IMG/VR virus record: IMGVR_UViG_3300035698_012408 | DNA length: 64,000 nucleotides | From: a virus | Strand: one strand, 5' to 3' | In this document: one piece after another, positions 1-64,000 of the stretch | Layout: each line of letters opens with the position of its first letter | Position numbering within the stretch: the first letter of the stretch is position 1 | The notes under the pieces: generated by a model | Databases searched by the model: none | Told to the model about the DNA's origin: nothing | What the model saw: only the letters and a program-made list of their open reading frames with translations | Position numbers and translations under genes: made by a program

Positions 1-1216
1 TCAACGCCCACCTGTAGTTAGACTCGTTCATGCCGTTGGCCTGCATGAAACGCTCACAAAGAATACCCGCGTAGTCAATGTAGACAGACCTGATAGGCTG
101 CTTCCGCTGTTCGCTCACGCGAGCAACTACAGATACCAGTTCGTCGACACCGCCGCTGCCGCAATTGGGGAAATCCTCTGAACCAGATAGATCGACGATC
201 TCCATGCTTCCGCCAAGCCACTCTCGACCCATCTCGTAACGATCACGTTCCGATAGGATCAATTCCTGGCCAGATTGCATCACGCGTTCATACTCCGCGA
301 TGTTATCTTGCGTGGTCAACTGACTCCAGTCACTCATGCACTCCAGCTTGGTGCGGGGGATTTGTAAAGCGGCTGACCAGATGCGCGGCCGGACCTTGCG
401 AGCTGACTCTTCTGCGGTCACGAATATCACGACGCCTCGCTCACGACCGCTGGCCTCTGCGTCATTCCATTCCTGCTTGGCAGACATCACTGCCATGCCA
501 ATACCAAGCGTCGTCTTACCGCCGCCGGTCGGGCCTAGCAGCCCATTAGCGTCACCAACGCGGTCACCGCCCAGCAGATTGTCCAAGAAACTGACACCCG
601 TGAGTCTAAACTCGTGGGGTACAAGCAGTTCCGTGCCAATCTCTGGCATTACCGGCAACACTGGGAGTTCGTTAATTGAGCTGGCACGATCAACTTGTAC
701 GTTCATCTGTGTCAGGAACTCACCAATATCGCTAGGGATACCAGCGGGCTGATTCACCACGCGCCGAAGTGGCGCTACAATCGTTCGTTCGTAAACAAAG
801 CGTTGGAGCACCTGCCGACCGAGAGAGATGTTTCCATCATTCATCTCAGCAGATGGTTCCGCCACGCTGTCCAACATCCCGCCATCGCCAAAAATAGCTC
901 TCTGCTGCTCTGGGCCGAGCACCAAGTTCGGGTTACCACGCATTTGTTCGTGATACGAGAACTTCAAATTCTCCGGCGTAACCTGCCCGTGATGCAAAAT
1001 CACGTCACATATAGCCAGATAAAGAATGCGAAGAGGCTCTTCATTAGGAAGAAAATGATGCGATCCGATTAAACGAGACGCATCATCAAAAAGTTGGCGA
1101 TCCGCGGCCAAGCATATCATCAACCACTCTACCGCTTGCGGTTCGAGTGGAAGCTGTGTTGGCTGCGGGCGTTGAGCTGTAAGCGCAGGGTCAAGGGATT
1201 CTCCTTGGAGCGACAT
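1..1216 (-). CDS. DnaB-like replicative helicase / RecA-fold P-loop ATPase, partial (C-terminus lies beyond the left window edge)
   Basis: Not in the ORF track because it is open at the window edge. Manual translation from ATG 1216..1214 (MSLQGESLDPALTAQ...) stays open to position 2. A ~200-aa N-terminal domain is followed by Walker A GLLGPTGGGKTTLG. The + ORFs 336..752, 695..1072 and 1094..1291 are antisense shadows of it. Confidence 0.6.
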   Translation of the reverse strand, partial: MSLQGESLDPALTAQRPQPTQLPLEPQAVEWLMICLAADRQLFDDASRLIGSHHFLPNEEPLRILYLAICDVILHHGQVTPENLKFSYHEQMRGNPNLVLGPEQQRAIFGDGGMLDSVAEPSAEMNDGNISLGRQVLQRFVYERTIVAPLRRVVNQPAGIPSDIGEFLTQMNVQVDRASSINELPVLPVMPEIGTELLVPHEFRLTGVSFLDNLLGGDRVGDANGLLGPTGGGKTTLGIGMAVMSAKQEWNDAEASGRERGVVIFVTAEESARKVRPRIWSAALQIPRTKLECMSDWSQLTTQDNIAEYERVMQSGQELILSERDRYEMGREWLGGSMEIVDLSGSEDFPNCGSGGVDELVSVVARVSEQRKQPIRSVYIDYAGILCERFMQANGMNESNYRWAL

Positions 1217-1245
1217 AGCGCAAGTCCTTTCCGTACATCACCTGA

Positions 1246-1974
1246 TCATGCACATCCCAATAGTGACCGTAATTTTCTAGCCTCGGTATGAAGAGTCGCC
1301 GGCACGACGTCTCCCCATTCCGCATCGTAGAGATCACACTGGAACACATACTGTAACAAAGCTGCGTCATGAAAGGAAGCCGAATCTTCGACAAGTCCTT
1401 CCCGCAGCGACACTATGTAACGGTACAACGCGGATGCCGAAACACCGCGATCCCGTAACGCGTACTGATAAGCTGCCTGTCGTGACAGCTTCAACACTAC
1501 TATCATAGGCTGGACACCATTGCGTATTGCATTCATGTCCGAGCACAATTGACGTCGCACAGCCGCTACGGCGTGCAATTTATATTCTTCCCACCGCTCT
1601 ACCGCTGCATTGCTCATCAGATAGTTTGGTGCAGGCGCTTTCGCCCCTGGTATTCTATTACCGTGAAACTGTGCGCGAATGAATTCCATAGGATCGGCCT
1701 TCATCGCCAGCAAAAACTGAGCCACCTTAGCCCACACTGACCGATGCTTCACGCCAAACTTATCTTCCCCGCCGTCCCAGGACGCCATGTGCTTCTTCCC
1801 GTAACTATAGTTACCCGTGGCGTCTCGATGACACAACACATAGACTACCCGCACACGTTTTGCCATTCTTTCAAGCAACGCATCTTCCGGCGGAGGAGGT
1901 AAATCCTCAACACATTCTACCGCTGGCGGGATCGGGGTATCCGGCCAGAGGTTAATTTCACGATGTTCACGCAT
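1246..1974 (-). CDS. hypothetical protein
   Basis: 242-aa ORF co-directional with its neighbours, overlapping the upstream helicase gene by 8 nt. Protein-like composition. N-terminus MREHREINLW is a weak copy of the recurrent terminal motif. Confidence 0.55.
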   Translation of the reverse strand: MREHREINLWPDTPIPPAVECVEDLPPPPEDALLERMAKRVRVVYVLCHRDATGNYSYGKKHMASWDGGEDKFGVKHRSVWAKVAQFLLAMKADPMEFIRAQFHGNRIPGAKAPAPNYLMSNAAVERWEEYKLHAVAAVRRQLCSDMNAIRNGVQPMIVVLKLSRQAAYQYALRDRGVSASALYRYIVSLREGLVEDSASFHDAALLQYVFQCDLYDAEWGDVVPATLHTEARKLRSLLGCA

Positions 1975-3472
1975 TGCTTATTTGCCTCTTCCCGGATAAG
2001 CCCTCCTGGGTCCAGCCGAGGTTCTTGTAATGCCGTTTACGCGTATCCGATTTGCGTTTCAACGCAGTATCAAACGCGTCATAACAATCCATCAGCAGTC
2101 CGCACTCCTTACCCTCGCAAATACGGCTGACGCGTCCAGGTGCCTGCGTATCAAGAATCTCCGATTCCCTGGCATCTACACGATACAACACCTCAAGCTG
2201 CGCGAAGTCCACACCCGTGGCCCATACGTCCGTGGCTATGACCTTCTTCAGCGTTCCGGCCTCAAACCCTTGCCGCAGGTGCTCTCGCCTATCTGCATCA
2301 GTGGGAATGAAGGTATTTGGTAGCATACCGTTTTTCCGGTAGCGAGCCAAGTCCTCTGGGTCAATACTACCATAACAAAGGTCGAATTCTGGCAACATAT
2401 TCCACAGATGAATCGCATGATCCACTGTAGCACAAAGGATTAACACCTGTGTATTCGGATCTCCAAAATTTTCCCGAACATCGTTGGCGACTGTCTGATT
2501 CCTGAATTCGTTTCTCCACACACCCCACCGCATGCGGGGTACGCCACTTTTCCCGCTCGCGGGATTATGCTGCCCGCGAATCGGCAACCACCGCACGTGG
2601 ATCGGGACAACCAGCCCCAACGCCACCGCTTCATCGTACGGAAGATGGAATATCTCGCGACCGAACAGCATCTCAAGCTGCGCGTGCGCTCCATCCATCC
2701 GGCCTTCAGGCGTAGCGGTAAATGCGAAATTCCTGGAGAATCTGTAAGCCCTGCCGAGTTCGTTCGCGGCTGCCCCTGTCATCAGCATGTGGGCCTCGTC
2801 TGCCAGCAAAATGTCGCAGTCGCCATCGGACCGGTGCAAGCTGCCGGCGGTAAAGACCGTAACACGGTCACCAATGAACGACTTGCCACCACCAACCTGT
2901 CCAACATTCGGAATAGTTCGAGACAACTGCCGCACGATACGTGCAGCCACGTCTTTTGGCCTTACCACGATATGTATCTTGGCTCGCGGGTACGCGTGGG
3001 CAATCGCCGCAAACATGTACGTTTTACCGAAACCGGTAGCGGCATTGATCAGCCCCAGTTCATTCTGCGCTATCAACTGAAGACACTCTTCTTGCCGTGC
3101 CCGAAATTCAATATGCCTGCCAGCTGCTACCATGTCGAGTTCGTAACAGTCAGGTCGCGCCCGTGCCGGGCTCAGATCTAGGTATTGCAGTACGTAACCG
3201 TGCTGCTGGAGCCGATGGGTTATCGAGGTGAGAAAACCGAAACCCGTCGTCAGCCGCCCTTCCTCGATCCCATACATATTGCGAGTCTCAATATCGATCG
3301 ACCGAGCCTGTCCGTCCGGTCCATATCGTTGATGTCCCTGCAATATTGTCTTGTGATCGTAAGTAAGTAACGGCCGAAGCAACTCTACAACTCGCATATC
3401 CAGCGGGCTGTGTCCGTCCGGGCTGATGTCAATCAGCGAGCCAGACCGTCGTACGAGTAAAGTTTGTGACAT
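1967..3472 (-). CDS. superfamily 2 DEAD/DEAH-box helicase
   Basis: Motif I AATGFGKTY, motif II LLADEAH, motif III FTATPEG, VIATDVWATGVDF, motif VI TQAPGRVSR. Confidence 0.85.
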   Translation of the reverse strand: MSQTLLVRRSGSLIDISPDGHSPLDMRVVELLRPLLTYDHKTILQGHQRYGPDGQARSIDIETRNMYGIEEGRLTTGFGFLTSITHRLQQHGYVLQYLDLSPARARPDCYELDMVAAGRHIEFRARQEECLQLIAQNELGLINAATGFGKTYMFAAIAHAYPRAKIHIVVRPKDVAARIVRQLSRTIPNVGQVGGGKSFIGDRVTVFTAGSLHRSDGDCDILLADEAHMLMTGAAANELGRAYRFSRNFAFTATPEGRMDGAHAQLEMLFGREIFHLPYDEAVALGLVVPIHVRWLPIRGQHNPASGKSGVPRMRWGVWRNEFRNQTVANDVRENFGDPNTQVLILCATVDHAIHLWNMLPEFDLCYGSIDPEDLARYRKNGMLPNTFIPTDADRREHLRQGFEAGTLKKVIATDVWATGVDFAQLEVLYRVDARESEILDTQAPGRVSRICEGKECGLLMDCYDAFDTALKRKSDTRKRHYKNLGWTQEGLSGKRQISNA

Positions 3473-3487
3473 ATCATCCCTTCGTAA

Positions 3488-3997
3488 TTACCAAGCCCGA
3501 CCCTTTGGTTTAAGGCTTCTAACCGCTGGTCTAACCGACACCACCTCGAACGTCCCGTAGGTCTCCCGATCGTCCTGGAACGGTGAGATACCCTTGTAGG
3601 TACCAACCACCGAGAGCAGTTCAATGAAAGCATCCACGGACAATCCGTAAGGCAGCACGGCATTGACCCCTATCGTGTCGCCAGGACGAAATGCCTCGTG
3701 TAAGGCATATCGCTCACGGCCATTTTTGTCGTCGTTGGCTGCGACGACCACGCGACGCCACTTCCCAGTGCGTCCATCAATAATTGGGTCCCATGCGATC
3801 TCCTGCACCAGTTGCTGATACCGATTGACCACCTTAGCGGCATAACGTAACCGCCGTCGCCACCACGACACCAAGAACATAACACGCCCGTTGTTGTCCC
3901 GCGGCATCCTGTAGATCACATTATTCCGTACTGTCTGCTGTCTAGCAAAACCCAAGCATTCGCGATTGAAACGAAGTCGGGCAGTAACCTCCTGCAT
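3488..3997 (-). CDS. hypothetical protein
   Basis: 169-aa ORF in the minus-strand array with no motif I recognise. Confidence 0.55.
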   Translation of the reverse strand: MQEVTARLRFNRECLGFARQQTVRNNVIYRMPRDNNGRVMFLVSWWRRRLRYAAKVVNRYQQLVQEIAWDPIIDGRTGKWRRVVVAANDDKNGRERYALHEAFRPGDTIGVNAVLPYGLSVDAFIELLSVVGTYKGISPFQDDRETYGTFEVVSVRPAVRSLKPKGRAW

Positions 3998-4037
3998 GGT
4001 ATCCCTTCCGCACTGAACGGTTAAAAGCTACACGTGG

Positions 4038-4964
4038 TCAAGCGACTGCCCGGGCCTGTGCGTGCTTCTTGTACGCCGGAATCTCTGACCCCTTCAATAG
4101 GTTCTCCGGTAAAAACATGTCCCACTTCGCAGACGTGGCAGCCACAATTTGCTGCAACCACGTCCTGCCAAGGTAGGATATAAAAGCATGCGACGCCCGT
4201 AGGTCCCCCTGCCAGCCTCCGCCGGCATGCTGCCAGCGTCGCCACAGAAAATTACTTGGTCGCTCCATATCGCTGTCTGACGGACGCCCTGCGCCCTGCC
4301 AGCAGCTACGAACTGTGTTACATAGCGTGTCCCGGTCAGTTACGACCGTGCCACGTGACACCCGTTGCATCGTCGACGGCGTCAGGCCTAAGGCCATTCG
4401 CAGTTTAGACAACCGCTCCGGGTGTTGCTGATCAACGTACCAGCGAGGGTCAAGGATGTAGGCGAGTAAACAAGCCACACGATCACGATCGATTGTCGGA
4501 ATAAATGACAAATCATGCCACGCTGGGTGTATTGCCAGCACCTCCCGCACGTGATCATCTACTTTCCCTGTCTTATGTAGGATAGCGGCCATTGAGTAGG
4601 ATGGATAGTCCACCGCGGTAACGCGGTGCCACCCACCCAAACTTGGTGGCAGTAAACACTGTCTCATGCGATAAAGCGCTACCTCCGGTTGATCCCGCTC
4701 CTGCTCCGTCTCACACACCAGTGGGCTGGCCACTTCAAGTATGCCATCTTTCCTCAATGCGCAATAACGCGGATACAGTGCCGCAATCAACGGAGCATTA
4801 TTTCGAGTACCCAGCATGCGAATGCGGATACCCTGCCTTGCGTCCAGTCGGCCTACAAAATCCCTCTCTGCTGCCCGCGGCGTGTCCATGCCGTCGGCAT
4901 ACCACACAGCCCCATGAGGATCTGTGTGAAGTTTCAAAGTCGTAATTTCTGTCATCGTACTCAC
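4038..4964 (-). CDS. hypothetical protein
   Basis: 308-aa ORF with a 4-nt overlap with the upstream SbcC-like gene. No recognisable motif. Confidence 0.6.
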   Translation of the reverse strand: MSTMTEITTLKLHTDPHGAVWYADGMDTPRAAERDFVGRLDARQGIRIRMLGTRNNAPLIAALYPRYCALRKDGILEVASPLVCETEQERDQPEVALYRMRQCLLPPSLGGWHRVTAVDYPSYSMAAILHKTGKVDDHVREVLAIHPAWHDLSFIPTIDRDRVACLLAYILDPRWYVDQQHPERLSKLRMALGLTPSTMQRVSRGTVVTDRDTLCNTVRSCWQGAGRPSDSDMERPSNFLWRRWQHAGGGWQGDLRASHAFISYLGRTWLQQIVAATSAKWDMFLPENLLKGSEIPAYKKHAQARAVA

Positions 4965-7093
4965 AGTTGAATCACCGAATCAAATAAGGGTGCTAGGTCC
5001 CGTTCATGCGTGACAATAATGCACTGTAGGCCGCGGGTGGCTGAGAATGTTCTCAACTGCCCTAATACTGGCTCGAACCCACGGATGTGGTGTTCGTCGA
5101 GGTACGCTGTCGGCTCATCAAGGTAAAGCGCACCTACATTATCCGCGAACATCCGGTTCAACGCCATACGGAAAGACAACGCCAATACGACTTTTTGTCC
5201 TTCCGACAGCCTTTCAGCCGGTTGTACCGTACCGCTCTCGAATGATGCCGTGAACGAGAGTCCCTCGTCCGCAGCCACCCGATATGGCGTACCAAACATC
5301 TCCAAATACTCATTCATGCCCACCTGGAGACGTTGCAGATTACGTTGTGCCACAAATCGCGGAGCCCCGTCTTTGCCGACGATCTCCCGCATGCTCGCAG
5401 CATGATCAACCCAGCCCCTGAGCATTTCGGCCTCTTCAGCTACCTCCGTAGCCCTGGCCAATTCACCCTGGATACGGGTAATCGTGGCCTCTGCGGCCCC
5501 AATACTGGTTTCCGCGTCCTGCCGAGTGCGAACCGTTCGCTCCCACCCTGCCTTGTTCTCGATCGCCTGCGCGACCTGCTCCGTCGTGTACGGTACCAAC
5601 TTCACCAGCTGGTCATTGTACCCTGTGAGCTGCTGCTCCATCTGCTGGTACCGTCCCTGCAATCTTGCAAGTTCCCGATCATGCTCCCCGAGACTTGCCT
5701 CGGCGGCCTTAACGCTATCCAGCATAGCCGAATGTTGCGAGATGGTGGATTCCAGGACTTTCTCGTCCAATTCCTCCACCGGCTCGTCCGGGAGTGACCT
5801 GAGCGTCTCCATCGCCTGGGTCTTTCTCGCCTCGATCTGCTGGATCGCGTTATTATATACGCCCACAGCGTCATTATACATAAAACTATGGCTAAGTCGA
5901 TTCGACAACGTGTCCGAATTCGCCCTGAGCGTCGGAAGTCGCCTGATCGCTTCTTCCCGTTGTCCCTGCAACGCGGCAGCGGCCGTACCGCAAGTGGGGC
6001 ATTTAGCCGCGTCAGCGTCAAGCGCGTCGACAAATATGGTCAACGCACTTATCTCACCACTGAGGTTCTCCTTTTGACGCTGAGCTGCCTCCACCCCTTC
6101 GGCGTCCAGATAGTCTGCCCGGGGCGTCGGCACATCCACGGCTGCTGCCGCATCTGCTGCTTCTTCGATAATCGCAGTCTGGGCTTGTCTCGCCTTCTGG
6201 TTGCGTCTCGCCGCACCCATCCTGCTCAGCGTAAGTGACGCTGCGTGAGAGTCTGCTGCTCCACTGTCACGAATAGTCCGAACAGTTACAAGAGACGCCG
6301 CCGTACCTTCCCGTGACCGCCGCTGATAATCAATATCGGCGGCGGTACCGGCCATCGTCGTCGCCAAGGTATCCCGCTGGGTTTCGATCTGTACGCGACG
6401 ATTATGCGTCGTAATGACATCGTTGTTCGCGTCAATCTGTCCCAGGCAGTGCTGAAGCTCGGGCCAGTCAACAAGCGATGCCTGCGCTGCCGCCAACTTC
6501 AGCGTTTGTCCTTCCAGCTCCTGCGTGAGTTCGTCAATATCGACACCCACGGACGGGATCTGCACGTCCTTCAGCTGCGTACCGATCGCCGAATGTACGA
6601 CGCCGGCCTTCTCCGTGTGGAAGAGCTTCTGGAATTGTGCAGCCCGTTGGGCCGGCTTCTTGTCGAGGAACCCAAAAATATCACTCTGGGCCACAACCAC
6701 GATGTCGTTGATGATGTCGGTAGACACGCCGAGGATCTGCTCGATCATCGCCGTAACTTCCTTGTCACCTTCGATCGTCACACCATTCTGAATTTGTAAC
6801 GTCGCCACCGGGCGAGACGGTCGCAGGTTTCGCTGCACTGTAGCGCGCACGCCGGCATGGCTGAACACGAGCTTCACATAGGAGCTCTGTGACGGCTCCG
6901 CTCGATCGTAAATATTCGCAGACTTGTTGCCTGCGTTTGGATTGTCTCCGGTAAGCGCGAAACGTATTGCCCCAAGACAATTACTCTTCCCGCTGCCATT
7001 CTGTCCGAGTATTGCCGTGAGGCCGTCCCGTAATGGCAAATCCCGCCACGCGTGCTGGCAGAAATTCAGCATCGTTAGATGTTCACACTTCAT
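4961..7093 (-). CDS. Rad50/SbcC-like SMC-family ATPase (recombination nuclease subunit)
   Basis: Walker A GQNGSGKSN. Long Q/E/A-rich coiled-coil with a central CPTCG zinc hook. Signature LSEGQKVVLALS, Walker B LYLDEPTAYLD, H-loop IIVTHE. Confidence 0.85.
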   Translation of the reverse strand: MKCEHLTMLNFCQHAWRDLPLRDGLTAILGQNGSGKSNCLGAIRFALTGDNPNAGNKSANIYDRAEPSQSSYVKLVFSHAGVRATVQRNLRPSRPVATLQIQNGVTIEGDKEVTAMIEQILGVSTDIINDIVVVAQSDIFGFLDKKPAQRAAQFQKLFHTEKAGVVHSAIGTQLKDVQIPSVGVDIDELTQELEGQTLKLAAAQASLVDWPELQHCLGQIDANNDVITTHNRRVQIETQRDTLATTMAGTAADIDYQRRSREGTAASLVTVRTIRDSGAADSHAASLTLSRMGAARRNQKARQAQTAIIEEAADAAAAVDVPTPRADYLDAEGVEAAQRQKENLSGEISALTIFVDALDADAAKCPTCGTAAAALQGQREEAIRRLPTLRANSDTLSNRLSHSFMYNDAVGVYNNAIQQIEARKTQAMETLRSLPDEPVEELDEKVLESTISQHSAMLDSVKAAEASLGEHDRELARLQGRYQQMEQQLTGYNDQLVKLVPYTTEQVAQAIENKAGWERTVRTRQDAETSIGAAEATITRIQGELARATEVAEEAEMLRGWVDHAASMREIVGKDGAPRFVAQRNLQRLQVGMNEYLEMFGTPYRVAADEGLSFTASFESGTVQPAERLSEGQKVVLALSFRMALNRMFADNVGALYLDEPTAYLDEHHIRGFEPVLGQLRTFSATRGLQCIIVTHERDLAPLFDSVIQL

Positions 7094-8045
7094 TCTTACC
7101 TTCCCTCAATTCGACAACTCGGTGTTCTCGGGTCTTCGCCTCCACGATCGGAGGATTGTAATTCGTCAATGCCCATTGATTATAATGCCGCTTAATTGCC
7201 TGAAGCGGATCAATCCGAAACCTATGGTAATCCGGCACAGCGACAGCTACGAGCTGCGGCAACGGATACTTCCAATCCACGCGACACTGCGTGACCGGAT
7301 TCTCAACAGCCGCCCCGCAGAAGTGACAAGCACGAAGCCCAACACCGCCGCCACAATAGGCACAGTTTATAGCCAGTGTTGCCTGCGCCCCACCCAGCCA
7401 CTCTGCCATGCCTGCGAGATTACTAGACAACCCGATAATCGCTCGCTCCATCGTCTCAACAAATGGGTGATTAGTGTCTGGGCGTTCTGGGTCATAATCG
7501 TCAGATATTAGCTTCTGATCCAGGCCCGCCATGACAGAGCATATCTTACGAAAACCACCAACGGTAGTACGGTGATCCGGCTCCACGATTCGGAACTCCA
7601 CAGTCTGCCGCGAGCTGTCCCACGCCAGTCGACTGCCCCACTCCACTTCCGCGTAATTTGCAACACGTTCACGATAATCAAATAACGGCTCCCGGTCGGA
7701 ACCGACACGTATGTGCTCCCGCGCTGGGCCGTCATCACCGATCCCGGCTACATACGACTCTTTCCGCCGGTTGGCGTAATGATAGAACAACCTGCGAAGA
7801 TTGCCGGGGCCGCCGGATCGAAGCCGGAAAACATGCTCTGCACCCCGTACAGCGATAGGCGGCGAGATGAACGGAATACCACCCACGGTATCCTCCGCCG
7901 ACTGTTTCCATAATTCCTGCACCTCACTACCCGCAAGATGCGGACACAGACACGACAGATCAAGCGGTCCTCGAAGCGTCGAGGCACCTTTATCTATTGC
8001 GTCCCGCAATTTTGTTGCGTAAGTCTGAAAGTTAGGTGGCATCAT
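7083..8045 (-). CDS. hypothetical Cys-containing protein
   Basis: 320-aa ORF with CAYCGGGVGLRACHFCG, possibly Zn-binding. C-terminus REHRVVELREGKNEV carries the recurrent motif. Overlaps the SbcC-like start by 11 nt. Confidence 0.6.
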   Translation of the reverse strand: MMPPNFQTYATKLRDAIDKGASTLRGPLDLSCLCPHLAGSEVQELWKQSAEDTVGGIPFISPPIAVRGAEHVFRLRSGGPGNLRRLFYHYANRRKESYVAGIGDDGPAREHIRVGSDREPLFDYRERVANYAEVEWGSRLAWDSSRQTVEFRIVEPDHRTTVGGFRKICSVMAGLDQKLISDDYDPERPDTNHPFVETMERAIIGLSSNLAGMAEWLGGAQATLAINCAYCGGGVGLRACHFCGAAVENPVTQCRVDWKYPLPQLVAVAVPDYHRFRIDPLQAIKRHYNQWALTNYNPPIVEAKTREHRVVELREGKNEV

Positions 8046-8683
8046 TGCAGCCCCGTGGGGTTGTGATCGCTAAGATGTAACGTGATCCAATCGTACACTA
8101 CCTGTGTGACCTCAAACTCTACCCGCTGATCCACAGCAGACGGTCGCACGGTGAAGGCCTTCTTGCCGTTTGTCAGTTCTACCATCAACGCATTCGCTGC
8201 CAGTAGATCACTTAACATGAACGACACTGTCAGCTCTTCTGGTTCCTTTGCCGCGGATGCGGTAACTTCCCATTTACCGTACATCCCAAGCCATCCGTCA
8301 TCCAGCGTGCGGTCAAGCACCCGTTTGTAATCATCAGGTAACGCGTCCAATGGTCTCGAACGCGTGTTCGCCACTACGTACAACTGGTCAGCATTGTCGT
8401 TAATGCTGGCCGCCGCTACCTCCAGCGGAATATCCGCGTAAATACCGGCAAATGCCCCATTGGTCCACGTCGTGACAATCCGTGGCCCATCCCGGTACAT
8501 CAAAATCTGATCGTCGCACGTATGCGTGTCATACGACGCGAGGTTTCGTAACGTGAACAGCTGCGGATCAACGACTTGATGCGGACCCATCGCCCGCCCG
8601 TCGCCAGCCTGAAGGTAGACGACTTCGTTGACCCCTACCTTATCCCAACTAACCGGCCGAAACCCCGCTGGGATCTTCTCCAT
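8042..8683 (-). CDS. hypothetical protein
   Basis: The track ORF 8042..8809 is trimmed to internal ATG 8683 (MEKIPAGF...), because its upstream part overlaps the Mre11-like gene that ends at 8649. Confidence 0.5.
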   Translation of the reverse strand: MEKIPAGFRPVSWDKVGVNEVVYLQAGDGRAMGPHQVVDPQLFTLRNLASYDTHTCDDQILMYRDGPRIVTTWTNGAFAGIYADIPLEVAAASINDNADQLYVVANTRSRPLDALPDDYKRVLDRTLDDGWLGMYGKWEVTASAAKEPEELTVSFMLSDLLAANALMVELTNGKKAFTVRPSAVDQRVEFEVTQVVYDWITLHLSDHNPTGLQ

Positions 8684-9797
8684 GTTGTGGCCGCGCATAA
8701 TTCGCCTTATATTCCTCAAACATATTTGTGATCTCAGCAAGCGGATCAGGTGCTGCAAGCAGCCGCTGCACGCCGTGATAGACCGGAGAATCCGTAGGAA
8801 CAAGCTCACCCACTGCCGTGAGCAGGTTATCGAACGCCCCTTCGGGCGTATTCACCATGTCCACCTCCACCGTCTCCTCGTTACCGAGATTTCGTGGTTG
8901 GTGGAACAGATGGAACTTGTCCCCGAGTGCCGCTATCAAGCGAGTGTAAGCCTCCGGGATCATGTCATAGTAAGTTGCGCGTAGCATAGGCTTCGCTATG
9001 TGCGGTGGCAGATCGTGCCGCTGATCCACGGGCAGCGCCAACTTCCTAAGACACTCCGCGAACGCTTCCTCCGTCGTGACCGTGAATTCGGTGTACCCAC
9101 GAGTAGCCAGCTGGACCCGCTTCGCAATGAACTGATCCTTGGCCTCATCAACCTCCAGAATGTAGAAATACTTGTGAGGCGGCTCATCGATAGCCTGCAT
9201 GCTCGTGGAGCCCGGCGAATACAGCGTGACAGGGTCTCCATTGGCTGCTACGCCCGCGTACTGCTTGGTGACATGGAAGTCGCCAGAGAACACCGTGAGC
9301 TCACGGGGTAGCTGCGAGAGGCTTCCATCAGTGTGCCCAATAGGCTGCACCTCCGACCAAGACTGATGCGATAGCAAAATCTCCGCGTCAGGAGGTATCA
9401 CCGCCAGCTTTTCGCCCAATTTGTCAGATGGGCAGTAATCCAGCCCGTAGAATTCGACCCCGTTGACCTCGAACATCTGCTCGTTCACGTGACACGGCCA
9501 CGGATGAGCTGAACACCACGGCGGATCAGCCTTGTCATGATTACCTTGAATAAAGTACACAGAGAGCCTCGCGTGCTCCATGCGGTTCATTTCCGTCGTA
9601 AAAGCAGTCACAGACGCAGAATCAGGACGATCCTGGTCGTACATATCGCCGAGAAGTATCAACGGCAACGACTGATGCACGCACGCGTCAACGAGCTGCG
9701 TCAGACTGTAAAAAGCATCCCCGGCGAGTTCCGGGTGCTTCGCCCACGTGTGGAGCCGGAGATGATTATCCCCAGAAATCAAGGCAATTTTGATCAT
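8649..9797 (-). CDS. Mre11/SbcD-like calcineurin-fold nuclease
   Basis: Start trimmed to MIKIALISGDNHL (ATG 9797). Phosphoesterase motifs GDNH, GDMYDQDRP and GNHD. Confidence 0.85.
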   Translation of the reverse strand: MIKIALISGDNHLRLHTWAKHPELAGDAFYSLTQLVDACVHQSLPLILLGDMYDQDRPDSASVTAFTTEMNRMEHARLSVYFIQGNHDKADPPWCSAHPWPCHVNEQMFEVNGVEFYGLDYCPSDKLGEKLAVIPPDAEILLSHQSWSEVQPIGHTDGSLSQLPRELTVFSGDFHVTKQYAGVAANGDPVTLYSPGSTSMQAIDEPPHKYFYILEVDEAKDQFIAKRVQLATRGYTEFTVTTEEAFAECLRKLALPVDQRHDLPPHIAKPMLRATYYDMIPEAYTRLIAALGDKFHLFHQPRNLGNEETVEVDMVNTPEGAFDNLLTAVGELVPTDSPVYHGVQRLLAAPDPLAEITNMFEEYKANYARPQHGEDPSGVSAG

Positions 9798-9798
9798 T

Positions 9799-9815
9799 TT
9801 GGTTTCTAAGTACCG
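9799..9815. repeat. 17-bp exact repeat TTGGTTTCTAAGTACCG, copy 1 (leader of the Mre11-like gene)
   Basis: Identical 17-mer at 25663..25679. Both copies sit in the 5' leader of a minus-strand gene. Confidence 0.8.
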
Positions 9816-9832
9816 CTTGGGTGTTAAATTTG

Positions 9833-10156
9833 TTATGGTATAAACCCTGCATCCTTGAGCGCCTGTACGAGCGACGGGGAGAGAATCGTAACCGGGACGG
9901 CCCCAGTACAATGCGAGAGCCCGCAACACGGGCAACGCATTTCTGGACTGTTTCGGAGCATGTCATTGCGAACTGCTATGCCGTGGATCGTGTCCTCGAA
10001 TAGCCTGTCGGATTCTACCAACTTATCCGCCAGACCTGCACGTTCAACCGTGCTACTTACGCCAAGTGACGACGTTAAGTGGTTGACCGTGTGTAACATA
10101 GGGCAATCCAACTGGAAAGCCTTGTGATACAGATCATGAAATAGTTCGGATGCCAT
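9833..10156 (-). CDS. small hypothetical Cys-containing protein
   Basis: Internal ATG 10156 of track ORF 9833..10351 (MASELFHDLYHKAF...CPCCGLSHC...). The longer form would run antisense through csrA. Divergent from csrA with a 31-bp gap. Confidence 0.4.
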   Translation of the reverse strand: MASELFHDLYHKAFQLDCPMLHTVNHLTSSLGVSSTVERAGLADKLVESDRLFEDTIHGIAVRNDMLRNSPEMRCPCCGLSHCTGAVPVTILSPSLVQALKDAGFIP

Positions 10157-10187
10157 TTTATTGCAACCATAGGAAGGAGCCAGAAGA

Positions 10188-10403
10188 ATGTTAGTGCTAT
10201 CTCGCAAACGCGGAGAAAGAATCTTAATTGGTGACAACATAACAGTCACCGTGGTTGACCTCCGAGACGACAAAGTGCGTCTCGGCGTCGAAGCCCCGCG
10301 AGAGGTACCGGTTAATCGACCGGAAGTTCTCCAAAAAAAGAACGCGGCCAAAGCTGCCGCCGCGGCTACCCAGACACCGCAGGACCAGTCACAGTCGGAC
10401 TGA
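10188..10403 (+). CDS. csrA: carbon storage regulator CsrA/RsmA (RNA-binding translational regulator)
   Basis: MLVLSRKRGERILIGDNITVTVVDLRDDKVRLGVEAPREVPVNRPEV is near-canonical CsrA over its whole core. SD AGGAAGGAG lies 8 nt upstream. Confidence 0.9.
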   Translation: MLVLSRKRGERILIGDNITVTVVDLRDDKVRLGVEAPREVPVNRPEVLQKKNAAKAAAAATQTPQDQSQSD

Positions 10404-11223
10404 ATGGTGTCACCGTCCTCGCGGGCTCGCCACGCTGGCGTTTGAACAGCTCGCGAATGTCACTCTCGCTATTACCTAGCACCTCTCGAACAGACGAGAA
10501 CACGAGGAATCGCTGTGCGAGTATTGTAGGTGACGGCAACGGAACGCCGGTATTGATGTAAAACGGCGGAAGCGTTTTGTCCGTGGCTCCCCAGCTGACC
10601 ATGTAGAAGCCAAGCATGGTGCAGAGCCACGACAGATACTCACCAAAGCCCCCTGGCCACTCGTTACACCGTGTTGGTGTCAGCAGCTTACGTTGGTATA
10701 ACACGCCGACAAACTGCGGACTCAACGCCATGAACGCGTCGGCCAGTGCGGGCGGTGGGGTCTCGACATTCTGATGCGGGATCTCCCATTCATAGAACAG
10801 GTTGGTTGCGGCATGAAAGGCCTTGGCGTGACCACTGGTAGTGTCTTGCACTCCCAGCAACCCTACACCCTCCTTGCTAGTCTGATCTAGCAGATACGCA
10901 TCGAATGGTTGACCCATCACGAGACACGAATCATCCAAGAAGATGACCTGCTTGTACGAGATACCCTTATCGATCGCCCACTTGAGCCCGTGCATGCGAT
11001 GGAACCCGGAACAGGCATCCTTGTCGACGGAGGTATGAATCACTTCATGAGCGCCCTCGGCCGAAAGAGTTTTGATGGTGTTCGTCTCGTCGACGGCCAC
11101 CGTGAATGTCGAACCACCGGGGCACGACCATTGAATCGAAGAGATCAGATCATTCAGGACGTACTCGCCCCGGGCAGAACTGATCACGAATAACGTGTCA
11201 ACATCGTACATAACTGCTCCCAT
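10366..11223 (-). CDS. hypothetical protein, possible GT-A-fold nucleotide-sugar transferase
   Basis: ATG 11223 or 11211; the track start 11232 is TTG. A DxD-like FLDDS follows a beta-alpha-like N-terminus. Lies immediately downstream of hldE. Its 3' end overlaps the csrA 3' end by 38 nt (convergent). Confidence 0.35.
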   Translation of the reverse strand: MGAVMYDVDTLFVISSARGEYVLNDLISSIQWSCPGGSTFTVAVDETNTIKTLSAEGAHEVIHTSVDKDACSGFHRMHGLKWAIDKGISYKQVIFLDDSCLVMGQPFDAYLLDQTSKEGVGLLGVQDTTSGHAKAFHAATNLFYEWEIPHQNVETPPPALADAFMALSPQFVGVLYQRKLLTPTRCNEWPGGFGEYLSWLCTMLGFYMVSWGATDKTLPPFYINTGVPLPSPTILAQRFLVFSSVREVLGNSESDIRELFKRQRGEPARTVTPFSPTVTGPAVSG

Positions 11224-11232
11224 TAAAAGCAA

Positions 11233-11262
11233 ACAGTCCAGCGATGTGACTCGCTGGACTGT
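11233..11262 (-). terminator. rho-independent terminator candidate downstream of hldE
   Basis: Perfect 12-bp stem ACAGTCCAGCGA/TCGCTGGACTGT with a 6-nt loop, followed on the minus strand by TTGCTTTTAA. Confidence 0.55.
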
Positions 11263-11356
11263 TGCCGATCAGGTAATGTGCGCTCGTAAAAACGTGCCGG
11301 GCTGAGCGCGAGAACTTCCATCATTCACTGCATAATAGGCAATTATGCAATGGTTG

Positions 11357-12814
11357 TCAACTCTTCTTCGTAGAGTTCTTTGCATTATCGTCCCCGAGCC
11401 GTGACGAGCTTAAATTGAAAATAATAGGGGTCAACGACAGTTTTCCGCCGTGTGACGCCACATAATCTGCACCTGGGATAGGTTCTGCGGCCGCGTCTTG
11501 CCCCTTCACCAGAACATCTGGCTTCAACTGACGCACAAGCGATTCGACATCCCCATCGAACAAAAATACGGTGTCCACAACATCCAACAACGCCAGATGT
11601 GACAGTCGATAGCTCTCGCCAACGAGCGGTCTATTGTCGCCTTTGAGCTCCCGCAAACTGGTGTCATCATTACACGCCACCACAAGACAGTCGCCTTGCC
11701 GTACTGCTGCGCGGAGCAGTTCGATATGTCCAGCATGCAACCCGTCGAAGCAACCATTGGCTAATACGATTGACTGTCGTCGCCGACGCCGTCGCCGTAC
11801 AAAGGCCAAGGCGTCATCACGATCCATACATTTGGCAGCCCATCCGGTAGCCTCGTATCGAAATTCGTCGACGGCGTCACGATGAGCCGGCACGACACCG
11901 CGATGACGCACCACCATGCCCGCAGCGTACATAGCAAACTGCACGCAAGTATCAAACGACTTGCCTTCCAAGTACCCGACGGCCATCGCCGCCATCACAG
12001 TATCACCAGCGCCGCACACATCATAAATCTGTTGCGGACTGGACTGAAAACTGTGGATCTGGTTATCCCAGGGATTGAAATACATGCAACCGTCCGACCC
12101 CTGCGTCATGAGCACGGAGCCAAAGTTACCAGCTCGCCTCAACTCCTGCAAGATGGACTCAGGCTCCCCAGCGAACACACCAGGATGCACGACGTTGTAG
12201 CGATCCACCATATCACGCGCTTCGTTGCTGTTGGGCTTCAGCAAATCCACGTTCTCGTATTGTTCAACGCAGTCCGGGCGGCAGTCTACGAAAATCGGTA
12301 TGGCGAGTTCCTGACATCGCTGCCGAAGCGCACTCCACACCGCGTCCGTCATCACGCCTTTCGCGTAATCTGCCACACATACCAATCGTACGGCCGTGCC
12401 CTCTGCGAGCCCGTAATTGAGCCCCGCTATCACGGCTTTGTCATTGCTCAATGGCAGCGTCTCATCATCCGCACGACACAGATACTGACCACCGGCCATG
12501 ATCCGCGTCTTCACGCTCGTGCGTGTACCGTCCGGCCCTTGCGGCAAACACGACACTACACCAGCTTCGTTGAGGAGTTCCCCAACCCTTCGCCCGGCAG
12601 CGTCGTCGCCTACCACGCCAAGCAGCTTCGCATGTCCGCCGAGCGTAACTATGTTGTGGGCGACGTTACCCGCACCACCTACCGATTCCGTGAAGTCGTC
12701 TTGGGCTACGACAGGAGCCGCTGCCTCGGGCGATACACGGGTCATTTCCCCGCATACCGCCCTATCCAGCATCACGTCACCGATCACCAATACCGTAGGT
12801 TTCGGATCACTCAT
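11357..12814 (-). CDS. hldE: bifunctional D-beta-D-heptose 7-phosphate kinase / D-beta-D-heptose 1-phosphate adenylyltransferase (ADP-heptose synthesis)
   Basis: N-terminal pfkB kinase (VLVIGDVMLDR, GGAGNVA, DVCGAGDT) plus C-terminal cytidylyltransferase (NGCFDGLHAGHIELL). ATG 12814 is preferred over the GTG at 12841. Confidence 0.9.
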   Translation of the reverse strand: MSDPKPTVLVIGDVMLDRAVCGEMTRVSPEAAAPVVAQDDFTESVGGAGNVAHNIVTLGGHAKLLGVVGDDAAGRRVGELLNEAGVVSCLPQGPDGTRTSVKTRIMAGGQYLCRADDETLPLSNDKAVIAGLNYGLAEGTAVRLVCVADYAKGVMTDAVWSALRQRCQELAIPIFVDCRPDCVEQYENVDLLKPNSNEARDMVDRYNVVHPGVFAGEPESILQELRRAGNFGSVLMTQGSDGCMYFNPWDNQIHSFQSSPQQIYDVCGAGDTVMAAMAVGYLEGKSFDTCVQFAMYAAGMVVRHRGVVPAHRDAVDEFRYEATGWAAKCMDRDDALAFVRRRRRRRQSIVLANGCFDGLHAGHIELLRAAVRQGDCLVVACNDDTSLRELKGDNRPLVGESYRLSHLALLDVVDTVFLFDGDVESLVRQLKPDVLVKGQDAAAEPIPGADYVASHGGKLSLTPIIFNLSSSRLGDDNAKNSTKKS

Positions 12815-14153
12815 TTGCCTTGACTTCCACGTTGATGACACCGTCAGGTGTCGTGAAATTGTAGGTACCGATAATATTCTCGCGGGGCGGAAGCTCCGCT
12901 ACCGGATGCTCCATGTCCTCGCCACGAATGACGAACGGATCAACGTAAGGACCCTGCTCGCCATTCACCACGTCGATACGTGCCATCAGCCCTTCCGCGA
13001 CGGGCACGGAGAACGGATAGATTGCATCGCCAATCGCGACATTACCCATCGGTTGCCCTTTCACGGCAAGTGCCGACATGACCGACTGGTACTCGGCTTT
13101 ACGGATCGTGATCGATCCAACACCGATCTCCGCCAACGCTGCACCTTCCGGCGTCTCGGGCGGTGTCGGCAACGAGTCGTCGATCACCTCGAACTTCTGG
13201 ATACCGAGCCCCTGCATCTGCTCGCCGGTGTCGGTTGTGAAGTCCACATAACTCTTGCCAGCCGCATCAGGCGCGGTGATGGCGTCCACGACGCCGCGAA
13301 ACTGCCGCTCGTTTGGGCCGTCATACCGCACACGTTGCCCGGCTGCGGACGGTCGAACCGCGTTCGCCGCTTTCTTCTTCCCTCCGCCGCCGCCAGTCTT
13401 GCCCGTCCGTGGCGCTCTGGGCGCCGGCTCCTCCTTGAACGCACCAGCAAGGAATTGCTCCTTCATGGCGTCATTCACGAGGAACTCCTGCAACGTCATG
13501 GGCACGGGCGTATTCTGACTCTCCGCCTCGCGGATGATGTCAATATACAACGCCGTGTACTCGACCACCTCCTTGGCCGACCACTGGTGACAGCTTTGCT
13601 CCTCTGCCGCCTTCTTCGTGCGGGGCAGCAGTGCCTTGAGCGCGTCGTTCGGGTGCTTGAGGTTCTCGCCGTCGAAGTCCGCGATCGTCGCGTACAACGT
13701 CAAGAACGTCTCGAACGGCAGCGTGGGCGTCAGCTGACGCATCCACAGGTAGTCGACGACGAGCTTGATACGCTCACCGTCACCCTTGTACCGCTCACAG
13801 CCGCCCTGTTTCGGGAATTCCCGGAGACATTGCAGGATCGACGGCTTCTCGTCCGCGATGGCCGCGTGTTGCTCCGCCACGGTCGTCTGCTCCGCCAGCC
13901 CGGCCTGCTGCACCTGAACCGGTGGAACGGACGTAGGCTGCGGCGGCACGACAGCCGCCACGGGGCCTGTAGGCGCCGGGGTCGGCGGCGGGGCCGTCGG
14001 CATCGGTGGAACCTGCGTCGGCCCGGAACCGGCCACTGGCGACCGCGCCGGCGGCTGTGCCGGCGGTTGGGCCGGCGGCTGCGCTGGGGGCTGCTGCCCT
14101 GGTGCCGTCTGAGTCTGCGGGGGTACGCCCCAATTCGCTTGATGCTGCGTCAT
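12807..14153 (-). CDS. hypothetical protein with Pro/Gln-rich low-complexity N-terminus
   Basis: 448 aa. SD AAGGAG lies upstream of ATG 14153. Contains a PAQPPAQPPAQPPA tandem repeat and a GGGGKKK patch, with a globular-looking C-terminal half. Confidence 0.65.
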   Translation of the reverse strand: MTQHQANWGVPPQTQTAPGQQPPAQPPAQPPAQPPARSPVAGSGPTQVPPMPTAPPPTPAPTGPVAAVVPPQPTSVPPVQVQQAGLAEQTTVAEQHAAIADEKPSILQCLREFPKQGGCERYKGDGERIKLVVDYLWMRQLTPTLPFETFLTLYATIADFDGENLKHPNDALKALLPRTKKAAEEQSCHQWSAKEVVEYTALYIDIIREAESQNTPVPMTLQEFLVNDAMKEQFLAGAFKEEPAPRAPRTGKTGGGGGKKKAANAVRPSAAGQRVRYDGPNERQFRGVVDAITAPDAAGKSYVDFTTDTGEQMQGLGIQKFEVIDDSLPTPPETPEGAALAEIGVGSITIRKAEYQSVMSALAVKGQPMGNVAIGDAIYPFSVPVAEGLMARIDVVNGEQGPYVDPFVIRGEDMEHPVAELPPRENIIGTYNFTTPDGVINVEVKANE

Positions 14154-14244
14154 TCTAAATTTCTCCTTCAGTTGTCATCGTCGGAAACGATGGCCTTCCA
14201 AAATAAAGTAAGGTACAGTAAGTTTCTGAGTCCTATCAATTTTT

Positions 14245-15201
14245 CTATATCGGCTGCTCGTTCGTCTGCTTGCGACGACGTAACGCCCCGAAGTCCGCCT
14301 GTAATCGCATACGGTAGGTGCGTCTCGCGTCCAACCACTGTAGCGTGCGATCAACGTCGCCACGCAGCAACAGAACTGGATACCGGCAAACACGCGCTAC
14401 CGCCCCAAATATTGCCGCCCGCGTGGGGCACTCATGCCGGGTCACCTTGCCGTGTATAATGTCTTCGGGTGTCGGGTAATCTGCCAGCACCTTGTATAAC
14501 CGACGATGACATACCCGCCAGCCCCGCGGCACTGGTTCTACAGTCGTCAACGAAAACGCGCCATGATGCTCCACCCTGCGAAATATTGCTGCTTTCCGCC
14601 GTGATACCAAATCCTTCATATAGACGCCGATCCACTTTGCTTCACTCCATTGAGGCGAGAATGTTTCTGGAACCGTCGAAACGTACGTCGTGTGCTTCTG
14701 CTCAATCAGATGAAACGGGAAAACAGTATCGTCTATCTCATCTAACTGAATTGCCCGCAAATTGCGACCATCGCAGTGCGCGACCACCGCATCCACCTGA
14801 GCCTGTAAACCTCTCCGTGTGTTATGAAATAGTGAATCCACACCCAGCCATACCTTACGCGCAGACCGGGCCCAGCAAAACGGACACAAGTCATTAAGTC
14901 GACAAGACCGTGTGAGTGGTTTGACCGCTACAAACGTAGGCATGCAATTTCTGCAATATCCGACAGCGTGCGGGTTCGCCGTGCCATGCGGTGTCCAACC
15001 TAACGCCGCCAACGCCCCCAACCGTGCCCGCCACACAGCCACGAGCTGTTGAGTCTTCTTCCGAATCGACGCCTGCGCTCTCACCTGCGTCGACCCCTTG
15101 GCGGGGCCCACCAACGGATAAAGCACCGTGGCCCGCTGAATCGCATCAACGAGTCGCATCGGTACAAATCCGTTAATGGAGAATCTCGTATCACTTATCA
15201 T
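14245..15201 (-). CDS. hypothetical protein with CxxC...CPFC motif (possible Zn-binding DNA-acting protein)
   Basis: 318 aa with CRNCMPTF...LCPFCWARSARKVW and an internal GRNLRAIQLDEIDD copy of the recurrent motif. Confidence 0.55.
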   Translation of the reverse strand: MISDTRFSINGFVPMRLVDAIQRATVLYPLVGPAKGSTQVRAQASIRKKTQQLVAVWRARLGALAALGWTPHGTANPHAVGYCRNCMPTFVAVKPLTRSCRLNDLCPFCWARSARKVWLGVDSLFHNTRRGLQAQVDAVVAHCDGRNLRAIQLDEIDDTVFPFHLIEQKHTTYVSTVPETFSPQWSEAKWIGVYMKDLVSRRKAAIFRRVEHHGAFSLTTVEPVPRGWRVCHRRLYKVLADYPTPEDIIHGKVTRHECPTRAAIFGAVARVCRYPVLLLRGDVDRTLQWLDARRTYRMRLQADFGALRRRKQTNEQPI

Positions 15202-15210
15202 CAGAATGTC

Positions 15211-15492
15211 CTAACCTTCTGCGGCCACCTGGAGTTCGCGGATACGCTCGGCGACGGCATGGAGCTGCTGCTCCGCAGAGCAGCAACGACCCGCAAGCTC
15301 ATTCATGCCACAGTCATCGTCCTTGTCGCACAGTTCGCGGCACAGGAACAGAAACAACGTATCACCAATACCGCCCGACTCTGCGTCCGCCGCTTCGATG
15401 TCTGCAAGCGTTGTACCACCACCCACACTGATCGGAATCAGGTCCGCCCCAGGGTAGGCGTCGTAAAGCTGTTTAATTGTCAACATGCTCAT
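15211..15492 (-). CDS. hypothetical small protein
   Basis: 93 aa, with an ATGA overlap with the upstream gene at 15489..15492. Confidence 0.5.
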   Translation of the reverse strand: MSMLTIKQLYDAYPGADLIPISVGGGTTLADIEAADAESGGIGDTLFLFLCRELCDKDDDCGMNELAGRCCSAEQQLHAVAERIRELQVAAEG

Positions 15493-15863
15493 TCGCCGCG
15501 AAGCGGCCCTCCTTTATGTTCAATTGCCACGCCAAACCACGCTACCAGCGTAGAGCGCATCTGCTCTATTGTCTCGTAATCAAAACGATGCGAACTGTAA
15601 CAAACACCGTCCCCGTGAAACCGAAGACGCATATAATACAAGCCACGATCGATGTCCTTGGTAATGTCCAGCATCTCAAAACGCCGTAACTTAGCCGTCG
15701 ACATACCGAGATCAAACAACGGCATGTAGATCACGTCAAGACAATCAAAGATATTCGGCGGCTTCCAGGGATGCGGTGATGGTTCTGCTATCTCCACCGC
15801 CGACATATCCTCCCGGTCCACGGCAATAACGCGTTCACGTTGCGAGTTGGTACCTAATGCCAT
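15489..15863 (-). CDS. hypothetical protein, paralog of 15863..16258
   Basis: The N-terminal SQRERVIAVD motif followed by PxPxxxW..IF mirrors the neighbouring gene. TAATG junction at 15863. Confidence 0.6.
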   Translation of the reverse strand: MALGTNSQRERVIAVDREDMSAVEIAEPSPHPWKPPNIFDCLDVIYMPLFDLGMSTAKLRRFEMLDITKDIDRGLYYMRLRFHGDGVCYSSHRFDYETIEQMRSTLVAWFGVAIEHKGGPLRGE

Positions 15864-16258
15864 TACACACTCCTTGCATAAAGACCCCCGCGGGCATCCA
15901 GGATTCCGTTAAGTAGTATCACGAGACCGGCTTTGATTTCCTCGGCTTCTTCACGTGTTTCCACGTCATGATCCGATGACCACGTCATGCAGCCTTCGCC
16001 ACTCCGCTCGTCCCAGCAACGAAGCTGGACATAGTACGTATTCGCGTGGACACAGTGCTGGAAAACCGAAAATGTATCGAACAGTTTAAGCCGTTCGATC
16101 GAAAACCCGTGAGCGAACCCGGGCAGCTCAAAAATATGCGTATTCGCCCAATTTCTTGTTGGTGGTTCAGGATTATCCTCAACCGCTGGGGCGTCCACGT
16201 CAATCACCCGCTCCCGTTTATCGGTCTGCCGGGTCGTTTCCCGTTTCTTCTTTGCCAT
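15863..16258 (-). CDS. hypothetical protein, paralog of 15489..15863
   Basis: N-terminal basic tract followed by DKRERVIDVD. Domain order is similar to the downstream gene. Confidence 0.6.
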   Translation of the reverse strand: MAKKKRETTRQTDKRERVIDVDAPAVEDNPEPPTRNWANTHIFELPGFAHGFSIERLKLFDTFSVFQHCVHANTYYVQLRCWDERSGEGCMTWSSDHDVETREEAEEIKAGLVILLNGILDARGGLYARSV

Positions 16259-16712
16259 CGTCGCTATCCTGCCGATTCGTTTCGGCTGCTTTGGTCAGCG
16301 GAATAATATGCGTGGGGTCATCGCTATTGATGTCCGCCCACACGATAAGCCGGATCTCGCCATCCCAGACCTCCAGCATAACAGGTCGACCCTGCCCTGG
16401 GTACGCTTGCGGTTCGCCGAGACCTTCGACACCCAGGTAAATGCTTCCACTCACCTGCTCGATGATCACATCACGATGCGACGCCCGCTCCGCCTTGGGG
16501 CAGCTGCACACAGTCTTGATCGCCATCGTAACAGCTTCAGTAGCCTGCTCGCAAGCCTCCATCCCCTCCGGGACCCGTGTGTCGCTACGGGCCTCGGTGA
16601 GGATCTCTCCGATGTCCACGGCGCTGAACTGTTTGAACGCCGTATAATCGTTGGATCTCCCAGGCCGCTTAGCCAGCAGCTCCAGTAATTTCTTCCCAGT
16701 TGACACTGTCAT
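16218..16712 (-). CDS. hypothetical protein
   Basis: 164 aa with an ATGA overlap at 16709..16712. Its 3' end overlaps the next gene by 41 nt. Confidence 0.55.
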   Translation of the reverse strand: MTVSTGKKLLELLAKRPGRSNDYTAFKQFSAVDIGEILTEARSDTRVPEGMEACEQATEAVTMAIKTVCSCPKAERASHRDVIIEQVSGSIYLGVEGLGEPQAYPGQGRPVMLEVWDGEIRLIVWADINSDDPTHIIPLTKAAETNRQDSDDGKEETGNDPADR

Positions 16713-17215
16713 GCCTCCTGTTTATCAAGGTTAATCGACCGTAAGGGCCCCCGCTCGACTTCGGCACTTTCCATGTTGGTCAGTGCCTCCGTCAGTTCGT
16801 GTAACTCTTTCCGAAGCTCGTACTCGGACGGTGGGTCTTCCGCCAGGATGTCACGAAACGCTAGACGCTTCGCGTCATCGATATTGGCCCTGCCGAGTAT
16901 AACCCGGCAGGCAAGTATGCGCCAGTTCAACTGCTGACGCTGCGCGATGTCAACGTGTCGCTCCATCACTTCATACTCATCCTCCATGACCTCGATCTGT
17001 GTCAGGCCACCCTTAACAAGGTGCAGCCCTGCACTGTAATGAGCTGACTGCTGCAACACCTGCTCGCGTACGGCAGGTGGTGCAGACGTCGCCAGTCTCG
17101 CTGTCGCTTCCATCTCATAATCAAAGAGTTCAACAGCCTTTTTCAGGCCCGCTTTGATAATCGACGTGTGCTCCACTAGAGCTGAAGCTCTTGGATAGCC
17201 TTCAGCGTGTTCCAC
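16709..17215 (-). CDS. hypothetical protein
   Basis: The track start 17215 is GTG. An alternative GTG at 17176 abuts the upstream stop. C-terminus RGPLRSINLDKQEA carries the recurrent motif. Confidence 0.55.
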   Translation of the reverse strand: MEHAEGYPRASALVEHTSIIKAGLKKAVELFDYEMEATARLATSAPPAVREQVLQQSAHYSAGLHLVKGGLTQIEVMEDEYEVMERHVDIAQRQQLNWRILACRVILGRANIDDAKRLAFRDILAEDPPSEYELRKELHELTEALTNMESAEVERGPLRSINLDKQEA

Positions 17216-17886
17216 GGCATCAGCTTCTCGGGCTTGGTCTTACCGTTAGCCGGAATGAACGCAACACCGGCGCCCGCCACCCGGAGCGTGCCAATCATGC
17301 GACCGTCCTGTGTGAGCTTGAGCTCCGCACCGCCTTCGGGCAGTTCGATGCCGAGATGCACCTTAGGCAGCGCATCATTGTCCCGCAGAAGCCTGCGAAC
17401 AGACGCCTTGAGCGATCGCGGATTTTCCGGCCTTACCGCAGGTACCGAGAACTTCTTCTCTTTCTGATCCCGCAGCACCTTCTGCACGTAGGTCACCGTG
17501 CATTGTGCCTCCAGCGAAAGCTGCGTCGGCGTCTTGTCAGGGTAACGCTCGGTGGTCCACAGGATCAGACGCTTCTTGCCGCCGTTTCGTCCATTCACGG
17601 GCGGGGACACGGGCGGGGTGGTGATCGTCGTCTTCCGCACCAACGGCTTGCGAGGTCTCAACGCACGCAGTATCTTGTTGACGTACGAGCGGTCGCAGCC
17701 AACCTTGAACGCGATGTCGTCCTGATCGAGGTCTGGAAACTTCGTCGCCAGTCGCTCGATCGCTTCACGCTTGCAGCCGCGGGGCTTGCCCGACAAGCTG
17801 ACCTTCTTCGCCACTTTGCGTTTCGGCACCTTCTTTTTCTTCCTCGGAAGTGCGGTCTTACTACTTCTCGTCTTTACTCTTGCCAT
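17176..17886 (-). CDS. putative DNA-binding protein with Lys-rich N-terminus and internally duplicated HTH-like segment
   Basis: KKKKVPKRKVAKK tail. Two similar segments: KREAIERLATKFPDLDQDDIAFKVGCDRSYVNKILR and KRLILWTTERYPDKTPTQLSLEAQCTVTYVQKVLR. Confidence 0.5.
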   Translation of the reverse strand: MARVKTRSSKTALPRKKKKVPKRKVAKKVSLSGKPRGCKREAIERLATKFPDLDQDDIAFKVGCDRSYVNKILRALRPRKPLVRKTTITTPPVSPPVNGRNGGKKRLILWTTERYPDKTPTQLSLEAQCTVTYVQKVLRDQKEKKFSVPAVRPENPRSLKASVRRLLRDNDALPKVHLGIELPEGGAELKLTQDGRMIGTLRVAGAGVAFIPANGKTKPEKLMPWNTLKAIQELQL

Positions 17887-17923
17887 GTCAAAATCCTCAC
17901 ATAAACTTGTTTTGATTCTACGC

Positions 17924-18445
17924 TTAGGTAAGCCGCTCGAACATCTCGGTGAACGCCTTACGGCGGACAGCGGTAGCCGCAGTCACGCGACCTTGCTCTT
18001 GTAAGCCGGCCCAGAAGACGCGATAAGTAACCGCGTCTCTGTCGGGGTGTTCGCCCATTTGAGCTATGACGGCGTAACGACTACGCCGGTCAGCCTCTTC
18101 AGCGTCAAGGTGTGTATCATGGTAAGCACAACCAAACGGTGAAACCGGGTGGATCGTGCAATGCGCGTCAGCGTCAAGAAAGACACAACTGCCGTCTTCT
18201 CGCTGAGCTGGTACAAGCGTAGGTACAGAAAACTGCACAATACCCTGGGGCGTGCGTTCCGCCACAATGGCACCCGACGACGCAAGGAAATGACTGACGA
18301 GCCACTCCCACGGGTCTGCCGGTTTAACGTATTCAAGTATGCGTTCGACGTCACCCGGGATCAAACACCCCGGCATCGTCTTGCATCCAACAGTGCAATG
18401 TTTACAATCGCACGTTGTTCGAGCGAATGGTGGGAGTTCGCTCAT
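17924..18445 (-). CDS. Cys-rich putative metal-binding protein
   Basis: CDCKHCTVGCKTMPGC near the N-terminus plus further conserved-looking Cys and His residues. ATGA overlap at 18442..18445. Confidence 0.55.
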   Translation of the reverse strand: MSELPPFARTTCDCKHCTVGCKTMPGCLIPGDVERILEYVKPADPWEWLVSHFLASSGAIVAERTPQGIVQFSVPTLVPAQREDGSCVFLDADAHCTIHPVSPFGCAYHDTHLDAEEADRRSRYAVIAQMGEHPDRDAVTYRVFWAGLQEQGRVTAATAVRRKAFTEMFERLT

Positions 18446-18969
18446 CTCTCTTCCTTTTTAACCACGACGTTGACCTTGAAGTCTTCGCCCTTCATAACCT
18501 GGATTGACTTCTTCACTGCCGCCGCCATTGCTGGCAAAGGCACTACGACGGTGTCGCCGGACTTCACGAGCTTCGTGATCTCGGCCGTGCGACCTGCCCA
18601 CCCCGTCAGCGGAATGACATATTGCCTCGCCGTCCCGTCCTCGGTATCCGCCCCTAGTGACATATCACCACCAATAGCCTCCGCCGTCAGCGAGTATAAC
18701 TTCACACGGCGTTTGGCTTCTGCGTGCCACACGCGCGGCGGGTCAAAGTACATAACCGCGTCACTAATCGTGCTGAGAAATCCAACTTCGTCACCGTCGT
18801 GGTTGAAGAAATGGATGATCTCCGTAAACTCTACTGGGATGATTTCCCTGGTCCACCAGTCTCGCTGGCAGCCGTTGTCGCGAAACACCATGTGCCCGGC
18901 GGTGGCAGCCCCTTGGCTTATCAGCGCACGAATATGGGCAATCGGAAACGCCTTGAGAACATCAAGCAT
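18442..18969 (-). CDS. hypothetical protein
   Basis: ATG 18969 has SD GGGAGG 8 nt upstream and is preferred. The GTG at 19023 would translate through a strong hairpin. Confidence 0.55.
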   Translation of the reverse strand: MLDVLKAFPIAHIRALISQGAATAGHMVFRDNGCQRDWWTREIIPVEFTEIIHFFNHDGDEVGFLSTISDAVMYFDPPRVWHAEAKRRVKLYSLTAEAIGGDMSLGADTEDGTARQYVIPLTGWAGRTAEITKLVKSGDTVVVPLPAMAAAVKKSIQVMKGEDFKVNVVVKKEER

Positions 18970-18991
18970 GGAGTTGCCTCCCTGACTACAC

Positions 18992-19017
18992 AGCAAGCCG
19001 GAGTTATCCGGCTTGCT
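18992..19017 (-). terminator. perfect 11-bp stem-loop between nrdJ and the next gene (attenuator or terminator candidate, no clear U-tract)
   Basis: AGCAAGCCGGA-GTTA-TCCGGCTTGCT. Confidence 0.35.
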
Positions 19018-19029
19018 GCTCACTGCTAT

Positions 19030-21009
19030 TTACTTAACGGGACACGTCCCGCCGGAGCACTCCCCGGCAGATACATCGTAGATCCCGTGAAGCTCACTCC
19101 AATCAACGGAGCCGAGCTTGGACTGATACGACCGGAATTCATCCTCGTTCACAACGTCCTGCGGCAGATACTTGAATCCAAGATCGGCAGCACTCTTCGT
19201 CGCGTCAATGCGTGTCATCCAGCTAACACCCACGAAGTCTTCCCAATACTTGTAAAGCCAATCCACAATGTCGTCGAGCTCTGAGATGTCCCAGCTGACT
19301 GTGATACTGGTATTATGATCGGTCCACAACGTGTTCCAACGACGGTACTTATTAAGCTGCTGTACTGCCGTCTCCTGGTTGACCCACTTATCCTCAAACT
19401 TGCTGAACCGCACACCCTGCCACTCCACGGGGAAGCAGATAAGAGTGCTATCATCCTCGGTCGGATGAGGAATCACGGTGTAACCGGAAGCGGCGAGGAT
19501 TTTAATAATCGGATCGAGGTTATTGAACGAGACCCAGTTGAAGATGAACTTGCCCGGAGGCGTGTGAATACCTTCGGTAACATCGATACACTTCGAGCCG
19601 GTACCCTCCGGCTTGAGCGTGGTCACCAGCTTCGGCCGAGGCAACCCGAGTTCGTCGGCCATCGAATACGTGCCGGCGATCGCGGTATTCCGCATCGTCT
19701 TGATCTGGTAGTCGGTCAGCCACGGTGCCTGAGCCAATCCGGTGAGTGACACGCCGCAAAGCCGCAAGGCTTCGTTCGTTTGATGCCACTCGGACGACAG
19801 GACGTTGTCTTCTAATTCGACACACGTCTGCCGGTAATTGGCCCGAGACATGATATGCAGTGCCCGCAGGAGTCCCGCGAAATTATCACGGAACTTAGGA
19901 ACCGCTGTGGTGACAAGATTGCAGAACCCATTCGGCGGCAATAGTATCTCGCCACAGGGGTTCACGCCATCAAACCACGGAGCCCGCCGCCTCGCGGCAG
20001 CGCCATTGACGAAACCGGGCTCGCTACCGCCACACTCCCAGATCATCTCCATGATGTCCCGGATTTGTCGCTTCGTAGGTTTGCTCCAGAACGTCAGCGA
20101 GTTATTGCTCTGCTGCCGATGCTCCTGATCATATAGGAACCAGTCCTTCTTCGCTCTCGCGAACTGCTCCCATCGCGGGTGACCCCAGTCCATCAGTGAA
20201 ATCTGGGCAGACCGCCTGCTGGATAGCACTGTGCCAAGATGGTTGACAATGTCCAACAGATCGATCTCGTCGAGAAGGTCACCAGCCTTGGAGTTCATGA
20301 TCTTGATGATCGCCCGGAATGCCACTTCAAGGGGTTTGGACCCGTTACAAATCCAGCCGTAACCCTTGAGACGCTTGCCGGGGCCACGAACATCGCTGAA
20401 GTCCAGCGTGAGCTGCCGAATGGCGTGACGCGGCGGATTGACGAGCTTACCGAGGGCTTTTGCCCACGCTTCAGCACTGTCGCCGATACGTATCGTCCAA
20501 TACCAGCCATCCTCCTGATGCTCACATTCCTCTTCGTTCGCGGGATTACCGTGATAGTCAGCTGGCCGTTCGGACGAGATGATCTTCACATCCGTGATCG
20601 GACGCAGGAAACCATGCAACGTGCCGGCGACTGGCCGAAAACCTACACCGCAACCGTTCAACAACAACCAGAAGGTGTCGACGAACTGATACACCGTCTG
20701 AGCACGTGTGTAAGCGCAGTTAAACTGCGAGCAGGCTCGGTCTTTTCCGTACGGGGTGCCTCCGAGCCAGAGAGTCCGGCCAGCCACAAGGGCTTGGCGG
20801 GATGTTACGAGCTGCTGAAGTTCCTTCAACTCGTCGAGATTAGGAGTGCAGCCGTTGGTGTTCGCTGACTCCCATAAATGGAGATGATGATCGTAGGTAG
20901 CCCGTTTCGCGGTAACTTCCCACGTCTCCAGTTGGTTGCCCTCTTCATCCAAGGGCCTATTGTATGTTCTGCGTGTGATCGCTTCAGCGCGTGCAGATGG
21001 ATCTGCCAT
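19030..21009 (-). CDS. nrdJ: class II (adenosylcobalamin-dependent) ribonucleotide reductase
   Basis: 659-aa single chain with active-site NPCGEILLPPNGFCNL, LLNGCGVGF and a C-terminal redox pair CSGGTCPVK. No separate beta-subunit gene is nearby. Confidence 0.8.
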   Translation of the reverse strand: MADPSARAEAITRRTYNRPLDEEGNQLETWEVTAKRATYDHHLHLWESANTNGCTPNLDELKELQQLVTSRQALVAGRTLWLGGTPYGKDRACSQFNCAYTRAQTVYQFVDTFWLLLNGCGVGFRPVAGTLHGFLRPITDVKIISSERPADYHGNPANEEECEHQEDGWYWTIRIGDSAEAWAKALGKLVNPPRHAIRQLTLDFSDVRGPGKRLKGYGWICNGSKPLEVAFRAIIKIMNSKAGDLLDEIDLLDIVNHLGTVLSSRRSAQISLMDWGHPRWEQFARAKKDWFLYDQEHRQQSNNSLTFWSKPTKRQIRDIMEMIWECGGSEPGFVNGAAARRRAPWFDGVNPCGEILLPPNGFCNLVTTAVPKFRDNFAGLLRALHIMSRANYRQTCVELEDNVLSSEWHQTNEALRLCGVSLTGLAQAPWLTDYQIKTMRNTAIAGTYSMADELGLPRPKLVTTLKPEGTGSKCIDVTEGIHTPPGKFIFNWVSFNNLDPIIKILAASGYTVIPHPTEDDSTLICFPVEWQGVRFSKFEDKWVNQETAVQQLNKYRRWNTLWTDHNTSITVSWDISELDDIVDWLYKYWEDFVGVSWMTRIDATKSAADLGFKYLPQDVVNEDEFRSYQSKLGSVDWSELHGIYDVSAGECSGGTCPVK

Positions 21010-21132
21010 TACCTGACCTCCACGGTACGAAACGCGGCCGGCGCGAACCGGTCGCTAGTATGATGATAAAGTTCCTATAAGTTGGGCACGTGCTTCGATT
21101 ATAACAGCCACACGATCGGGAGAGAAGCCCGA

Positions 21133-21363
21133 CTAGCCAGAAGCCTTGCCGCCGCACGCCATCAGGAACTCATAAAGTCGCTTCCGCCCACGAATTGGGT
21201 CTGAAAGTAGATCTGCCGAATCTTCGTAAAATATCTGCTTGCCGTCTTGGCTCTCCACGGACAGCCAATCGCCAGCAGGCAAAGCATCAGGATCATCCCC
21301 GTCACTCCACCCACTAACAATGACGTTACCGTTTTCCAGCCGCAGCTCAAAAGGGGATGTCAT
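21133..21363 (-). CDS. hypothetical small protein
   Basis: 76 aa with SD AGGAG upstream of ATG 21363. Confidence 0.5.
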   Translation of the reverse strand: MTSPFELRLENGNVIVSGWSDGDDPDALPAGDWLSVESQDGKQIFYEDSADLLSDPIRGRKRLYEFLMACGGKASG

Positions 21364-21886
21364 TTTCTCCTATTCCTTCCTCGGGTACGTCAACCTGCAC
21401 GCTCCGTTTCTGCCGCGTCTCAAAGGACACTTCAGGGTTTTGCCGCCGCTCCCACATGTCAGTAACCCTGACAAACTCCGCGCGCATGCCGTCAAGTATG
21501 TCACGAGCCGGCTCCAAATCCAGCCCTTGGTAATTAGTACCGGGAATTGTTGACAGAATATCCATATCCGCGGCAGACTCGATCGCGTGCTCCAGCGTTT
21601 CGATCTTCGTACGCAGCACCGCGAGCGTCACCCACGGAAGCCCGAGAGCTGGCCCAGATACCAACTGTACCGAGGCGAGATCGTGCTCGAAGACGATGGC
21701 ATCCCAGGATTCTTCCCCGAATAGCTTACACGCCTCCCAATCCTCGATCTCGCAAAGCTCCATACAGTTGGCCACAAGAGCCTCGAACGGCGAAATAGCC
21801 TCGTATAGCCGACCTGTCAACGAATCAACGCCGCGCTCGATATACTGCGAGGCTATCGCGAATTTGCGTAATTGCTTGGTAGTCAT
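21347..21886 (-). CDS. hypothetical acidic protein with SSB-like C-terminal tip (...GENDIPF)
   Basis: ATG 21886 forms an ATGA overlap with the upstream stop. Carries KRSVQVD (recurrent motif) followed by PEEGIGENDIPF at the extreme C-terminus. Confidence 0.55.
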   Translation of the reverse strand: MTTKQLRKFAIASQYIERGVDSLTGRLYEAISPFEALVANCMELCEIEDWEACKLFGEESWDAIVFEHDLASVQLVSGPALGLPWVTLAVLRTKIETLEHAIESAADMDILSTIPGTNYQGLDLEPARDILDGMRAEFVRVTDMWERRQNPEVSFETRQKRSVQVDVPEEGIGENDIPF

Positions 21887-22314
21887 AGGTATTTCGCTTT
21901 CAACTCCTGGTCTAGGAAGTACGAACACCGTTGACGCGTCTTGACGGTCTGCCCAACATAATACTTCTTGAGCATCTTCTTGAGCTTCGTATCTTTGGAT
22001 AGATCAACCAACTGCCACGTAAGCCGGGAAGCATCCCAGATACCGAGCGTAGACATCCACCCGGAATTGCCGTGAGCAGCCATCACCCAGTGCGTCCCGT
22101 CCTGGTTATGCCAGTAAGCGTCAAGGAAGAAGAAATCAGCAGATGCCGCGTCCCGCAGCTTAAAACCGCAGCCCGGGTCGGCCTCGCAGATCTTCACGAC
22201 CTCCACCAGAGACATATCATCCCGAGCAAACAACTCCTGCGACGTGACCGGTTTAGGGATCAGTGTCGGTTGAAACTTCTTCGGCCGAGGCCGCTTCGAT
22301 TTACTTTTCGCCAT
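21883..22314 (-). CDS. hypothetical protein with basic N-terminus
   Basis: 143 aa starting MAKSKSKRPRPKK. Confidence 0.55.
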   Translation of the reverse strand: MAKSKSKRPRPKKFQPTLIPKPVTSQELFARDDMSLVEVVKICEADPGCGFKLRDAASADFFFLDAYWHNQDGTHWVMAAHGNSGWMSTLGIWDASRLTWQLVDLSKDTKLKKMLKKYYVGQTVKTRQRCSYFLDQELKAKYL

Positions 22315-23071
22315 CGTCTACCATCTCCTCGCCCGCGATACTCAGCTTGTACTGAGCAGGAGGGAGCACCATTTCCATCGCCGGCCGAACGTCGGCAAAC
22401 GACATCTGAAACACGGTAAGCGTCACACCGCCCAGCGGCAGCTGCTCCGTTTCGTCGACCGCACTGATGGTCACTTGGAACGGATGGAGGTCTCCCTCGT
22501 TGACCCAGTCAAGGACGGGGGAACACGAGGCACTGTCCAACCTGGAATCCCAGTGCTCGTCCAACAGCTTATCATGTGCCGCCCGGGTATCCACTGCGAT
22601 CACGGAATCCGTCGCGATCAAGTGACGAGCGCCGCCCGAATCACTGTAATAGACGTGTGCCTTGAATCGACGTGGAAACTGGATCATATCGTATGGTACC
22701 CATTGCCACGCCATAACGTAAGCCCCAGGCTCGTCACCAGCGCTGACAACAGTAGGATCTTCGATTTCCAACCTGCCGTCCTCGTGAAACGCCTCCACCG
22801 CCGCTGCGATCAACAGCCGCTCACACGGGGTGTGCTTGCAGTCGCGATTACGCAGCATCACGATCGGATCAGTGTCGACCGTGTCACCAGCGCAGCGGTT
22901 TATGAACTCCTCAAAAACCGTGATCGAGATCGCCAACGACGTAATATGCTGTTGCAGCAGCGTCGAAACCTCGAAAGTTTCCATGCCCGACCCTTCAGCC
23001 AGTCCATCTCTCGCCTCGCACATACCCTCCCGGGCTGTCTTGACGATTTTAATAAATTGCCCAATATTCAT
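22301..23071 (-). CDS. hypothetical protein
   Basis: ATG 23071 forms an ATGA overlap with the upstream stop at 23068. Confidence 0.55.
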   Translation of the reverse strand: MNIGQFIKIVKTAREGMCEARDGLAEGSGMETFEVSTLLQQHITSLAISITVFEEFINRCAGDTVDTDPIVMLRNRDCKHTPCERLLIAAAVEAFHEDGRLEIEDPTVVSAGDEPGAYVMAWQWVPYDMIQFPRRFKAHVYYSDSGGARHLIATDSVIAVDTRAAHDKLLDEHWDSRLDSASCSPVLDWVNEGDLHPFQVTISAVDETEQLPLGGVTLTVFQMSFADVRPAMEMVLPPAQYKLSIAGEEMVDDGEK

Positions 23072-23712
23072 TGAACATACTCCATATCCCACTCATCGTG
23101 GTCCTGCAACTGATCCTTGAACTTCCAGTAAGCGTACCGTCTCGCCAACTCTCGCTTGACGTACTCAGGTAGTCGGACCTGTGCAACACGCATGTCACGG
23201 ACCCGTAGATCCCAGATATGATCGGTCGGACGCCGCATCTTCAGAAAATCGACATCCTTTATGAAAGCATTGTCCGGCGGCACCACGTGCGGGCACTCCG
23301 GTACTTCGACGTCGTTATCCGACGCCTGTAGATAAGCAGCGGTGGCCCAAGCCTCAGCCGCGTACTGATGGGTGGCACACCACCCCGTGATCGTTTCCAG
23401 CGGGATGTGCGGTATATCCACAAGCAGCAGCAGATCAGACAGCGTCTCGGGGTCTACCGAATCTTCAGTGTCACACAGCCCACCAGCATTGAGTACAATC
23501 TGCCGAAGCTGCTCCTCCGCGAAAGCCGCGGAAGCCATAAGTTCCTGGGCGCAGGTGAGCAGAAAACTGTCCTCCTCCTGCCCGCCGCCGTTGGACGCGA
23601 TTTCATCCAACGCGCTAGCCACGTAAACCTGCTGAGCATCTCCGCTACCCAGCATCGAATCCAGCAGGTTGTACGTCGGCTGGCTCAGATTACTCGCGTT
23701 TGGTCGTTGCAT
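23068..23712 (-). CDS. hypothetical protein
   Basis: ATG at 23712; the track start 23718 is GTG. Confidence 0.55.
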   Translation of the reverse strand: MQRPNASNLSQPTYNLLDSMLGSGDAQQVYVASALDEIASNGGGQEEDSFLLTCAQELMASAAFAEEQLRQIVLNAGGLCDTEDSVDPETLSDLLLLVDIPHIPLETITGWCATHQYAAEAWATAAYLQASDNDVEVPECPHVVPPDNAFIKDVDFLKMRRPTDHIWDLRVRDMRVAQVRLPEYVKRELARRYAYWKFKDQLQDHDEWDMEYVQ

Positions 23713-23774
23713 CCGCACCGCCTCCGTCTAAATCGACAGTTCGCAAATTGCGACCGTCTGGTTTCCGTTTATAG

Positions 23775-24497
23775 TCAATGGCCATCCGGGATTTCGCCCT
23801 TTTCGATCGCGACGACCTTCAGACCGTAAGACTTGAGCGTCTCCATCAACAGCTCTGCATAAGCGAGAGCCGCCTCGTCCTGCGTCACCTCGTCGCGGAG
23901 GAACTGGGCGAACAGAATACGGGTCCGTTCGCGGACGTTGGTGATCGTGCTCGCGTCTTCGCCCATGACGCCGTCCGTCAGCGGTGTTGTCACCAGCTGC
24001 TTGACCGGTAACTTGTTCTCCCCCGCTGGTTCACTGGCGGAGATCCAGATCGGCACACCGTCATACGGGCTGACGGGGCCGTCGATCGCGGGATCATTGG
24101 AGAGCGTCTCCAGATAAGCCGTATCGAACCCGACGAGCGGGCCGCCGGCCAACCGGCGAATCTCGACGAGCTCCTCACCGCCGCCCGCCGCAATCGTGGC
24201 GGTGCCGACATAGGAGGTACTGGTAACACACGCGTTGGGCGTACGTGGCTCAGCCGCCGGCGACGTGCCATAGCACCCCACCTTGCGAACACTGGCCTCC
24301 CGTGGGATGCGGAAAAGGTCAAAAGACCCCTGACACGGTTCGTCATCGATCCGCTCCGCCACACGGTTACGACAAACCCGCAGCTCACCGCTCACAACAG
24401 CGACACCGTTGAGAAACACGAACACGTCGTGTATCAGCAGATCACCAAACTGGCAGTCATGATGCTGCCCCGCGGGGAAAATAATTTTCTGCATCAT
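23775..24497 (-). CDS. hypothetical protein
   Basis: 240 aa with an ATGA overlap at 24494..24497. Confidence 0.55.
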   Translation of the reverse strand: MMQKIIFPAGQHHDCQFGDLLIHDVFVFLNGVAVVSGELRVCRNRVAERIDDEPCQGSFDLFRIPREASVRKVGCYGTSPAAEPRTPNACVTSTSYVGTATIAAGGGEELVEIRRLAGGPLVGFDTAYLETLSNDPAIDGPVSPYDGVPIWISASEPAGENKLPVKQLVTTPLTDGVMGEDASTITNVRERTRILFAQFLRDEVTQDEAALAYAELLMETLKSYGLKVVAIEKGEIPDGH

Positions 24498-25639
24498 TCG
24501 TCTTCATCTCCATAATTGAGATCAATAGCGCGTAGATTCCGGCCACCATGCTGCGGCGGCGGAACAGGAGGACGCTCAATGGTATCACCCCAAAGGGCTA
24601 AACCGTGAGCGCCGAGTCGCCGCCGAAAGCCGGCAAGCGTGACCGGGCCAATATCTGGACAACCCAAGAAATCCGAAGCCGTGAACAGCAAGACGTCACG
24701 AACAGAACGAGGCGACTGAGTTTTTCCAAGACCAAGCCGCCGCATGGCATCAGCCACGCGGGCCGGTATCTTGTCACCGTAAAGGTTCGTCCACGGCTGA
24801 CTCAAGATCGTTGCATCCTCGATACCGAGGCGGTCTTCGGGATCTTCCCCGAGGAACTCAAGCTGCGCGACCTCCAGGTCACTATGGGTCACCCGCTGGT
24901 GGAAGGCCACGGCCACATCATGCACCGCGTCAATTACCGTCTCGTGTGAGGCACCGGGTTGCAACAACAGCCTGTCGTAACCACCCGAGGCGATTACCTC
25001 CGTCACCAGCGCCCGGTAGGTTTGCGAATTGTCAATATACTGATCCCGCCACGCGATGGCGTCCAGCATCGCCTGCACCCACGACGCCTTATCCGTGACA
25101 TAGCGGACGGTCCAACCGTGGTCATTCAACCGTTGGTGGTTATAAGCAAATGCCCGCCGCTTCAGCACACCCTCGGCGACAATTCGCACGTTAAGCCAAC
25201 CGCGTCGCGTGTCGCGAGTTTGATAGATATTGGCATGCGACTGCGCAAGCGAGGCATCCGTAACATCCGCACCGTCCGGGACCGCCGGGAGATCCGTCAC
25301 GAGCAACCCAAAGCGGGAAGCAACCGCCAACCGCGACTCTTGCCGCCCGGTCGCACGACCTTCCGTAAGACCCTGAAGCAGCCCAGCATCGAAGCCCGCG
25401 GCGTGCCCCTTATCATGACCCTTCTCGACGATCTCCTCGATCGACTGCTCCGCCTGCCACTTCATCTGTCTGACCTCTTCACCAGCCACCTCGACCAGAG
25501 AATAAGCCTGGCGCGCTGCGTCATCTATCGCTCGCGTCCGCAGCTGTTTGGACTTCTTCCAACCGCTCCGATAACCGGCCAAATAACCGATCGGATGGAT
25601 GACCGCCTCGTGGAGCCATCTCACAAATCTTCCAAGCAT
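24494..25639 (-). CDS. hypothetical protein; C-terminal region looks helix-hairpin-helix-like
   Basis: ATG 25639 has SD AGGAGG 5 nt upstream. RVADAMRRLGLGKTQSPRSVRDVLLFTASDFLGCPDIGPVTLAGFRRRL resembles RpoA alpha-CTD/HhH segments (from memory, weak). C-terminus is GRNLRAIDLNYGDEDE. Confidence 0.55.
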   Translation of the reverse strand: MLGRFVRWLHEAVIHPIGYLAGYRSGWKKSKQLRTRAIDDAARQAYSLVEVAGEEVRQMKWQAEQSIEEIVEKGHDKGHAAGFDAGLLQGLTEGRATGRQESRLAVASRFGLLVTDLPAVPDGADVTDASLAQSHANIYQTRDTRRGWLNVRIVAEGVLKRRAFAYNHQRLNDHGWTVRYVTDKASWVQAMLDAIAWRDQYIDNSQTYRALVTEVIASGGYDRLLLQPGASHETVIDAVHDVAVAFHQRVTHSDLEVAQLEFLGEDPEDRLGIEDATILSQPWTNLYGDKIPARVADAMRRLGLGKTQSPRSVRDVLLFTASDFLGCPDIGPVTLAGFRRRLGAHGLALWGDTIERPPVPPPQHGGRNLRAIDLNYGDEDE

Positions 25640-25662
25640 ATTCACCTCCTGTGAGTGACTAA

Positions 25663-25679
25663 TTGGTTTCTAAGTACCG
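25663..25679. repeat. 17-bp exact repeat TTGGTTTCTAAGTACCG, copy 2 (leader of 24494..25639)
   Basis: Identical to 9799..9815. Confidence 0.8.
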
Positions 25680-25713
25680 AAAACCCGTAATCCTAGTGGG
25701 TATCAAATACGCT

Positions 25714-25773
25714 GCTGTGAAACGTCTCACAGCGTTACGTGTGTGTTTACCTCGCTGTGAGACGTTTCACAGC
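25714..25773. promoter_or_regulatory. pair of perfect CRP/FNR-family-type operators (TGTGA-N6-TCACA), forming a 21-bp perfect inverted repeat
   Basis: GCTGTGAAACGTCTCACAGCG at 25714..25734 and its exact reverse complement at 25753..25773. Site centres are 40 bp apart. Located upstream of minus-strand gene 24494..25639. Confidence 0.5.
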
Positions 25774-26079
25774 AAAAGCAGGTCAAAGACATCCTCGCCT
25801 GCCAAAATGGCAAAAACCACCCTTAATGGGTACGAAAAACACCGAAAATATGTTAAGCTGGGTAGTTCAGAGACATAACTTTTCGAGATTCTCGTTGTAA
25901 CTCCTCGCTGTCAAGGGTGTTATGATTTTAGGCTACAGGTTAAAGGGACATGTTCGTTTAACCTATTAACATATCTAAAGATATGTAGTCTCTTACGAGG
26001 AGGGCCGCCCTGACGGACGTCCGCCTCGAAGAGTGACGGTACGAGGAGAGGAAAACTGAGCCGCGGCGTGTACCCTCAT

Positions 26080-26349
26080 TTATAGTGTAGGCACGCCACC
26101 CGAGGCCGGTTCGACCTCGTCTTCGTCGTCATCTTCTTCGATGTCGTCGATGTCGTCAACCGAGATCACGGGCGGGTTGAAATACACGTTGACGTACTGC
26201 GCGTCGTCCGAGGGTACCACCGGGACATGCTCTGGCAGCAGCGCTTGGAATTGTGCTACCGCCTCTTCGGGCGAATCGGCGGTTACTTCGCCGCCGAGAC
26301 CAACCGGTCCTTTACTGCTGTCGCCAAGACTGAAATGATATTTGGGCAT
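26080..26349 (-). CDS. small acidic protein, paralog of 26377..26619
   Basis: Shares VTADSPEEAVAQ with VTADTPEDAAAA in the neighbour, and shares the leader CCCAGTGTGAC(A/C)GAAAGGAAA. C-terminal tail DDIDDIEEDDDEDEVE. Confidence 0.6.
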   Translation of the reverse strand: MPKYHFSLGDSSKGPVGLGGEVTADSPEEAVAQFQALLPEHVPVVPSDDAQYVNVYFNPPVISVDDIDDIEEDDDEDEVEPASGGVPTL

Positions 26350-26376
26350 TTGGATTTCCTTTCTGTCACACTGGGC

Positions 26377-26619
26377 TTACTCTTGGCCCTGTGTCTGCGC
26401 TGTTGGTTTCATTTTCGTAAGTCCTTTTTCGCTGAACAGCACCGTGACAGCGTCCACGGGGCCTTCCGGCGAGTCAATGCGGACCTCGACGACGAATGAC
26501 GCCCCAAGCGCTCGGATCGCCGCAGCGGCGTCCTCAGGCGTGTCAGCCGTGACACTCACAGCGACGGTCGCGCTGGTTTCCTTGTGGCTTCCGGTAGCCT
26601 CAAATTTGTAATCTGTCAT
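26377..26619 (-). CDS. small protein, paralog of 26080..26349
   Basis: ATG 26619 (MTDYKFEATG...) with SD AAGGAAAA. The track start 26637 is a GTG inside the repeat leader. Confidence 0.6.
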   Translation of the reverse strand: MTDYKFEATGSHKETSATVAVSVTADTPEDAAAAIRALGASFVVEVRIDSPEGPVDAVTVLFSEKGLTKMKPTAQTQGQE

Positions 26620-26637
26620 GATTTTCCTTTCGGTCAC

Positions 26638-26705
26638 ACTGGGAGTTGACTGGGAGTTGACTGGGGGTTCGTTTTGGTAAGAAAAACTGCGTACGGATTT
26701 CCACC
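26638..26705. repeat. repeat locus 1: three tandem 11-mers (ACTGGGAGTTG x2, ACTGGGGGTTC) plus module B (AAACTGCGTACGGATTTCCACC)
   Basis: 11-mers at 26638..26670 and module B at 26684..26705. The same modules recur at 27481..27530 and 27695..27749. Confidence 0.85.
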
Positions 26706-26738
26706 CGTGCTTTGCCCCGATTGGGGTAAGTGGGCCGG

Positions 26739-27017
26739 CTAGGCCTCCAGGTATTCAAGCGCTTGGCGCCGCGCGTCTGCGAGCTCCTTCCGCTCTCGCA
26801 GCAGGCCGCGAAGCATGTTGACTTCCCGGAAGGCATCACGCAGCGAGTGATTCTCTGGCAGCGCCTCGATCTCCGAGGCGAGCTTATCCAGCTCGTCCAT
26901 CCGGTACTTGGTACACATCAGGTGGTTACGCAGGGAGTTCCGATCGCCCCAGCCGTCCCCGGTATCCTGGATGCAACACTTTACGCGTGTTCGCATTTCT
27001 TCGATTTGTGGCGTCAT
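26739..27017 (-). CDS. hypothetical coiled-coil protein
   Basis: 92 aa with SD AAGGAGG 7 nt upstream of ATG 27017. Confidence 0.6.
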   Translation of the reverse strand: MTPQIEEMRTRVKCCIQDTGDGWGDRNSLRNHLMCTKYRMDELDKLASEIEALPENHSLRDAFREVNMLRGLLRERKELADARRQALEYLEA

Positions 27018-27047
27018 ATGTCGCCTCCTTTCGTTTTGTGATTATAG

Positions 27048-27170
27048 TGGACCCGACGGGGCTCGAACCCGCACGGCAGTTGCGCCTCATCCGCTGCTAG
27101 GGAAAAATAACCCTGCCCGCGGTAGTGGCTCACCTCGCATTACCGGCTCTGCCAGTTAAGCTACGGGCCC
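27048..27170 (-). tRNA. tRNA-like element, non-canonical length (123 nt): canonical acceptor, D and T arms with ~70 nt in between
   Basis: Minus strand reads GGGCCCG-TA-GCTTAACTGGCAGAGC...GCGGGTTCGAGCCCCGT-CGGGTCC-A. There is a 7-bp acceptor stem (one G-U) and a GTTCGAG T-loop. No canonical 7-nt anticodon loop could be placed by eye. CCA is not encoded. Confidence 0.45.
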
Positions 27171-27345
27171 GTTTCGCAAGTGCTTTGCGTATCTTCGTGA
27201 CGTTCGCGGCTGTAAACAACCGCCGGCCAAACATCTGGTAAGTGGCCCCAGGAATGACCTTTCGCCGAATTAGGTAATTCAGCTTCCATCGTGGGATACC
27301 AAAAATCTCAGCCACTTCGCGGCTCTGGTAGAGTCGTGCCGTCAT
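27130..27345 (-). CDS. excisionase/MerR-type helix-turn-helix DNA-binding protein
   Basis: ATG 27345 with SD GGAG 6 nt upstream; the track start 27357 is TTG. LYQSREVAEIFGIPRWKLNYLIRRKVIPGATYQMFGRRLFT fits the Xis-family HTH pattern. The last ~13 codons overlap the 5' half of the tRNA-like element. Confidence 0.65.
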   Translation of the reverse strand: MTARLYQSREVAEIFGIPRWKLNYLIRRKVIPGATYQMFGRRLFTAANVTKIRKALAKRARSLTGRAGNAR

Positions 27346-27480
27346 CTTTTTCTCCAAAATAAAGGATTTTGTTGCGGCGGTAATTGATGTTTACCGCTCA
27401 ACCTTTAAGGGAAAAGCAACGAAGCTCGCTCTAACGCGTTGGTGTTTAAGGTGTTACGACGTCCCCGGTTTCTTTCAGAC

Positions 27481-27530
27481 AAATCGTCCGGTTTTCCCAG
27501 GGTAGGCGAAACTGCGTACGGATTTCCACC
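27481..27530. repeat. repeat locus 2: module C (AAATCGTCCGGTTTTCCCAGGG) plus module B
   Basis: C at 27481..27502 and B at 27509..27530. B is identical to 26684..26705. Confidence 0.85.
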
Positions 27531-27694
27531 TGAGTGGTCTTTTTGGTACGCTCGTTGAAACATTTGCTCGCCCGCGTAAGATGTCATAGTGTTATACGAA
27601 ACATTTCACGAAACTGTAACTGCTTTACCTGTAACAGGTTAGCGGGAAACAGGGCAGCCAACGGGCGTACCAGCCTACCCACGCTGAGGGGTAG

Positions 27695-27749
27695 ACTGGG
27701 AGTTGACTGGGAGTTGACTGGGAGTTCAAATCGTCCGGTTTTCCCAGGG
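27695..27749. repeat. repeat locus 3: three tandem 11-mers (ACTGGGAGTTG x2, ACTGGGAGTTC) plus module C
   Basis: 11-mers at 27695..27727 and C at 27728..27749, identical to 27481..27502. Confidence 0.85.
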
Positions 27750-27754
27750 ATGGT

Positions 27755-28318
27755 TTATCCGCCGCCGTCCAGATCGATCACTCGCGGCTGCCGTCCAACC
27801 TCCCGCACGGGTCGGGATACCACGCCGGCAATTTCCACACGCGGTAGGCCGAGTATGTTTGCGAACTGCTCCGCGTTCTGCTCGGCGTCCGCACCGGCCT
27901 GCCGCATCAGGCGACGCCGCGAGGCCGCCTGTAACGCGTCGGGGCTCTCCGCCCGCGAGGCCGCAAACACCGCCACCCACGACGTCGGGGGGTTAGGTAA
28001 TTCAATGACTTCCATCGTGTCAATATCGAAAGGTTCGCCGGCGTTGCCGAGGAAGGAGCACGTAGGCTCGCCTTCGTCGTCCTTGTAGTCTTCGAGGTCC
28101 TGCTCTGACACCAAGTACCTGTCGAGCTTGTCGGCGTCTACAGCGGCATCTAGGGCCTCCTGGAGCGAACTCCCAAAAACCACACAAACGGGGGAGCCGT
28201 GGTCGTGTAACAGCCACGGCCGGACGTTGTGAGGGTTCGACTCGTTGGACGGAATCCAATCGTCGAGCTCCGCAACGTCCTCGTCACTGAACGTGATCAT
28301 GCCGTAGGTGAACTCCAT
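27755..28318 (-). CDS. hypothetical acidic protein
   Basis: 187 aa. C-terminus is GRQPRVIDLDGGG (recurrent motif). Confidence 0.6.
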   Translation of the reverse strand: MEFTYGMITFSDEDVAELDDWIPSNESNPHNVRPWLLHDHGSPVCVVFGSSLQEALDAAVDADKLDRYLVSEQDLEDYKDDEGEPTCSFLGNAGEPFDIDTMEVIELPNPPTSWVAVFAASRAESPDALQAASRRRLMRQAGADAEQNAEQFANILGLPRVEIAGVVSRPVREVGRQPRVIDLDGGG

Positions 28319-29046
28319 CAGACAGAGAGCTCCTCAGGTGGGGACACGGCGAGCCACCCAAGGACCCGCAGCGCTTCCACCAGCATCTGGCCGCAGTAGT
28401 CATCGCCGTGCTCCGCCTGCAATTTCTCGCGGGCCGTGATGACGTGAGCATGGAATGAGTCCACGGCGTGTGCCGGGATCTGGAAGGCCCCGACCGCCAA
28501 ATGTTCGCCGTGCGCGACCGACTGCGCGTCCATGAGTACCACGGACTTGTAGGCGTCGAGATTCTCGATCGTGCCGATCCCGATAGCGACATCGGCAGCG
28601 AGCGGGTGAGCGAAGCCAGACGCTTCGGCGTCCATCACCGCGTGGGTGATCGCATTACGCACCGCCAGCTTGACCTTTTGCAGCATGTGCGGCAGCCCGG
28701 TCATGTCCACCTGACACGTGACGAGTATCTGCTCTTCGTGCGACTCGTCCGGTCCGAGCAGCGTCGGGTACGTGTGTGGGTAGATGGTTTCCTGATCCAT
28801 ATCGTCCCAGCCAAGCTGCTGTGCGACATCATCAAAGCCCTGCTTGGTGTGATCGCACACCAGCTTCGTGAGCATCCTGGCACACTTCCGGCAAAACACG
28901 TAGGGGACATCATGGTCCATCGAGTCGATTCTGGGCACGCGACTGTGCCGCAGCAGTTCGATGTTCTCGCCGCACGATACGTAGGTCGGCGAGAGTTTGG
29001 TGGTCCCACAGCTGTCGCAGCATGGGATCTTAGTGAGTGTGGACAT
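28318..29046 (-). CDS. hypothetical protein with N-terminal Cys pairs (possible zinc ribbon)
   Basis: CCDSCG...SCGEN and CRKCARM. Confidence 0.6.
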   Translation of the reverse strand: MSTLTKIPCCDSCGTTKLSPTYVSCGENIELLRHSRVPRIDSMDHDVPYVFCRKCARMLTKLVCDHTKQGFDDVAQQLGWDDMDQETIYPHTYPTLLGPDESHEEQILVTCQVDMTGLPHMLQKVKLAVRNAITHAVMDAEASGFAHPLAADVAIGIGTIENLDAYKSVVLMDAQSVAHGEHLAVGAFQIPAHAVDSFHAHVITAREKLQAEHGDDYCGQMLVEALRVLGWLAVSPPEELSV

Positions 29047-29058
29047 TTACTGCCTCCT

Positions 29059-29940
29059 TCATTCTTCGGATCTTCGGTTGTAAAAGGCGTCAACCAGTCG
29101 GTCGACGTCAGTAGCACCCGCCGGGTGGCAAATGTCTGCTTGGTAGACGAACGCCGATATTTGCGTACCGTTCGCGTCTGTTGCACACACGAGCTCTTCC
29201 TCTGCCGCCGTCTGAGTGTCGCGGTCAACCACGAGAAACGTCGTCAACGGTATCATGTCGTACGGGCAGCGGATGTCCTGGACTGACCCGCCGTGAACTG
29301 AAACCACGACAAGGGGATTATCCAACATCGCGATGACCCGATCGGCGAGAGTCTCGGTCTGGCAGGTGGCGAGCAGGTCCTCCGGTTCCCCGGGGATACG
29401 TCGCTCGACACGCCATCGGTCGTTCGCCCGGTTGTGCCGCTTCACCAGATTGCCATCTTCCTGTTCGCCCGACACGGCTGGGCCGCGGACCGGTAGGACG
29501 TCAGTAATAGGCCGAGGCATCTCAGTAGGCCCCAGCGGTATCTCGCTGCACGGGTTGTTGGTACGCGGTACGTCAAAGAGCGCCCCCGGCGATGACACGT
29601 ATTCCGTAACAGCCCACGTGATCACTGTCGGAACCATTCCGCTGTTGGAATCCGGGACGCTGTTGCCCCGCATCTCTCGCTGTATATCGCCGCGGGTGTA
29701 CCACTCCTGCCCGTGGGTCGTATCACCGCGCTGTAAATAGCCTTGTATGAGTTCGCCGATGCGGTTTTGCCCGACGTAGCAGCTAAGTCGCTCAGATATG
29801 GCAGCCACCGGAACTACTAAACCTTCCGGTTCGCGCGACACCCGTATGTGGTTGCCGGCGTTATCCAACTGCACGATTGTCCGATGCCACTGATCGTCGT
29901 CGCCGAGCCGATTTGCGTGCAAGATCAAGTGCCATGCCAT
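29059..29940 (-). CDS. hypothetical protein
   Basis: 293-aa ORF in the array. Confidence 0.6.
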   Translation of the reverse strand: MAWHLILHANRLGDDDQWHRTIVQLDNAGNHIRVSREPEGLVVPVAAISERLSCYVGQNRIGELIQGYLQRGDTTHGQEWYTRGDIQREMRGNSVPDSNSGMVPTVITWAVTEYVSSPGALFDVPRTNNPCSEIPLGPTEMPRPITDVLPVRGPAVSGEQEDGNLVKRHNRANDRWRVERRIPGEPEDLLATCQTETLADRVIAMLDNPLVVVSVHGGSVQDIRCPYDMIPLTTFLVVDRDTQTAAEEELVCATDANGTQISAFVYQADICHPAGATDVDRLVDAFYNRRSEE

Positions 29941-30203
29941 TATTTAGGTTTCCCCTCCCGGGTTCGACCGAGCTCCTGCAACTCCCACATCCGTAACGCT
30001 TTCCGCATCCGCCAGCTGAGCGGCACGATTACGCATGCGCCGACAATGGACATGATCCGTGTCGGTAGCGGTGTCTCGGGCAGGCAGATCAATAAAAGCA
30101 ACAGCCCCGTAACGAGGCCAGTCAGAAAGTACGCGAAATGCCCGAGGCATCGCATCCGACCCACGCGTACAGCTCGCGATTGTTCTGTTTCTTGCTGTCT
30201 CAT
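29940..30203 (-). CDS. small membrane protein (2 hydrophobic segments)
   Basis: FAYFLTGLVTGLLLLLICL and IMSIVGACVIVPL. 1-nt junction overlaps on both sides. Confidence 0.5.
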   Translation of the reverse strand: MRQQETEQSRAVRVGRMRCLGHFAYFLTGLVTGLLLLLICLPETPLPTRIMSIVGACVIVPLSWRMRKALRMWELQELGRTREGKPK

Positions 30204-30451
30204 TATTCAGGTGTCCTCTCCAGGCGCCGTACCAACTCCCACCCAGCGGCGGTGTCGGCAGGATTCACCTTTCGTCGCCAGATCATAGCGAATGTTGGTT
30301 GTAGTGACCCAGACCGCGCGTCGTCGAGGAGCCGCATGGCGTACGCCACCAGCGGCTCCAGGTTCTTGCGGTACTGGTAGCCGTAGTCCACACCTGCTCG
30401 CCGCAGCTGTAGACGGTAGTTGGTCGAGCCCCGAACGGTCTCGTTAGTCAT
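30203..30451 (-). CDS. hypothetical small protein
   Basis: ATG 30451 (MTNETVRG...) overlaps the stop of 30444..30656 by 8 nt. The upstream part of track ORF 30203..30586 is out of phase with that gene. Confidence 0.45.
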   Translation of the reverse strand: MTNETVRGSTNYRLQLRRAGVDYGYQYRKNLEPLVAYAMRLLDDARSGSLQPTFAMIWRRKVNPADTAAGWELVRRLERTPE

Positions 30452-30656
30452 CCTCGTCGACATAGAAATTCTCCCCACCCTCCGGGCAGTTCTCGCGAAG
30501 CAGTGCGAGGCTTCGCTTGATCGAATTGTCTCCGGTGCCGAAACTCTCTTCGGAATGGCCACATTCTTTACAGGTGACACAAACACCGGGAATCATATTA
30601 CCTGAATCGTTTTCGAGCTCAACGAACTCGACAGTGCATTCAATCTTTTCCCGCAT
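30444..30656 (-). CDS. small zinc-ribbon-like acidic protein
   Basis: CVTCKECGH...NCPEGG, ending in acidic YVDEDD. Confidence 0.5.
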   Translation of the reverse strand: MREKIECTVEFVELENDSGNMIPGVCVTCKECGHSEESFGTGDNSIKRSLALLRENCPEGGENFYVDEDD

Positions 30657-31356
30657 TGGGATCTTCCTTTGCTAGTCTGCGCGGCCCCTCGTTGTCTGCC
30701 AGGAGCGGGGCCATGCTTGGGTGAATCGGCTCATCGCCGGTAACTTGGTAAATCTGTCGTTCATCCGGGACCATTGAGGCCTGCTCGTAGCCGGCCTTGG
30801 TGATGTGCCCGAGGTCGATGTTGAAGGCCACGAGCTGGGCAGGGTGATCGCCTGGGTGCATCGTGTGGTAGTGATCTTCGACCCGCGGAGAGTCACCGAA
30901 CTCATCCAGCTCGTCGATGTCGAAGACGTCTTCCTCGGACCCGTCCCAGATGTGTGGCGACATCGCCACCATGCAGGTCGAGAGACAGTCGTCATCCTTC
31001 TCGGCCCAGTACACGGAGATCCCGTTGTGGGTGACGAGCAGGCCCTTGTCTTCGTCGGTTTCTGTGTCGATGATGTCAATGCTCGTATCAAGCAGCAGGT
31101 CTGGTACCGGCGGAGCGGTGTGCGGTCTGGTGCCGGTGCCGAGCAGAATCAACGCCAACAGGTGGCGGCGGCTGCCCTTAGCGGCTTCCGTCACGACGTG
31201 GAGCACCGCCGCATTGTCGCTGTCAAACTTGGCGTCTTTTCTGGTGCGTGTGAGCTGAACTTTCCCGTAAGCATCATTTGCACCGAGTACCCAGCCCTCT
31301 CCTCGCGACGCGTCGTCATCGTCCGTTGTCCAGTATTTAGAGTAATTAGTTAGCAT
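30640..31356 (-). CDS. hypothetical acidic protein
   Basis: 238-aa ORF. Confidence 0.6.
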   Translation of the reverse strand: MLTNYSKYWTTDDDDASRGEGWVLGANDAYGKVQLTRTRKDAKFDSDNAAVLHVVTEAAKGSRRHLLALILLGTGTRPHTAPPVPDLLLDTSIDIIDTETDEDKGLLVTHNGISVYWAEKDDDCLSTCMVAMSPHIWDGSEEDVFDIDELDEFGDSPRVEDHYHTMHPGDHPAQLVAFNIDLGHITKAGYEQASMVPDERQIYQVTGDEPIHPSMAPLLADNEGPRRLAKEDPNAGKD

Positions 31357-31791
31357 TCAGATTATCTCCCTCAACTCAATACAGCATTGATGTAGGATGG
31401 CCATGTATATCCACCACGTGGTCTGTACGTCGTCCGGCAAAAACACCGGAAGCGGCGGGTACTGCATGCGACACAAGCGATCAACTGCCAGTGTCATCAC
31501 ACGTTTCTTTAGATCCGCCCAGTTGCGGATCATTTGCGAACGCAGCATTGAATCCTGCTCGCAGATGTAATCTCGCAACTCGTCGAACGTGTTGCTAAGA
31601 GGTCGCTCCCAGATGAAGAAGGAATCGTGGACGGCCCACGCCCGCGACTCGCCCGCATGTCTTGCGAGTTCAGCGAAGAACGGCGTGAGCGACTCTCCAC
31701 GTTTCTCTGCGTCTTCGGCAGCTTCCGCCACGGTAATATCACCGTAGCGGGTTAGCATGTCGTCAATACGACGGTGGATAAATTTACCCAC
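31357..31791 (-). CDS. hypothetical protein
   Basis: 144 aa. The track start is GTG, overlapping the upstream stop (TAGTG). An alternative ATG is at 31758. Confidence 0.55.
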   Translation of the reverse strand: MGKFIHRRIDDMLTRYGDITVAEAAEDAEKRGESLTPFFAELARHAGESRAWAVHDSFFIWERPLSNTFDELRDYICEQDSMLRSQMIRNWADLKKRVMTLAVDRLCRMQYPPLPVFLPDDVQTTWWIYMAILHQCCIELREII

Positions 31792-32198
31792 TATTCTGTA
31801 CGCGTGAAGGTAAAACAGTCCGCACCCTTGATACGGTTGCCGACGAAGGTTCGACCATTACGCCGGAACGTGATTCGGCGACCGGCGACCGTGACGTCCT
31901 CGCTGACAGTCAGACCGGTCCACGTCCGCACTATCTGCATTTTTCCCATATTCTTCAGGTAGAACATACCCTCTTGGCCGATCTCGCAGCGGTCGTCCAG
32001 CCCGGCGATCAACGCTTCGTCCAACAGTTTGTTGTGGATCTTGGCGTTCTCTTCCGAGACGTCGACTTTGCCGAGATTTGGTTCGTAAGTACCACGCTCC
32101 TTGAACACCATCAGGTGTCCGAGGAGCTGATCATCAGCGGTCGTGATCAGTGAGCCCACATGCTTGAGTTCAGTCGTCATCAGTTCATTCTCCTTCAT
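31791..32198 (-). CDS. hypothetical protein
   Basis: 135-aa ORF. Confidence 0.55.
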   Translation of the reverse strand: MKENELMTTELKHVGSLITTADDQLLGHLMVFKERGTYEPNLGKVDVSEENAKIHNKLLDEALIAGLDDRCEIGQEGMFYLKNMGKMQIVRTWTGLTVSEDVTVAGRRITFRRNGRTFVGNRIKGADCFTFTRTE

Positions 32199-32216
32199 GG
32201 ATTGAACGTGTAGAAA

Positions 32217-32438
32217 TTAAGACGGGTCTTCCGTCAGTCTTACTGTGATAACATGATCGTCTTCGACCACAGCAGGCGGCACGGCCATGTGTGCCATGTA
32301 GAGCAGGGAGAGGCCAAGGGCCGCGGCCCACATGGCGAGATGAAATCGACCGGCGTGGATCGCGCAGAACGAGATACCGACACCGAGACCGCCAATAGTT
32401 CCTAGAATTTCACAAAGTAACATAGAGATTCCTTTCAT
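32217..32438 (-). CDS. small membrane protein (2 TM segments)
   Basis: LLCEILGTIGGLGVGISFCAI and AMWAAALGLSLLYMAHMAV. SD AAGGAAA. Confidence 0.5.
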   Translation of the reverse strand: MKGISMLLCEILGTIGGLGVGISFCAIHAGRFHLAMWAAALGLSLLYMAHMAVPPAVVEDDHVITVRLTEDPS

Positions 32439-32460
32439 GCAGTTTCCTTACACCGTCCGA

Positions 32461-32646
32461 CTAATACCGTCCGGCGGTAGCGTCTTCCCAGTCTAATTCC
32501 GGTCGACCTTTTAAGCACCATAACGCGTGCAGTGCGTCGTACCGACCGTGGATGTAATTGATAGCATCCAGGAATTCCGGGTGGTGGAGCTGTGCCCACT
32601 CCACTAACTCAAAAATACTAGGTTCATACGTAGTCTTGTCAGCCAA
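32461..32646 (-). CDS. hypothetical small protein
   Basis: 61-aa ORF. Confidence 0.45.
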   Translation of the reverse strand: MADKTTYEPSIFELVEWAQLHHPEFLDAINYIHGRYDALHALWCLKGRPELDWEDATAGRY

Positions 32647-32660
32647 TTGACACCTCCTAA

Positions 32661-33218
32661 CTAGGGCATTGCGTCGTAGTCCACGATATTCTGCGTGGGC
32701 GGCGAGACAGCTAAGACCTCAACAAGCATGTACCGTGGCTGGAAAACACCCAGACACGCGGAACACGTGTAATCTGCGAACGCTGCACCACCCTTCGTGA
32801 GCAGCCGCCCGCCCGTGATGTCGTCACAACCGCAATGCGGGCAACGTACACCGCCGCCGCGAATGAAGTCTTCAGCGTGGGTAGCTGTCAACTCTTTGTA
32901 GGCGCCGCGCTCGATCGTGAGCCGATACACGTTCTTGGCGTGTTCGAGCTCGTACTCCTGATCAATGGGGCTCGGCCAGCCGCACGAGTGTCGCAGCTCT
33001 TCGCCTTTCTTATTCAGCAAGTACAGATCCAGCACCGGGCAGCCGCCGTCGGCGTGTGCTTTGACCGTCAGACGCATCCGTGTGCCGTCCTTGAAGGACT
33101 CGTTAAATTCATGTACAACCTCGCCGGGTCGACGGGGTTCACTTAACCCGTTGTCAAGATCATCGTTGATTCCAGTGACCTGACGCCCTTCCAGGTGCAT
33201 GGTTTTACTATACAGCAT
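32661..33218 (-). CDS. hypothetical protein with C-terminal zinc ribbon
   Basis: Start trimmed to ATG 33218 (or 33200) because the upstream gene ends at 33208. CPHCGCDD...CSAC. Confidence 0.5.
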   Translation of the reverse strand: MLYSKTMHLEGRQVTGINDDLDNGLSEPRRPGEVVHEFNESFKDGTRMRLTVKAHADGGCPVLDLYLLNKKGEELRHSCGWPSPIDQEYELEHAKNVYRLTIERGAYKELTATHAEDFIRGGGVRCPHCGCDDITGGRLLTKGGAAFADYTCSACLGVFQPRYMLVEVLAVSPPTQNIVDYDAMP

Positions 33219-34437
33219 GCTGTTTCTCACTTTCATCATGCGGCTTGTCCACCTCGATAACACGCTGCCGCTCCACCGGGAGGCCGGCGGCTTTTGCAAC
33301 GAGTTGCATCGTGGCGTCCATCTTAGCCGCCTTGCCATTGGTTCCGTGAATATCGTCTCGCGTATCGATCATATCCTGGAGGAACTTCGGTGTCGGCATG
33401 GCGTCATTCTTGCCAGCTTCCTGCACGCGTATGGCTGCATCCAGCAGCTCACGACATGGAAGCATAGGCCGCGACGGAATCATACTGACCGAGGTGCCAT
33501 ACCAGTTAATGCCATGCTCCCGAAGGAGCACGTGGGCCCGCTCCTCATAGAAGCATACCTGACCATTATTGGCCCGGTACGCCTTGACGAAGTCGCGTTG
33601 CCACGGCTCCATGTGCTGCCTTTGCAGCCACTGCTTAGCTCGCCGGAAATCAGCCACCATAGACCAGCGACGTAGGAAACTGTCGATAAACTCGGCGGTC
33701 ATCCAGCCTGTTTCCCACTTATGTTTGCCGCCCGGCTTGGGGGCAGGCCGTGGTTGGTACGCATCCTCAACTCTGCGTGTGAACAAGCCTCGTAGGATGT
33801 CATGAAATGACATATCATTAGCTCGGCCGACGTCGTACGCGTTGAGCCCATTGCTCACGCCCTCGCTGATGTCCGCGAAATGCTCGAACGCGTGGTCTTG
33901 CAGGTTGTAATCCACGTGAGGGTCGGTAGCGAGGTAATCCGCGGCTTCGAGCCCTACGTCCGACATACCGTTCTCACGACGCCTGCGTCTTTCAGCACCC
34001 AGCCGGTCGCAGAAATCATCTGCGAGCCCTTCCAGGTACTCTTCGTCTGTCAGGTACTGACGATCGTCCATCGCATCACCAGCCGTAACGATCCTATCGC
34101 CATGCCAGCTGCCGGCAAACGTCGGCACGATGGTACGACACATAATCATCTCGTCGTCTTCGGTACGCTCATGCCGATGGTTGTAGGGGCCAGCCCACTC
34201 TGCATGTATCATTTCCCACGGTTCCGGGTCGAACTTGGTTTGCTTATCCGACTCGTACACAGTGCGGCAGAGGTCTCCCATGCCTTCGCCGTTGCCGCAA
34301 GCAGTCAGGACGGCGAGGGCGGTCATAATGCCGTCGCTTGAACATCCGAATTCCAGCAACTTACTGCCGTCCCCAAACGGGTGCGGCGAGATAAATTCCT
34401 TCTTGTCGAGGTTCACGATCACGTAATACTGGCCCAT
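33208..34437 (-). CDS. hypothetical protein
   Basis: 409 aa. C-terminus is ERQRVIEVDKPHDESEKQHAV (recurrent motif). Confidence 0.65.
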   Translation of the reverse strand: MGQYYVIVNLDKKEFISPHPFGDGSKLLEFGCSSDGIMTALAVLTACGNGEGMGDLCRTVYESDKQTKFDPEPWEMIHAEWAGPYNHRHERTEDDEMIMCRTIVPTFAGSWHGDRIVTAGDAMDDRQYLTDEEYLEGLADDFCDRLGAERRRRRENGMSDVGLEAADYLATDPHVDYNLQDHAFEHFADISEGVSNGLNAYDVGRANDMSFHDILRGLFTRRVEDAYQPRPAPKPGGKHKWETGWMTAEFIDSFLRRWSMVADFRRAKQWLQRQHMEPWQRDFVKAYRANNGQVCFYEERAHVLLREHGINWYGTSVSMIPSRPMLPCRELLDAAIRVQEAGKNDAMPTPKFLQDMIDTRDDIHGTNGKAAKMDATMQLVAKAAGLPVERQRVIEVDKPHDESEKQHAV

Positions 34438-35270
34438 TATTCAGTCCAGTTCTGCATTTCTTTTTTGAGATTTCTGTAAACGTAACGTGCCGTCACGTCT
34501 TCGCGTGCTGGTGTGTTAATCACCGAGTATCCGACAGCTTCCAGCGACCAGACCACTTCACTCGCAACCTCGTGACGCGCCTCATTCTGCGCGTACACGT
34601 AGTCGTCAATGCCGCCGCAGGAGCTTTCATATTCGTTATCATGCTTAATGACGAATTCACAATGCACCCGCCACCACTCCCAGCCGTTGAGATACCACTG
34701 GGTCAGCTGCGCAACGTAGCGGCGTTCCCAGAGTGCTGTCATCTCAGCAGCTACTTGCTTGCTGGCGCCGTTATATCGCATGTGCTGGAAGAATCCAGCT
34801 TTATTATCCTGCGCATGATCGCAGTCCTTGATATGCACACGAAACGTCTCGCCGTCAGAGTGGGCGTAGCCCTGACACTCCTGAAACTGATCAGACGTCG
34901 TGCGACTGTAACCGACGTTACATTTATGGCACCACTCTGTGAACATTTCGCGACTGTGGTCCCAGCCGTCATTCTCCACCCACGGAGCGGTCATCCCCTC
35001 ATCTTGCGACACGAGCGTGGCTTCAAACACGTCGTCGTATTCAATAAAACACGGCATGGAGACCTTACTAGCCTCCTCGACCGTTACTAGACCGTGCGTA
35101 CCTGTGTTAGTACACGAAGTTTTCGTCTCAATATGCAGGGTGCTGTCTTCACGCCACCGCGATTCGGTGGTGTGAAAACCGCCGCCCTCCCGTTCCGTTA
35201 CTGTCCGAAACTCCTCTTCCGGGGCATCCGGGGTGAGGGGATCTAAGACGATGGAACGCAGTTGCCGCAT
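34437..35270 (-). CDS. hypothetical protein
   Basis: 277 aa with 1-nt junctions on both sides. Confidence 0.6.
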   Translation of the reverse strand: MRQLRSIVLDPLTPDAPEEEFRTVTEREGGGFHTTESRWREDSTLHIETKTSCTNTGTHGLVTVEEASKVSMPCFIEYDDVFEATLVSQDEGMTAPWVENDGWDHSREMFTEWCHKCNVGYSRTTSDQFQECQGYAHSDGETFRVHIKDCDHAQDNKAGFFQHMRYNGASKQVAAEMTALWERRYVAQLTQWYLNGWEWWRVHCEFVIKHDNEYESSCGGIDDYVYAQNEARHEVASEVVWSLEAVGYSVINTPAREDVTARYVYRNLKKEMQNWTE

Positions 35271-35539
35271 CAGCTTTCGTCCGCGTTTTCGTCCGCGGCT
35301 TCGCCCTCGGCCGACTCCGTACCAAGATCAAAAGTCCGATCCTCTTCGTCGTCATCGGATGAACCTTCATCCGGGGATGGTGGTGACAGGTCTTCCGCCA
35401 CGCTGTCCCAGAAATTTTTGATCCGATCGGCAACCGACCCGTCGAGGATCTGTTCCTCTCCGCTGTGATAGCAGATGCGGATACTCACGTCGCCCGCGTT
35501 CTCCGGTTCCGCGTCAGCGATATACGCTATCGAGAACAT
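35270..35539 (-). CDS. small protein with strongly acidic C-terminal tail
   Basis: ATG 35539 lies 1 nt after the RNase H stop. Tail is SSDDDEEDRTFDLGTESAEGEAADENADES. Confidence 0.45.
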   Translation of the reverse strand: MFSIAYIADAEPENAGDVSIRICYHSGEEQILDGSVADRIKNFWDSVAEDLSPPSPDEGSSDDDEEDRTFDLGTESAEGEAADENADES

Positions 35540-35540
35540 G

Positions 35541-36278
35541 TTAATTCGGATGCTGCTGGCCGGTATCGTTATGAATGGCATTGTTGACATTTTCCGTGTG
35601 CTCCTCTGATGGATTGATGTGATAGATGTCGATCGCCTCACCCGTCTCCGGGTCAGCAAATCGAATCTGGGCAACGGCCTCCAAGGCTCGCTGCGTGATG
35701 CCTTCCGGGAAGTCAACGTGCTTCGCGGCCTGCTGGAGCTCCCGCCGGGCCATGCCGGCGATCAGATCCGCAGTCCAGTTAAGCTGTGACGTCGAGCGGT
35801 TGGCCCAATGAAAGTGGCAGTGGTAGCCGAGCCGCCGAAACTCTCGCATGGCGGACCAGTACGCAATGTTAGCCCGTGGCAGCTCGCCACTAGGCATCAT
35901 TGCTTTCGTGCCCCAGCGGGCGACGGTCTGGCTGTCCGTGATAATATGGACGTTGATCAGCCCACGAGTACGCAGACGCTCACGGCCATATTTTGCGTCA
36001 AACCAAGACAGGGCCTGAAGATACGGCATCGACTCCGCGGAGTTGATTGAGCCGAGATTCATCGCGCCCCACACGATCTTGCGGAAGCGGGTCTGGCTGT
36101 CTATGAGCACACCAGACCAGCCGCAAGCAGTGTTCCAGCCTGCGCCGCTGCCATCGCCTACAATGAGCAAATCCCACTTGGGTGAGCCGATACGCTCAAG
36201 AACCGCCTGGAGTAGCTCCACCTCCGGGACTCGGTGTTTGTCCGGCTTCGAGCGACTGGAGTTCCTGCTTTTTGCCAT
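35541..36278 (-). CDS. RNase H-fold nuclease (RNase HI-like)
   Basis: From ATG 36278: LIVGDGSG (Asp 1), SAESMPYL (Glu), IITDSQ (Asp), WTADLIAG (Asp), in RNase HI order. Confidence 0.65.
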   Translation of the reverse strand: MAKSRNSSRSKPDKHRVPEVELLQAVLERIGSPKWDLLIVGDGSGAGWNTACGWSGVLIDSQTRFRKIVWGAMNLGSINSAESMPYLQALSWFDAKYGRERLRTRGLINVHIITDSQTVARWGTKAMMPSGELPRANIAYWSAMREFRRLGYHCHFHWANRSTSQLNWTADLIAGMARRELQQAAKHVDFPEGITQRALEAVAQIRFADPETGEAIDIYHINPSEEHTENVNNAIHNDTGQQHPN

Positions 36279-36636
36279 CGATCTGCTCCTGGAGATTTGC
36301 AATTTCCAACTGCATACCTCCCATGTGTTTGTCAATCTCCCGAATCGTCTCAAACGCATTTTCGAGCTGGATGCGGAGACAACCATGCAGCTGCATGCTC
36401 ATGTGCATGATCTCGGCCGGCTGTCGAAGCGGCCCGTTGCGTCCCATGATCACGCCGAACGGCAGACGATCTTGTGGTATTTCGTAACTGGGGACGATCG
36501 CGACCCCTTCGAGCTCTGGCACCAGTTGCAGCAGATCACCAGCGAATTGCTGTGCTCTCTCCACAACTTCATCAGAGAATGCCTTGCGTACCGGAATGAT
36601 AGGCTCCGTCGCGGCGGTAGGTTCATCACTACTCAT
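36196..36636 (-). CDS. hypothetical protein
   Basis: 146 aa with an ATGA overlap at 36633..36636. Its 3' end overlaps the RNase H start by 83 nt. Confidence 0.5.
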   Translation of the reverse strand: MSSDEPTAATEPIIPVRKAFSDEVVERAQQFAGDLLQLVPELEGVAIVPSYEIPQDRLPFGVIMGRNGPLRQPAEIMHMSMQLHGCLRIQLENAFETIREIDKHMGGMQLEIANLQEQIDGKKQELQSLEAGQTPSPGGGATPGGS

Positions 36637-37055
36637 CGATCATACCTCGCATCTGGGAATAAAGCGTTAAGAAGCGTACCCGCCCTACTCGCGGCGAGCG
36701 AGTAGACGGGCAGCTTCAAAAGAAAAACAGCCCAGGTCGCAGTTACGAACAGGGCTGGGAAAAAACACAACAACGCCAACAAATACGGCGTATGATGGGA
36801 AAGGCAGAAGCTGCACGACACCAGCTCTGCTAGGATCGGTGGTACGAGCTTGTCCGCGACACGCATAAGAAACGGAAGTTTCTCTCCGCCATCGTCGTCG
36901 TCGATGGGTGTGTCGTCAACGGGGATACTGGTGGGCGGTTCATCAGCCTTATCTTGAAAGAAGGCTCGCCAGTCGGCGAAGATGCTACCGTTTTTCCACA
37001 CGTCTACCAGCCCGGAGGCGGCCAAGGTCAAAACTAGAAAATCAAGAAGACTCAT
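36633..37055 (-). CDS. integral membrane protein
   Basis: Three hydrophobic segments with SCSFC between them. ATGA overlap at 37052..37055. Confidence 0.55.
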   Translation of the reverse strand: MSLLDFLVLTLAASGLVDVWKNGSIFADWRAFFQDKADEPPTSIPVDDTPIDDDDGGEKLPFLMRVADKLVPPILAELVSCSFCLSHHTPYLLALLCFFPALFVTATWAVFLLKLPVYSLAASRAGTLLNALFPDARYDR

Positions 37056-37330
37056 GTTCTCGCTCTTTTTCTCTGTCGAGGGTTAGCGCGAGAGATTCTA
37101 CGCGGCTGTGGTTGGGGCTGTGGTCGCGGTTGTCCCGCTTTCACTGCCGCCGCCGCTTCCTCGCTGTCGATGTCTTTTTGATCTAGTTGGTTGCAAAAAT
37201 GCGACACAAAGTAAATTGCGACTCCGCACACGATTCCCGGTACTATCAAACCCGTGACGACCATGAAAAGTCCCACGGCGGGTATCGTAACACTTGCGTA
37301 GCCTGCGAACGTCTCTTCGCCTGTTCGCAT
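37052..37330 (-). CDS. small membrane protein
   Basis: ATG 37330 with AGGA 7 nt upstream; the track start 37396 is TTG. One long hydrophobic stretch, then a basic PQPQPQP tail. Confidence 0.45.
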   Translation of the reverse strand: MRTGEETFAGYASVTIPAVGLFMVVTGLIVPGIVCGVAIYFVSHFCNQLDQKDIDSEEAAAAVKAGQPRPQPQPQPRRISRANPRQRKRART

Positions 37331-37631
37331 GGTAATCCTTTCACCGGCAGCCCTCGGGCTTTCCGCTAGGTGATCTCCTCCTCGCCTATTCCCCAAGGCC
37401 AGGGCGAAGTGTGACCCGCGTCCGGCGGGTGATCGTTCTCACGCTGGAGAACGTCTGGGGTAGGGAACGGCGGTGACAGCGGAATTGTATGCACCAAATT
37501 GTCACATAGGTTCGATCGAGGCGTGGGGAGACGCCGCGTATTTCGCCCAGCTGGCAGCCTGCGCTCTTGATAAAGTTTGGCTGATCCACTCAAATTAGGT
37601 GTTTCTGGCATGGTTCTACTCCGTTTCGCAT

Positions 37632-37661
37632 TTGCAATAAAGCTCGAACTATGCCTATAAT
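37632..37661 (+). promoter_or_regulatory. sigma70-like promoter candidate (TTGCAA-18 nt-TATAAT) facing terL
   Basis: -35 at 37632..37637 and -10 at 37656..37661, in the 292-bp gap 37397..37688. Confidence 0.3.
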
Positions 37662-37688
37662 AACCGCTAACACCCAGGTAACGCAAGG

Positions 37689-37928
37689 TTAGGGCGTCGG
37701 ACTTTGTGGCTTCCGAGCCACGGGACCGCCTTCTACCGCGGGTGCTGAGGACGCAGGGGACCGCAAAGAACCGAGTCCCTTGCAGATCGCGACACAAAGA
37801 CACCACAGTGCGGTAAGTAGGCCCACGACTACGCTCCAAGCGTAGGTAGCCAATGTTTCACAGCCGTTTTCAAACCATTGAAATCCCGGCTCTTCCGGCG
37901 CTTCGCCAGATTTTGTATCATAATCCAT
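37689..37928 (-). CDS. small membrane protein
   Basis: 79 aa with GGAG 11 nt upstream. One TM segment, AWSVVVGLLTALWCLCVAI. Its start codon overlaps the terL start in a CATG. Confidence 0.45.
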   Translation of the reverse strand: MDYDTKSGEAPEEPGFQWFENGCETLATYAWSVVVGLLTALWCLCVAICKGLGSLRSPASSAPAVEGGPVARKPQSPTP

Positions 37929-39858
37929 GTCAATAATAACTCCAAATCCTTTGCAGGATCATCGTCGCTCCGCACTTTCCAACAGAGAAGTAAGTTCCAT
38001 TCTCTCAGATCTGGAAGCCCAGAAAGTATCTGGGAGGACGCAAGGCAACGTCGATCGAATTATCCAGCTACGCAGGCTGGCCGAGGCGGGGGCAGTTCAA
38101 ACGCTAGAACCGCTGTTACCCCTCTGTCTTACTCTTCAAGGAAAACCATACGAATTAAGCGATCACTTTCCGTTTTCGCCGGTTTTCAATGTCTCGATGC
38201 CGTCGAACCTATTGCTCAAGACAGGGCGGCAGGTATCTAAGTCGACATCGCTGGCCAGTCACGGTGTGATGTTAGCCAACGCCATTCCGTTCTTCCGCAC
38301 ACTTTATATCACGCCGCTCTACGAGCAGATTCGGCGATTCTCCAACAACTACGTGCGACCGTTTATCGATCGTTCTCCGATCAAGTCGCTGTGGTCTGGG
38401 ACGAACACTGAGAACTCGGTGTTACAGCGGTCGTTCAAAAACCTATCGTCGATGCTGTTCAGCTTCGCGTTGATGGACGCCGATCGGGTGCGTGGTATCT
38501 CGGCGGACAAGATTTGCATTGATGAAGTCCAGGACATGGACCCCGATCACATCCCCATTATCCGAGAAGTTATGAGCCACTCGGATTGGGGCCTTATGCA
38601 GACAACTGGAACGCCAAAATCCCTGGATAATCCAATCGAGGGCATCTGGCGTCGTAGTTCGCAAGCGGAATGGTTCATACCGTGTTACTCGTGTGGGGCT
38701 TGGAATATCCCGTCGCTGGAGTTTCATGTTTACGATATGATTGGGCCAGTACATGATGACATATCTGAATCCTGTCCTGGTGTAATCTGCCACAAATGCA
38801 GACGTCCGATCTTCCCGCGACACGGACACTGGGTACACCGGTATCCGCAACGTCGTTGGCAGCTCGCCGGCTTCCACGTCCCGCAGATCGTTATGCCGTT
38901 GCACTATGGCAGGCGGGATAAATGGGCGGAACTTGTTGCGAAGCAGGGCGGCTGGGGAAATACCACAGCCTCCACGTTCGCCAACGAAGTATTAGGCGAG
39001 TCTATCGATGCTGGTCAAAAACTAATCTCGGAGACAGAGCTGCGAGCGGCTTCAACACTTGAGTGGCGTAACGACCCAGACAGGCCATGCGACGCCGTGA
39101 TAAATCGCTTGCAGCATTACGAACAGCGAGTGTTGGCAGTAGACTGGGGCGGCGGTGGCCAAGACGGCGTATCCTTCACCACGGTAGCGGCGCTAGGTTA
39201 CACGTCGGCCGGACAGATTCACGTGCTGTGGGGCAAGCGGATGATCGCCTCGCAGGAACACCTTCGGGAGGCCCGAGAGATCCTGCATTGGCTACAAGTA
39301 TTCCGCTGTGACCTAATGGCCCATGACTACACTGGCGCTGGTGTCGTCCGCGAGACCGTAATGGTTCAAGCTGGTTTCGACCTTGAGCGAGTGATGGCCA
39401 TTCAGTATGTCCGAGCCGCCGCCAACAATCTAATGCGGTTCGTACCGCCGTCCGTGCTGCACAACCGCGCACATTACCGCTTGGATAAAACGCGATCGAT
39501 ACTTTATATGATGCAAGCAATCAAGTTACGACTGCTGCAATTTTTCCAGTATGATTACAACAACGATGATGACGCTGGGTTGATCAATGACTTCCTAGCG
39601 CTCGTTGAAGAGAAGACCGAAAGCCGGCTGGCAGGTGACATCTACACCATCACACGCAACCCGATGCTCTCGGACGACTTCGCCCAATCTGTGAACATCG
39701 GGTGCTCTGCCATCTGGCATGCGAACAATAGCTGGCCAAATTTCGCTGAAGCTGCCTCGATAGGCCGTATTAACTCCAGCCAAATTATAGCCACGGGTTC
39801 GCGAGAGTATGGATGGGACGAAGATCAGACGATGCGAGGCTTCTTCAATCAGCCTTAA
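37927..39858 (+). CDS. terL: terminase large subunit
   Basis: 643 aa. Walker A-like KTGRQVSKST and Walker B KICIDEVQD, with a C-terminal RNase H-like nuclease half (VLAVDWGGGG...AHDYTGAG). Confidence 0.8.
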   Translation: MSIITPNPLQDHRRSALSNREVSSILSDLEAQKVSGRTQGNVDRIIQLRRLAEAGAVQTLEPLLPLCLTLQGKPYELSDHFPFSPVFNVSMPSNLLLKTGRQVSKSTSLASHGVMLANAIPFFRTLYITPLYEQIRRFSNNYVRPFIDRSPIKSLWSGTNTENSVLQRSFKNLSSMLFSFALMDADRVRGISADKICIDEVQDMDPDHIPIIREVMSHSDWGLMQTTGTPKSLDNPIEGIWRRSSQAEWFIPCYSCGAWNIPSLEFHVYDMIGPVHDDISESCPGVICHKCRRPIFPRHGHWVHRYPQRRWQLAGFHVPQIVMPLHYGRRDKWAELVAKQGGWGNTTASTFANEVLGESIDAGQKLISETELRAASTLEWRNDPDRPCDAVINRLQHYEQRVLAVDWGGGGQDGVSFTTVAALGYTSAGQIHVLWGKRMIASQEHLREAREILHWLQVFRCDLMAHDYTGAGVVRETVMVQAGFDLERVMAIQYVRAAANNLMRFVPPSVLHNRAHYRLDKTRSILYMMQAIKLRLLQFFQYDYNNDDDAGLINDFLALVEEKTESRLAGDIYTITRNPMLSDDFAQSVNIGCSAIWHANNSWPNFAEAASIGRINSSQIIATGSREYGWDEDQTMRGFFNQP

Positions 39859-40118
39859 AAGTCTGTAGGCCGTACCGTTTCACATTCTTCGTCGTCCTCG
39901 TCGTCATTCATGGGAATGATGGCCATGTGCAGCCACATGCCATTGTGTAGTTCTGAAGCGTTCGCGACGTTTTGCCATCGCTCCGGGACACCAAAATCGA
40001 TGCTACGGAGTTCAACGGTATACTCGTCGGGACCTTCGTCGACGTCGATCGAGATGATCGCATCGTCGGGCAATTCAGCGATTGCTTTTCTGATTTCTCG
40101 AATGGTTATGTTTGGCAT
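39855..40118 (-). CDS. small acidic protein
   Basis: 87 aa ending NDDEDDEECETVRPTDF. Convergent with terL, with a 4-nt overlap. Confidence 0.5.
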   Translation of the reverse strand: MPNITIREIRKAIAELPDDAIISIDVDEGPDEYTVELRSIDFGVPERWQNVANASELHNGMWLHMAIIPMNDDEDDEECETVRPTDF

Positions 40119-40130
40119 TACATCTCGTCG

Positions 40131-40442
40131 TCATTCATGGCCGAATTCGTCGTCGTCTTCTTCGTCGTAGTCTTCGTCGAAGTCGTCGTCGAAATCATCC
40201 TCGTCCCATTCCTCTTCGTCCTCGTCAACCGCGTCGGTCGATTGCTCGATAGGCAAGATCACTGGGTCGAATTGTGGTACGATAGTGTCAGCGCGTGTGG
40301 CTGCTTCCATCGCGTGGCCGTCAAGTATACCAAAAGCCTCAGGCAGCTCCTCGGGACAGAGATCGTCTTCGAGGTTAGGATAGAGGCAAAATGGGACGTC
40401 GACCACGGGAATCATCAAGTCGCTTGACATTTGGATCTCCAA
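40131..40442 (-). CDS. small hyper-acidic protein
   Basis: C-terminal DEDEEEWDEDDFDDDFDEDYDEEDDDEFGHE. Confidence 0.5.
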   Translation of the reverse strand: MEIQMSSDLMIPVVDVPFCLYPNLEDDLCPEELPEAFGILDGHAMEAATRADTIVPQFDPVILPIEQSTDAVDEDEEEWDEDDFDDDFDEDYDEEDDDEFGHE

Positions 40443-43162
40443 TTCGTTAGTTCTTGGTTAAACCACGGCTCGGGTACGAGCCATCCTTGTTCATCCTTGT
40501 ATGGCGACTCACCCACGAGTACGCCTAGTTCTTCCAACGAACGTGTGATTAGTAAGAGATCTGGACGTAGGCCACCCGCCTTATGCACAGCATCGCTGAG
40601 CATGTTTTGGGATACCCATATCACCGGCACGTCACGCGTCTCGCTAGACACGATGGCGTGCTGTCTCTGCTTTGCGTCGTCATGAGACGCTCTTGTATAG
40701 TCCAATTTTCCGTCACGGTGAAGCCGGAAAATGAGATGCAAGAAGTGACTAGCCGGCGGGCCGGTAGCCGGTGTGACCAGTACGGATTTTGCGGCTTGCA
40801 CCGCGTCACTGTTACCGCCAACGCTGTAAAACCATTCTGCCATGTCATCCAGCACGTTGATGATCAGATCATCGCAGTCGTCTGCCAGCAGCAGATTCCG
40901 CTGGTATATGTCGCGAAGGTAGTTTGGCAGCACGTAGGGTGCGGCGTGTTGGGATAGTTGCATCGACCCGAGTTTTCGGTCGCAATGAATCATATTCCAC
41001 CCGCCGCGGCTGGCCAGCACACGATTTGCTGCCCACGGTAACGCCACGATAATATTCTGAGCTTCTGGGGAGTCCAACCATTCTCCACACTTGTTTACGT
41101 CACACAGGATCGTAGGCCAGAGATACTGGTTGACCTGCGAGCAGATCCCTGCCAGCGGTGCGTGGCCTTTTGCCGCTGGCACAGACACGCACCCGAGCCG
41201 GGAGGCCGCCGCTGCTCCGACTGACTGACCCCCATCCCCGTCAAGCAGTAGCCCGACAGGTTTACGGCGCAGCGCCGGAGCTAGTAAGTTAGAACCTACT
41301 GCGGCCGCCGTTGCCCAGAACAGAGCTGTTTCATCATTCACATCACTGAGCGATTCCATGTGCTTTCTCGGGAAATTGCCCGGTTTCGGGATGTCTTTCG
41401 CCGGCACGCGTTCATTGTCAAACAGGCAAGCATATTTGTCCGTAACCTCGCCGTTTCGGCATATTGAGAATTGCGGAAAATTAAACTGCCTATTTCGTTC
41501 GTCCCAGCCCACCACCTCAACGCCATGAATGAATTCAGGCGTGTGGAACGCGATAGCCAGCTGGAATGATTTAGTGTTCCATGATGGGTAATATTCCAGC
41601 ACACCAACCTGTAGCTCGTCGCGGAGATAGTCATGTGCCCACTTGAGCAAACCCTTCTCCACAACGTCGGCCCGCGCGGTGAACGGGTACACATGACCGT
41701 GGAATTTGATCGTGCCACGGTGATAACTTCTATGGTCCGCAGTAGTTAGAACCTGTTCGACACGGATAATCGCGTTGCAGATGCGATCATTCCCGCGTTC
41801 GACATACCACCCGTCATTCTTCTCGAATAACCAACGGTTCTCGAACCGCACCCTGGCACCGTGCGAACGGTTACGTTCGATGTACTCCAGGCGTTCTCGA
41901 AGCTCCGGGTCACAGCCTTTGATAAACTCTGCGAGGTCACGACCTTGTAGCTCCATGTCTGTCAAAAGTATTGACTCGATTTCAGCTTTCGGCATGTCAC
42001 GCAGCAGTTGCCGCAACGCGGTGGCCCACGGCTGGGCGCTCCATTTCATCTGGTCCAGCCACTCTTCCGGCCCGCGGTGCCGCATGTCCTTCGCTATTTC
42101 CTTCCCGGAAACGTCGATGAGCGACACCTTAGCGTTGGCCCGTTTGGCGTGAAGAATTGCCGCGACAGCGTTGTCATTCCCCCAGCAAACTAAATCTTCG
42201 TGGCCTAGCCAGTTCCAGACGTCTGCTGTTTCATAATTCTCGTCCTTGTAGGCTACCGCGATCGGGAGCGGGCGGAAATGATCTTTCATGTACCGCATTT
42301 GCAAGCGGATGGCGAACTCGTGATCGGTAAATATAAAACCGGTATGCCCCAACCGGGGCAGCGGGGGAAGCATCAGTGAGTCGAGCATCGCGAGCCCTGA
42401 CTCGTTGCCACATCCAAAATTTGCCAAATGTCGGTAAAAGAAGTCACGTGACGGATCTCCGTCACGCCCAATTAACATAAATCCGCAGATTCTACCAGGA
42501 ACATCGTAATGTGGCATGACCAGCATGTCTTGCCACTGGGACCCCGGCATGAGATGACTCACACAAGACGTGCCGGATCGCTTCCCGCCTTTGCTGCCAC
42601 TGGCAGCCACTCGGGCGTCAGATTTAGCCACGGTGTGTGGCATTACCAGCTCCATGAGCTTCGATCTTGTGCTAGATCCAATAAATTGCCCGCCTTTTCG
42701 CGGCCAGTCTTCACTCCACCGGCCCACGCTATATCGCCCCTGGAGCATGGACAACTCGGGTGAATCGCACTTTACATGGCACGCCTGAGCGTCCTGCCAG
42801 AAGGCCGCCACACGCTGTGGGTACTTGACGTGGTCTTTGATATAGTCCCTAATAACAGATGGTGATAGGACGGCTTCGGAGAGCCCAATTTGGGAATCTA
42901 CGAGCTTTCGGAGCGTCGCGGGAGTATCGAGCTTCCAAACTGCGGCCGCAAGCTGTATCATATTTCCAGAGAACGAACACGCGTCACAGCGTGTCCATTC
43001 ACCACCGGCGGTTCCGTCTTGGTATATTCGGAGTTGTCGCGCAGCCCCACAGACCGGGCAATTCGTCATAGACGGAAGCGCAGCAGATTTAATGCGTACT
43101 CCTAAAAGCGGGAGTACGTGCTGGAAACTAACCTGACGACTTAGAGAGGACGATCTTCTCAT
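40415..43162 (-). CDS. large protein with N-terminal primase-type zinc finger (putative DNA primase or primase-associated replication protein)
   Basis: ATG 43162; the track start 43168 is TTG. CPVCG-x19-CDACSFSGNMIQLAA resembles the DnaG CHC2 finger plus the GDxIxF motif. The remaining ~850 aa have no motif I can name. Confidence 0.4.
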   Translation of the reverse strand: MRRSSSLSRQVSFQHVLPLLGVRIKSAALPSMTNCPVCGAARQLRIYQDGTAGGEWTRCDACSFSGNMIQLAAAVWKLDTPATLRKLVDSQIGLSEAVLSPSVIRDYIKDHVKYPQRVAAFWQDAQACHVKCDSPELSMLQGRYSVGRWSEDWPRKGGQFIGSSTRSKLMELVMPHTVAKSDARVAASGSKGGKRSGTSCVSHLMPGSQWQDMLVMPHYDVPGRICGFMLIGRDGDPSRDFFYRHLANFGCGNESGLAMLDSLMLPPLPRLGHTGFIFTDHEFAIRLQMRYMKDHFRPLPIAVAYKDENYETADVWNWLGHEDLVCWGNDNAVAAILHAKRANAKVSLIDVSGKEIAKDMRHRGPEEWLDQMKWSAQPWATALRQLLRDMPKAEIESILLTDMELQGRDLAEFIKGCDPELRERLEYIERNRSHGARVRFENRWLFEKNDGWYVERGNDRICNAIIRVEQVLTTADHRSYHRGTIKFHGHVYPFTARADVVEKGLLKWAHDYLRDELQVGVLEYYPSWNTKSFQLAIAFHTPEFIHGVEVVGWDERNRQFNFPQFSICRNGEVTDKYACLFDNERVPAKDIPKPGNFPRKHMESLSDVNDETALFWATAAAVGSNLLAPALRRKPVGLLLDGDGGQSVGAAAASRLGCVSVPAAKGHAPLAGICSQVNQYLWPTILCDVNKCGEWLDSPEAQNIIVALPWAANRVLASRGGWNMIHCDRKLGSMQLSQHAAPYVLPNYLRDIYQRNLLLADDCDDLIINVLDDMAEWFYSVGGNSDAVQAAKSVLVTPATGPPASHFLHLIFRLHRDGKLDYTRASHDDAKQRQHAIVSSETRDVPVIWVSQNMLSDAVHKAGGLRPDLLLITRSLEELGVLVGESPYKDEQGWLVPEPWFNQELTNWRSKCQAT

Positions 43163-44381
43163 GTCCAATTTGATCCTTGATCACACACGAGACCTATCCG
43201 GCACGGAACTACATCGGCTAACGCAGCTGTATCCACCGCCGGAATTCGTGAAAACAGCAGACCATGACGCGCTCCACGGAAACCCCGAGGAATTACCCGC
43301 GCATGTCTATGCCATGATAGCAGACCGACTGTTCCCATGCCACACCAAGGCAGCTACGTGGATGTCGGCTCTGTTCTTCCGGGACCAGTCTCGGAAGCTC
43401 CACCCATCTGTGGCGGAAGCCACCGAAGGGCGGTTACGTAAATCTGCTGGATTTTTCAAGATCCAGCCAGCAGTTGACGAACTCTGGGAAAAAATGGCCA
43501 GTGAGGAAGCTCACGGCCAGGAGCGTCTCCCAGACAGCGACTTCGCTCTCGTCTGGGAAGGCGAAGGAGCCCCGAAGGAACGGCATTACCCGCTCCGTAA
43601 CGGTGGCGAGGTCAAAATGGCTTCCGACTGGTTCGGAACATACCACGGTGAATTCAACTTCGGCGACAAGAACCGGATCGCAACTAAGATCCTGGCAAAA
43701 GCCGACGAGCATGGTGCTATGGTAGCCAATTCCGAGCTGCTTAACAAGTGTGCCGGCTACGGTTACTGCTCTGCGGAAGATGCCGCGGCAGCCTGGGAGA
43801 AGCGAGCACAGCTGCTTCAGCGAAGCCACCCGGATTTTGCCGTCGAGGCTCAGACCCTCGGGCAATCCATCCGTGCCAACACGTTCGAGGCCCGAGACCA
43901 GGGCATGCGAGTCAAAATGGCTTCGCTCATGTCCCAGTTTGACGGCCAGACGCACTTGGACCAGCTTTATGACGACGGCGGTCTGGAGCGGCCTGAAGAT
44001 TCGTTGTTCCTGGTAACCGAAAAGGTTGCAGGCGACTTCTTAATGGCCCACGCCCAGACAACCACCGGCGCCATTTATGAAAAGCAGGCCCTGGAACGTC
44101 TACCGTTGGAAAGCATCCGAGAGTGGATGGGCGACGACTTCGCAGATGAAGTTGCCGCTGGCGGCGTCATGCTGGATACCGAAAAGCTAGCCGAGATCCT
44201 CCCGACACTTCCCCGCGACGACGCGGAGATGTTCGAGAAGATGACCTCAGCTTTGCAGGTTCCGGTAGCCGCACGAGAGAAGGCGGCGGCCGACCAAGGC
44301 ATGTCCTTGGAGGAGATGGAAGCGTTCGCGGAGCAGTACGGCCAAACGGCCGCACTAAACCCCGAAGCAGCGATTAGCTAA
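43161..44381 (+). CDS. hypothetical protein (isolated plus-strand gene)
   Basis: 406 aa with SD GAGAGGA ~11 nt upstream. Helical, acidic composition. Scaffold-like is only a guess. Confidence 0.6.
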   Translation: MSNLILDHTRDLSGTELHRLTQLYPPPEFVKTADHDALHGNPEELPAHVYAMIADRLFPCHTKAATWMSALFFRDQSRKLHPSVAEATEGRLRKSAGFFKIQPAVDELWEKMASEEAHGQERLPDSDFALVWEGEGAPKERHYPLRNGGEVKMASDWFGTYHGEFNFGDKNRIATKILAKADEHGAMVANSELLNKCAGYGYCSAEDAAAAWEKRAQLLQRSHPDFAVEAQTLGQSIRANTFEARDQGMRVKMASLMSQFDGQTHLDQLYDDGGLERPEDSLFLVTEKVAGDFLMAHAQTTTGAIYEKQALERLPLESIREWMGDDFADEVAAGGVMLDTEKLAEILPTLPRDDAEMFEKMTSALQVPVAAREKAAADQGMSLEEMEAFAEQYGQTAALNPEAAIS

Positions 44382-44731
44382 CCACCATCTAATAGATCTC
44401 TCGGGCCGGTTTCGTGTACGTTACCCAATTGGGCGACGTACACCCAGTCCGGGAGATCTTCTTTTTTCACCTCTTCCAAATTCTTCCCGCCTTCGCGGAA
44501 ACCTTGAAGCTGGCACATGAATCGCTGCGTCTTGCCGTTAAACAACACGCGTTTGATTATGTTATCGAAACCAGCGTCTGGCCCTGCCACATTCGGAACA
44601 CCAGGAACGTCTGCAAGTAGCATCCGGGCCTGCGGTGTTCCAGGCAGTGCGGTATCCAGCTCGAACAGGTGAAAACTGCCGTCGTGCGTGTTCACCACGA
44701 TCTGCCATGTGATGGGGATACTCGGGGTCAT
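44378..44731 (-). CDS. hypothetical protein translationally coupled to the divergent CsrA
   Basis: 117 aa. The ATGA overlap at 44728..44731 joins it to the csrA-like stop. Confidence 0.6.
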   Translation of the reverse strand: MTPSIPITWQIVVNTHDGSFHLFELDTALPGTPQARMLLADVPGVPNVAGPDAGFDNIIKRVLFNGKTQRFMCQLQGFREGGKNLEEVKKEDLPDWVYVAQLGNVHETGPRDLLDGG

Positions 44732-44940
44732 TCTGGCACTTGCTCCTCAATTTGTACGACGGGCTTCGCCGGTTGGTCTTCGATTTCTTTTCGTACGATG
44801 ATGACGTCCCGATCGGCCGTGAAGCCCAGCCGCGGCTGCGGATGCACCCGGCAAACGAGCACTTCAATAACCCGGGGCTCGGTACTCGGCGGTACCGTGA
44901 TCTTGACAACTTCGTTCTTTTTCCTGCTTAACACTAGCAT
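44728..44940 (-). CDS. divergent CsrA-family protein
   Basis: MLVLSRKKNEVVKI...VIEVLVCRVHPQPRLGFTADRDVIIVRKEI aligns with CsrA (MLILTRRxGExxxI...VxVxVLGxxGxxVRIGxxAPxxVxVxREEI), with a ~12-aa insertion after strand 1. Confidence 0.7.
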   Translation of the reverse strand: MLVLSRKKNEVVKITVPPSTEPRVIEVLVCRVHPQPRLGFTADRDVIIVRKEIEDQPAKPVVQIEEQVPE

Positions 44941-44943
44941 TGA

Positions 44944-45582
44944 TTACTCCTCATGAGGGTCATCCAGATCGATGACACGTTCCCTGTTGTTCCCGCTGGC
45001 TACGGTGCCACGAGAATCGCTAATCGTTTCAGTAGGCATCGCCGGGGGCATATTATCCGCCGGCTGAACCGCAGGGTCTTCTGACCCCGAGGGAGCATAC
45101 TCATACTCCACGAGCACCTGCATGATCCAGTCACACAGCAAATCAATATTATCGATCAGCTTGTTTTCGAGATCAGGCCCGTCACGGTGCTGCACACGAC
45201 ATCGCCATTTCGCGTCCGCAAGATCCGTAATAGTTCTCGGTGTCTGTCTGGTCGCGAGTGTGATGATCAATGTGTAATCGTTATCCAACGCCTGAGCAAC
45301 CTGCGGCGGCTCTTCCATCCGCTCAATGAAGTTGCGAAAGGAACTACCGGGAATCACACGAGCCCCGTCTGTTACCGCAAAGCCGCTAGCGTGCAATTCA
45401 TCGAATATGTCGAACACCGGATCAAAGAAATGGATGATCCCGTCCCGTAGTGTTACTGCATCCGTCGCTGCACTTGTGGGTGCGTGAGCACGCTCGCGGG
45501 CAGCCTCCAGCGACGCCTGGACCTTGCTCCGCCGCGGTGGCGGCCCCGGTCGGCGCGGGTATCGATGTGCTCGTCTTGTCAT
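44944..45582 (-). CDS. hypothetical protein
   Basis: 212 aa. C-terminus is NNRERVIDLDDPHEE (recurrent motif). Confidence 0.6.
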   Translation of the reverse strand: MTRRAHRYPRRPGPPPRRSKVQASLEAARERAHAPTSAATDAVTLRDGIIHFFDPVFDIFDELHASGFAVTDGARVIPGSSFRNFIERMEEPPQVAQALDNDYTLIITLATRQTPRTITDLADAKWRCRVQHRDGPDLENKLIDNIDLLCDWIMQVLVEYEYAPSGSEDPAVQPADNMPPAMPTETISDSRGTVASGNNRERVIDLDDPHEE

Positions 45583-46331
45583 CTTACGCTGATCTCCACG
45601 CCGGTTTCTTCAAAGGTTTCTTGTAAATGCTCTTCCCAGCTAGTCTCCACTGGACCAGTCTGGTCCCAGCAAAGCCCGCAAGCGGAGCAGGTGACCTTAG
45701 GGCCATCCGTTATGCCAGTCTCCGCTAGGCACACGGTAACGCCGTTGGCTTCTCGCATGATCGTATCAGGTCTGTCACGAAATACCAAATCACAATCGTT
45801 CGGAGTCAGTTCCGCGTCAATATCGTCGATAGCCATGTAGGCTCTCCGTACCCCGCGAATAAGCGGGGCCGGGCCAGTCTCTCGGTCGATCGACCACCAC
45901 ATCTGAAAATTCGGAAGGGCGGCCAGTCGAATCAGTTCCGGCAACAAGTCCTCTTGTCGCCAAGATCGGGTGTAAGCGAAGAACTGCACATCAGGCAGCG
46001 CGGACGCTATGCTATACCACTTATTGATATATTCCGCATCATAGAAGTCTCCACCAACATGGATACGCATCACGCGGGCGAACGTGGCCAGCAGCGATGC
46101 GATCATCCAAGCAACGAATGCCGCTGTCTTGGAAAAGTCGAAGTTTCTAAGATGCGATCTCTTTACAACCCTCTGGTTGAAATGCCCTCGCTTGGCGTAG
46201 CAGCATCCGCGACACAGGCGAGACTCGCCTACGCACGACCACAACTTACCACACGGGACAGACCAACTGTGAATGAGGTGACCGAGTTTCACGTTACGTG
46301 GCTCGGACAATGTAGCGATTTTGGTGCTCAT
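45579..46331 (-). CDS. Cys-cluster protein (possible Fe-S / radical-SAM-like or Gp37/Gp68-type phage protein)
   Basis: CGKLWSCVGESRLCRGCCYAKRGHF near the N-terminus and CSACGLCW near the C-terminus. The family assignment is from memory only. Confidence 0.35.
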   Translation of the reverse strand: MSTKIATLSEPRNVKLGHLIHSWSVPCGKLWSCVGESRLCRGCCYAKRGHFNQRVVKRSHLRNFDFSKTAAFVAWMIASLLATFARVMRIHVGGDFYDAEYINKWYSIASALPDVQFFAYTRSWRQEDLLPELIRLAALPNFQMWWSIDRETGPAPLIRGVRRAYMAIDDIDAELTPNDCDLVFRDRPDTIMREANGVTVCLAETGITDGPKVTCSACGLCWDQTGPVETSWEEHLQETFEETGVEISVR

Positions 46332-47492
46332 TTAACCTAGATCGATGTCACGGAGAGCTTTCCCGTGTTCGGCCTCTAATCGTTCGAGTTCGGACGGATC
46401 GAGAACCTCACGAAGGAAACCCTCTAATTGTGAGGTCTGGTATTCTGCTCCTGGGTTTTTCCACGGCGGCGTTTGCTGAATCGCGTCAGATGACTTCGAT
46501 AAAGCATATTGCCGCAGGTAGCTGTAGACATCCTGCGGGAACGTCAATTCCCGCCTGATCGCTTCTTGGAGCAGTGCGCGAAACGCTGGCTGTGCCCGGA
46601 GCCATGACTTAGCTTCCAGTGCCAGCGATCCATTCCCGCGTGTTGGGGAGTATTGTGTAAATAACTGCGTACACTCTCGCACCAGATAGATAATTGTCTG
46701 CCATAGGTGCTGATCTTCCATGTCGGAGATCTGATAGGTCCACACGCCACCGGAATCGTCCGGGGCTGGTATGGTCCATTTTTCGGTATCGTACCAATTG
46801 ACTATAGGAGGCTGCGGCGCATCAGGGGTCGGGACGGCGGCCGCTTGTTCTTGCTCCTGCTCCTGCCGTCGTTGAAAGCCCTCCCGCTGCCTACGACCCA
46901 CGCGTTGGGGGTCAAACGTCGTGCGTATTACAGCACGAGCTTGCGTTGACATGTCGCCAGAGTCCTCGGGTAGATCACTCGCATTCGTACGTCGGCCGAA
47001 CAGTGCATCAAAATTCTGTCGTTCGTCCTCCTCCGCTTCGGCTGCCGTGACGACGCGACCACTTCGTAAGTGCATGCGGCCATCTGGTAATCCGGTAAGC
47101 GGAATATCAACACAGGATTGAGGCACTGAGACAGTATTGCCCTTTGCCGCGTTCGCCCACATTGTTGAGAGCTCCAGTAACGCATGCCCCGGCTGGTTCT
47201 CCACGCCAAACTGTTCGATGAAATGTGAGAGTCTATCTGCGATCGCCTCTGTTGCGCGCTGCTGACGACGGCGTCGTGGCAGGTAGACCAACAGTACGAC
47301 ATACGACATCTCCGCAGGGAGCATCGTCCAGCTGGCGATCCTTATTAGATCTGATTCCGTCAAGGTCGTCCGCATGCCCGGAGTCATCCCGGACCACTCT
47401 ATGCTGCCACCAGCCGTGACGATGTCATCACGTAGGTCCATGACACTATGTGCCATTTCGTCGGTCCGAAATAATAAGGCTGCGTCGTTCAT
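46332..47492 (-). CDS. hypothetical protein
   Basis: 386 aa. C-terminus is HGKALRDIDLG (recurrent motif). Confidence 0.6.
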   Translation of the reverse strand: MNDAALLFRTDEMAHSVMDLRDDIVTAGGSIEWSGMTPGMRTTLTESDLIRIASWTMLPAEMSYVVLLVYLPRRRRQQRATEAIADRLSHFIEQFGVENQPGHALLELSTMWANAAKGNTVSVPQSCVDIPLTGLPDGRMHLRSGRVVTAAEAEEDERQNFDALFGRRTNASDLPEDSGDMSTQARAVIRTTFDPQRVGRRQREGFQRRQEQEQEQAAAVPTPDAPQPPIVNWYDTEKWTIPAPDDSGGVWTYQISDMEDQHLWQTIIYLVRECTQLFTQYSPTRGNGSLALEAKSWLRAQPAFRALLQEAIRRELTFPQDVYSYLRQYALSKSSDAIQQTPPWKNPGAEYQTSQLEGFLREVLDPSELERLEAEHGKALRDIDLG

Positions 47493-47505
47493 AATAGCAC
47501 TCCTG

Positions 47506-47949
47506 CTAGTCTAACATGATCCCTCGAAGCGGACGTCCGTCGAAGCGAGGGATCTTTTCCTCTGCTTCCTGGATATTCTGCACCATAATGGGCTCGCGGT
47601 CAACAGGTGTGGCATTACATACCGAGATCCCCATCATGGCGTCGGTGTGCTTGCACCGCCGTAGCTTGCCGGCCTTCGCGAACGCCCAACCCGGGCAGTT
47701 GCAGGAGACCCGCTTCTCTTGGGTGGCCGGATCGGTCCACTCCACAGTGGTGTAAGTCGAGAGCCCGTTGGTGGACTCCCAATGCTGCACCCGGGCCGGA
47801 ACCTGCGGGGCGCCATTGACGAGCATGTTCCCTTTCGAGAAGGCCACGCCGTCCTGGTGTTGGACAGAGGCGAAGTCGGGATCAACGCGATTAGCCGCGT
47901 CAGCCCGTTCCCGTGTCTGTGTCCTGGTTGTCTGTTGGGTAGTGCTCAT
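47506..47949 (-). CDS. SWIM zinc-finger protein
   Basis: CNCPGWAFAKAGKLRRCKH fits the CxCx(n)CxH pattern. ATG 47949 forms an ATGA overlap with the small upstream ORF. C-terminus is GRPLRGIMLD. Confidence 0.6.
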   Translation of the reverse strand: MSTTQQTTRTQTRERADAANRVDPDFASVQHQDGVAFSKGNMLVNGAPQVPARVQHWESTNGLSTYTTVEWTDPATQEKRVSCNCPGWAFAKAGKLRRCKHTDAMMGISVCNATPVDREPIMVQNIQEAEEKIPRFDGRPLRGIMLD

Positions 47950-48101
47950 TGGAGCCCTTCCGCGTCGCAGTCGACGCATACGGCACTGCCATCGTGCTGC
48001 ACACGTGCGATCTCCACATTGGATCGCCCGCAGTAATCACACAGGTCAGGCCACTTTGTCGGGTCTTTCGGTTTGGCGTCAGTATTTTGATCTTCTGCCA
48101 T
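47946..48101 (-). CDS. 51-aa zinc-ribbon protein (below the ORF-track length cutoff)
   Basis: Manual translation gives MAEDQNTDAKPKDPTKWPDLCDYCGRSNVEIARVQHDGSAVCVDCDAEGLQ. GGAG lies 7 nt upstream. Its stop overlaps the next start (ATGA). Confidence 0.45.
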   Translation of the reverse strand: MAEDQNTDAKPKDPTKWPDLCDYCGRSNVEIARVQHDGSAVCVDCDAEGLQ

Positions 48102-48140
48102 TCGGTTTCTCCCGATAGTTAAATGAAATCACAAAGGCGC

Positions 48141-48158
48141 CGGCGGAGTCAGCCGCCG
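48141..48158 (-). terminator. GC hairpin downstream of 48207..49379 (weak terminator candidate)
   Basis: CGGCGG-AGTCAG-CCGCCG, followed on the minus strand by GCGCCTTTGTGATTTCATTT. Confidence 0.35.
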
Positions 48159-48206
48159 ACACCTGTTGTGATAAAGACTGCAACCATCATGGTTTACTAG
48201 CAGGAG

Positions 48207-49379
48207 TTACCCGGCGCGACCAAAATCGAGGTCGATCGCACGGAACTCTTTGCCGAATGCTTCCAGGTCTTCTTGCTGCCCTTCGGCCGCAGTCACCTCT
48301 TGCATGAAACCATCGATAGCCGCCGTGAAGCCCGAGTTCGCAGCCGTAACTGCGTCGAGACTCTTGGGGGTCGTAATGTTGAGCCTGCGTTCGAGGTCCT
48401 CCATCTGGTGGAGCAGGTCCTCGTTCGTGCAAAACTCAAACATCCGAATCTTTTCGATGGCCCGGCGGATTGGTGTGAATGATTTCTCAGACACGCGTCC
48501 GTTACGGTTGATCAGATCGCGAAGATTGGAGAGGGCTTCCGCAAGCTGGTCGCGAGGACCCCGGATCATCTCTTCGACCGCAGACTCGACTTGGCGGGAG
48601 CACGCATCTCTTACGATTTCGTGGTGCTCAGCCAGATCGGAAGCGGACAGTTCGCTGTTGCCGGTGTTACCAGCCAGTTCGATCGGAACGACATCCAGGA
48701 AGAACTTGCCACGCATGGCAGAAGCACTTCTCGGGATCTTCGACTCAACCTGCTCGAACACGTCGCTCTCGCGGCGAATCTGGTTCAGGATGTCATCGAA
48801 ATCCGCCACGAACTCGTCGGCCATTTCAGCCAGTTCGTAGGCGATGCTCTGCTGGTCCCGGCTAGGGTCACGCACAGGCGTTGACGACGGAAGGTCATAC
48901 CCAAGCCGCGTTCGCACGTCGTGAATACGTGTCTCGATCTGCTCCGCCATGAGGATGCTGTCCGCGTCACGGTATCGCTGGGCCTTGTGGGTCAGCGTAC
49001 CGATCGTGTCGCCAAACAGCTCATACATGAGCGCCGCACCTTTGTTCTTCGGCACAACACGCACCCCAGTGATGGGAAACTTGACCGAGAACATGTCCTT
49101 GACTCGCTCCAGCCGGCTATCAAGCCGTTGGAATCGTTTCTTCCACGACGTGCCAAGACGGTCGACCGGGTACCGGTCATTGATCAGCTTCGCACGGGGC
49201 GTCGTAACGTCGTTCTTCGCGACAGAGATATTGTCAACGGTGACATCCGTCGTCTGCCGCGGCAGTTGGTATTGCCCCTTCCACCAGCCGATGGAGGGAG
49301 CGAGGAGAATCACATGCTCCTCAAGCGCGTCTTGACGCGTGGTTACGGGCTGACTCTCAGTCATAGGAATGGTACTCAT
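48207..49379 (-). CDS. hypothetical protein
   Basis: 390 aa. C-terminus is GKEFRAIDLDFGRAG (recurrent motif). Confidence 0.65.
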   Translation of the reverse strand: MSTIPMTESQPVTTRQDALEEHVILLAPSIGWWKGQYQLPRQTTDVTVDNISVAKNDVTTPRAKLINDRYPVDRLGTSWKKRFQRLDSRLERVKDMFSVKFPITGVRVVPKNKGAALMYELFGDTIGTLTHKAQRYRDADSILMAEQIETRIHDVRTRLGYDLPSSTPVRDPSRDQQSIAYELAEMADEFVADFDDILNQIRRESDVFEQVESKIPRSASAMRGKFFLDVVPIELAGNTGNSELSASDLAEHHEIVRDACSRQVESAVEEMIRGPRDQLAEALSNLRDLINRNGRVSEKSFTPIRRAIEKIRMFEFCTNEDLLHQMEDLERRLNITTPKSLDAVTAANSGFTAAIDGFMQEVTAAEGQQEDLEAFGKEFRAIDLDFGRAG

Positions 49380-49407
49380 TTGCAGGCCTTACCTGAATGG
49401 AAAATGT

Positions 49408-49453
49408 AGAAAGAAAAACCCCGGGGGCCGCCCAGTACGGCTAGACCCCGGGG
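49408..49453 (-). terminator. rho-independent terminator
   Basis: Minus strand reads CCCCGGGG-TCTA-GCCG-TACTGGG-CGGC-CCCCGGGG followed by TTTTTCTTTCT. Confidence 0.6.
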
Positions 49454-49478
49454 CTGTCGGAACGTGACGGTGGAACAC

Positions 49479-49952
49479 TTACCGCCATGCGACAATCGGG
49501 TTCGGAGATACGTCCTCGGGCTGCGGGCTGTAATGTAGCTGCGGTTTCGGAACCGTCGAACGGCGGGGTTCGACAGGTGCGTCATATCTCAATGGTTTGA
49601 TCGTAGGCGACTCCGGGAGCTTTCGCGGTGCTGGCATTGGTGCTGCTGGCGAGCTGACAACAAGGGCAGGCGTCGCGTACCTCGTAGTCGTGGGCGGGCA
49701 TCTGTATTCATAGTTGTTCGGAATGCCGTAAGTGACGCCATAGCCCCAGTTATTGGGCGCCGGACGGATATACGTCGTGTTGGGGCACTCGTAGAAGTCA
49801 CCGTAGTACGGAGCGACGATCTGTCCTTGTTGGAACGGCTGACACGGTTGCCAGCACTGGGCCTCGGCCGGAGCCGCCATCTGTGCGAGAACGATCCCCG
49901 CCAGCAGGGCGAAGACCAGGATGAACGCGCGTTGCGTGTAAAGTCGAGTCAT
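49479..49952 (-). CDS. secreted protein with cleavable signal peptide
   Basis: From ATG 49952: MTRLYTQRAFILVFALLAGIVLAQMAAPAEA/QCWQPC..., with a Pro/Tyr/Asn-rich mature part. Confidence 0.6.
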   Translation of the reverse strand: MTRLYTQRAFILVFALLAGIVLAQMAAPAEAQCWQPCQPFQQGQIVAPYYGDFYECPNTTYIRPAPNNWGYGVTYGIPNNYEYRCPPTTTRYATPALVVSSPAAPMPAPRKLPESPTIKPLRYDAPVEPRRSTVPKPQLHYSPQPEDVSPNPIVAWR

Positions 49953-50042
49953 GATTTTTTTCCTTGTGTGTGTGAATGAAAAGATCACCGACAACATAAT
50001 GCCGCCGGTGATCACGAAAGCGATCGGTAGATCAACCAGCGG

Positions 50043-50423
50043 TTAATCGAACTGCGGTGTTGGGATGCTGTGCGCGTGCAACCAATCCGCTTCGGCCTCC
50101 AGGGCCAGTTCGCGGGTGTCGAACGGTCCAAGCACGGGACCTTCGGACGGCAACAGATCAGCGAACCATTTGTCCGGCGGGTACATGAGGGCTGCCGTCT
50201 CCGTCAAGGTGGCGGCGGTTTCGCCTGTGTAATTGCGGTAAACCCAGTCGCGTGCATCGTCAGAGATGCCGCTACCGGGCTCCACGTGGGAAGCGCGAGC
50301 GATTTCCTTCTCCCCGAGTGCCGAAGCGACTGCGTTCACCGCCGGGCCGTAAAGACCACGGGGTGAGGCTGCTCCAGAACTGATACCGTCTCGCGGGATG
50401 ATCATGCGTTCTTGCTTCGCCAT
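50043..50423 (-). CDS. hypothetical protein
   Basis: ATG 50423 (MAKQERMIIPRD...). The upstream part of the track ORF overlaps 50431..50640. Confidence 0.5.
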   Translation of the reverse strand: MAKQERMIIPRDGISSGAASPRGLYGPAVNAVASALGEKEIARASHVEPGSGISDDARDWVYRNYTGETAATLTETAALMYPPDKWFADLLPSEGPVLGPFDTRELALEAEADWLHAHSIPTPQFD

Positions 50424-50430
50424 ATTACTA

Positions 50431-50640
50431 CTACTCGCCTTCCCGTAGAAACTCTTGACGTTCTTCGGTGCGGTAATAGTCTGAGGTGAGTTCTTCGTTT
50501 TCCACCGAACCAATGGCGGCCTCGAAAGCGGCACTGGCCGTCTGGCATTCACTGCCCGTGAACCCCTCGGTCGTGATCGTGGGTGTGCGAGTGCCTTTAC
50601 TGATCCCCTTCAGCGGGACCATCATGCGAATTACTTTCAC
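50431..50640 (-). CDS. small protein, DUF2997-like (from memory)
   Basis: GTG start with GGAG 9 nt upstream. TITTEGFTGSECQTASAAFEAAIGSVENEELTSDYY fits my recollection of the G-x-G-x-x-C...lG...T.EYY pattern. Confidence 0.4.
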   Translation of the reverse strand: MKVIRMMVPLKGISKGTRTPTITTEGFTGSECQTASAAFEAAIGSVENEELTSDYYRTEERQEFLREGE

Positions 50641-50671
50641 GGTTATGTCTCCAAAGTTTATTGACGGACGT

Positions 50672-50712
50672 AAAAAAACGATAGCCAGAGATGCGGCTCC
50701 CTGACTATCGTT
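50672..50712 (-). terminator. rho-independent terminator
   Basis: 12-bp stem (one mismatch) AACGATAGTCAG/CTGGCTATCGTT, followed by TTTTTTT on the minus strand. Confidence 0.65.
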
Positions 50713-50735
50713 CGGCGACGCGAGGATGCGAGGTC

Positions 50736-51104
50736 CTACGTTGATGCGAGTTGGGTCATGATGACCTCAACGTCGCCACCTTCTTGGTCGACCGTCTCGA
50801 CGGTGTAACCTTGTTCGGCCGCTTCGATCTTCGCAGTTTCGATCGTGTAGCTTTGGACCAGCTTGTCCAATTCGATCTGCTTGCCCCACGACCCGCCGTA
50901 GTTGTCGTAGTGGGCGACGCCCTTTTCGTCGATGACGACGGGATACTGCCAATCGGGCAGCTTGAAGCCGACACCTTGGACGTGCTGGCCGCCATACATC
51001 TTGTGGTTGCCCACGCCAAGACTGGTGAGGCCCAGTTCGCCGATCGCGGTGTTGAGAGCGTCGGTGTTGGTCAGATTGACCTTGCATTTTACAACATGAC
51101 TCAT
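50736..51104 (-). CDS. DUF1257 (Ycf35)-like protein (from memory)
   Basis: MSHVVKCKVNLTNTDALNTAIGELGL...YDNYGGSWGKQIELDKLVQSY fits the MSH...L..AL.eLG...WG...L pattern I recall. Confidence 0.45.
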   Translation of the reverse strand: MSHVVKCKVNLTNTDALNTAIGELGLTSLGVGNHKMYGGQHVQGVGFKLPDWQYPVVIDEKGVAHYDNYGGSWGKQIELDKLVQSYTIETAKIEAAEQGYTVETVDQEGGDVEVIMTQLAST

Positions 51105-51219
51105 TGAGATCTCTCCTGTAAAAGGGAAATTGGTCGGGCCGTCGCCCGAGACACGTGTCAGATACTAAGTGTAAACGATGCTGCCCGGGATACGCAACCC
51201 CGGACAGCCAAGAAGAAGC

Positions 51220-52878
51220 CTAATTGTCGATCTCGACCGAACGCTGAGCGCGTCCATGCTGCTTACCACTACTGATAGTCAGCGGCGTCGTTACGGGCCT
51301 CGCTTTGTCCTTACAGAACTTACGGATGGCCTCAACACCTTCGCTATCCCGCTGGCTGATGGGTACGATGCTGGCAGCCGCTTCGATAATCTCCTCGAAC
51401 GTGGGATCGCCCGTGTGGCGTTTCTCAAACGCGATGTACCGGGCTTCCCGGACAGCTTCCTCGATCTCAGAACCGACGAAACCGTGGAGTTTCTCCGTGA
51501 TCATCGTCCAGTCGTCGGTGTCCAGCCCCATACTCAGCATATCCACGCCACGCTTCTTGAAGTGGATCTCCATGATCTGCTGGCATTCGACCGAGTTCGG
51601 AAGGTCGGTGTACCACATGGCGTCGAAACGGCCGGCCCGCGTCAGTTCAGGCGGCAGGCCTTCGGTGCGGTTCAGCGTCATGATGCAGAACGTCTTCGAC
51701 TGGTTTTCAGCCAGCCACGTCAGGATCGTGCCGAACACACGCTTGGTCACACCCGAGTCACCTTGACTGGTGTGGGCGTGCCCCAGGGCCTTGTCCGCTT
51801 CATCGATCAGCAGCACGCAGCCTTTTTGGGCGTCGATCTGCTTCAAGACGTCGTGAGTCCGCTGCTCCGACTCTCCGACAAGACTGCCGAACAGCGAGCC
51901 GATGTCGAGGATGTAGCCGGGCAAGCCCAGCAGCTGGCAAGTCGCCTTGCCCACCATCGATTTTCCGGTACCGGGAAGTCCCAGCAGCACGACACCACGA
52001 GGGTAGTCGATGTTCATCGCGCGGGCGGACGGGAGGTACGCCTGCTTACGTCGTTCAAGCCACGTCAGGTACTGGTCGAATCCGCCGATCTCCTCACGAG
52101 AGGCGATGGCACCTTCGGGAATGTAGGTCAGCACCTCACTCTTCTTCACGATGGCCGCCTTCTCGTCTTTGATCGTCGACAGCATCTCCGGGGAGAACCC
52201 ACTGTGACGGACAAGGCAGCGTGCCAGACAGTTCTCCGCCTCGTTGGCGGTCAACCCGAGAAGGTTCGTGACCAGCTGTGCTCGCAGTTCGTCAGTGCAT
52301 TGCGCCTTCTCCGGGTCTTTCGACTCGATACTTTGGCGAACGAACTCGACGGTGCGGGCCAGCTTGGCCTCGCCTGGAAGCAAGAATTCCACGACAGAGA
52401 TGTTAGCTTTCACCTTGTCGTGGATCGAGAGCTTCGGCGACAGGATGATGATGGGCCGCTTGTGCTTCTTATTCACCAAGCGGTTGCCTTCCGTCAACGT
52501 GCGGATGCGCCGGCGGACATTAGTGTCCACCATGAAGTCATCCAAGTCACGGAAGATGAAGACCTGATTGCCGTTGAACAAGGCCTCATCGTTGAGAGCC
52601 TCCAACGCCGACACCGCGTTCTTGTACTTGTTGTTCCCCGACAGCGCGTCGCAGGAGAACCCCTCGTAACAGTCCCACGTGACCACGCCCATATTCAGGC
52701 GACGGGCCACACGCGTGATCTCGACCTCGGCTCGCGCCTCTTCGGCCGTATGCACGTAAAGAGCTTGATAACCAGCACGCAGATGTTCGTCCAACAGCTG
52801 GGCGAAATCGTTATCCTCGGTGACGAGGCCGGTATTGGTATCTTCCGCGGGGGCTGGTTTCGTCGTTTTCTTAGCCAT
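51220..52878 (-). CDS. classical AAA+ ATPase (Ycf46/FtsH-Cdc48-type module in C-terminal half)
   Basis: Walker A GLPGTGKSM, Walker B VLLIDEADKAL, sensor-1/SRH IMTLNRTEGLPPELTRAGRFD. C-terminus is GRAQRSVEIDN. Confidence 0.85.
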   Translation of the reverse strand: MAKKTTKPAPAEDTNTGLVTEDNDFAQLLDEHLRAGYQALYVHTAEEARAEVEITRVARRLNMGVVTWDCYEGFSCDALSGNNKYKNAVSALEALNDEALFNGNQVFIFRDLDDFMVDTNVRRRIRTLTEGNRLVNKKHKRPIIILSPKLSIHDKVKANISVVEFLLPGEAKLARTVEFVRQSIESKDPEKAQCTDELRAQLVTNLLGLTANEAENCLARCLVRHSGFSPEMLSTIKDEKAAIVKKSEVLTYIPEGAIASREEIGGFDQYLTWLERRKQAYLPSARAMNIDYPRGVVLLGLPGTGKSMVGKATCQLLGLPGYILDIGSLFGSLVGESEQRTHDVLKQIDAQKGCVLLIDEADKALGHAHTSQGDSGVTKRVFGTILTWLAENQSKTFCIMTLNRTEGLPPELTRAGRFDAMWYTDLPNSVECQQIMEIHFKKRGVDMLSMGLDTDDWTMITEKLHGFVGSEIEEAVREARYIAFEKRHTGDPTFEEIIEAAASIVPISQRDSEGVEAIRKFCKDKARPVTTPLTISSGKQHGRAQRSVEIDN

Positions 52879-52893
52879 TTTCTTTTGTCTTTC

Positions 52894-53580
52894 CTACTTT
52901 TGCTCGAAAGATCGTAGCATATTATTCACTACATCTTTCGCGTTGCCATTCCGTAGCTGCAACTGATCCAGCTGCTGCGACATGCGAATTAGGTTCTCCT
53001 TGACCAGACGATTGATCTCTTCCGTCTTCGATGCTTCGAGATCGTAGATGGCGTTGAACATTGTCGGGTCATCAGAGAAGTCACTCTGCACGAGTGCGGC
53101 GGGATTGCTTTCGCGCACCGCTATCTTGAGCACGTCAGGTGGCGATATGATGCCCTCGGCGTCGAGAGCAGCTCCAATGTAGGCGACGATCTCATCACTG
53201 AATGGATTCTCGTCGTCCTCATCAGGCTCCGCCAGTAACATAGCCTCGGTAATTGCCCATGCGACTTCAGCGGCGTCTGCGGGTTCCCATGCGCGGGGAT
53301 CGTACGTGTCCCCGGACAAGATATTCGCAAACTCGTTGAAATCAGGGAGGTTCTTGTAAAACGCGTCTGATACGACGAGATTGATACCCGTCATCAGCCG
53401 GTCAAATACCCGGTTAGGTATCTTGGCTTGGAAATCAGCTTCGATCTCCAGCTTCAACGTCTCGGGTAGCCACTCGAAGCACTCGGTGCCGAAGTGATCG
53501 ACAACCGCGATAACGAGCGTGGTAGCGAAGGATTCGCCACTTTGGAAAGCATCACGGTAACTGCTCTGTACTTGCGGCAT
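52894..53580 (-). CDS. hypothetical protein
   Basis: ATG 53580 (MPQVQSSYRD...). The upstream part of the track ORF overlaps 53552..54043. Confidence 0.5.
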   Translation of the reverse strand: MPQVQSSYRDAFQSGESFATTLVIAVVDHFGTECFEWLPETLKLEIEADFQAKIPNRVFDRLMTGINLVVSDAFYKNLPDFNEFANILSGDTYDPRAWEPADAAEVAWAITEAMLLAEPDEDDENPFSDEIVAYIGAALDAEGIISPPDVLKIAVRESNPAALVQSDFSDDPTMFNAIYDLEASKTEEINRLVKENLIRMSQQLDQLQLRNGNAKDVVNNMLRSFEQK

Positions 53581-54043
53581 CGTCAAGTCTCCTTTGTAGC
53601 TGCCTACAGGCGAGCGTGTTCCGACCGAAGAGTACGGCCAGATTGTATGCCACCGTCTCCATTGGTGGCTGCTCCGGGGACAATACAATGTCACCCGTAA
53701 CAAGGTCAAGCCAACCGGTGTTCCCGGTCCACGTGACATACTGTCCGTCGGCGATGACCAACGCCAGTGGGGCAGGTGCCCGCGTCTTCCTCATCGCTTG
53801 CTCCAACGCATGACCGTGGTCTTGCAGGCCAGCCGTGAGCTCCTCGAAGATCGCGGTCCGCTGTTCGGGCGCTAGAAAAGCTAGCCGCCCGAGCAGCATG
53901 ATCACCCACAGCCGCAAGCAGTCATCCGCACAGATAACAGTATCTGCCGCAGGCATTTTCGCGTGGCCGAGTTGTCGGAACGCGTTGCGCTGCTGGAGCG
54001 GAGTGAGCACTTGATCGTGTGTGAGGACCTGAACCGTGAACAT
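53552..54043 (-). CDS. hypothetical protein
   Basis: 163-aa ORF that abuts 54044..54316. Confidence 0.5.
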   Translation of the reverse strand: MFTVQVLTHDQVLTPLQQRNAFRQLGHAKMPAADTVICADDCLRLWVIMLLGRLAFLAPEQRTAIFEELTAGLQDHGHALEQAMRKTRAPAPLALVIADGQYVTWTGNTGWLDLVTGDIVLSPEQPPMETVAYNLAVLFGRNTLACRQLQRRLDDAASTEQLP

Positions 54044-54316
54044 CTACAGTCCGCCCGTGATATTGTAATCACAACGGTAGGCCGCAACAACAGTGCCGTT
54101 ACGCCCGAGAATTAGGTCGTCGCTCGTCTCGCCGTTGCAGTCGACCGGATAGGCTACCTCGTTGCCCGAGACGCCCGCACGGGTGATCTGCTTGGTCGCA
54201 GCAGTGATCGCAGCCTGCTTGGCGGCCGCCGACATCACTTCTTCTTGCGAATCCCCTTGAACCGTGACAGTACCCTGGCGGTCGCCAAGGTCCGTACTCA
54301 CTACAGTAATGGCCAT
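54044..54316 (-). CDS. hypothetical small protein
   Basis: 90-aa ORF. Confidence 0.5.
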   Translation of the reverse strand: MAITVVSTDLGDRQGTVTVQGDSQEEVMSAAAKQAAITAATKQITRAGVSGNEVAYPVDCNGETSDDLILGRNGTVVAAYRCDYNITGGL

Positions 54317-54367
54317 CTGATACTCCTTCTGGTTAGTGTAACGGCCTGATCAAAAAATATCTGATTG

Positions 54368-54931
54368 CTATATCGTACCCTCTATCGATGTTTTAATCAA
54401 TGCGATCGGTATGGCAATGCTTCTATCTACGTCGCTGGCACGGCCACGGTAGAGTGTCAACTCCGGGGCTAGCTGCGGGATCTGCGTGCCACCTTCTGTA
54501 ATGACCTGGGCCCACCCCGCTCGTTTGAACGCGAAAGCCACGCCGCAGTGGGAGCCGGTGAGCCGGTGCTGGCTGAGGTCCACATGACTCAAGTCCATCT
54601 CTGCTGGGATATACATGGCACACGGCACAATTTGCGTGTCGCCCACTACCGGCTGCTTCGCTGCTTCGTTCAGCCGCCGGAAGTGTGCATGGTCTGTGTA
54701 TACCCTGACAATCGATCGTTGCCCAAACAGCATATTAGCGTCATACATCACCTGACACATGCCAGGAACCTGCGGATGGGCCACTTTCTCCAACCATTCC
54801 GCTGTGTCGAGAAGTTGGCAACCCACCCGCCGGGTGAGATCGATAACGTACCACTTGGCCTCACGACGCGAGACTGTCGGTCGAGCCGGTATGAGCCAGC
54901 TACCCAGTGTTAGTTTATCTATGGAACTCAT
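54368..54931 (-). CDS. hypothetical protein
   Basis: 187-aa ORF. Confidence 0.55.
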   Translation of the reverse strand: MSSIDKLTLGSWLIPARPTVSRREAKWYVIDLTRRVGCQLLDTAEWLEKVAHPQVPGMCQVMYDANMLFGQRSIVRVYTDHAHFRRLNEAAKQPVVGDTQIVPCAMYIPAEMDLSHVDLSQHRLTGSHCGVAFAFKRAGWAQVITEGGTQIPQLAPELTLYRGRASDVDRSIAIPIALIKTSIEGTI

Positions 54932-55080
54932 TGTTCTCTCCCAATAGCTAAGAAAAATCGGAGAACTTCCACGTCTGAATGTGCTGTAGCAAACCCCAAT
55001 AGGCGTGAGAAAGTACCGTGTTGAAAGTCACACAGGTAATCCCTCACAGCCTATTGAGGCTGCTAAGCGGGGTGTCGTTG

Positions 55081-55266
55081 TTACGACATGACGGCTGGGC
55101 AGATGATCTGCCCGTTGACGTCGTACTCGATCTCGTCGACTGATTGGCTGACCACTTGGCCGCCAACGACGAAATGAGCATAGCGGGGGTTCGGTCGAAC
55201 GTCAGTTAATTTGACGACCGGGGAGCCCGTAACCTGGGCAGTGGGGGTGGCTGTTGAAGCGACCAT
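55081..55266 (-). CDS. hypothetical small protein
   Basis: ATG 55266 with SD AAGGAG 7 nt upstream. Confidence 0.45.
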   Translation of the reverse strand: MVASTATPTAQVTGSPVVKLTDVRPNPRYAHFVVGGQVVSQSVDEIEYDVNGQIICPAVMS

Positions 55267-55357
55267 GAGAAGTCTCCTTCGTGGAGGTAGTGCGAGCACA
55301 GGTTGATACCCGGCTGCCGCTCGCGTGGCAGCCGGGTGTGTGTTCCGTGGTAGCAGC

Positions 55358-55909
55358 CTACGTGGCCGCTTCCTCTTTCGTGAGTGGCAGACTCGGCACG
55401 TCGCGATCGTCCGTCATGTTGGTGCGTCCTTCCGGCCTAGCATCGCCTTCCGCTGCCGCAGCTTCTTCGGCTTCCAACGCCTCGATCTCTTCCTCGGTGA
55501 GCCCGCGGGCTGCTCGCCGCAGATGCACCCCGACCGGGCAACTGAACTCTTTAGTCCCGGGTGCCCGCTCTCCATGAATGGCTGTCGACACTTTGAAGGC
55601 TACCTCGATGACATCTTCGTTGTAGTCGTACGGCCCCTCCTGGATCTCGGTGTTCATCACCAAGGCATCACCGCAGTCGGCGACTTCTTCTCCGTAATAC
55701 TTCCGTACGACCGACATCTTGTGATGCCGGCAGACCAGAAGCACACCGCTGAACGTGACGGCGGCTACGAAGAACGATTGATACGGCAACGCCTGCCGTA
55801 TCTCCATGCGCTGCTTGAACGTCGGTAGCCAGATCCCGCGACGGATCAGCGTGACGCGTTCGGCGATGTGACGCCAAACCAAAAGAATCATCGTGATGAG
55901 GTTCGACAT
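55358..55909 (-). CDS. hypothetical protein with N-terminal hydrophobic segments
   Basis: ATG 55909 with SD GAGGAGGAAGG upstream. Confidence 0.55.
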   Translation of the reverse strand: MSNLITMILLVWRHIAERVTLIRRGIWLPTFKQRMEIRQALPYQSFFVAAVTFSGVLLVCRHHKMSVVRKYYGEEVADCGDALVMNTEIQEGPYDYNEDVIEVAFKVSTAIHGERAPGTKEFSCPVGVHLRRAARGLTEEEIEALEAEEAAAAEGDARPEGRTNMTDDRDVPSLPLTKEEAAT

Positions 55910-56054
55910 TGAACCTTCCTCCTCGTGAGGGTGACAAGTGCAACCGGGTGTCAGCGATCGCTGACTAGGACCCGAAAAGATACAACACGAACCCCAACTG
56001 ATAAAGCTGAGGTTCATGTTATATGCCCGAAAACGAAGCTGAGTTTAGTTTGGA

Positions 56055-56522
56055 CTACGACACAAATGTCGTGTCATCGTAACGTGACGTCATGCCTTCC
56101 GGCGGTAGCGAGGCTACCCCGATAAGACACTCTTCAGCGGCCCACCGTACGGTGGACGCCATCGGGCGGCAGTAGCCTTCGGCGTTGTCCTTTGCCCATT
56201 GGACAGCCTCGGCTCGGTCGGTGTCACGGAAGACGTGACATACCGTCTGTCGGAATTCGTGTGACGTCCGAAGTTCTTCACGAACCGCATCCGTCACACC
56301 CGTGTGCTCCACATCCATGATGCGGTGTAACGGACTCTGGGCCTCGGACTGGTGGATGCCGCCCTCGCGATGAAGCGAGGGACATCCGATCATTCCTTCG
56401 GTGAAGTAATCACCGGGGAGCGTCCACGCCGTAACAGCCATCGCCATAGCCCTGGTGAACACCAGTGAATGCTCGTTGGCTTTATCGATCGTGTCCTTCT
56501 TCGGGAACAATTTACGGAACAT
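56055..56522 (-). CDS. hypothetical protein
   Basis: 155 aa with SD AAGGAGGTG upstream of ATG 56522. Confidence 0.6.
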   Translation of the reverse strand: MFRKLFPKKDTIDKANEHSLVFTRAMAMAVTAWTLPGDYFTEGMIGCPSLHREGGIHQSEAQSPLHRIMDVEHTGVTDAVREELRTSHEFRQTVCHVFRDTDRAEAVQWAKDNAEGYCRPMASTVRWAAEECLIGVASLPPEGMTSRYDDTTFVS

Positions 56523-56666
56523 ACTGCACCTCCTTGTGATAGGGACCGTGTTCCAGCAGTGCGGCCGGGGTCCATGAAATAGACCAAAAATGGCCCAAAA
56601 CGTGGGTTGTGAATACTACATTACAACCTCATCTTATATGACGTGTTTTTGGGCTGAATTTAGACG

Positions 56667-56695
56667 AAAAATGGCGGGCCAAATGACCCGCCATT
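56667..56695 (-). terminator. rho-independent terminator
   Basis: Minus strand reads AATGGCGGG-TCATTTGG-CCCGCCATT followed by TTTCGTCT. It lies 28 nt after the stop of 56723..57034. Confidence 0.6.
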
Positions 56696-56722
56696 CTAAG
56701 ATTTCAGATTGTGGTAGCCGAA

Positions 56723-57034
56723 CTAGATCGTGTACTTCACACGCTGGCCACGCCCGTTGCTCGCGATTATCCGCAACTGTCTCGCACCAAGCAACTGCTT
56801 GAGCTTCGTCAGTCGTGAGCCCCGGAGCGACCGCACCGCCGTCTTGGCCTGATTGATTGCGTCAGTCGCGATCTGGGTTTTCTGGGACCCGCACCGGTGG
56901 CAATTCTTCTTACCCTTCTGGACAGACTCCAACTGCTTCTTCGCAGCAGTCAATCCAGGGAGTATTGCCACGACACGCGGATCGGCCATCATGGCCTTGA
57001 TCGTGCTGTCTTCAATCACAAGTAGGTTTATCAT
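56723..57034 (-). CDS. hypothetical basic protein
   Basis: 103 aa with a single CHRCG. Confidence 0.5.
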   Translation of the reverse strand: MINLLVIEDSTIKAMMADPRVVAILPGLTAAKKQLESVQKGKKNCHRCGSQKTQIATDAINQAKTAVRSLRGSRLTKLKQLLGARQLRIIASNGRGQRVKYTI

Positions 57035-58077
57035 ACCACCTCCCGGTAGTATACCGTGAGCTCCACACCGTCGACTTCGATCGGCGCCGTCGCGGGTAGA
57101 TCATTGAGAAGCACCACGATCGACATGCCGAAGGCTCCGCGTTTCAGATCCTTACCCGTCATGCTGGGGAGACCCCACATGTCGCTGGAGCCGCCATGCA
57201 GCAGCGACTGCCACGCGGGACCCTCCACAGCGTCATTGACCGCGGCGTTGCTGCCCAGGCCGTATTCAGGGTGCTGAATGGCCAGGAACACCAGCCGGGG
57301 GCTGTAGGACGGTTCAGAGCTCATTGAGCTCGTGGACGACTCAGACGTCGTCGTGGCGTCCCGTAGGACGGTCAGGGCGCTGATCCCTTCGATAATGGCG
57401 TCATCATCCAGCGCGCTGAAGTCGAAGCCCTGGACGAGCAGCAGCTGGCTTGTCTCGCCGTTCAGCAGTGCGACCCGCGATCGGTTCAACCCGGCACTGT
57501 CGGAATCCAGGACAGGCGAGCCTGATCCGGTCCCGATCTCTTCCCACGCTACCCCGCCACCTACAGACTGGGCTGTGGTGCCTTCCGCTGTAGCTGACAG
57601 CATGGCACTGAGGGAAATGGAGCTTAGACTGCCGGAATCCGCGCTGCTTGACGACGTGAGGTCCGGGTCACAATCTGCCCCGAAAACATCCTCCCCGTCT
57701 GGGAAGACGGTATCCATCTTATCCAGCGTCCGTTTGATGCGATAAACATCACTACGCACGGCGGCGATGAAATCTTCGGCCTCCTCGACCGAGCGGAGTA
57801 GCACGTCCACGTAAGATAGGCGGAACCACTCGGGCGATGACGCCGGGGTTGGTCCGTCCTCTGGATATTCCTCAATGTCTGGTGGAGAGCAGACGTGACT
57901 GAAGGTACCCACGGCAGCGCCGGTTTGCGGGCTGAGCGGCAGCAGTCGATAGGCGAAGATCTTTGTTGCCATGCCAGTAGCACATACAACATTGAAACGC
58001 ACTCGAACGCCGTCGTCTTTACCGTAAACGTAGTGGCTAGCTGCCCAACTGATTTTGATGCTGCGGTTGGCCGACAT
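57031..58077 (-). CDS. hypothetical Ser/Thr-rich protein (possibly virion-associated)
   Basis: 348 aa with TSSSSADSGSLSSISLS and TTTSESSTSSMSSEPSYS tracts. Sits between the glycosyltransferase block and downstream unknowns. Confidence 0.55.
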   Translation of the reverse strand: MSANRSIKISWAASHYVYGKDDGVRVRFNVVCATGMATKIFAYRLLPLSPQTGAAVGTFSHVCSPPDIEEYPEDGPTPASSPEWFRLSYVDVLLRSVEEAEDFIAAVRSDVYRIKRTLDKMDTVFPDGEDVFGADCDPDLTSSSSADSGSLSSISLSAMLSATAEGTTAQSVGGGVAWEEIGTGSGSPVLDSDSAGLNRSRVALLNGETSQLLLVQGFDFSALDDDAIIEGISALTVLRDATTTSESSTSSMSSEPSYSPRLVFLAIQHPEYGLGSNAAVNDAVEGPAWQSLLHGGSSDMWGLPSMTGKDLKRGAFGMSIVVLLNDLPATAPIEVDGVELTVYYREVV

Positions 58078-58090
58078 CCCTGGGCCTCCG

Positions 58091-58447
58091 TCAGAATTGA
58101 AGTTTTGCTATTTTCCCTTGCCGCTTTGACCGACGATAGTATATCACAATCGGCCGACAAGGGTAACCTTTGCGGCTTTCGATAAATGCCCGGACATCTT
58201 CAAGTGCCGGGTCCTTCGTGCGTTTCAGCTCCAGAAGTTTAATGAACAGGGCATCTACGCACCCGCTCATAAACTTCCACTCGCTGCCACACGTTTTACA
58301 ATGTCTATTGTCCAGATACGCCTGCCATGACGCAAGGGCAACCTCGCGAAGATAGGCAAAAGCCGGGGCCTTGACATAAAAGTCGGGAGCCTTCAGCAGC
58401 CCAATCATGTGCTGGCGATCTAGCTTCAATCGTCTGTTTTCACTCAC
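58091..58447 (-). CDS. hypothetical protein
   Basis: 118 aa with a 4-nt overlap with the upstream GT gene. Confidence 0.5.
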   Translation of the reverse strand: MSENRRLKLDRQHMIGLLKAPDFYVKAPAFAYLREVALASWQAYLDNRHCKTCGSEWKFMSGCVDALFIKLLELKRTKDPALEDVRAFIESRKGYPCRPIVIYYRRSKRQGKIAKLQF

Positions 58448-60624
58448 AGTTCAACTAATTTGAGGGCTGGAGGAGCCACTACCCGAGGTTGTCGCGGCGG
58501 TACGGGCGGTGGTGTGGCTGTGGGCGATACCAGCGGTGGAACCTCCATCACACGCGTATTATTGCGTGGTGCCGGCTGCGGGGGCTGCGTCGCCGGAGCT
58601 TGAGCTGGAGGCCTGGGTGTCATGCCTTTTGCGACCGTGTCGATCAGCGGCATGGTGGACCCGCGGCGGTCCACGGAGCTGGTACGAACAAACTGCTTGC
58701 TGCCATTGAACTGCTTGATGGCGAAACCTGCTTGATATACCTGCTCCCCGATCTGCCAATCCCCGCCCGTGTGTGACAGGCCTGTGCCGAGATCGGGAAT
58801 ATCCGCTGTCTTGATACACTCGTGGGTGATTGCCCAGAACCCGCCGGTAGCAAACAGGATTTTCGTGCCGTTCGGGCTAGGCTTGTCGTTGTGCATCCGC
58901 CACGGACGTCCCTTGTACCACGGTCGCGAGGACAGGACCTCTCGCTGCGTCGGATTGGTCGTCCACACAAACTTCGCTCCGAACATGTGAGCGTTGTTTG
59001 ATTTATGGTGATTTACGATATGCTGCGTGAGTATGGACGCCCAGTTCGGGTTGACGTCGCAGACCGAGTCGTCGTCGAACCAGAGAACCCACTTCGTTTC
59101 GATCGGACAGTCAGGGTCAAAGAACATCTCGCGCATGACCGGATACTTGTAGACATTCTCGGCGTGCTGGTAATGCTTCCGAATCACACCCTTTTTCACA
59201 TAGTTCTCGATCATCGCCAACGACTTTGAATTCAACGCGTTGGAACCAACACGCAGATCCATGCGGCCCGCGGGCATGGTAGCTATCACAGATTCAAGAC
59301 ATCGCTTGTGCAGGTCATGGAATTCCTCGCCGCCGTAGAACAGAATACAGACGGTGTACTTCCCACCCACGTCCTCATTGTCGAAGGCCGCCTCGCTCGC
59401 GTATTCTCGTGTGCCGCCAGGACGCACGGCCACCCCATGCTTGGCTGACCGCCCACGTGTCTCCAGTTTCGCCTTCGGGCTACCACTCATCCGAATGTTA
59501 GCATTGGCTGGCAATTTTACGGAAGTGCGGGCTGACACATGCTGGCTGCCGCGTTTGCATGCCTGCTTAGACGGTACGACTTCGAGCAACTTGGGCTCCT
59601 GCAATTCGGGAGGCTGGACGCCGCCAAGGGGCGGGAGGCTTTGGTCGGTGTAATATTTCATGACTGCTTCCAATACAAGTTCAGGGGTTATCATATTCAT
59701 GCACTCGGCCACTGCCTGTCCTGGCAAGTAAATAGGCCGATGACACAGCAATTTATCATCATTCAGCGGTGTCACTTTGTTCCTCCAACAGCCGTGATGC
59801 TTACAGCAATCCAGCATACCTATCGTGTGCAGATACTGATGGGGCACCAAGATGTTTCCACTGGCTGTCGGACCAAAACCTTTGTTCTCGTTGACGTAGG
59901 CTTCCCACCACCACGCCTCGCGACCACCGCCGAGCACCACCGCGGGACGCTGTAACGCGGCGGCTATGTGCATGGCTGCTGTAACGCCGCAGATAACACC
60001 ATCTGCGTGGTGGATCAGACGTATGAGATCGCGTAGGTTTGTCTGCCCCACAAGATCCAACACTCCGGTGAGCGGCGGATGCCAGTGTCCGCCATCGTTT
60101 CCGCCAGCCTGCACAACGCCGAGACCCCTTGTGGTCAGGGCGTCAACAACGGTTTGAAAGTAATCGGGTCGCCATACCTTGACCGTGGCATCACTCTTCC
60201 CACCTGACAGTATAACCCAATAACGACCATCAACCAATGACACGTCACGCTCAGCGTCGGACAAGTGCAGATCGCCATACGGATGGTGCATCGGTACTTC
60301 TATACCAGTCTGCTTCTTGAAGTCACGATGAAAATATCCACAAAAATGAACGGTCTCTATGTTCTGCACACGAATGCCAGCACCGTACGAGAGCTTGATA
60401 AACTGCACGCCGGGCTTCAACGCCTTCGGTTTCTTTGATTTATGATTCCACAATTCGGTGATATATGGATTGTGCCGCCACAAGTCTGGACACGTCGTAT
60501 CGATGTCTATCTCGACCTCGTCGCCGTACGTCAAATGAATGTCGCGTACCAACGCGGACATGCAGACAATGTCGCCGGGAGATCGGTGGTGTGCTAGCAC
60601 AATTCTCTTGGGATTAACCGCCAT
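58444..60624 (-). CDS. two-domain glycosyltransferase: N-terminal GT9 heptosyltransferase-like plus C-terminal GT2-like, with Pro-rich tail
   Basis: GT9 half: RIVLAHHRSPGDIVCMSALVRDI and LVGQTNLRDLIRLIHHADGVICGVTAAMHIAAAL. GT2 half: KYTVCILFYGGEEF...WFDDDS. Tail: PPAQAPATQPPQPAP. Confidence 0.75.
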   Translation of the reverse strand: MAVNPKRIVLAHHRSPGDIVCMSALVRDIHLTYGDEVEIDIDTTCPDLWRHNPYITELWNHKSKKPKALKPGVQFIKLSYGAGIRVQNIETVHFCGYFHRDFKKQTGIEVPMHHPYGDLHLSDAERDVSLVDGRYWVILSGGKSDATVKVWRPDYFQTVVDALTTRGLGVVQAGGNDGGHWHPPLTGVLDLVGQTNLRDLIRLIHHADGVICGVTAAMHIAAALQRPAVVLGGGREAWWWEAYVNENKGFGPTASGNILVPHQYLHTIGMLDCCKHHGCWRNKVTPLNDDKLLCHRPIYLPGQAVAECMNMITPELVLEAVMKYYTDQSLPPLGGVQPPELQEPKLLEVVPSKQACKRGSQHVSARTSVKLPANANIRMSGSPKAKLETRGRSAKHGVAVRPGGTREYASEAAFDNEDVGGKYTVCILFYGGEEFHDLHKRCLESVIATMPAGRMDLRVGSNALNSKSLAMIENYVKKGVIRKHYQHAENVYKYPVMREMFFDPDCPIETKWVLWFDDDSVCDVNPNWASILTQHIVNHHKSNNAHMFGAKFVWTTNPTQREVLSSRPWYKGRPWRMHNDKPSPNGTKILFATGGFWAITHECIKTADIPDLGTGLSHTGGDWQIGEQVYQAGFAIKQFNGSKQFVRTSSVDRRGSTMPLIDTVAKGMTPRPPAQAPATQPPQPAPRNNTRVMEVPPLVSPTATPPPVPPRQPRVVAPPALKLVEL

Positions 60625-60625
60625 A

Positions 60626-61708
60626 TTAGTCCTCTAACTTCACGCCAAGTCGTTTGGCCTTTGCCACAAGCACTTCATTGTCCGGGGCCAGCTGCACGGC
60701 TGCCAGCAGGTGTCGCTGCATGCGATCCGTCAGTTCCATTTTGAACGCTATCAACCCGGCAAGATCATGCGGGTGATAATCCCACGCTTCATCGCGCGTC
60801 ATATAATGCTGCGGCCGTGCAGTGATCACCAACGCTTGGCACACAGCACCGTACGCCTGCGGCCACATTTCATGCTTCATGTGATACTGCGACAGCACGA
60901 GCCAAGGCTCTCGCTGATTCGGGGCCACGTGACACGCCGTCATGTAAGCGGCCAACGCCTCGGCGGGTTGTCCGAGAGCCTCATACGCTCTTGCCATGTA
61001 ACCATGAGCATTCGATCGTTCGATGCACCAAGCGTCAGGATACGTCGTAAGGTACTTATGTGCCGTGTCTAACACGTCCCCCCAGGCTTCCGCGTAGACG
61101 TACTCGCGAGCGAGCCAGAAAAGATGCCGGTCGGTACCGGTAGGTGACGTGCACTCGCGCTCCATCAGCTCGGTGTAGACTCGACTTTTTTCGCTATCTT
61201 GTCGATGTTCACACACCATAGTTGCTGCGGTGGCCATCGACTCGTCGCTGGCACCCGTCCAGTAAAGATTCTCATGCACGGTGTGTCGCCACTCGTAACC
61301 GGCCCGTTGGTGCGCGAAATCTTTGTAGCCAACTGTGCCGTAACCGCCATCTGCCTTGAACGAATGGATGTAGCGAAACTTCAAACGCGTGTGCGCGCCC
61401 GGCCGGAAATGCTGTTCGATCGGTTCTCGCCAGTTTCCGACAAGCACCTCATCGAGATCCAATGCGATGCACAGATCAATGTCGGTCGGCAAGCAACTGA
61501 GTACCACGTTTCTTGCCATGTCGAACCGCCACGGGTCCACGCAGATCGGTATGACGGTGGCCCCGTGGTCTTGTAGAATCTCTGCCGTGCGATCCTGACT
61601 GGGTGACAGCCCTACGGTCACGCTATCAGCGTACAGGTTGCACGAATCCATGAAACGCTCGGCGAACTTCTCTTCGTCCTTGGCAATTGTGTAAATAGCT
61701 ATTTTCAT
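60626..61708 (-). CDS. GT2-family glycosyltransferase with C-terminal TPR-like repeats (paralog 1)
   Basis: MKIAIYTIAKDEEKFAERF... followed by DLDE. ATG 61708 forms an ATGA overlap with the paralog upstream. Confidence 0.7.
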   Translation of the reverse strand: MKIAIYTIAKDEEKFAERFMDSCNLYADSVTVGLSPSQDRTAEILQDHGATVIPICVDPWRFDMARNVVLSCLPTDIDLCIALDLDEVLVGNWREPIEQHFRPGAHTRLKFRYIHSFKADGGYGTVGYKDFAHQRAGYEWRHTVHENLYWTGASDESMATAATMVCEHRQDSEKSRVYTELMERECTSPTGTDRHLFWLAREYVYAEAWGDVLDTAHKYLTTYPDAWCIERSNAHGYMARAYEALGQPAEALAAYMTACHVAPNQREPWLVLSQYHMKHEMWPQAYGAVCQALVITARPQHYMTRDEAWDYHPHDLAGLIAFKMELTDRMQRHLLAAVQLAPDNEVLVAKAKRLGVKLED

Positions 61709-62790
61709 GCTGCTCCGTCCCAACGATGGAGTATCGCTAGGCCTTTCTTGTTCTGCGGATCGAGTTCCAACGCTTTGAGCACTAACGCCCGTGCTTTGTC
61801 ATTATCGCCGGTTTCGATGCACGCCTGCGCGGTAATTAGAAACGGATCTGGACCCCAGGCAGCCCCATCATTTGTGGTAAACCCTGGGTCGCGATCCACC
61901 ACCAGCAACGCCTTAGACCCAGCCCACTTGGCGCCTTCAAAGTCCTTTTGATCACTGAAATACCTTGTGAGCGCGAACCATATCTCTCGCGTCCCTGGGT
62001 ACTCTGCGGTCGCACGCATGAGCCAGGACAGGGCCTGATTCGGGGCATTGGTGCGAGCGTAGACGTCACCCAGCATTCGCATGGCTTCGGCACGCTCGGC
62101 CTTCCAGTGTGACTTTGGGTGCTCCAGATACTTTGTGAGTGTCTCAGCACTCTTCAGGTCCATCCGGCGGAAGAAATACTCTCGACCGAGATAGAACAGC
62201 GTCCGGGGGCACTCACACTCAGCCACGGCCAGCTCCAGGAGCGAGATGTAGTTTGGCCGGGCCTTCGAGACCATGTAATGATGGATCTCGATGTCTTCGA
62301 GGGCGAGCACCTGGGTTGATTTGTTAAAAGAGGTAAGAGCAGCATGCCCTGGGTGTCGCCAGTGGAACCCGCTACGATCGTGGATATTCCCGGTGCGGAA
62401 ACGCACGGCTGGGACCTTACCTGGGACAGCCCATTTCCAGGTGTACCAGTAGAGAAACTGCTGAGCTATGCCGTCTTGCCATTTCCGTTCCAGTTCGTCC
62501 CGCCAATGGTTACCGCTGTGGGTGAACAGCACCTCGTCGAGATCGAGCTTGATGCACAAGTCCGTATCCTCGGGGACGTTACAGAGTGCCACGTTTGTGG
62601 CCGTGTCAAACCGCCACGGCATGATCCGGGCAGGTACCACGGTAACACCAGCAGCGGTCAATCGTTCCTGCGTACCATCCGTGCTACCCGTGTCTGTGAC
62701 GACAACGTAGTCTGCCCCCTGCGTGGTCTCGACGAAACGGTCGACGTGGTCCGCTTCGTTTTTGGCCATCGTATAAACTGCTATTTTCAT
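61705..62790 (-). CDS. GT2-family glycosyltransferase with C-terminal TPR-like repeats (paralog 2)
   Basis: MKIAVYTMAKNEADHVDRF... followed by LDLDE. Same architecture as 60626..61708. Confidence 0.7.
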   Translation of the reverse strand: MKIAVYTMAKNEADHVDRFVETTQGADYVVVTDTGSTDGTQERLTAAGVTVVPARIMPWRFDTATNVALCNVPEDTDLCIKLDLDEVLFTHSGNHWRDELERKWQDGIAQQFLYWYTWKWAVPGKVPAVRFRTGNIHDRSGFHWRHPGHAALTSFNKSTQVLALEDIEIHHYMVSKARPNYISLLELAVAECECPRTLFYLGREYFFRRMDLKSAETLTKYLEHPKSHWKAERAEAMRMLGDVYARTNAPNQALSWLMRATAEYPGTREIWFALTRYFSDQKDFEGAKWAGSKALLVVDRDPGFTTNDGAAWGPDPFLITAQACIETGDNDKARALVLKALELDPQNKKGLAILHRWDGAA

Positions 62791-62793
62791 TCC

Positions 62794-64000
<1,207 letters not shown>

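Follow-up and report, generated by a model that had tools for sequence, protein, structure and literature searches.

Within about 1.1 kb of the genome of a large uncultured phage, three short sequence modules, A, B and C, recur in different combinations at three intergenic loci (here L1, L2 and L3) that flank a tRNA-like element and the gene of a small HTH protein. What are these modules: operators for a nearby protein, part of a replication origin, a family of promoters or leaders, or scars of recombination? The material brought to bear on this question is ~74 kb of the ~215-kb phage contig (56% G+C), comprising the window, that is the whole 64-kb stretch of DNA analysed here, and 9.7 kb beyond its left end. 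In the metagenomes of JGI, ENA and Logan the phage recurs with 100% identity to the window, and no sequence variants of it were found in the collections searched; among the samples that contain it are JGI 3300005935 and 3300025736, SRR8526178, SRR5459189 and the runs underlying ERZ27316125. A blastn search of the phage GenBank collection gave no match to the region, and the 22-mers B, C and AA have no exact occurrence in IMG/VR.

Genomic setting

The minus strand carries nearly all genes of the window, and for this reason the modules are read below as their reverse complements, A', B' and C'. Along the minus strand, the 187-aa gene is followed by L3, ~160 nt that include a 66%-AT segment, L2 and the 71-aa HTH gene; then come the tRNA-like element, a 92-aa gene, L1, the 80-aa gene, its 89-aa paralogue and a gap of 434 nt. 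Left of this gap lies a recombination and replication block encoding SbcCD-like proteins, helicases, PolA and a RecA-like protein. The genes that matter for the argument are:

26080-26349, minus strand: 89-aa gene, paralogue of the 80-aa gene (E 2e-5)
26377-26619, minus strand: 80-aa gene, directly downstream of the L1 leader
27130..27345, minus strand: gene of a 71-aa MerR/HTH_17-like winged-helix protein, candidate binder of A' (Pfam, PHROGs, AF2, Foldseek)
27755-28318, minus strand: 187-aa gene, with its stop codon 5 nt before the L3 copy of C'

The tRNA-like element, between the HTH gene and the 92-aa gene, gives a weak tmRNA match in Rfam (12.9 bits), and ARAGORN calls nothing there. Relatives of the proteins encoded in the region are scarce: no homologues of the 92-aa protein were found, a word-indexed search returned no relatives of the 71-aa HTH protein, and IMG/VR holds no relatives of either protein or of the HTH family profile. 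Synteny downstream of the 187-aa gene was sought and proved absent in the IMG/VR relatives L005 and L006, the prophage L007, and L008. The region adjoins an 8.9-kb segment that inverts between 53-bp repeats, as seen in contig L010, which joins position 35735 to 26847 across a 53-bp inverted repeat; for the reciprocal inversion junction no exact protein match was found.

The modules and their copies

The initial annotation placed A and B together at L1, C and B at L2, and A and C at L3, and both A arrays and the exact pairs of B and C are indeed found at these positions. It described A as three tandem 11-mers, which is right as to the period and the number of units per array: the unit ACTGGGAGTTG is exact at 26638, 26649, 27695 and 27706, and the third unit is a variant in both arrays (ACTGGGGGTTC at 26660, ACTGGGAGTTC at 27717). 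TRF assigns the arrays a period of 11 with 2.9 and 3.0 copies. Module B is exact at 26684-26705 and 27509-27530, with a similarity between the copies that reaches 30 nt at 90% identity, and no third copy exists in the window at up to 3 mismatches, shuffled sequences giving 0. Module C is exact at 27481-27502 and 27728-27749 (23 nt if the leading C is counted), against a chance expectation of 0.01 in shuffles, and a third copy is absent from the window at up to 3 mismatches. The identity that had been claimed for the repeated copies of B and C is thus borne out for each pair, and across the repeats the copies are 97-100% identical.

The two 22-mers are also related to one another, as had been proposed: they have in common a minus-strand core, GGAAAWCCGKACG, at 11 of 13 positions, a likeness whose chance probability, for two 22-mers compared at every offset, we estimate at ~0.002. 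Allowing up to 2 mismatches brings out no further convincing copy of the core in the window, and ~74 kb contain it only four times. Copies of the A arrays, of B and of C are likewise absent elsewhere in the 64-kb window and in the 9.7 kb beyond its left end. This confinement to a region of ~1.1 kb fits a local set of operators rather than a genome-wide signal.

Three loci as partial copies of one composite

When aligned with MAFFT on the minus strand, the three loci appear as partial copies of a single composite, ordered as B' (22 nt), a linker of 6-7 nt, C' (22 nt), three 11-bp direct repeats of A', and a leader with a Shine-Dalgarno (SD) sequence. Its parts are distributed as follows:

26355..26375, minus strand: what is left of the last A' unit, with the leader, CCCAGTGTGACAGAAAGGAAA, ahead of the 89-aa paralogue
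26620..26637, minus strand: leader with Shine-Dalgarno GTGACCGAAAGGAAAATC, linking the L1 array to the start codon of the 80-aa gene
26638..26670, minus strand: L1 array, GAACCCCCAGT CAACTCCCAGT CAACTCCCAGT, three 11-bp direct repeats, ending 18 nt short of the 80-aa start codon
26671..26683, minus strand: L1 spacer TTCTTACCAAAAC, which aligns as linker plus a remnant of C' with ~15 nt lost
26684..26705, minus strand: L1 copy of B', GGTGGAAATCCGTACGCAGTTT, exact
27480..27502, minus strand: L2 copy of C', CCCTGGGAAAACCGGACGATTTG, ending 134 nt before the HTH ATG; the leader-like GTCTGAAAGAAAC comes next
27503..27508, minus strand: L2 linker CGCCTA, between B' and C'
27509..27530, minus strand: L2 copy of B', exact
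27695..27727, minus strand: L3 array, GAACTCCCAGT CAACTCCCAGT CAACTCCCAGT, three 11-bp direct repeats, 349 nt upstream of the HTH ATG
27728..27749, minus strand: L3 copy of C', starting 5 nt past the stop codon of the 187-aa gene

In the alignment, L1 reads B', TTCTTAC, a 15-nt gap at the position of C', the three A' units and GTGTGACCGAAAGGAAAATCATG, its leader continuing up to the start codon as GTGTGACCGAAAGGAAAATC-ATG; L2 reads B', CGCCTAC, C' and GTCTGAAAGAAAC, without A'; and L3 has C' and then the three A' units, without B' and leader. The 5'-most A' unit has GAAC in both arrays and the other units CAAC. Upstream of the 89-aa paralogue, nothing of the cassette is retained but CCCAGTGTGACAGAAAGGAAA. 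Since the coding-strand sequences align as one composite, the loci are three differently truncated copies and not free modules, and the shuffling of modules among loci that the initial annotation had read here gives way to differential deletion of one composite. Its placement of the loci relative to genes stands: L1 abuts the ribosome-binding site of the 80-aa gene, with the SD leader at 26620..26637 separating array from ATG, and L2 and L3 lie upstream of the HTH gene, the L2 copy of C' ending 134 nt and the L3 array lying 349 nt before its ATG. The best explanation of the composite alignment and of the orientation that all copies have relative to the genes is that the loci are paralogous, differently truncated copies of one putative cis-regulatory cassette of ~100 nt.

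A small winged-helix protein as candidate binder

The two A arrays are direct repeats at an exact period of 11 bp, with three units each, and a small winged-helix gene (27130-27345) lies close to these candidate sites, between the two arrays. Its 71-aa product is predicted to belong to the small MerR/Xis-like winged-helix class. Pfam matches to HTH_17 (20 bits) and MerR_1 (16.9 bits) both fall below the curated cut-offs, and PHROGs gives weak matches to MerR-like regulator and excisionase families. The AF2 model (pLDDT 74) has the order beta-alpha-alpha-beta-beta-alpha, a wHTH plus one C-terminal helix of 22 residues, and its best Foldseek matches in the PDB are the DNA-binding domains of NmlR, RacA, BldC, CarH and MtaN (probability 0.9-1.0, TMq 0.55-0.71), with E-values that are weak, 7e-3 at best; the BldC chains match with probability 0.94-0.96 and TMq ~0.56, but with E of 0.16-0.4. 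An exhaustive HMMER search places the protein in a family of ~70 small proteins with a clear consensus. At the single homologue locus for which DNA was available (L033, 49% identity), no tandem repeats occur upstream of the gene.

Our main reading, to which we give a probability of about 0.4, is that a small winged-helix protein of the MerR/Xis-like kind, in the simplest case the 71-aa protein itself, would use the A' triplets as operator arrays. Operators for the adjacent HTH protein were one of three functions put forward in the initial annotation, and they are the best supported of the three, through the indirect evidence of phasing, fold and recurrence; binding to the arrays, the identity of the binder and the regulatory outcome are what we infer from it. 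In the proposed mechanism, a small monomeric MerR/Xis-like protein would occupy each A' operator array head to tail and cooperatively, with one protomer per helical turn, and the simplest candidate binder is the 71-aa protein, whose gene the arrays flank. Autoregulation would then come from the L3 and L2 cassettes, upstream of the HTH gene, and the L1 cassette, abutting the SD sequence, would control the 80-aa/89-aa gene pair. B' and C' may be two variants of a second, non-palindromic site built on the core GGAAAWCCGKACG, serving either as the core promoter of the cassette or as the site of a second factor. Should the arrays prove to be operators of the 71-aa protein, they would supply a defined protein-DNA pair for ~70 uncharacterised MerR/Xis-like proteins and, with the operator reading, a first way into the regulation of a large uncultured phage lineage; current concepts would be unchanged, as helically phased direct-repeat operators of small winged-helix proteins are already well established.

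Apl of coliphage 186 and Cox of the P2-like phages are small HTH proteins that combine a recombination-directionality factor and a regulator in one. As in the Apl/Cox systems, the direct repeats lie 10-11 bp apart, there are two site sets per phage, and the small protein is encoded nearby (PMC7498355). Phage 186 Apl has two separate site sets and requires three adjacent operators for binding (PMC7498355); its binding is cooperative on at least three adjacent sites, and the arrays described here have three units each. There are also differences: the sites of Apl, 5 or 7 to a set, are 6-bp motifs, whereas here exact 11-mers stand three to a set; one Apl set lies at attP beside the integrase, whereas no integrase or att was seen here in ~74 kb; and, unlike the Apl and Cox sites, the arrays form part of a larger cassette that is itself duplicated and contains another kind of site as well (B'/C'). 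Pfam scans of the window and its extensions detected no integrase or recombinase domain in the ~74 kb examined. The A arrays were also considered as att or arm-type sites and this was rejected, as genes separate them from the tRNA-like element, at a distance of 400-530 bp.

Arrays of this kind, with exact direct repeats in threes at intervals of one helical turn, are typical sites of small winged-helix proteins with head-to-tail binding. Among MerR-like proteins, several parallels are available: three tandem 11-bp direct repeats are bound by the MerR-type DNA-binding domains of CarH (PMC9304148); BldC, a MerR-like protein of 68 aa, oligomerises head to tail on direct repeats (PMC5859096); and the lytic phage D29 encodes a MerR-like repressor, Gp36, whose sites are direct repeats, likewise bound head to tail (PMC12266134). 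The window protein resembles BldC and Gp36 in its size of ~70 aa and may, by its model, also resemble them in having a MerR-type wHTH and no long coiled coil, but its sequence identity to them is only ~20%, and the A unit ACTGGGAGTTG is unlike both the AT-rich consensus of BldC (AATT-N4-C) and the Gp36 repeats (AGGCGGCG, 13 nt apart). CarH chains have the top sequence identity (24-27%) among the MerR-family structural matches to the 71-aa protein, and the A unit contains T-N2-AC, comparable with TnnACA of the CarH repeat, a likeness of 4 positions that is not significant. CarH itself is a B12 photoreceptor of 280 aa that binds as a tetramer, whereas the window protein is without such a domain.

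The 11-mer array in other genomes

Scanning GTDB genomes and JGI metagenomes with the 22-mer brought up matches of two kinds, none of them the phage itself: one in Bacteroidota and the other in a single Planctomycetaceae MAG (L024, with the same sequence as metagenome contig L015). In the latter, 30 nt are identical to L3; a stop codon precedes the array by 4 nt, and 116 nt downstream of the array comes an HTH_17 gene (29.4 bits, above the Pfam threshold) that is followed by a tyrosine integrase (E 2.7e-20); the orientation of the array relative to the HTH gene is that of the window. Because this array was found by its DNA alone, its position upstream of an HTH-type gene is unlikely to be chance. 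The 71-aa protein and the HTH_17 protein of the MAG have no pairwise similarity (BLASTP E 7.5) and their recognition helices differ, so that a common specificity for one 11-mer is not expected; the same dissimilarity leaves room for a third factor common to both elements. Sequences like B or C beside the Planctomycetaceae array were sought and discarded, their scores being no better than the background of that locus, and an att reading of the array was set aside too, as att would be expected at the integrase-distal end, ~1.8 kb away from it.

In Bacteroidota, the same 11-mer forms arrays of 2-6 copies beside unrelated housekeeping genes, and the flanks have no common theme and no HTH_17 gene. 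These are probably unrelated variable tandem repeats, and their occurrence in such places means that the motif alone is not diagnostic.

Alternative explanations

The most serious rival for the region as a whole is a bidirectional replication origin, which would have the A arrays, and perhaps B and C, as iteron-like elements and the AT-rich stretches as an unwinding element; we hold it unlikely that the modules are part of one, and the binding of an initiator or architectural protein to the A arrays, perhaps also to B and C, is doubtful to a like degree. Two-segment fits to cumulative skew in the 64-kb window place breaks at 26,500 (GC) and 27,500 (AT), and in co-oriented genes the coding-strand GC3/AT3 skew changes from +0.187/-0.233 on the left to -0.01/-0.10 on the right. 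As the shift is confined to third codon positions, with positions 1 and 2 unchanged, it points to a mutational effect and not one of protein composition, and its sign would fit forks leaving a point in both directions; the right block, in which small unknown genes and presumed structural (distal) genes have the same skew, argues against an effect of transcription level. Recombination and replication proteins (SbcCD-like proteins, helicases, PolA, a RecA-like protein) make up the left block, and AT-rich 50-mers stand at 25941-25995 (70% AT, the AT-richest of the region) and 27576-27625 (66% AT). The direct-repeat sets at two loci ~1 kb apart, next to replication genes and at a strand-skew switch, recall iteron origins such as lambda ori and the ori/crr pair of P4. 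Iterons are usually 17-22 bp long and present in larger numbers, and the initiator that binds them is recognisable and encoded close by; here, unlike in iteron origins, no initiator is seen and the repeats are fused to SD leaders. Domain and PHROG scans of the examined sequence recognised no initiator-like gene, and no DnaA-box cluster was found. Moreover, the per-gene skew step falls between 25645 and 26080, in the 434-nt gap 0.6 kb left of L1, and it is this gap that holds a pair of 20-bp palindromes and the AT-richest stretch, so that an origin has to be taken seriously as a rival explanation of the region, but less so as one of the modules. The iterons or origin of the initial annotation keep the third-codon skew switch at 25.7-27.5 kb in their favour, but the best position is the gap, and the cassettes are gene-oriented and SD-fused. 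The Planctomycetaceae array lies upstream of an xis-like/int pair and not of replication genes, and mosaic ancestry of the two blocks could equally give the skew step. A broader version, in which 25.6-27.8 kb would be a bidirectional origin whose complex is organised by the A arrays with B and C, the 11-mer array being common to Planctomycetes-associated elements (the phage and an integrative element) and read by a common factor of host or element, strikes us as somewhat less probable still. The coincidence in this region of the skew switch with the edge of the inverting segment makes it the obvious place to seek an origin and control centre.

A different view is that the copies have no function of their own and are scars of recent duplication or recombination. 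We judge this about as unlikely as an origin, and no better can be said for its specific form, in which direct repeats bracket a ~1.06-kb insertion or duplication comprising the 92-aa gene, the tRNA-like element and the HTH gene, and recency accounts for the identity of the 22-33-mers. This scar reading has in its favour the 97-100% identity of the copies, the alignment of the loci as parts of one composite and the fact that the phage rearranges at short repeats, as contig L010 with its 53-bp inverted repeat attests; the enclosed genes lack close relatives (no homologues for the 92-aa protein, none by word-indexed search for the HTH protein), and recombination between the L1 and L3 arrays would, from the sequence, give the tidy order of 187-aa gene, C', three A' units, leader and 80-aa gene. 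B and C, however, keep a core of 11/13 positions though their flanks differ, which suggests selection on that core, and the 11-bp unit with its exact 11-bp phasing recurs in an unrelated Planctomycetaceae element, with the arrays in matching positions in both genomes, just past a stop codon and upstream of an HTH gene. Least probable of the readings weighed here is that the cassette is a promoter or acts as RNA, with B'/C' or the A' array as a non-sigma-70 promoter, or with transcribed repeats forming a regulator-binding 5'-leader. The cassettes are gene-oriented and stand directly before SD sequences; the first A' unit with GAAC, followed by GTC 16 nt later, has an ECF-like look, and the 5'-most unit differs from the others (GAAC against CAAC) in both arrays; B' has the GG-N10-GC spacing of a sigma-54-like element. 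These ECF and sigma-54 resemblances are partial and were noticed post hoc, and the sigma-54 reading of B' was rejected as weak, with 7/12 positions matching and no -12 GC in C'. The parts of the genome examined yielded no recognisable sigma-factor gene, a search of the cassettes for sigma-70 promoters on the gene strand gave none, and ~74 kb contain just four occurrences of the core. As to RNA, pairing is possible between CUGGGA of C' and UCCCAG of A', and a hairpin with an 11-bp stem takes in the last L3 unit:

27670..27699, minus strand: hairpin with an 11-bp stem, CCAGUCUACCC...GGGUAGGCUGG, overlapping the last A' unit of L3, with no U-tract after it

Gene-strand folds are, however, no better than those of shuffles (z = -2.1, 0.15, 0.57), structure of the modules is not significant on either strand, and Rfam has no match on them. 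Of the phage-specific promoter or leader family suggested in the initial annotation, what survives is a set of local upstream leader cassette copies, but copies elsewhere in the 64 kb plus 9.7 kb are lacking; similarly, the hairpin it reported at 27375-27395, upstream of the HTH gene, is present, but the RNA fold there is no better than in shuffles.

One further occurrence of the 11-mer, already reported at 660..670 within a helicase-like gene, is present as part of a longer match:

658..673, minus strand: single A' unit flanked on both sides as in L1, AACGAACTCCCAGTGT, within the helicase-like coding ORF

Single 11-mers at up to 2 mismatches occur at chance level, with 20 found against 15 expected, and this solitary unit may be a coincidence.

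Inversion between 53-bp repeats

Two near-identical sequences in opposite orientation bracket an 8.9-kb segment of the window, and a contig assembled from a different sample joins sequence from the two ends of that segment.

26795-26847 and 35687-35738, 53-bp inverted repeat, with one mismatch and one indel between the copies

One copy lies inside the 92-aa gene and the other is antisense within the RNase H-like gene. The metagenome contig L010 (597 nt, MEGAHIT k141) fuses 35380-35735 on the plus strand to 26847-26558 on the minus strand and, as read from its sequence, evidently captures one of the junctions formed when the 8.9-kb segment bounded by the 53-bp repeats is inverted; no hybrid protein of the reciprocal junction is on record. 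Within the invertible segment lie L2 and L3, two of the three partial copies of the upstream cassette, together with the HTH gene and the tRNA-like element, while L1, the third copy, lies outside it.

27045-27170 (minus strand), tRNA-like element with tRNA-like ends and a middle that is not tRNA-like

The ends of this element are acceptor/D-like and T-arm/acceptor-like, separated by a non-tRNA-like middle of ~50 nt, and the HTH ORF runs into the element's 5' part with its final 12 codons. ARAGORN returned no match for the element, and Rfam gave only a weak match to tmRNA (12.9 bits, E 0.016).

The intergenic gap and the skew switch

25646-26079, intergenic gap of 434 nt in which the 20-bp palindrome GCTGTGAAACGTCTCACAGC occurs twice

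The paired palindromes make up a perfect 22-nt inverted repeat (25713-25734 and 25753-25774), an arrangement that, in sequence, looks like a classical operator pair. The region's AT-richest 50-mers (70% AT, at 25941-25995) fall in the same gap. At about 25,600-27,500 in the window, third-codon-position GC and AT skew switch abruptly across co-oriented genes, the coding-strand GC3/AT3 values being +0.187/-0.233 to the left and -0.01/-0.10 to the right, with codon positions 1 and 2 unchanged; a replication origin and a mosaic junction are both candidates for this switch. The 89-aa (26080-26349) and 80-aa (26377-26619) genes form a tandem pair of paralogues, matching by BLASTP at E 2e-5 across their first 38 residues; they share an upstream leader and belong to no recognisable family.

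Other copies of the 11-mer and further repeated motifs

The same 11-mer as in the window, ACTGGGAGTTG, is also found between genes in Bacteroidota, where it is arrayed in tandem 2-6 times; seven of the eight GTDB hits belong to this phylum.

L011-L014, L016-L023, L025 and L026, ACTGGGAGTTG arrays in Flavobacterium, Dysgonomonadaceae, Bacteroidales and Niastella
658-673 (minus strand), solitary A' unit with both L1 flanks (AACGAACTCCCAGTGT), within helicase-like coding sequence

From one orthologous locus to another the Bacteroidota arrays differ in copy number, and no common theme links the genes beside them. The solitary copy at 658-673 may be a coincidence; shuffles gave 0.1 matches to AACGAACTCCCAGTGT at up to 2 mismatches.

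A 17-mer, TTGGTTTCTAAGTACCG, recurs in the window at 9799-9815, 25663-25679 and 32078-32094, and at 5766 of locus L027 (two copies are exact, one matches at 82% and one differs at a single position). On the minus strand the copy at 25663, and apparently also that at 9799, closely precedes a start codon; the 17-mer may represent a further leader or promoter element. The related phage contigs L005 and L033 carry a repeated intergenic signal of their own, consisting of a terminator-like hairpin, TTTTCATGCGC and TGGCAA(TAAG) in that order, with at least five copies at 5893-9485 of L005 and one at 721-775 of L033, upstream of that contig's HTH homologue; this signal was not noted in the window. Collagen-like triplet repeats (GGN-NNN-NNN runs) occupy 63200-63960 of the window in a minus-strand ORF that probably encodes a fibre or structural protein.

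Follow-up and report, generated by a model that had tools for sequence, protein, structure and literature searches.

A divergent CsrA-family gene and a conserved small-protein neighbour in a large uncultured phage

Organization of the locus

The window analysed here is a stretch of 64,000 nucleotides from IMG/VR virus record IMGVR_UViG_3300035698_012408. It contains a gene for a divergent CsrA-family protein (CsrA2), an overlapping open reading frame (ORF) for an acidic protein of 117 residues and, elsewhere, a gene for a canonical CsrA (CsrA1). The features of the locus and the basis on which each was assigned are as follows.

10188..10403, plus strand: CsrA1, canonical CsrA, 71 aa (tblastn, NCBIfam, profile scan)
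40415..43168, minus strand: ORF of about 890-917 aa, downstream anchor of the gene block (synteny; gene call on L003; weak match to the primase-type zinc ribbon Zn_Ribbon_Prim, E 0.19)
43161..44381, plus strand: 406-aa ORF, convergent on the 117-aa ORF (synteny, 45-65% identity)
44378..44731, minus strand: 117-aa acidic protein of a small-protein family, the 'partner' (HMMER, alignment, AlphaFold2)
44728..44731, minus strand: ATGA, in which the CsrA2 stop and the start of the 117-aa ORF overlap (direct reading)
44728..44940, minus strand: CsrA2, divergent CsrA-family protein, 70 aa (Pfam PF02599 and structure profile)
44944..45582, minus strand: 212-aa ORF, occupying the one slot of the block that varies, with GP88 on one side and the CsrA gene on the other (synteny)
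44947..44952, minus strand: Shine-Dalgarno sequence GAGGAG of CsrA2, 6 nt ahead of its ATG (direct reading)
45579..46331, minus strand: GP88-family protein (PF17338), upstream anchor of the block (Pfam E 1.7e-33)

The stop codon TGA of CsrA2 (44730..44728) overlaps the ATG of the 117-aa ORF (44731..44729), as the sequence-only reading had described, and the two genes share one polycistronic message. At its other end the 117-aa ORF meets the 406-aa ORF, and the stop codons of the two overlap by 4 nt at 44378..44381. The true start of the long ORF at 40415..43168 is probably near position 43070.

The window is a piece of a large uncultured phage. A gpA-type large terminase encoded at 37927..39858 indicates the phage origin, and further genes encode a ribonucleotide reductase, an SbcC-like ATPase, a helicase and the GP88 protein. 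The same proteins are carried by a 215-kb metagenomic contig. The nearest terminases in GenBank, those of Vibrio phage D69 and Salmonella phage Arash, share merely 29-32% identity. The G+C content of the window is 56%, and spurious overlapping ORFs are numerous. Overlapping or abutting genes are found at 28 of the 62 same-strand junctions in the genome, and the overlap is exactly 4 nt at eight. No Rfam family was found in the window, hence no CsrB/RsmY/RsmZ-like RNA, and no tRNA gene was found there either. A scan of the window for promoters and terminators gave counts at chance level, and the density of GGA along the window was unremarkable after allowing for the coding strand.

The divergent protein CsrA2

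CsrA is a global translational regulator. The product of the gene at 44728..44940, MLVLSRKKNEVVKITVPPSTEPRVIEVLVCRVHPQPRLGFTADRDVIIVRKEIEDQPAKPVVQIEEQVPE, had been taken for a divergent member of this family, and profile searches place it inside the family rather than outside. CsrA2 matches the Pfam CsrA model PF02599 with 37.1 bits (gathering cut-off 27, E 3.1e-9), its residues 1-56 aligning to model positions 1-50 of 53. The PHROGs search gave weak matches to 'CsrA-like regulator', and CsrA2 searched alone against PDB sequences gave weak matches (E about 0.3) with RsmF/RsmN and CsrA at the top. A subgroup profile (A8) built from CsrA2 and its five nearest relatives matched Escherichia coli CsrA (1y00) among the solved structures at E 2.5e-12, well past what chance would give. 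CsrA2 almost certainly belongs to the CsrA family. Judged from its sequence, it is yet no ordinary CsrA orthologue, since it falls far under the cut-offs of the NCBIfam csrA equivalogs TIGR00202 (27.9 bits against 70.1) and NF002469 (23.3 against 73).

The divergence is located in the loops and the tail. In the profile alignment, strands b2 and b3 of CsrA2 are separated by the 7-residue insertion TVPPSTEP, which is shorter than the 12 or so residues estimated earlier, and the b3-b4 turn has a 1-residue deletion. The tail, EDQPAKPVVQIEEQVPE, takes the place of the canonical C-terminal helix. It had been described as acidic; it is rich in Glu and also in Pro (positions 57, 60 and 69), and this composition makes the usual C-terminal helix doubtful. 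In an AlphaFold2 model of the CsrA2 monomer the sole helix spans residues 51-54, with pLDDT about 50. The model as a whole (pLDDT 51.8) was unusable and was rejected, and its Foldseek matches are meaningless.

The residues M1, L2, L4, R6, G39, R50 and E52 are invariant in an alignment of 16 CsrAs that takes in those of E. coli and Bacillus subtilis. The b1 strand of CsrA2, MLVLSRK, fits the pattern M-L-[IV]-L-[ST]-R-[RK]; R50 and E52 are the b5 Arg and Glu (R44 and E46 in E. coli), and G39 is the Gly of the R-[IL]-G strand. Both the N-terminal strand and the C-terminal region are kept, as reported from the first inspection. The His that precedes the b5 Arg in E. coli (H43) is replaced by Val. 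Residues of b1 and the b5 Arg and Glu contact the GGA motif in CsrA/RsmE-RNA complexes, and from the retained residues CsrA2 is probably competent for RNA binding. The TVPPSTEP subtype occurs in at least five other lineages with 45-54% identity. The TVPPSTEP-type CsrAs P0004 and P0007 lie in other, unrelated phage contexts with different downstream genes and without the 117-aa family.

The canonical paralogue CsrA1

The presence of a second CsrA in the window, noted at the outset, was borne out. The CsrA1 gene lies on the plus strand amid minus-strand genes and is found by tblastn with E. coli CsrA at E 6.5e-15. Its score against the NCBIfam csrA model is borderline (72.4 bits, cut-off 73). 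A sensitive profile scan of the window detects CsrA1 and CsrA2 as its only CsrAs, and the 117-aa family once. The b1 region is nearly identical in the two paralogues (MLVLSRKKNE in CsrA2, MLVLSRKRGE in CsrA1). In IMG/VR contigs, 165 relatives of CsrA1 were found. The 117-aa family is absent from 79 of the 80 listed IMG/VR loci with CsrA1-like genes, and the remaining locus is on a contig already in the set.

The 117-aa protein family

A word-indexed search with the 117-aa protein returned a single relative (50% identity). HMMER, run exhaustively over 1.84 billion representative proteins with a two-sequence profile, gave 24 matches at E<=1e-3. Two giant proteins obtained with this profile, P0010 and P0022, are low-complexity false positives that disappeared with the 24-sequence profile. 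Members of the family span 82-139 aa and share the motifs HLFE.D, PGVPNV.GP.AGFDN, Q..GFR and EEV..LP.W, together with one invariant Asn. Most of them are acidic, with a median pI of 5.2 for the family, whereas the CsrAs encoded next to them are mostly basic. AlphaFold2 applied to the family alignment produced a model with pLDDT 91.5 and pTM 0.80, which predicts six strands and a single helix, along with a long loop that is well ordered and bears the conserved motif.

Given the many spurious overlapping ORFs in the 56% G+C window, the 117-aa ORF might be no gene but a frame left open by chance in DNA rich in G+C. This explanation is refuted by the 24 representative homologues with their conserved motifs and invariant Asn, by the confident predicted fold and by a position conserved in 13 lineages, and its probability is virtually nil. 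There is very little doubt that the ORF encodes a real protein.

No family for the 117-aa protein, FliW and CesT included, was found in Pfam, PHROG, NCBIfam or PADLOC. A Pfam search at E<=1 returned INCENP_N only, at noise level. The family profile found no solved relative and no FliW among PDB sequences; an ACT-domain structure (2ko1) that appeared at E 0.16 is non-significant and was rejected. Foldseek comparison of the model with the PDB gave no match at E<0.5 (best E 0.55, TM 0.34), with no FliW chain among the PDB matches listed. Comparison with BFVD gave weak matches to uncharacterised viral proteins (best E 7e-3, none below 0.001). The failure to recognise a FliW motif by eye agrees with the Pfam, NCBIfam, PDB-sequence and fold searches, all of which were negative. 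Because the model has no match among solved structures, the protein is neither FliW- nor CesT-like, by sequence or by fold, and its predicted fold is apparently new. No homologue was found in GenBank phages, a pattern scan of IMG/VR with the family alignment found nothing, and across the protein search, the GenBank phages and the IMG/VR loci the family was never found outside this phage clade. The 117-aa protein represents a new family restricted to this clade.

The conserved gene block and its CsrA position

Genomic context was obtained for 13 lineages of the 117-aa family. A CsrA gene lies directly upstream of the family gene in 12 of them (the window, L001, L008, L009, L010, L016, L011, L013, L014, L099, L101 and L105), so that the synteny with CsrA on which the original proposal depended is found in relatives. 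The adjacency is held at identities within the 117-aa family down to about 30%. In the same 12 lineages a homologue of the 406-aa ORF converges on the 117-aa gene, usually with overlapping stop codons. The CsrA and 117-aa genes overlap by 1-44 nt in most relatives at the sequence level (1 nt in L101 and 41 nt in L105 from gene-call coordinates). The start of the family gene in L010 is uncertain and possibly lies shortly past the CsrA stop. No Shine-Dalgarno sequence precedes the family gene in L011, L013 and L014, which would fit coupling to CsrA translation. The exception to the arrangement is a 78-kb contig (L102/L103/L104), in which an unrelated 113-aa ORF fills the position of CsrA and two extra genes follow the family gene. 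A sensitive profile search detected no CsrA within +-10 kb of the family gene in this lineage.

The order of the block, which extends over at least 10 kb, is the same in all lineages: F12, F8, F4, GP88, the variable slot, CsrA, the 117-aa family gene, the convergent 406-aa ORF and the primase-like ORF. Contigs of the clade reach 155-230 kb. GP88 was found upstream in those relatives whose loci reach that far. The variable slot holds a homologue of the 212-aa ORF in the window, L008, L009 and L010; in L011, L013, L014 and L016 it is empty or filled by an unrelated ORF. The 406-aa ORF is the best conserved of the trio that it forms with CsrA and the 117-aa gene. It has no match in Pfam, PHROG, NCBIfam, PADLOC or the PDB, and it is absent from GenBank phages and GTDB genomes. 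Its leader largely overlaps the start of an opposite-strand gene and contains a conserved hairpin and Shine-Dalgarno region; GGA-site analysis of this leader revealed no convincing CsrA sites.

The CsrAs encoded directly upstream of the 117-aa family gene (slot CsrAs) have three architectures.

L011, L013, L014, L099, L101 and L105: canonical slot CsrA
L008, L009, L010 and L016: slot CsrA with a helix-like b2-b3 insert of 17-21 residues, RsmN/RsmF-like
Window and L001: slot CsrA with the 7-residue TVPPSTEP loop

The slot CsrAs with the long insert align to RsmF/RsmN (4k59/4kji) in one uninterrupted alignment that covers their whole length, at E about 3e-6. Over residues 1-47, the canonical slot CsrA found on the L011 contig (L029) is 70% identical to CsrA1; its identity to CsrA2 is 41% (distance 0.59). 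The residues common to all three architectures are the RNA-binding ones only. The slot CsrA has been remodelled twice.

Relationship between CsrA2 and the 117-aa protein

The sequence-only reading proposed that CsrA2 and the 117-aa ORF could form a CsrA/partner pair. What holds of this is that the ORF is a real gene syntenic with CsrA; the role of partner or antagonist is weakened by several of the present results. Put in full, the 117-aa protein would be a phage-specific partner of the slot CsrA (an antagonist, adaptor or safety catch), kept at a fixed ratio by translational coupling, that binds the CsrA dimer and tunes or times its RNA binding, with a FliW- or CesT-like function on an unrelated fold. 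Such a dedicated pair is conceivable but doubtful. It is favoured by the gene order in 12 of the 13 lineages, in which the 117-aa gene directly follows and usually overlaps CsrA, by a junction that stays unbroken in these 12 while the slot upstream of CsrA gains and loses genes, and by an adjacency that survives three CsrA architectures. The three lineages without a Shine-Dalgarno sequence before the family start, the acidity of the family as against the mostly basic slot CsrAs, and its confinement to this clade are consistent with the same proposal. Since the RNA-binding residues alone are invariant, a partner on that surface would be compatible with all three architectures, and a CesT-like cover of the RNA-binding surface would fit. 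However, the whole block is in the same order in all relatives, and the adjacency of the CsrA and 117-aa genes is therefore not pair-specific. Start/stop overlaps are commonplace across the genome, one lineage has the 117-aa family and no CsrA within +-10 kb, the CsrA2 subtype occurs elsewhere without the family, and so do the CsrAs of 79 other viral contigs of the 80 listed. The protein is also unlike the known CsrA-binding proteins. In a mirror-tree test on pairwise distances, CsrA and the 117-aa family gave no co-evolution signal (r = 0.04, against r = 0.83 for the 117-aa family and the 406-aa ORF). Owing to the shortness of CsrA and the saturation of its distances (0.5-0.73), this comparison has low power.

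On this evidence an independent member of the block is a likelier role for the 117-aa protein than that of a dedicated CsrA antagonist. The reading of the locus as part of a conserved early or replication-type block, with the 117-aa protein as an independent member, has about an even chance of being correct, and a direct functional link of the protein to CsrA appears rather unlikely. Any modulation of CsrA by the 117-aa protein would be facultative and non-homologous to FliW or CesT. CsrA2 itself would most likely act as a homodimer and bind GGA-containing mRNA leaders or host Csr/Rsm sRNAs, and this binding would most likely reprogram translation during infection.

A different account of CsrA2 treats it as a neofunctionalised or decaying duplicate that forms mixed dimers with CsrA1 or the host CsrA and poisons or retargets them. 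In this account a canonical CsrA1 is present elsewhere in the genome, both the C-terminal helix and the glycine turn between b3 and b4 have disappeared from CsrA2, and CsrA2 would be no normal homodimeric repressor. The score of 27.9 bits against the csrA equivalog cut-off of 70.1, the b1 strand that is almost that of CsrA1, and the tail prolines, with a 4-residue helix only in the low-confidence monomer model, agree with this account, as does the canonical slot CsrA of L011, which is far nearer to CsrA1 than to CsrA2. It is opposed by the retention of all RNA-binding residues in CsrA2 and by the occurrence of the TVPPSTEP subtype in at least five other lineages, a conservation that points to purifying selection on a working protein. 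The decaying-duplicate account is quite improbable, and action of CsrA2 as a homodimer is preferred.

Comparison with known systems

To our knowledge, only two kinds of protein controllers of CsrA are known. CesT serves as a chaperone in type III secretion, and its gene is distant from csrA. The structure 5Z38 is the CesT-CsrA complex of enteropathogenic E. coli, and 5DMB is the complex of FliW and CsrA, a system present in Bacillus subtilis, Campylobacter and Clostridioides. FliW is described as an antagonist of CsrA (for example in PMC7829508). The FliW-CsrA system resembles the present locus in that a small protein is encoded beside csrA, and control of CsrA at the protein level is established there. 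It differs in that the 117-aa protein has no FliW match in Pfam and none by fold in the PDB, where 5DMB (CsrA chain 5dmb_D) is present, and in that csrA here precedes the candidate partner in a replication-type block of a phage, not in a flagellar operon. CesT, a non-RNA antagonist, covers the RNA-binding surface of CsrA, which is compatible with the invariant residues of the slot CsrAs, whereas the 117-aa protein has no sequence or fold similarity to CesT. The 117-aa protein may found a third class of CsrA protein partner after FliW and CesT, one that is phage-specific, has a new fold, has been co-inherited through three CsrA architectures and switches the activity of phage or host CsrA during infection; this is advanced as a speculative and somewhat improbable extension.

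An example of a phage-borne csrA gene is rsmM in Pseudomonas aeruginosa phages. Alleles of csrA on mobile elements have been documented, with 30 among 2517 phage genomes (PMC7366521). That survey gives no account of two paralogues per phage, of a subtype with a b2-b3 insertion or of a conserved downstream small protein. Phage csrA genes are thus already known; new here are the subtypes with an insertion, a second paralogue in one phage and a neighbour gene that is conserved. Phage-borne csrA genes have so far been catalogued without explanation. The present locus offers a defined CsrA subtype, marked by a b2-b3 insertion and accompanied by a canonical copy in the same phage, and a new, confidently folded small-protein family beside phage CsrA in 12 of 13 lineages. 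If CsrA2 and the 117-aa protein interact, they would provide a new viral route to control of translation, that of the host or of the virus. Failing an interaction, the slot CsrAs (canonical, RsmN/RsmF-like and short-loop), which form a natural series in genomes otherwise of the same order, would still be a natural experiment on what the RNA-binding core needs from the fold.

RsmN/RsmF of P. aeruginosa (4K59, 4KJI) also has a b2-b3 insertion, and it lacks the long C-terminal helix that is doubtful in CsrA2. The insert of CsrA2 differs in being a 7-residue Pro-rich loop with no helix, and the CsrA2 profile is nearer to canonical CsrA (E 2.5e-12) than to RsmF (E 2.5e-6).

Possible origin of the two CsrA copies

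In addition to the divergent 70-aa CsrA-family protein (CsrA2), the phage encodes a canonical paralogue (CsrA1), the gene of which is surrounded by genes on the minus strand:
10188..10403, plus strand, CsrA1, canonical CsrA

The CsrA of the L011 contig, a related phage locus, occupies the slot directly upstream of the partner gene, as CsrA2 does. This protein shows 70% identity with CsrA1 (residues 1-47), whereas its identity with CsrA2 is only 41% (distance 0.59). Because the L011 slot CsrA is nearer to CsrA1 than to CsrA2, sequence comparison suggests that the slot copy diverged after a second, canonical copy was gained or arose by duplication in the genome.

RsmN/F-type CsrAs in related phages

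CsrAs with an insert between strands b2 and b3 are encoded by four loci of related phages:
L008:2365-2607, minus strand, CsrA with b2-b3 insert
L009:3748-4008, minus strand, CsrA with b2-b3 insert
L010:3661-3894, minus strand, CsrA with b2-b3 insert
L016:4549-4791, minus strand, CsrA with b2-b3 insert

The insert is helix-like and comprises 17-21 residues, and the long C-terminal helix is absent from these proteins. The RsmN/F-type architecture is thus present in uncultured large phages, since all four CsrAs can be aligned end to end with RsmF/RsmN of P. aeruginosa.

The convergent gene and the L102 lineage

The co-directional block contains a single reversed gene, which is convergent on the gene of the 117-aa partner:
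43161..44381, plus strand, 406-aa ORF, stop-stop overlap with the partner gene at 44378..44381

This overlap of stop codons is kept in nearly all relatives, and the 406-aa ORF is the most conserved member of the trio formed with CsrA and the partner (45-65% identity). Searches of Pfam, PHROGs, NCBIfam, PADLOC, PDB, GenBank phages and GTDB genomes gave no match to it. A faint DUF6582 mark is seen in one homologue.

In the L102 lineage (L102:3663-5126; also L103 and L104), the CsrA slot is filled by an unrelated 113-aa ORF, and the partner is separated from the convergent ORF by two additional genes, whose products are a very basic protein of 79 aa and another of 155 aa. Pfam gives no match for any of these three ORFs.

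Tandem repeats of 11 bp

Two intergenic sites, separated by about 1 kb and both upstream of small minus-strand genes, carry three tandem copies of the unit GACTGGGAGTT:
26638..26669, intergenic, tandem repeat of the 11-bp unit
27694..27726, intergenic, tandem repeat of the 11-bp unit

A double unit was never obtained by chance (0/100 shuffles). On the minus strand the unit reads AACTCCCAGTC, and the strand that carries GGA is the antisense one for the adjoining genes. The 11-bp period suggests that a regulatory protein binds the DNA here, or that the repeats form a phage promoter element.

Possible host clues and other features

Two genes are of the heptose/lipopolysaccharide type, which hints at a Gram-negative host:
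11357..12841, minus strand, HldE-like bifunctional protein (PfkB kinase and cytidylyltransferase-like domain)
58444..60624, minus strand, protein of 726 aa that includes a heptosyltransferase domain (Glyco_transf_9)

Although the phage is large, neither tRNA genes nor Rfam families at the gathering threshold were detected across the 64 kb (1..64000). Further tandem repeats lie within a coding region:
63458..63631, tandem repeats (18-, 24- and 51-bp periods), inside ORF 62794..63891 (minus strand)

A chance tblastn fragment at these repeats reads as collagen-like Gly-X-Y repeats, which resemble those in some phage tail-fibre proteins.
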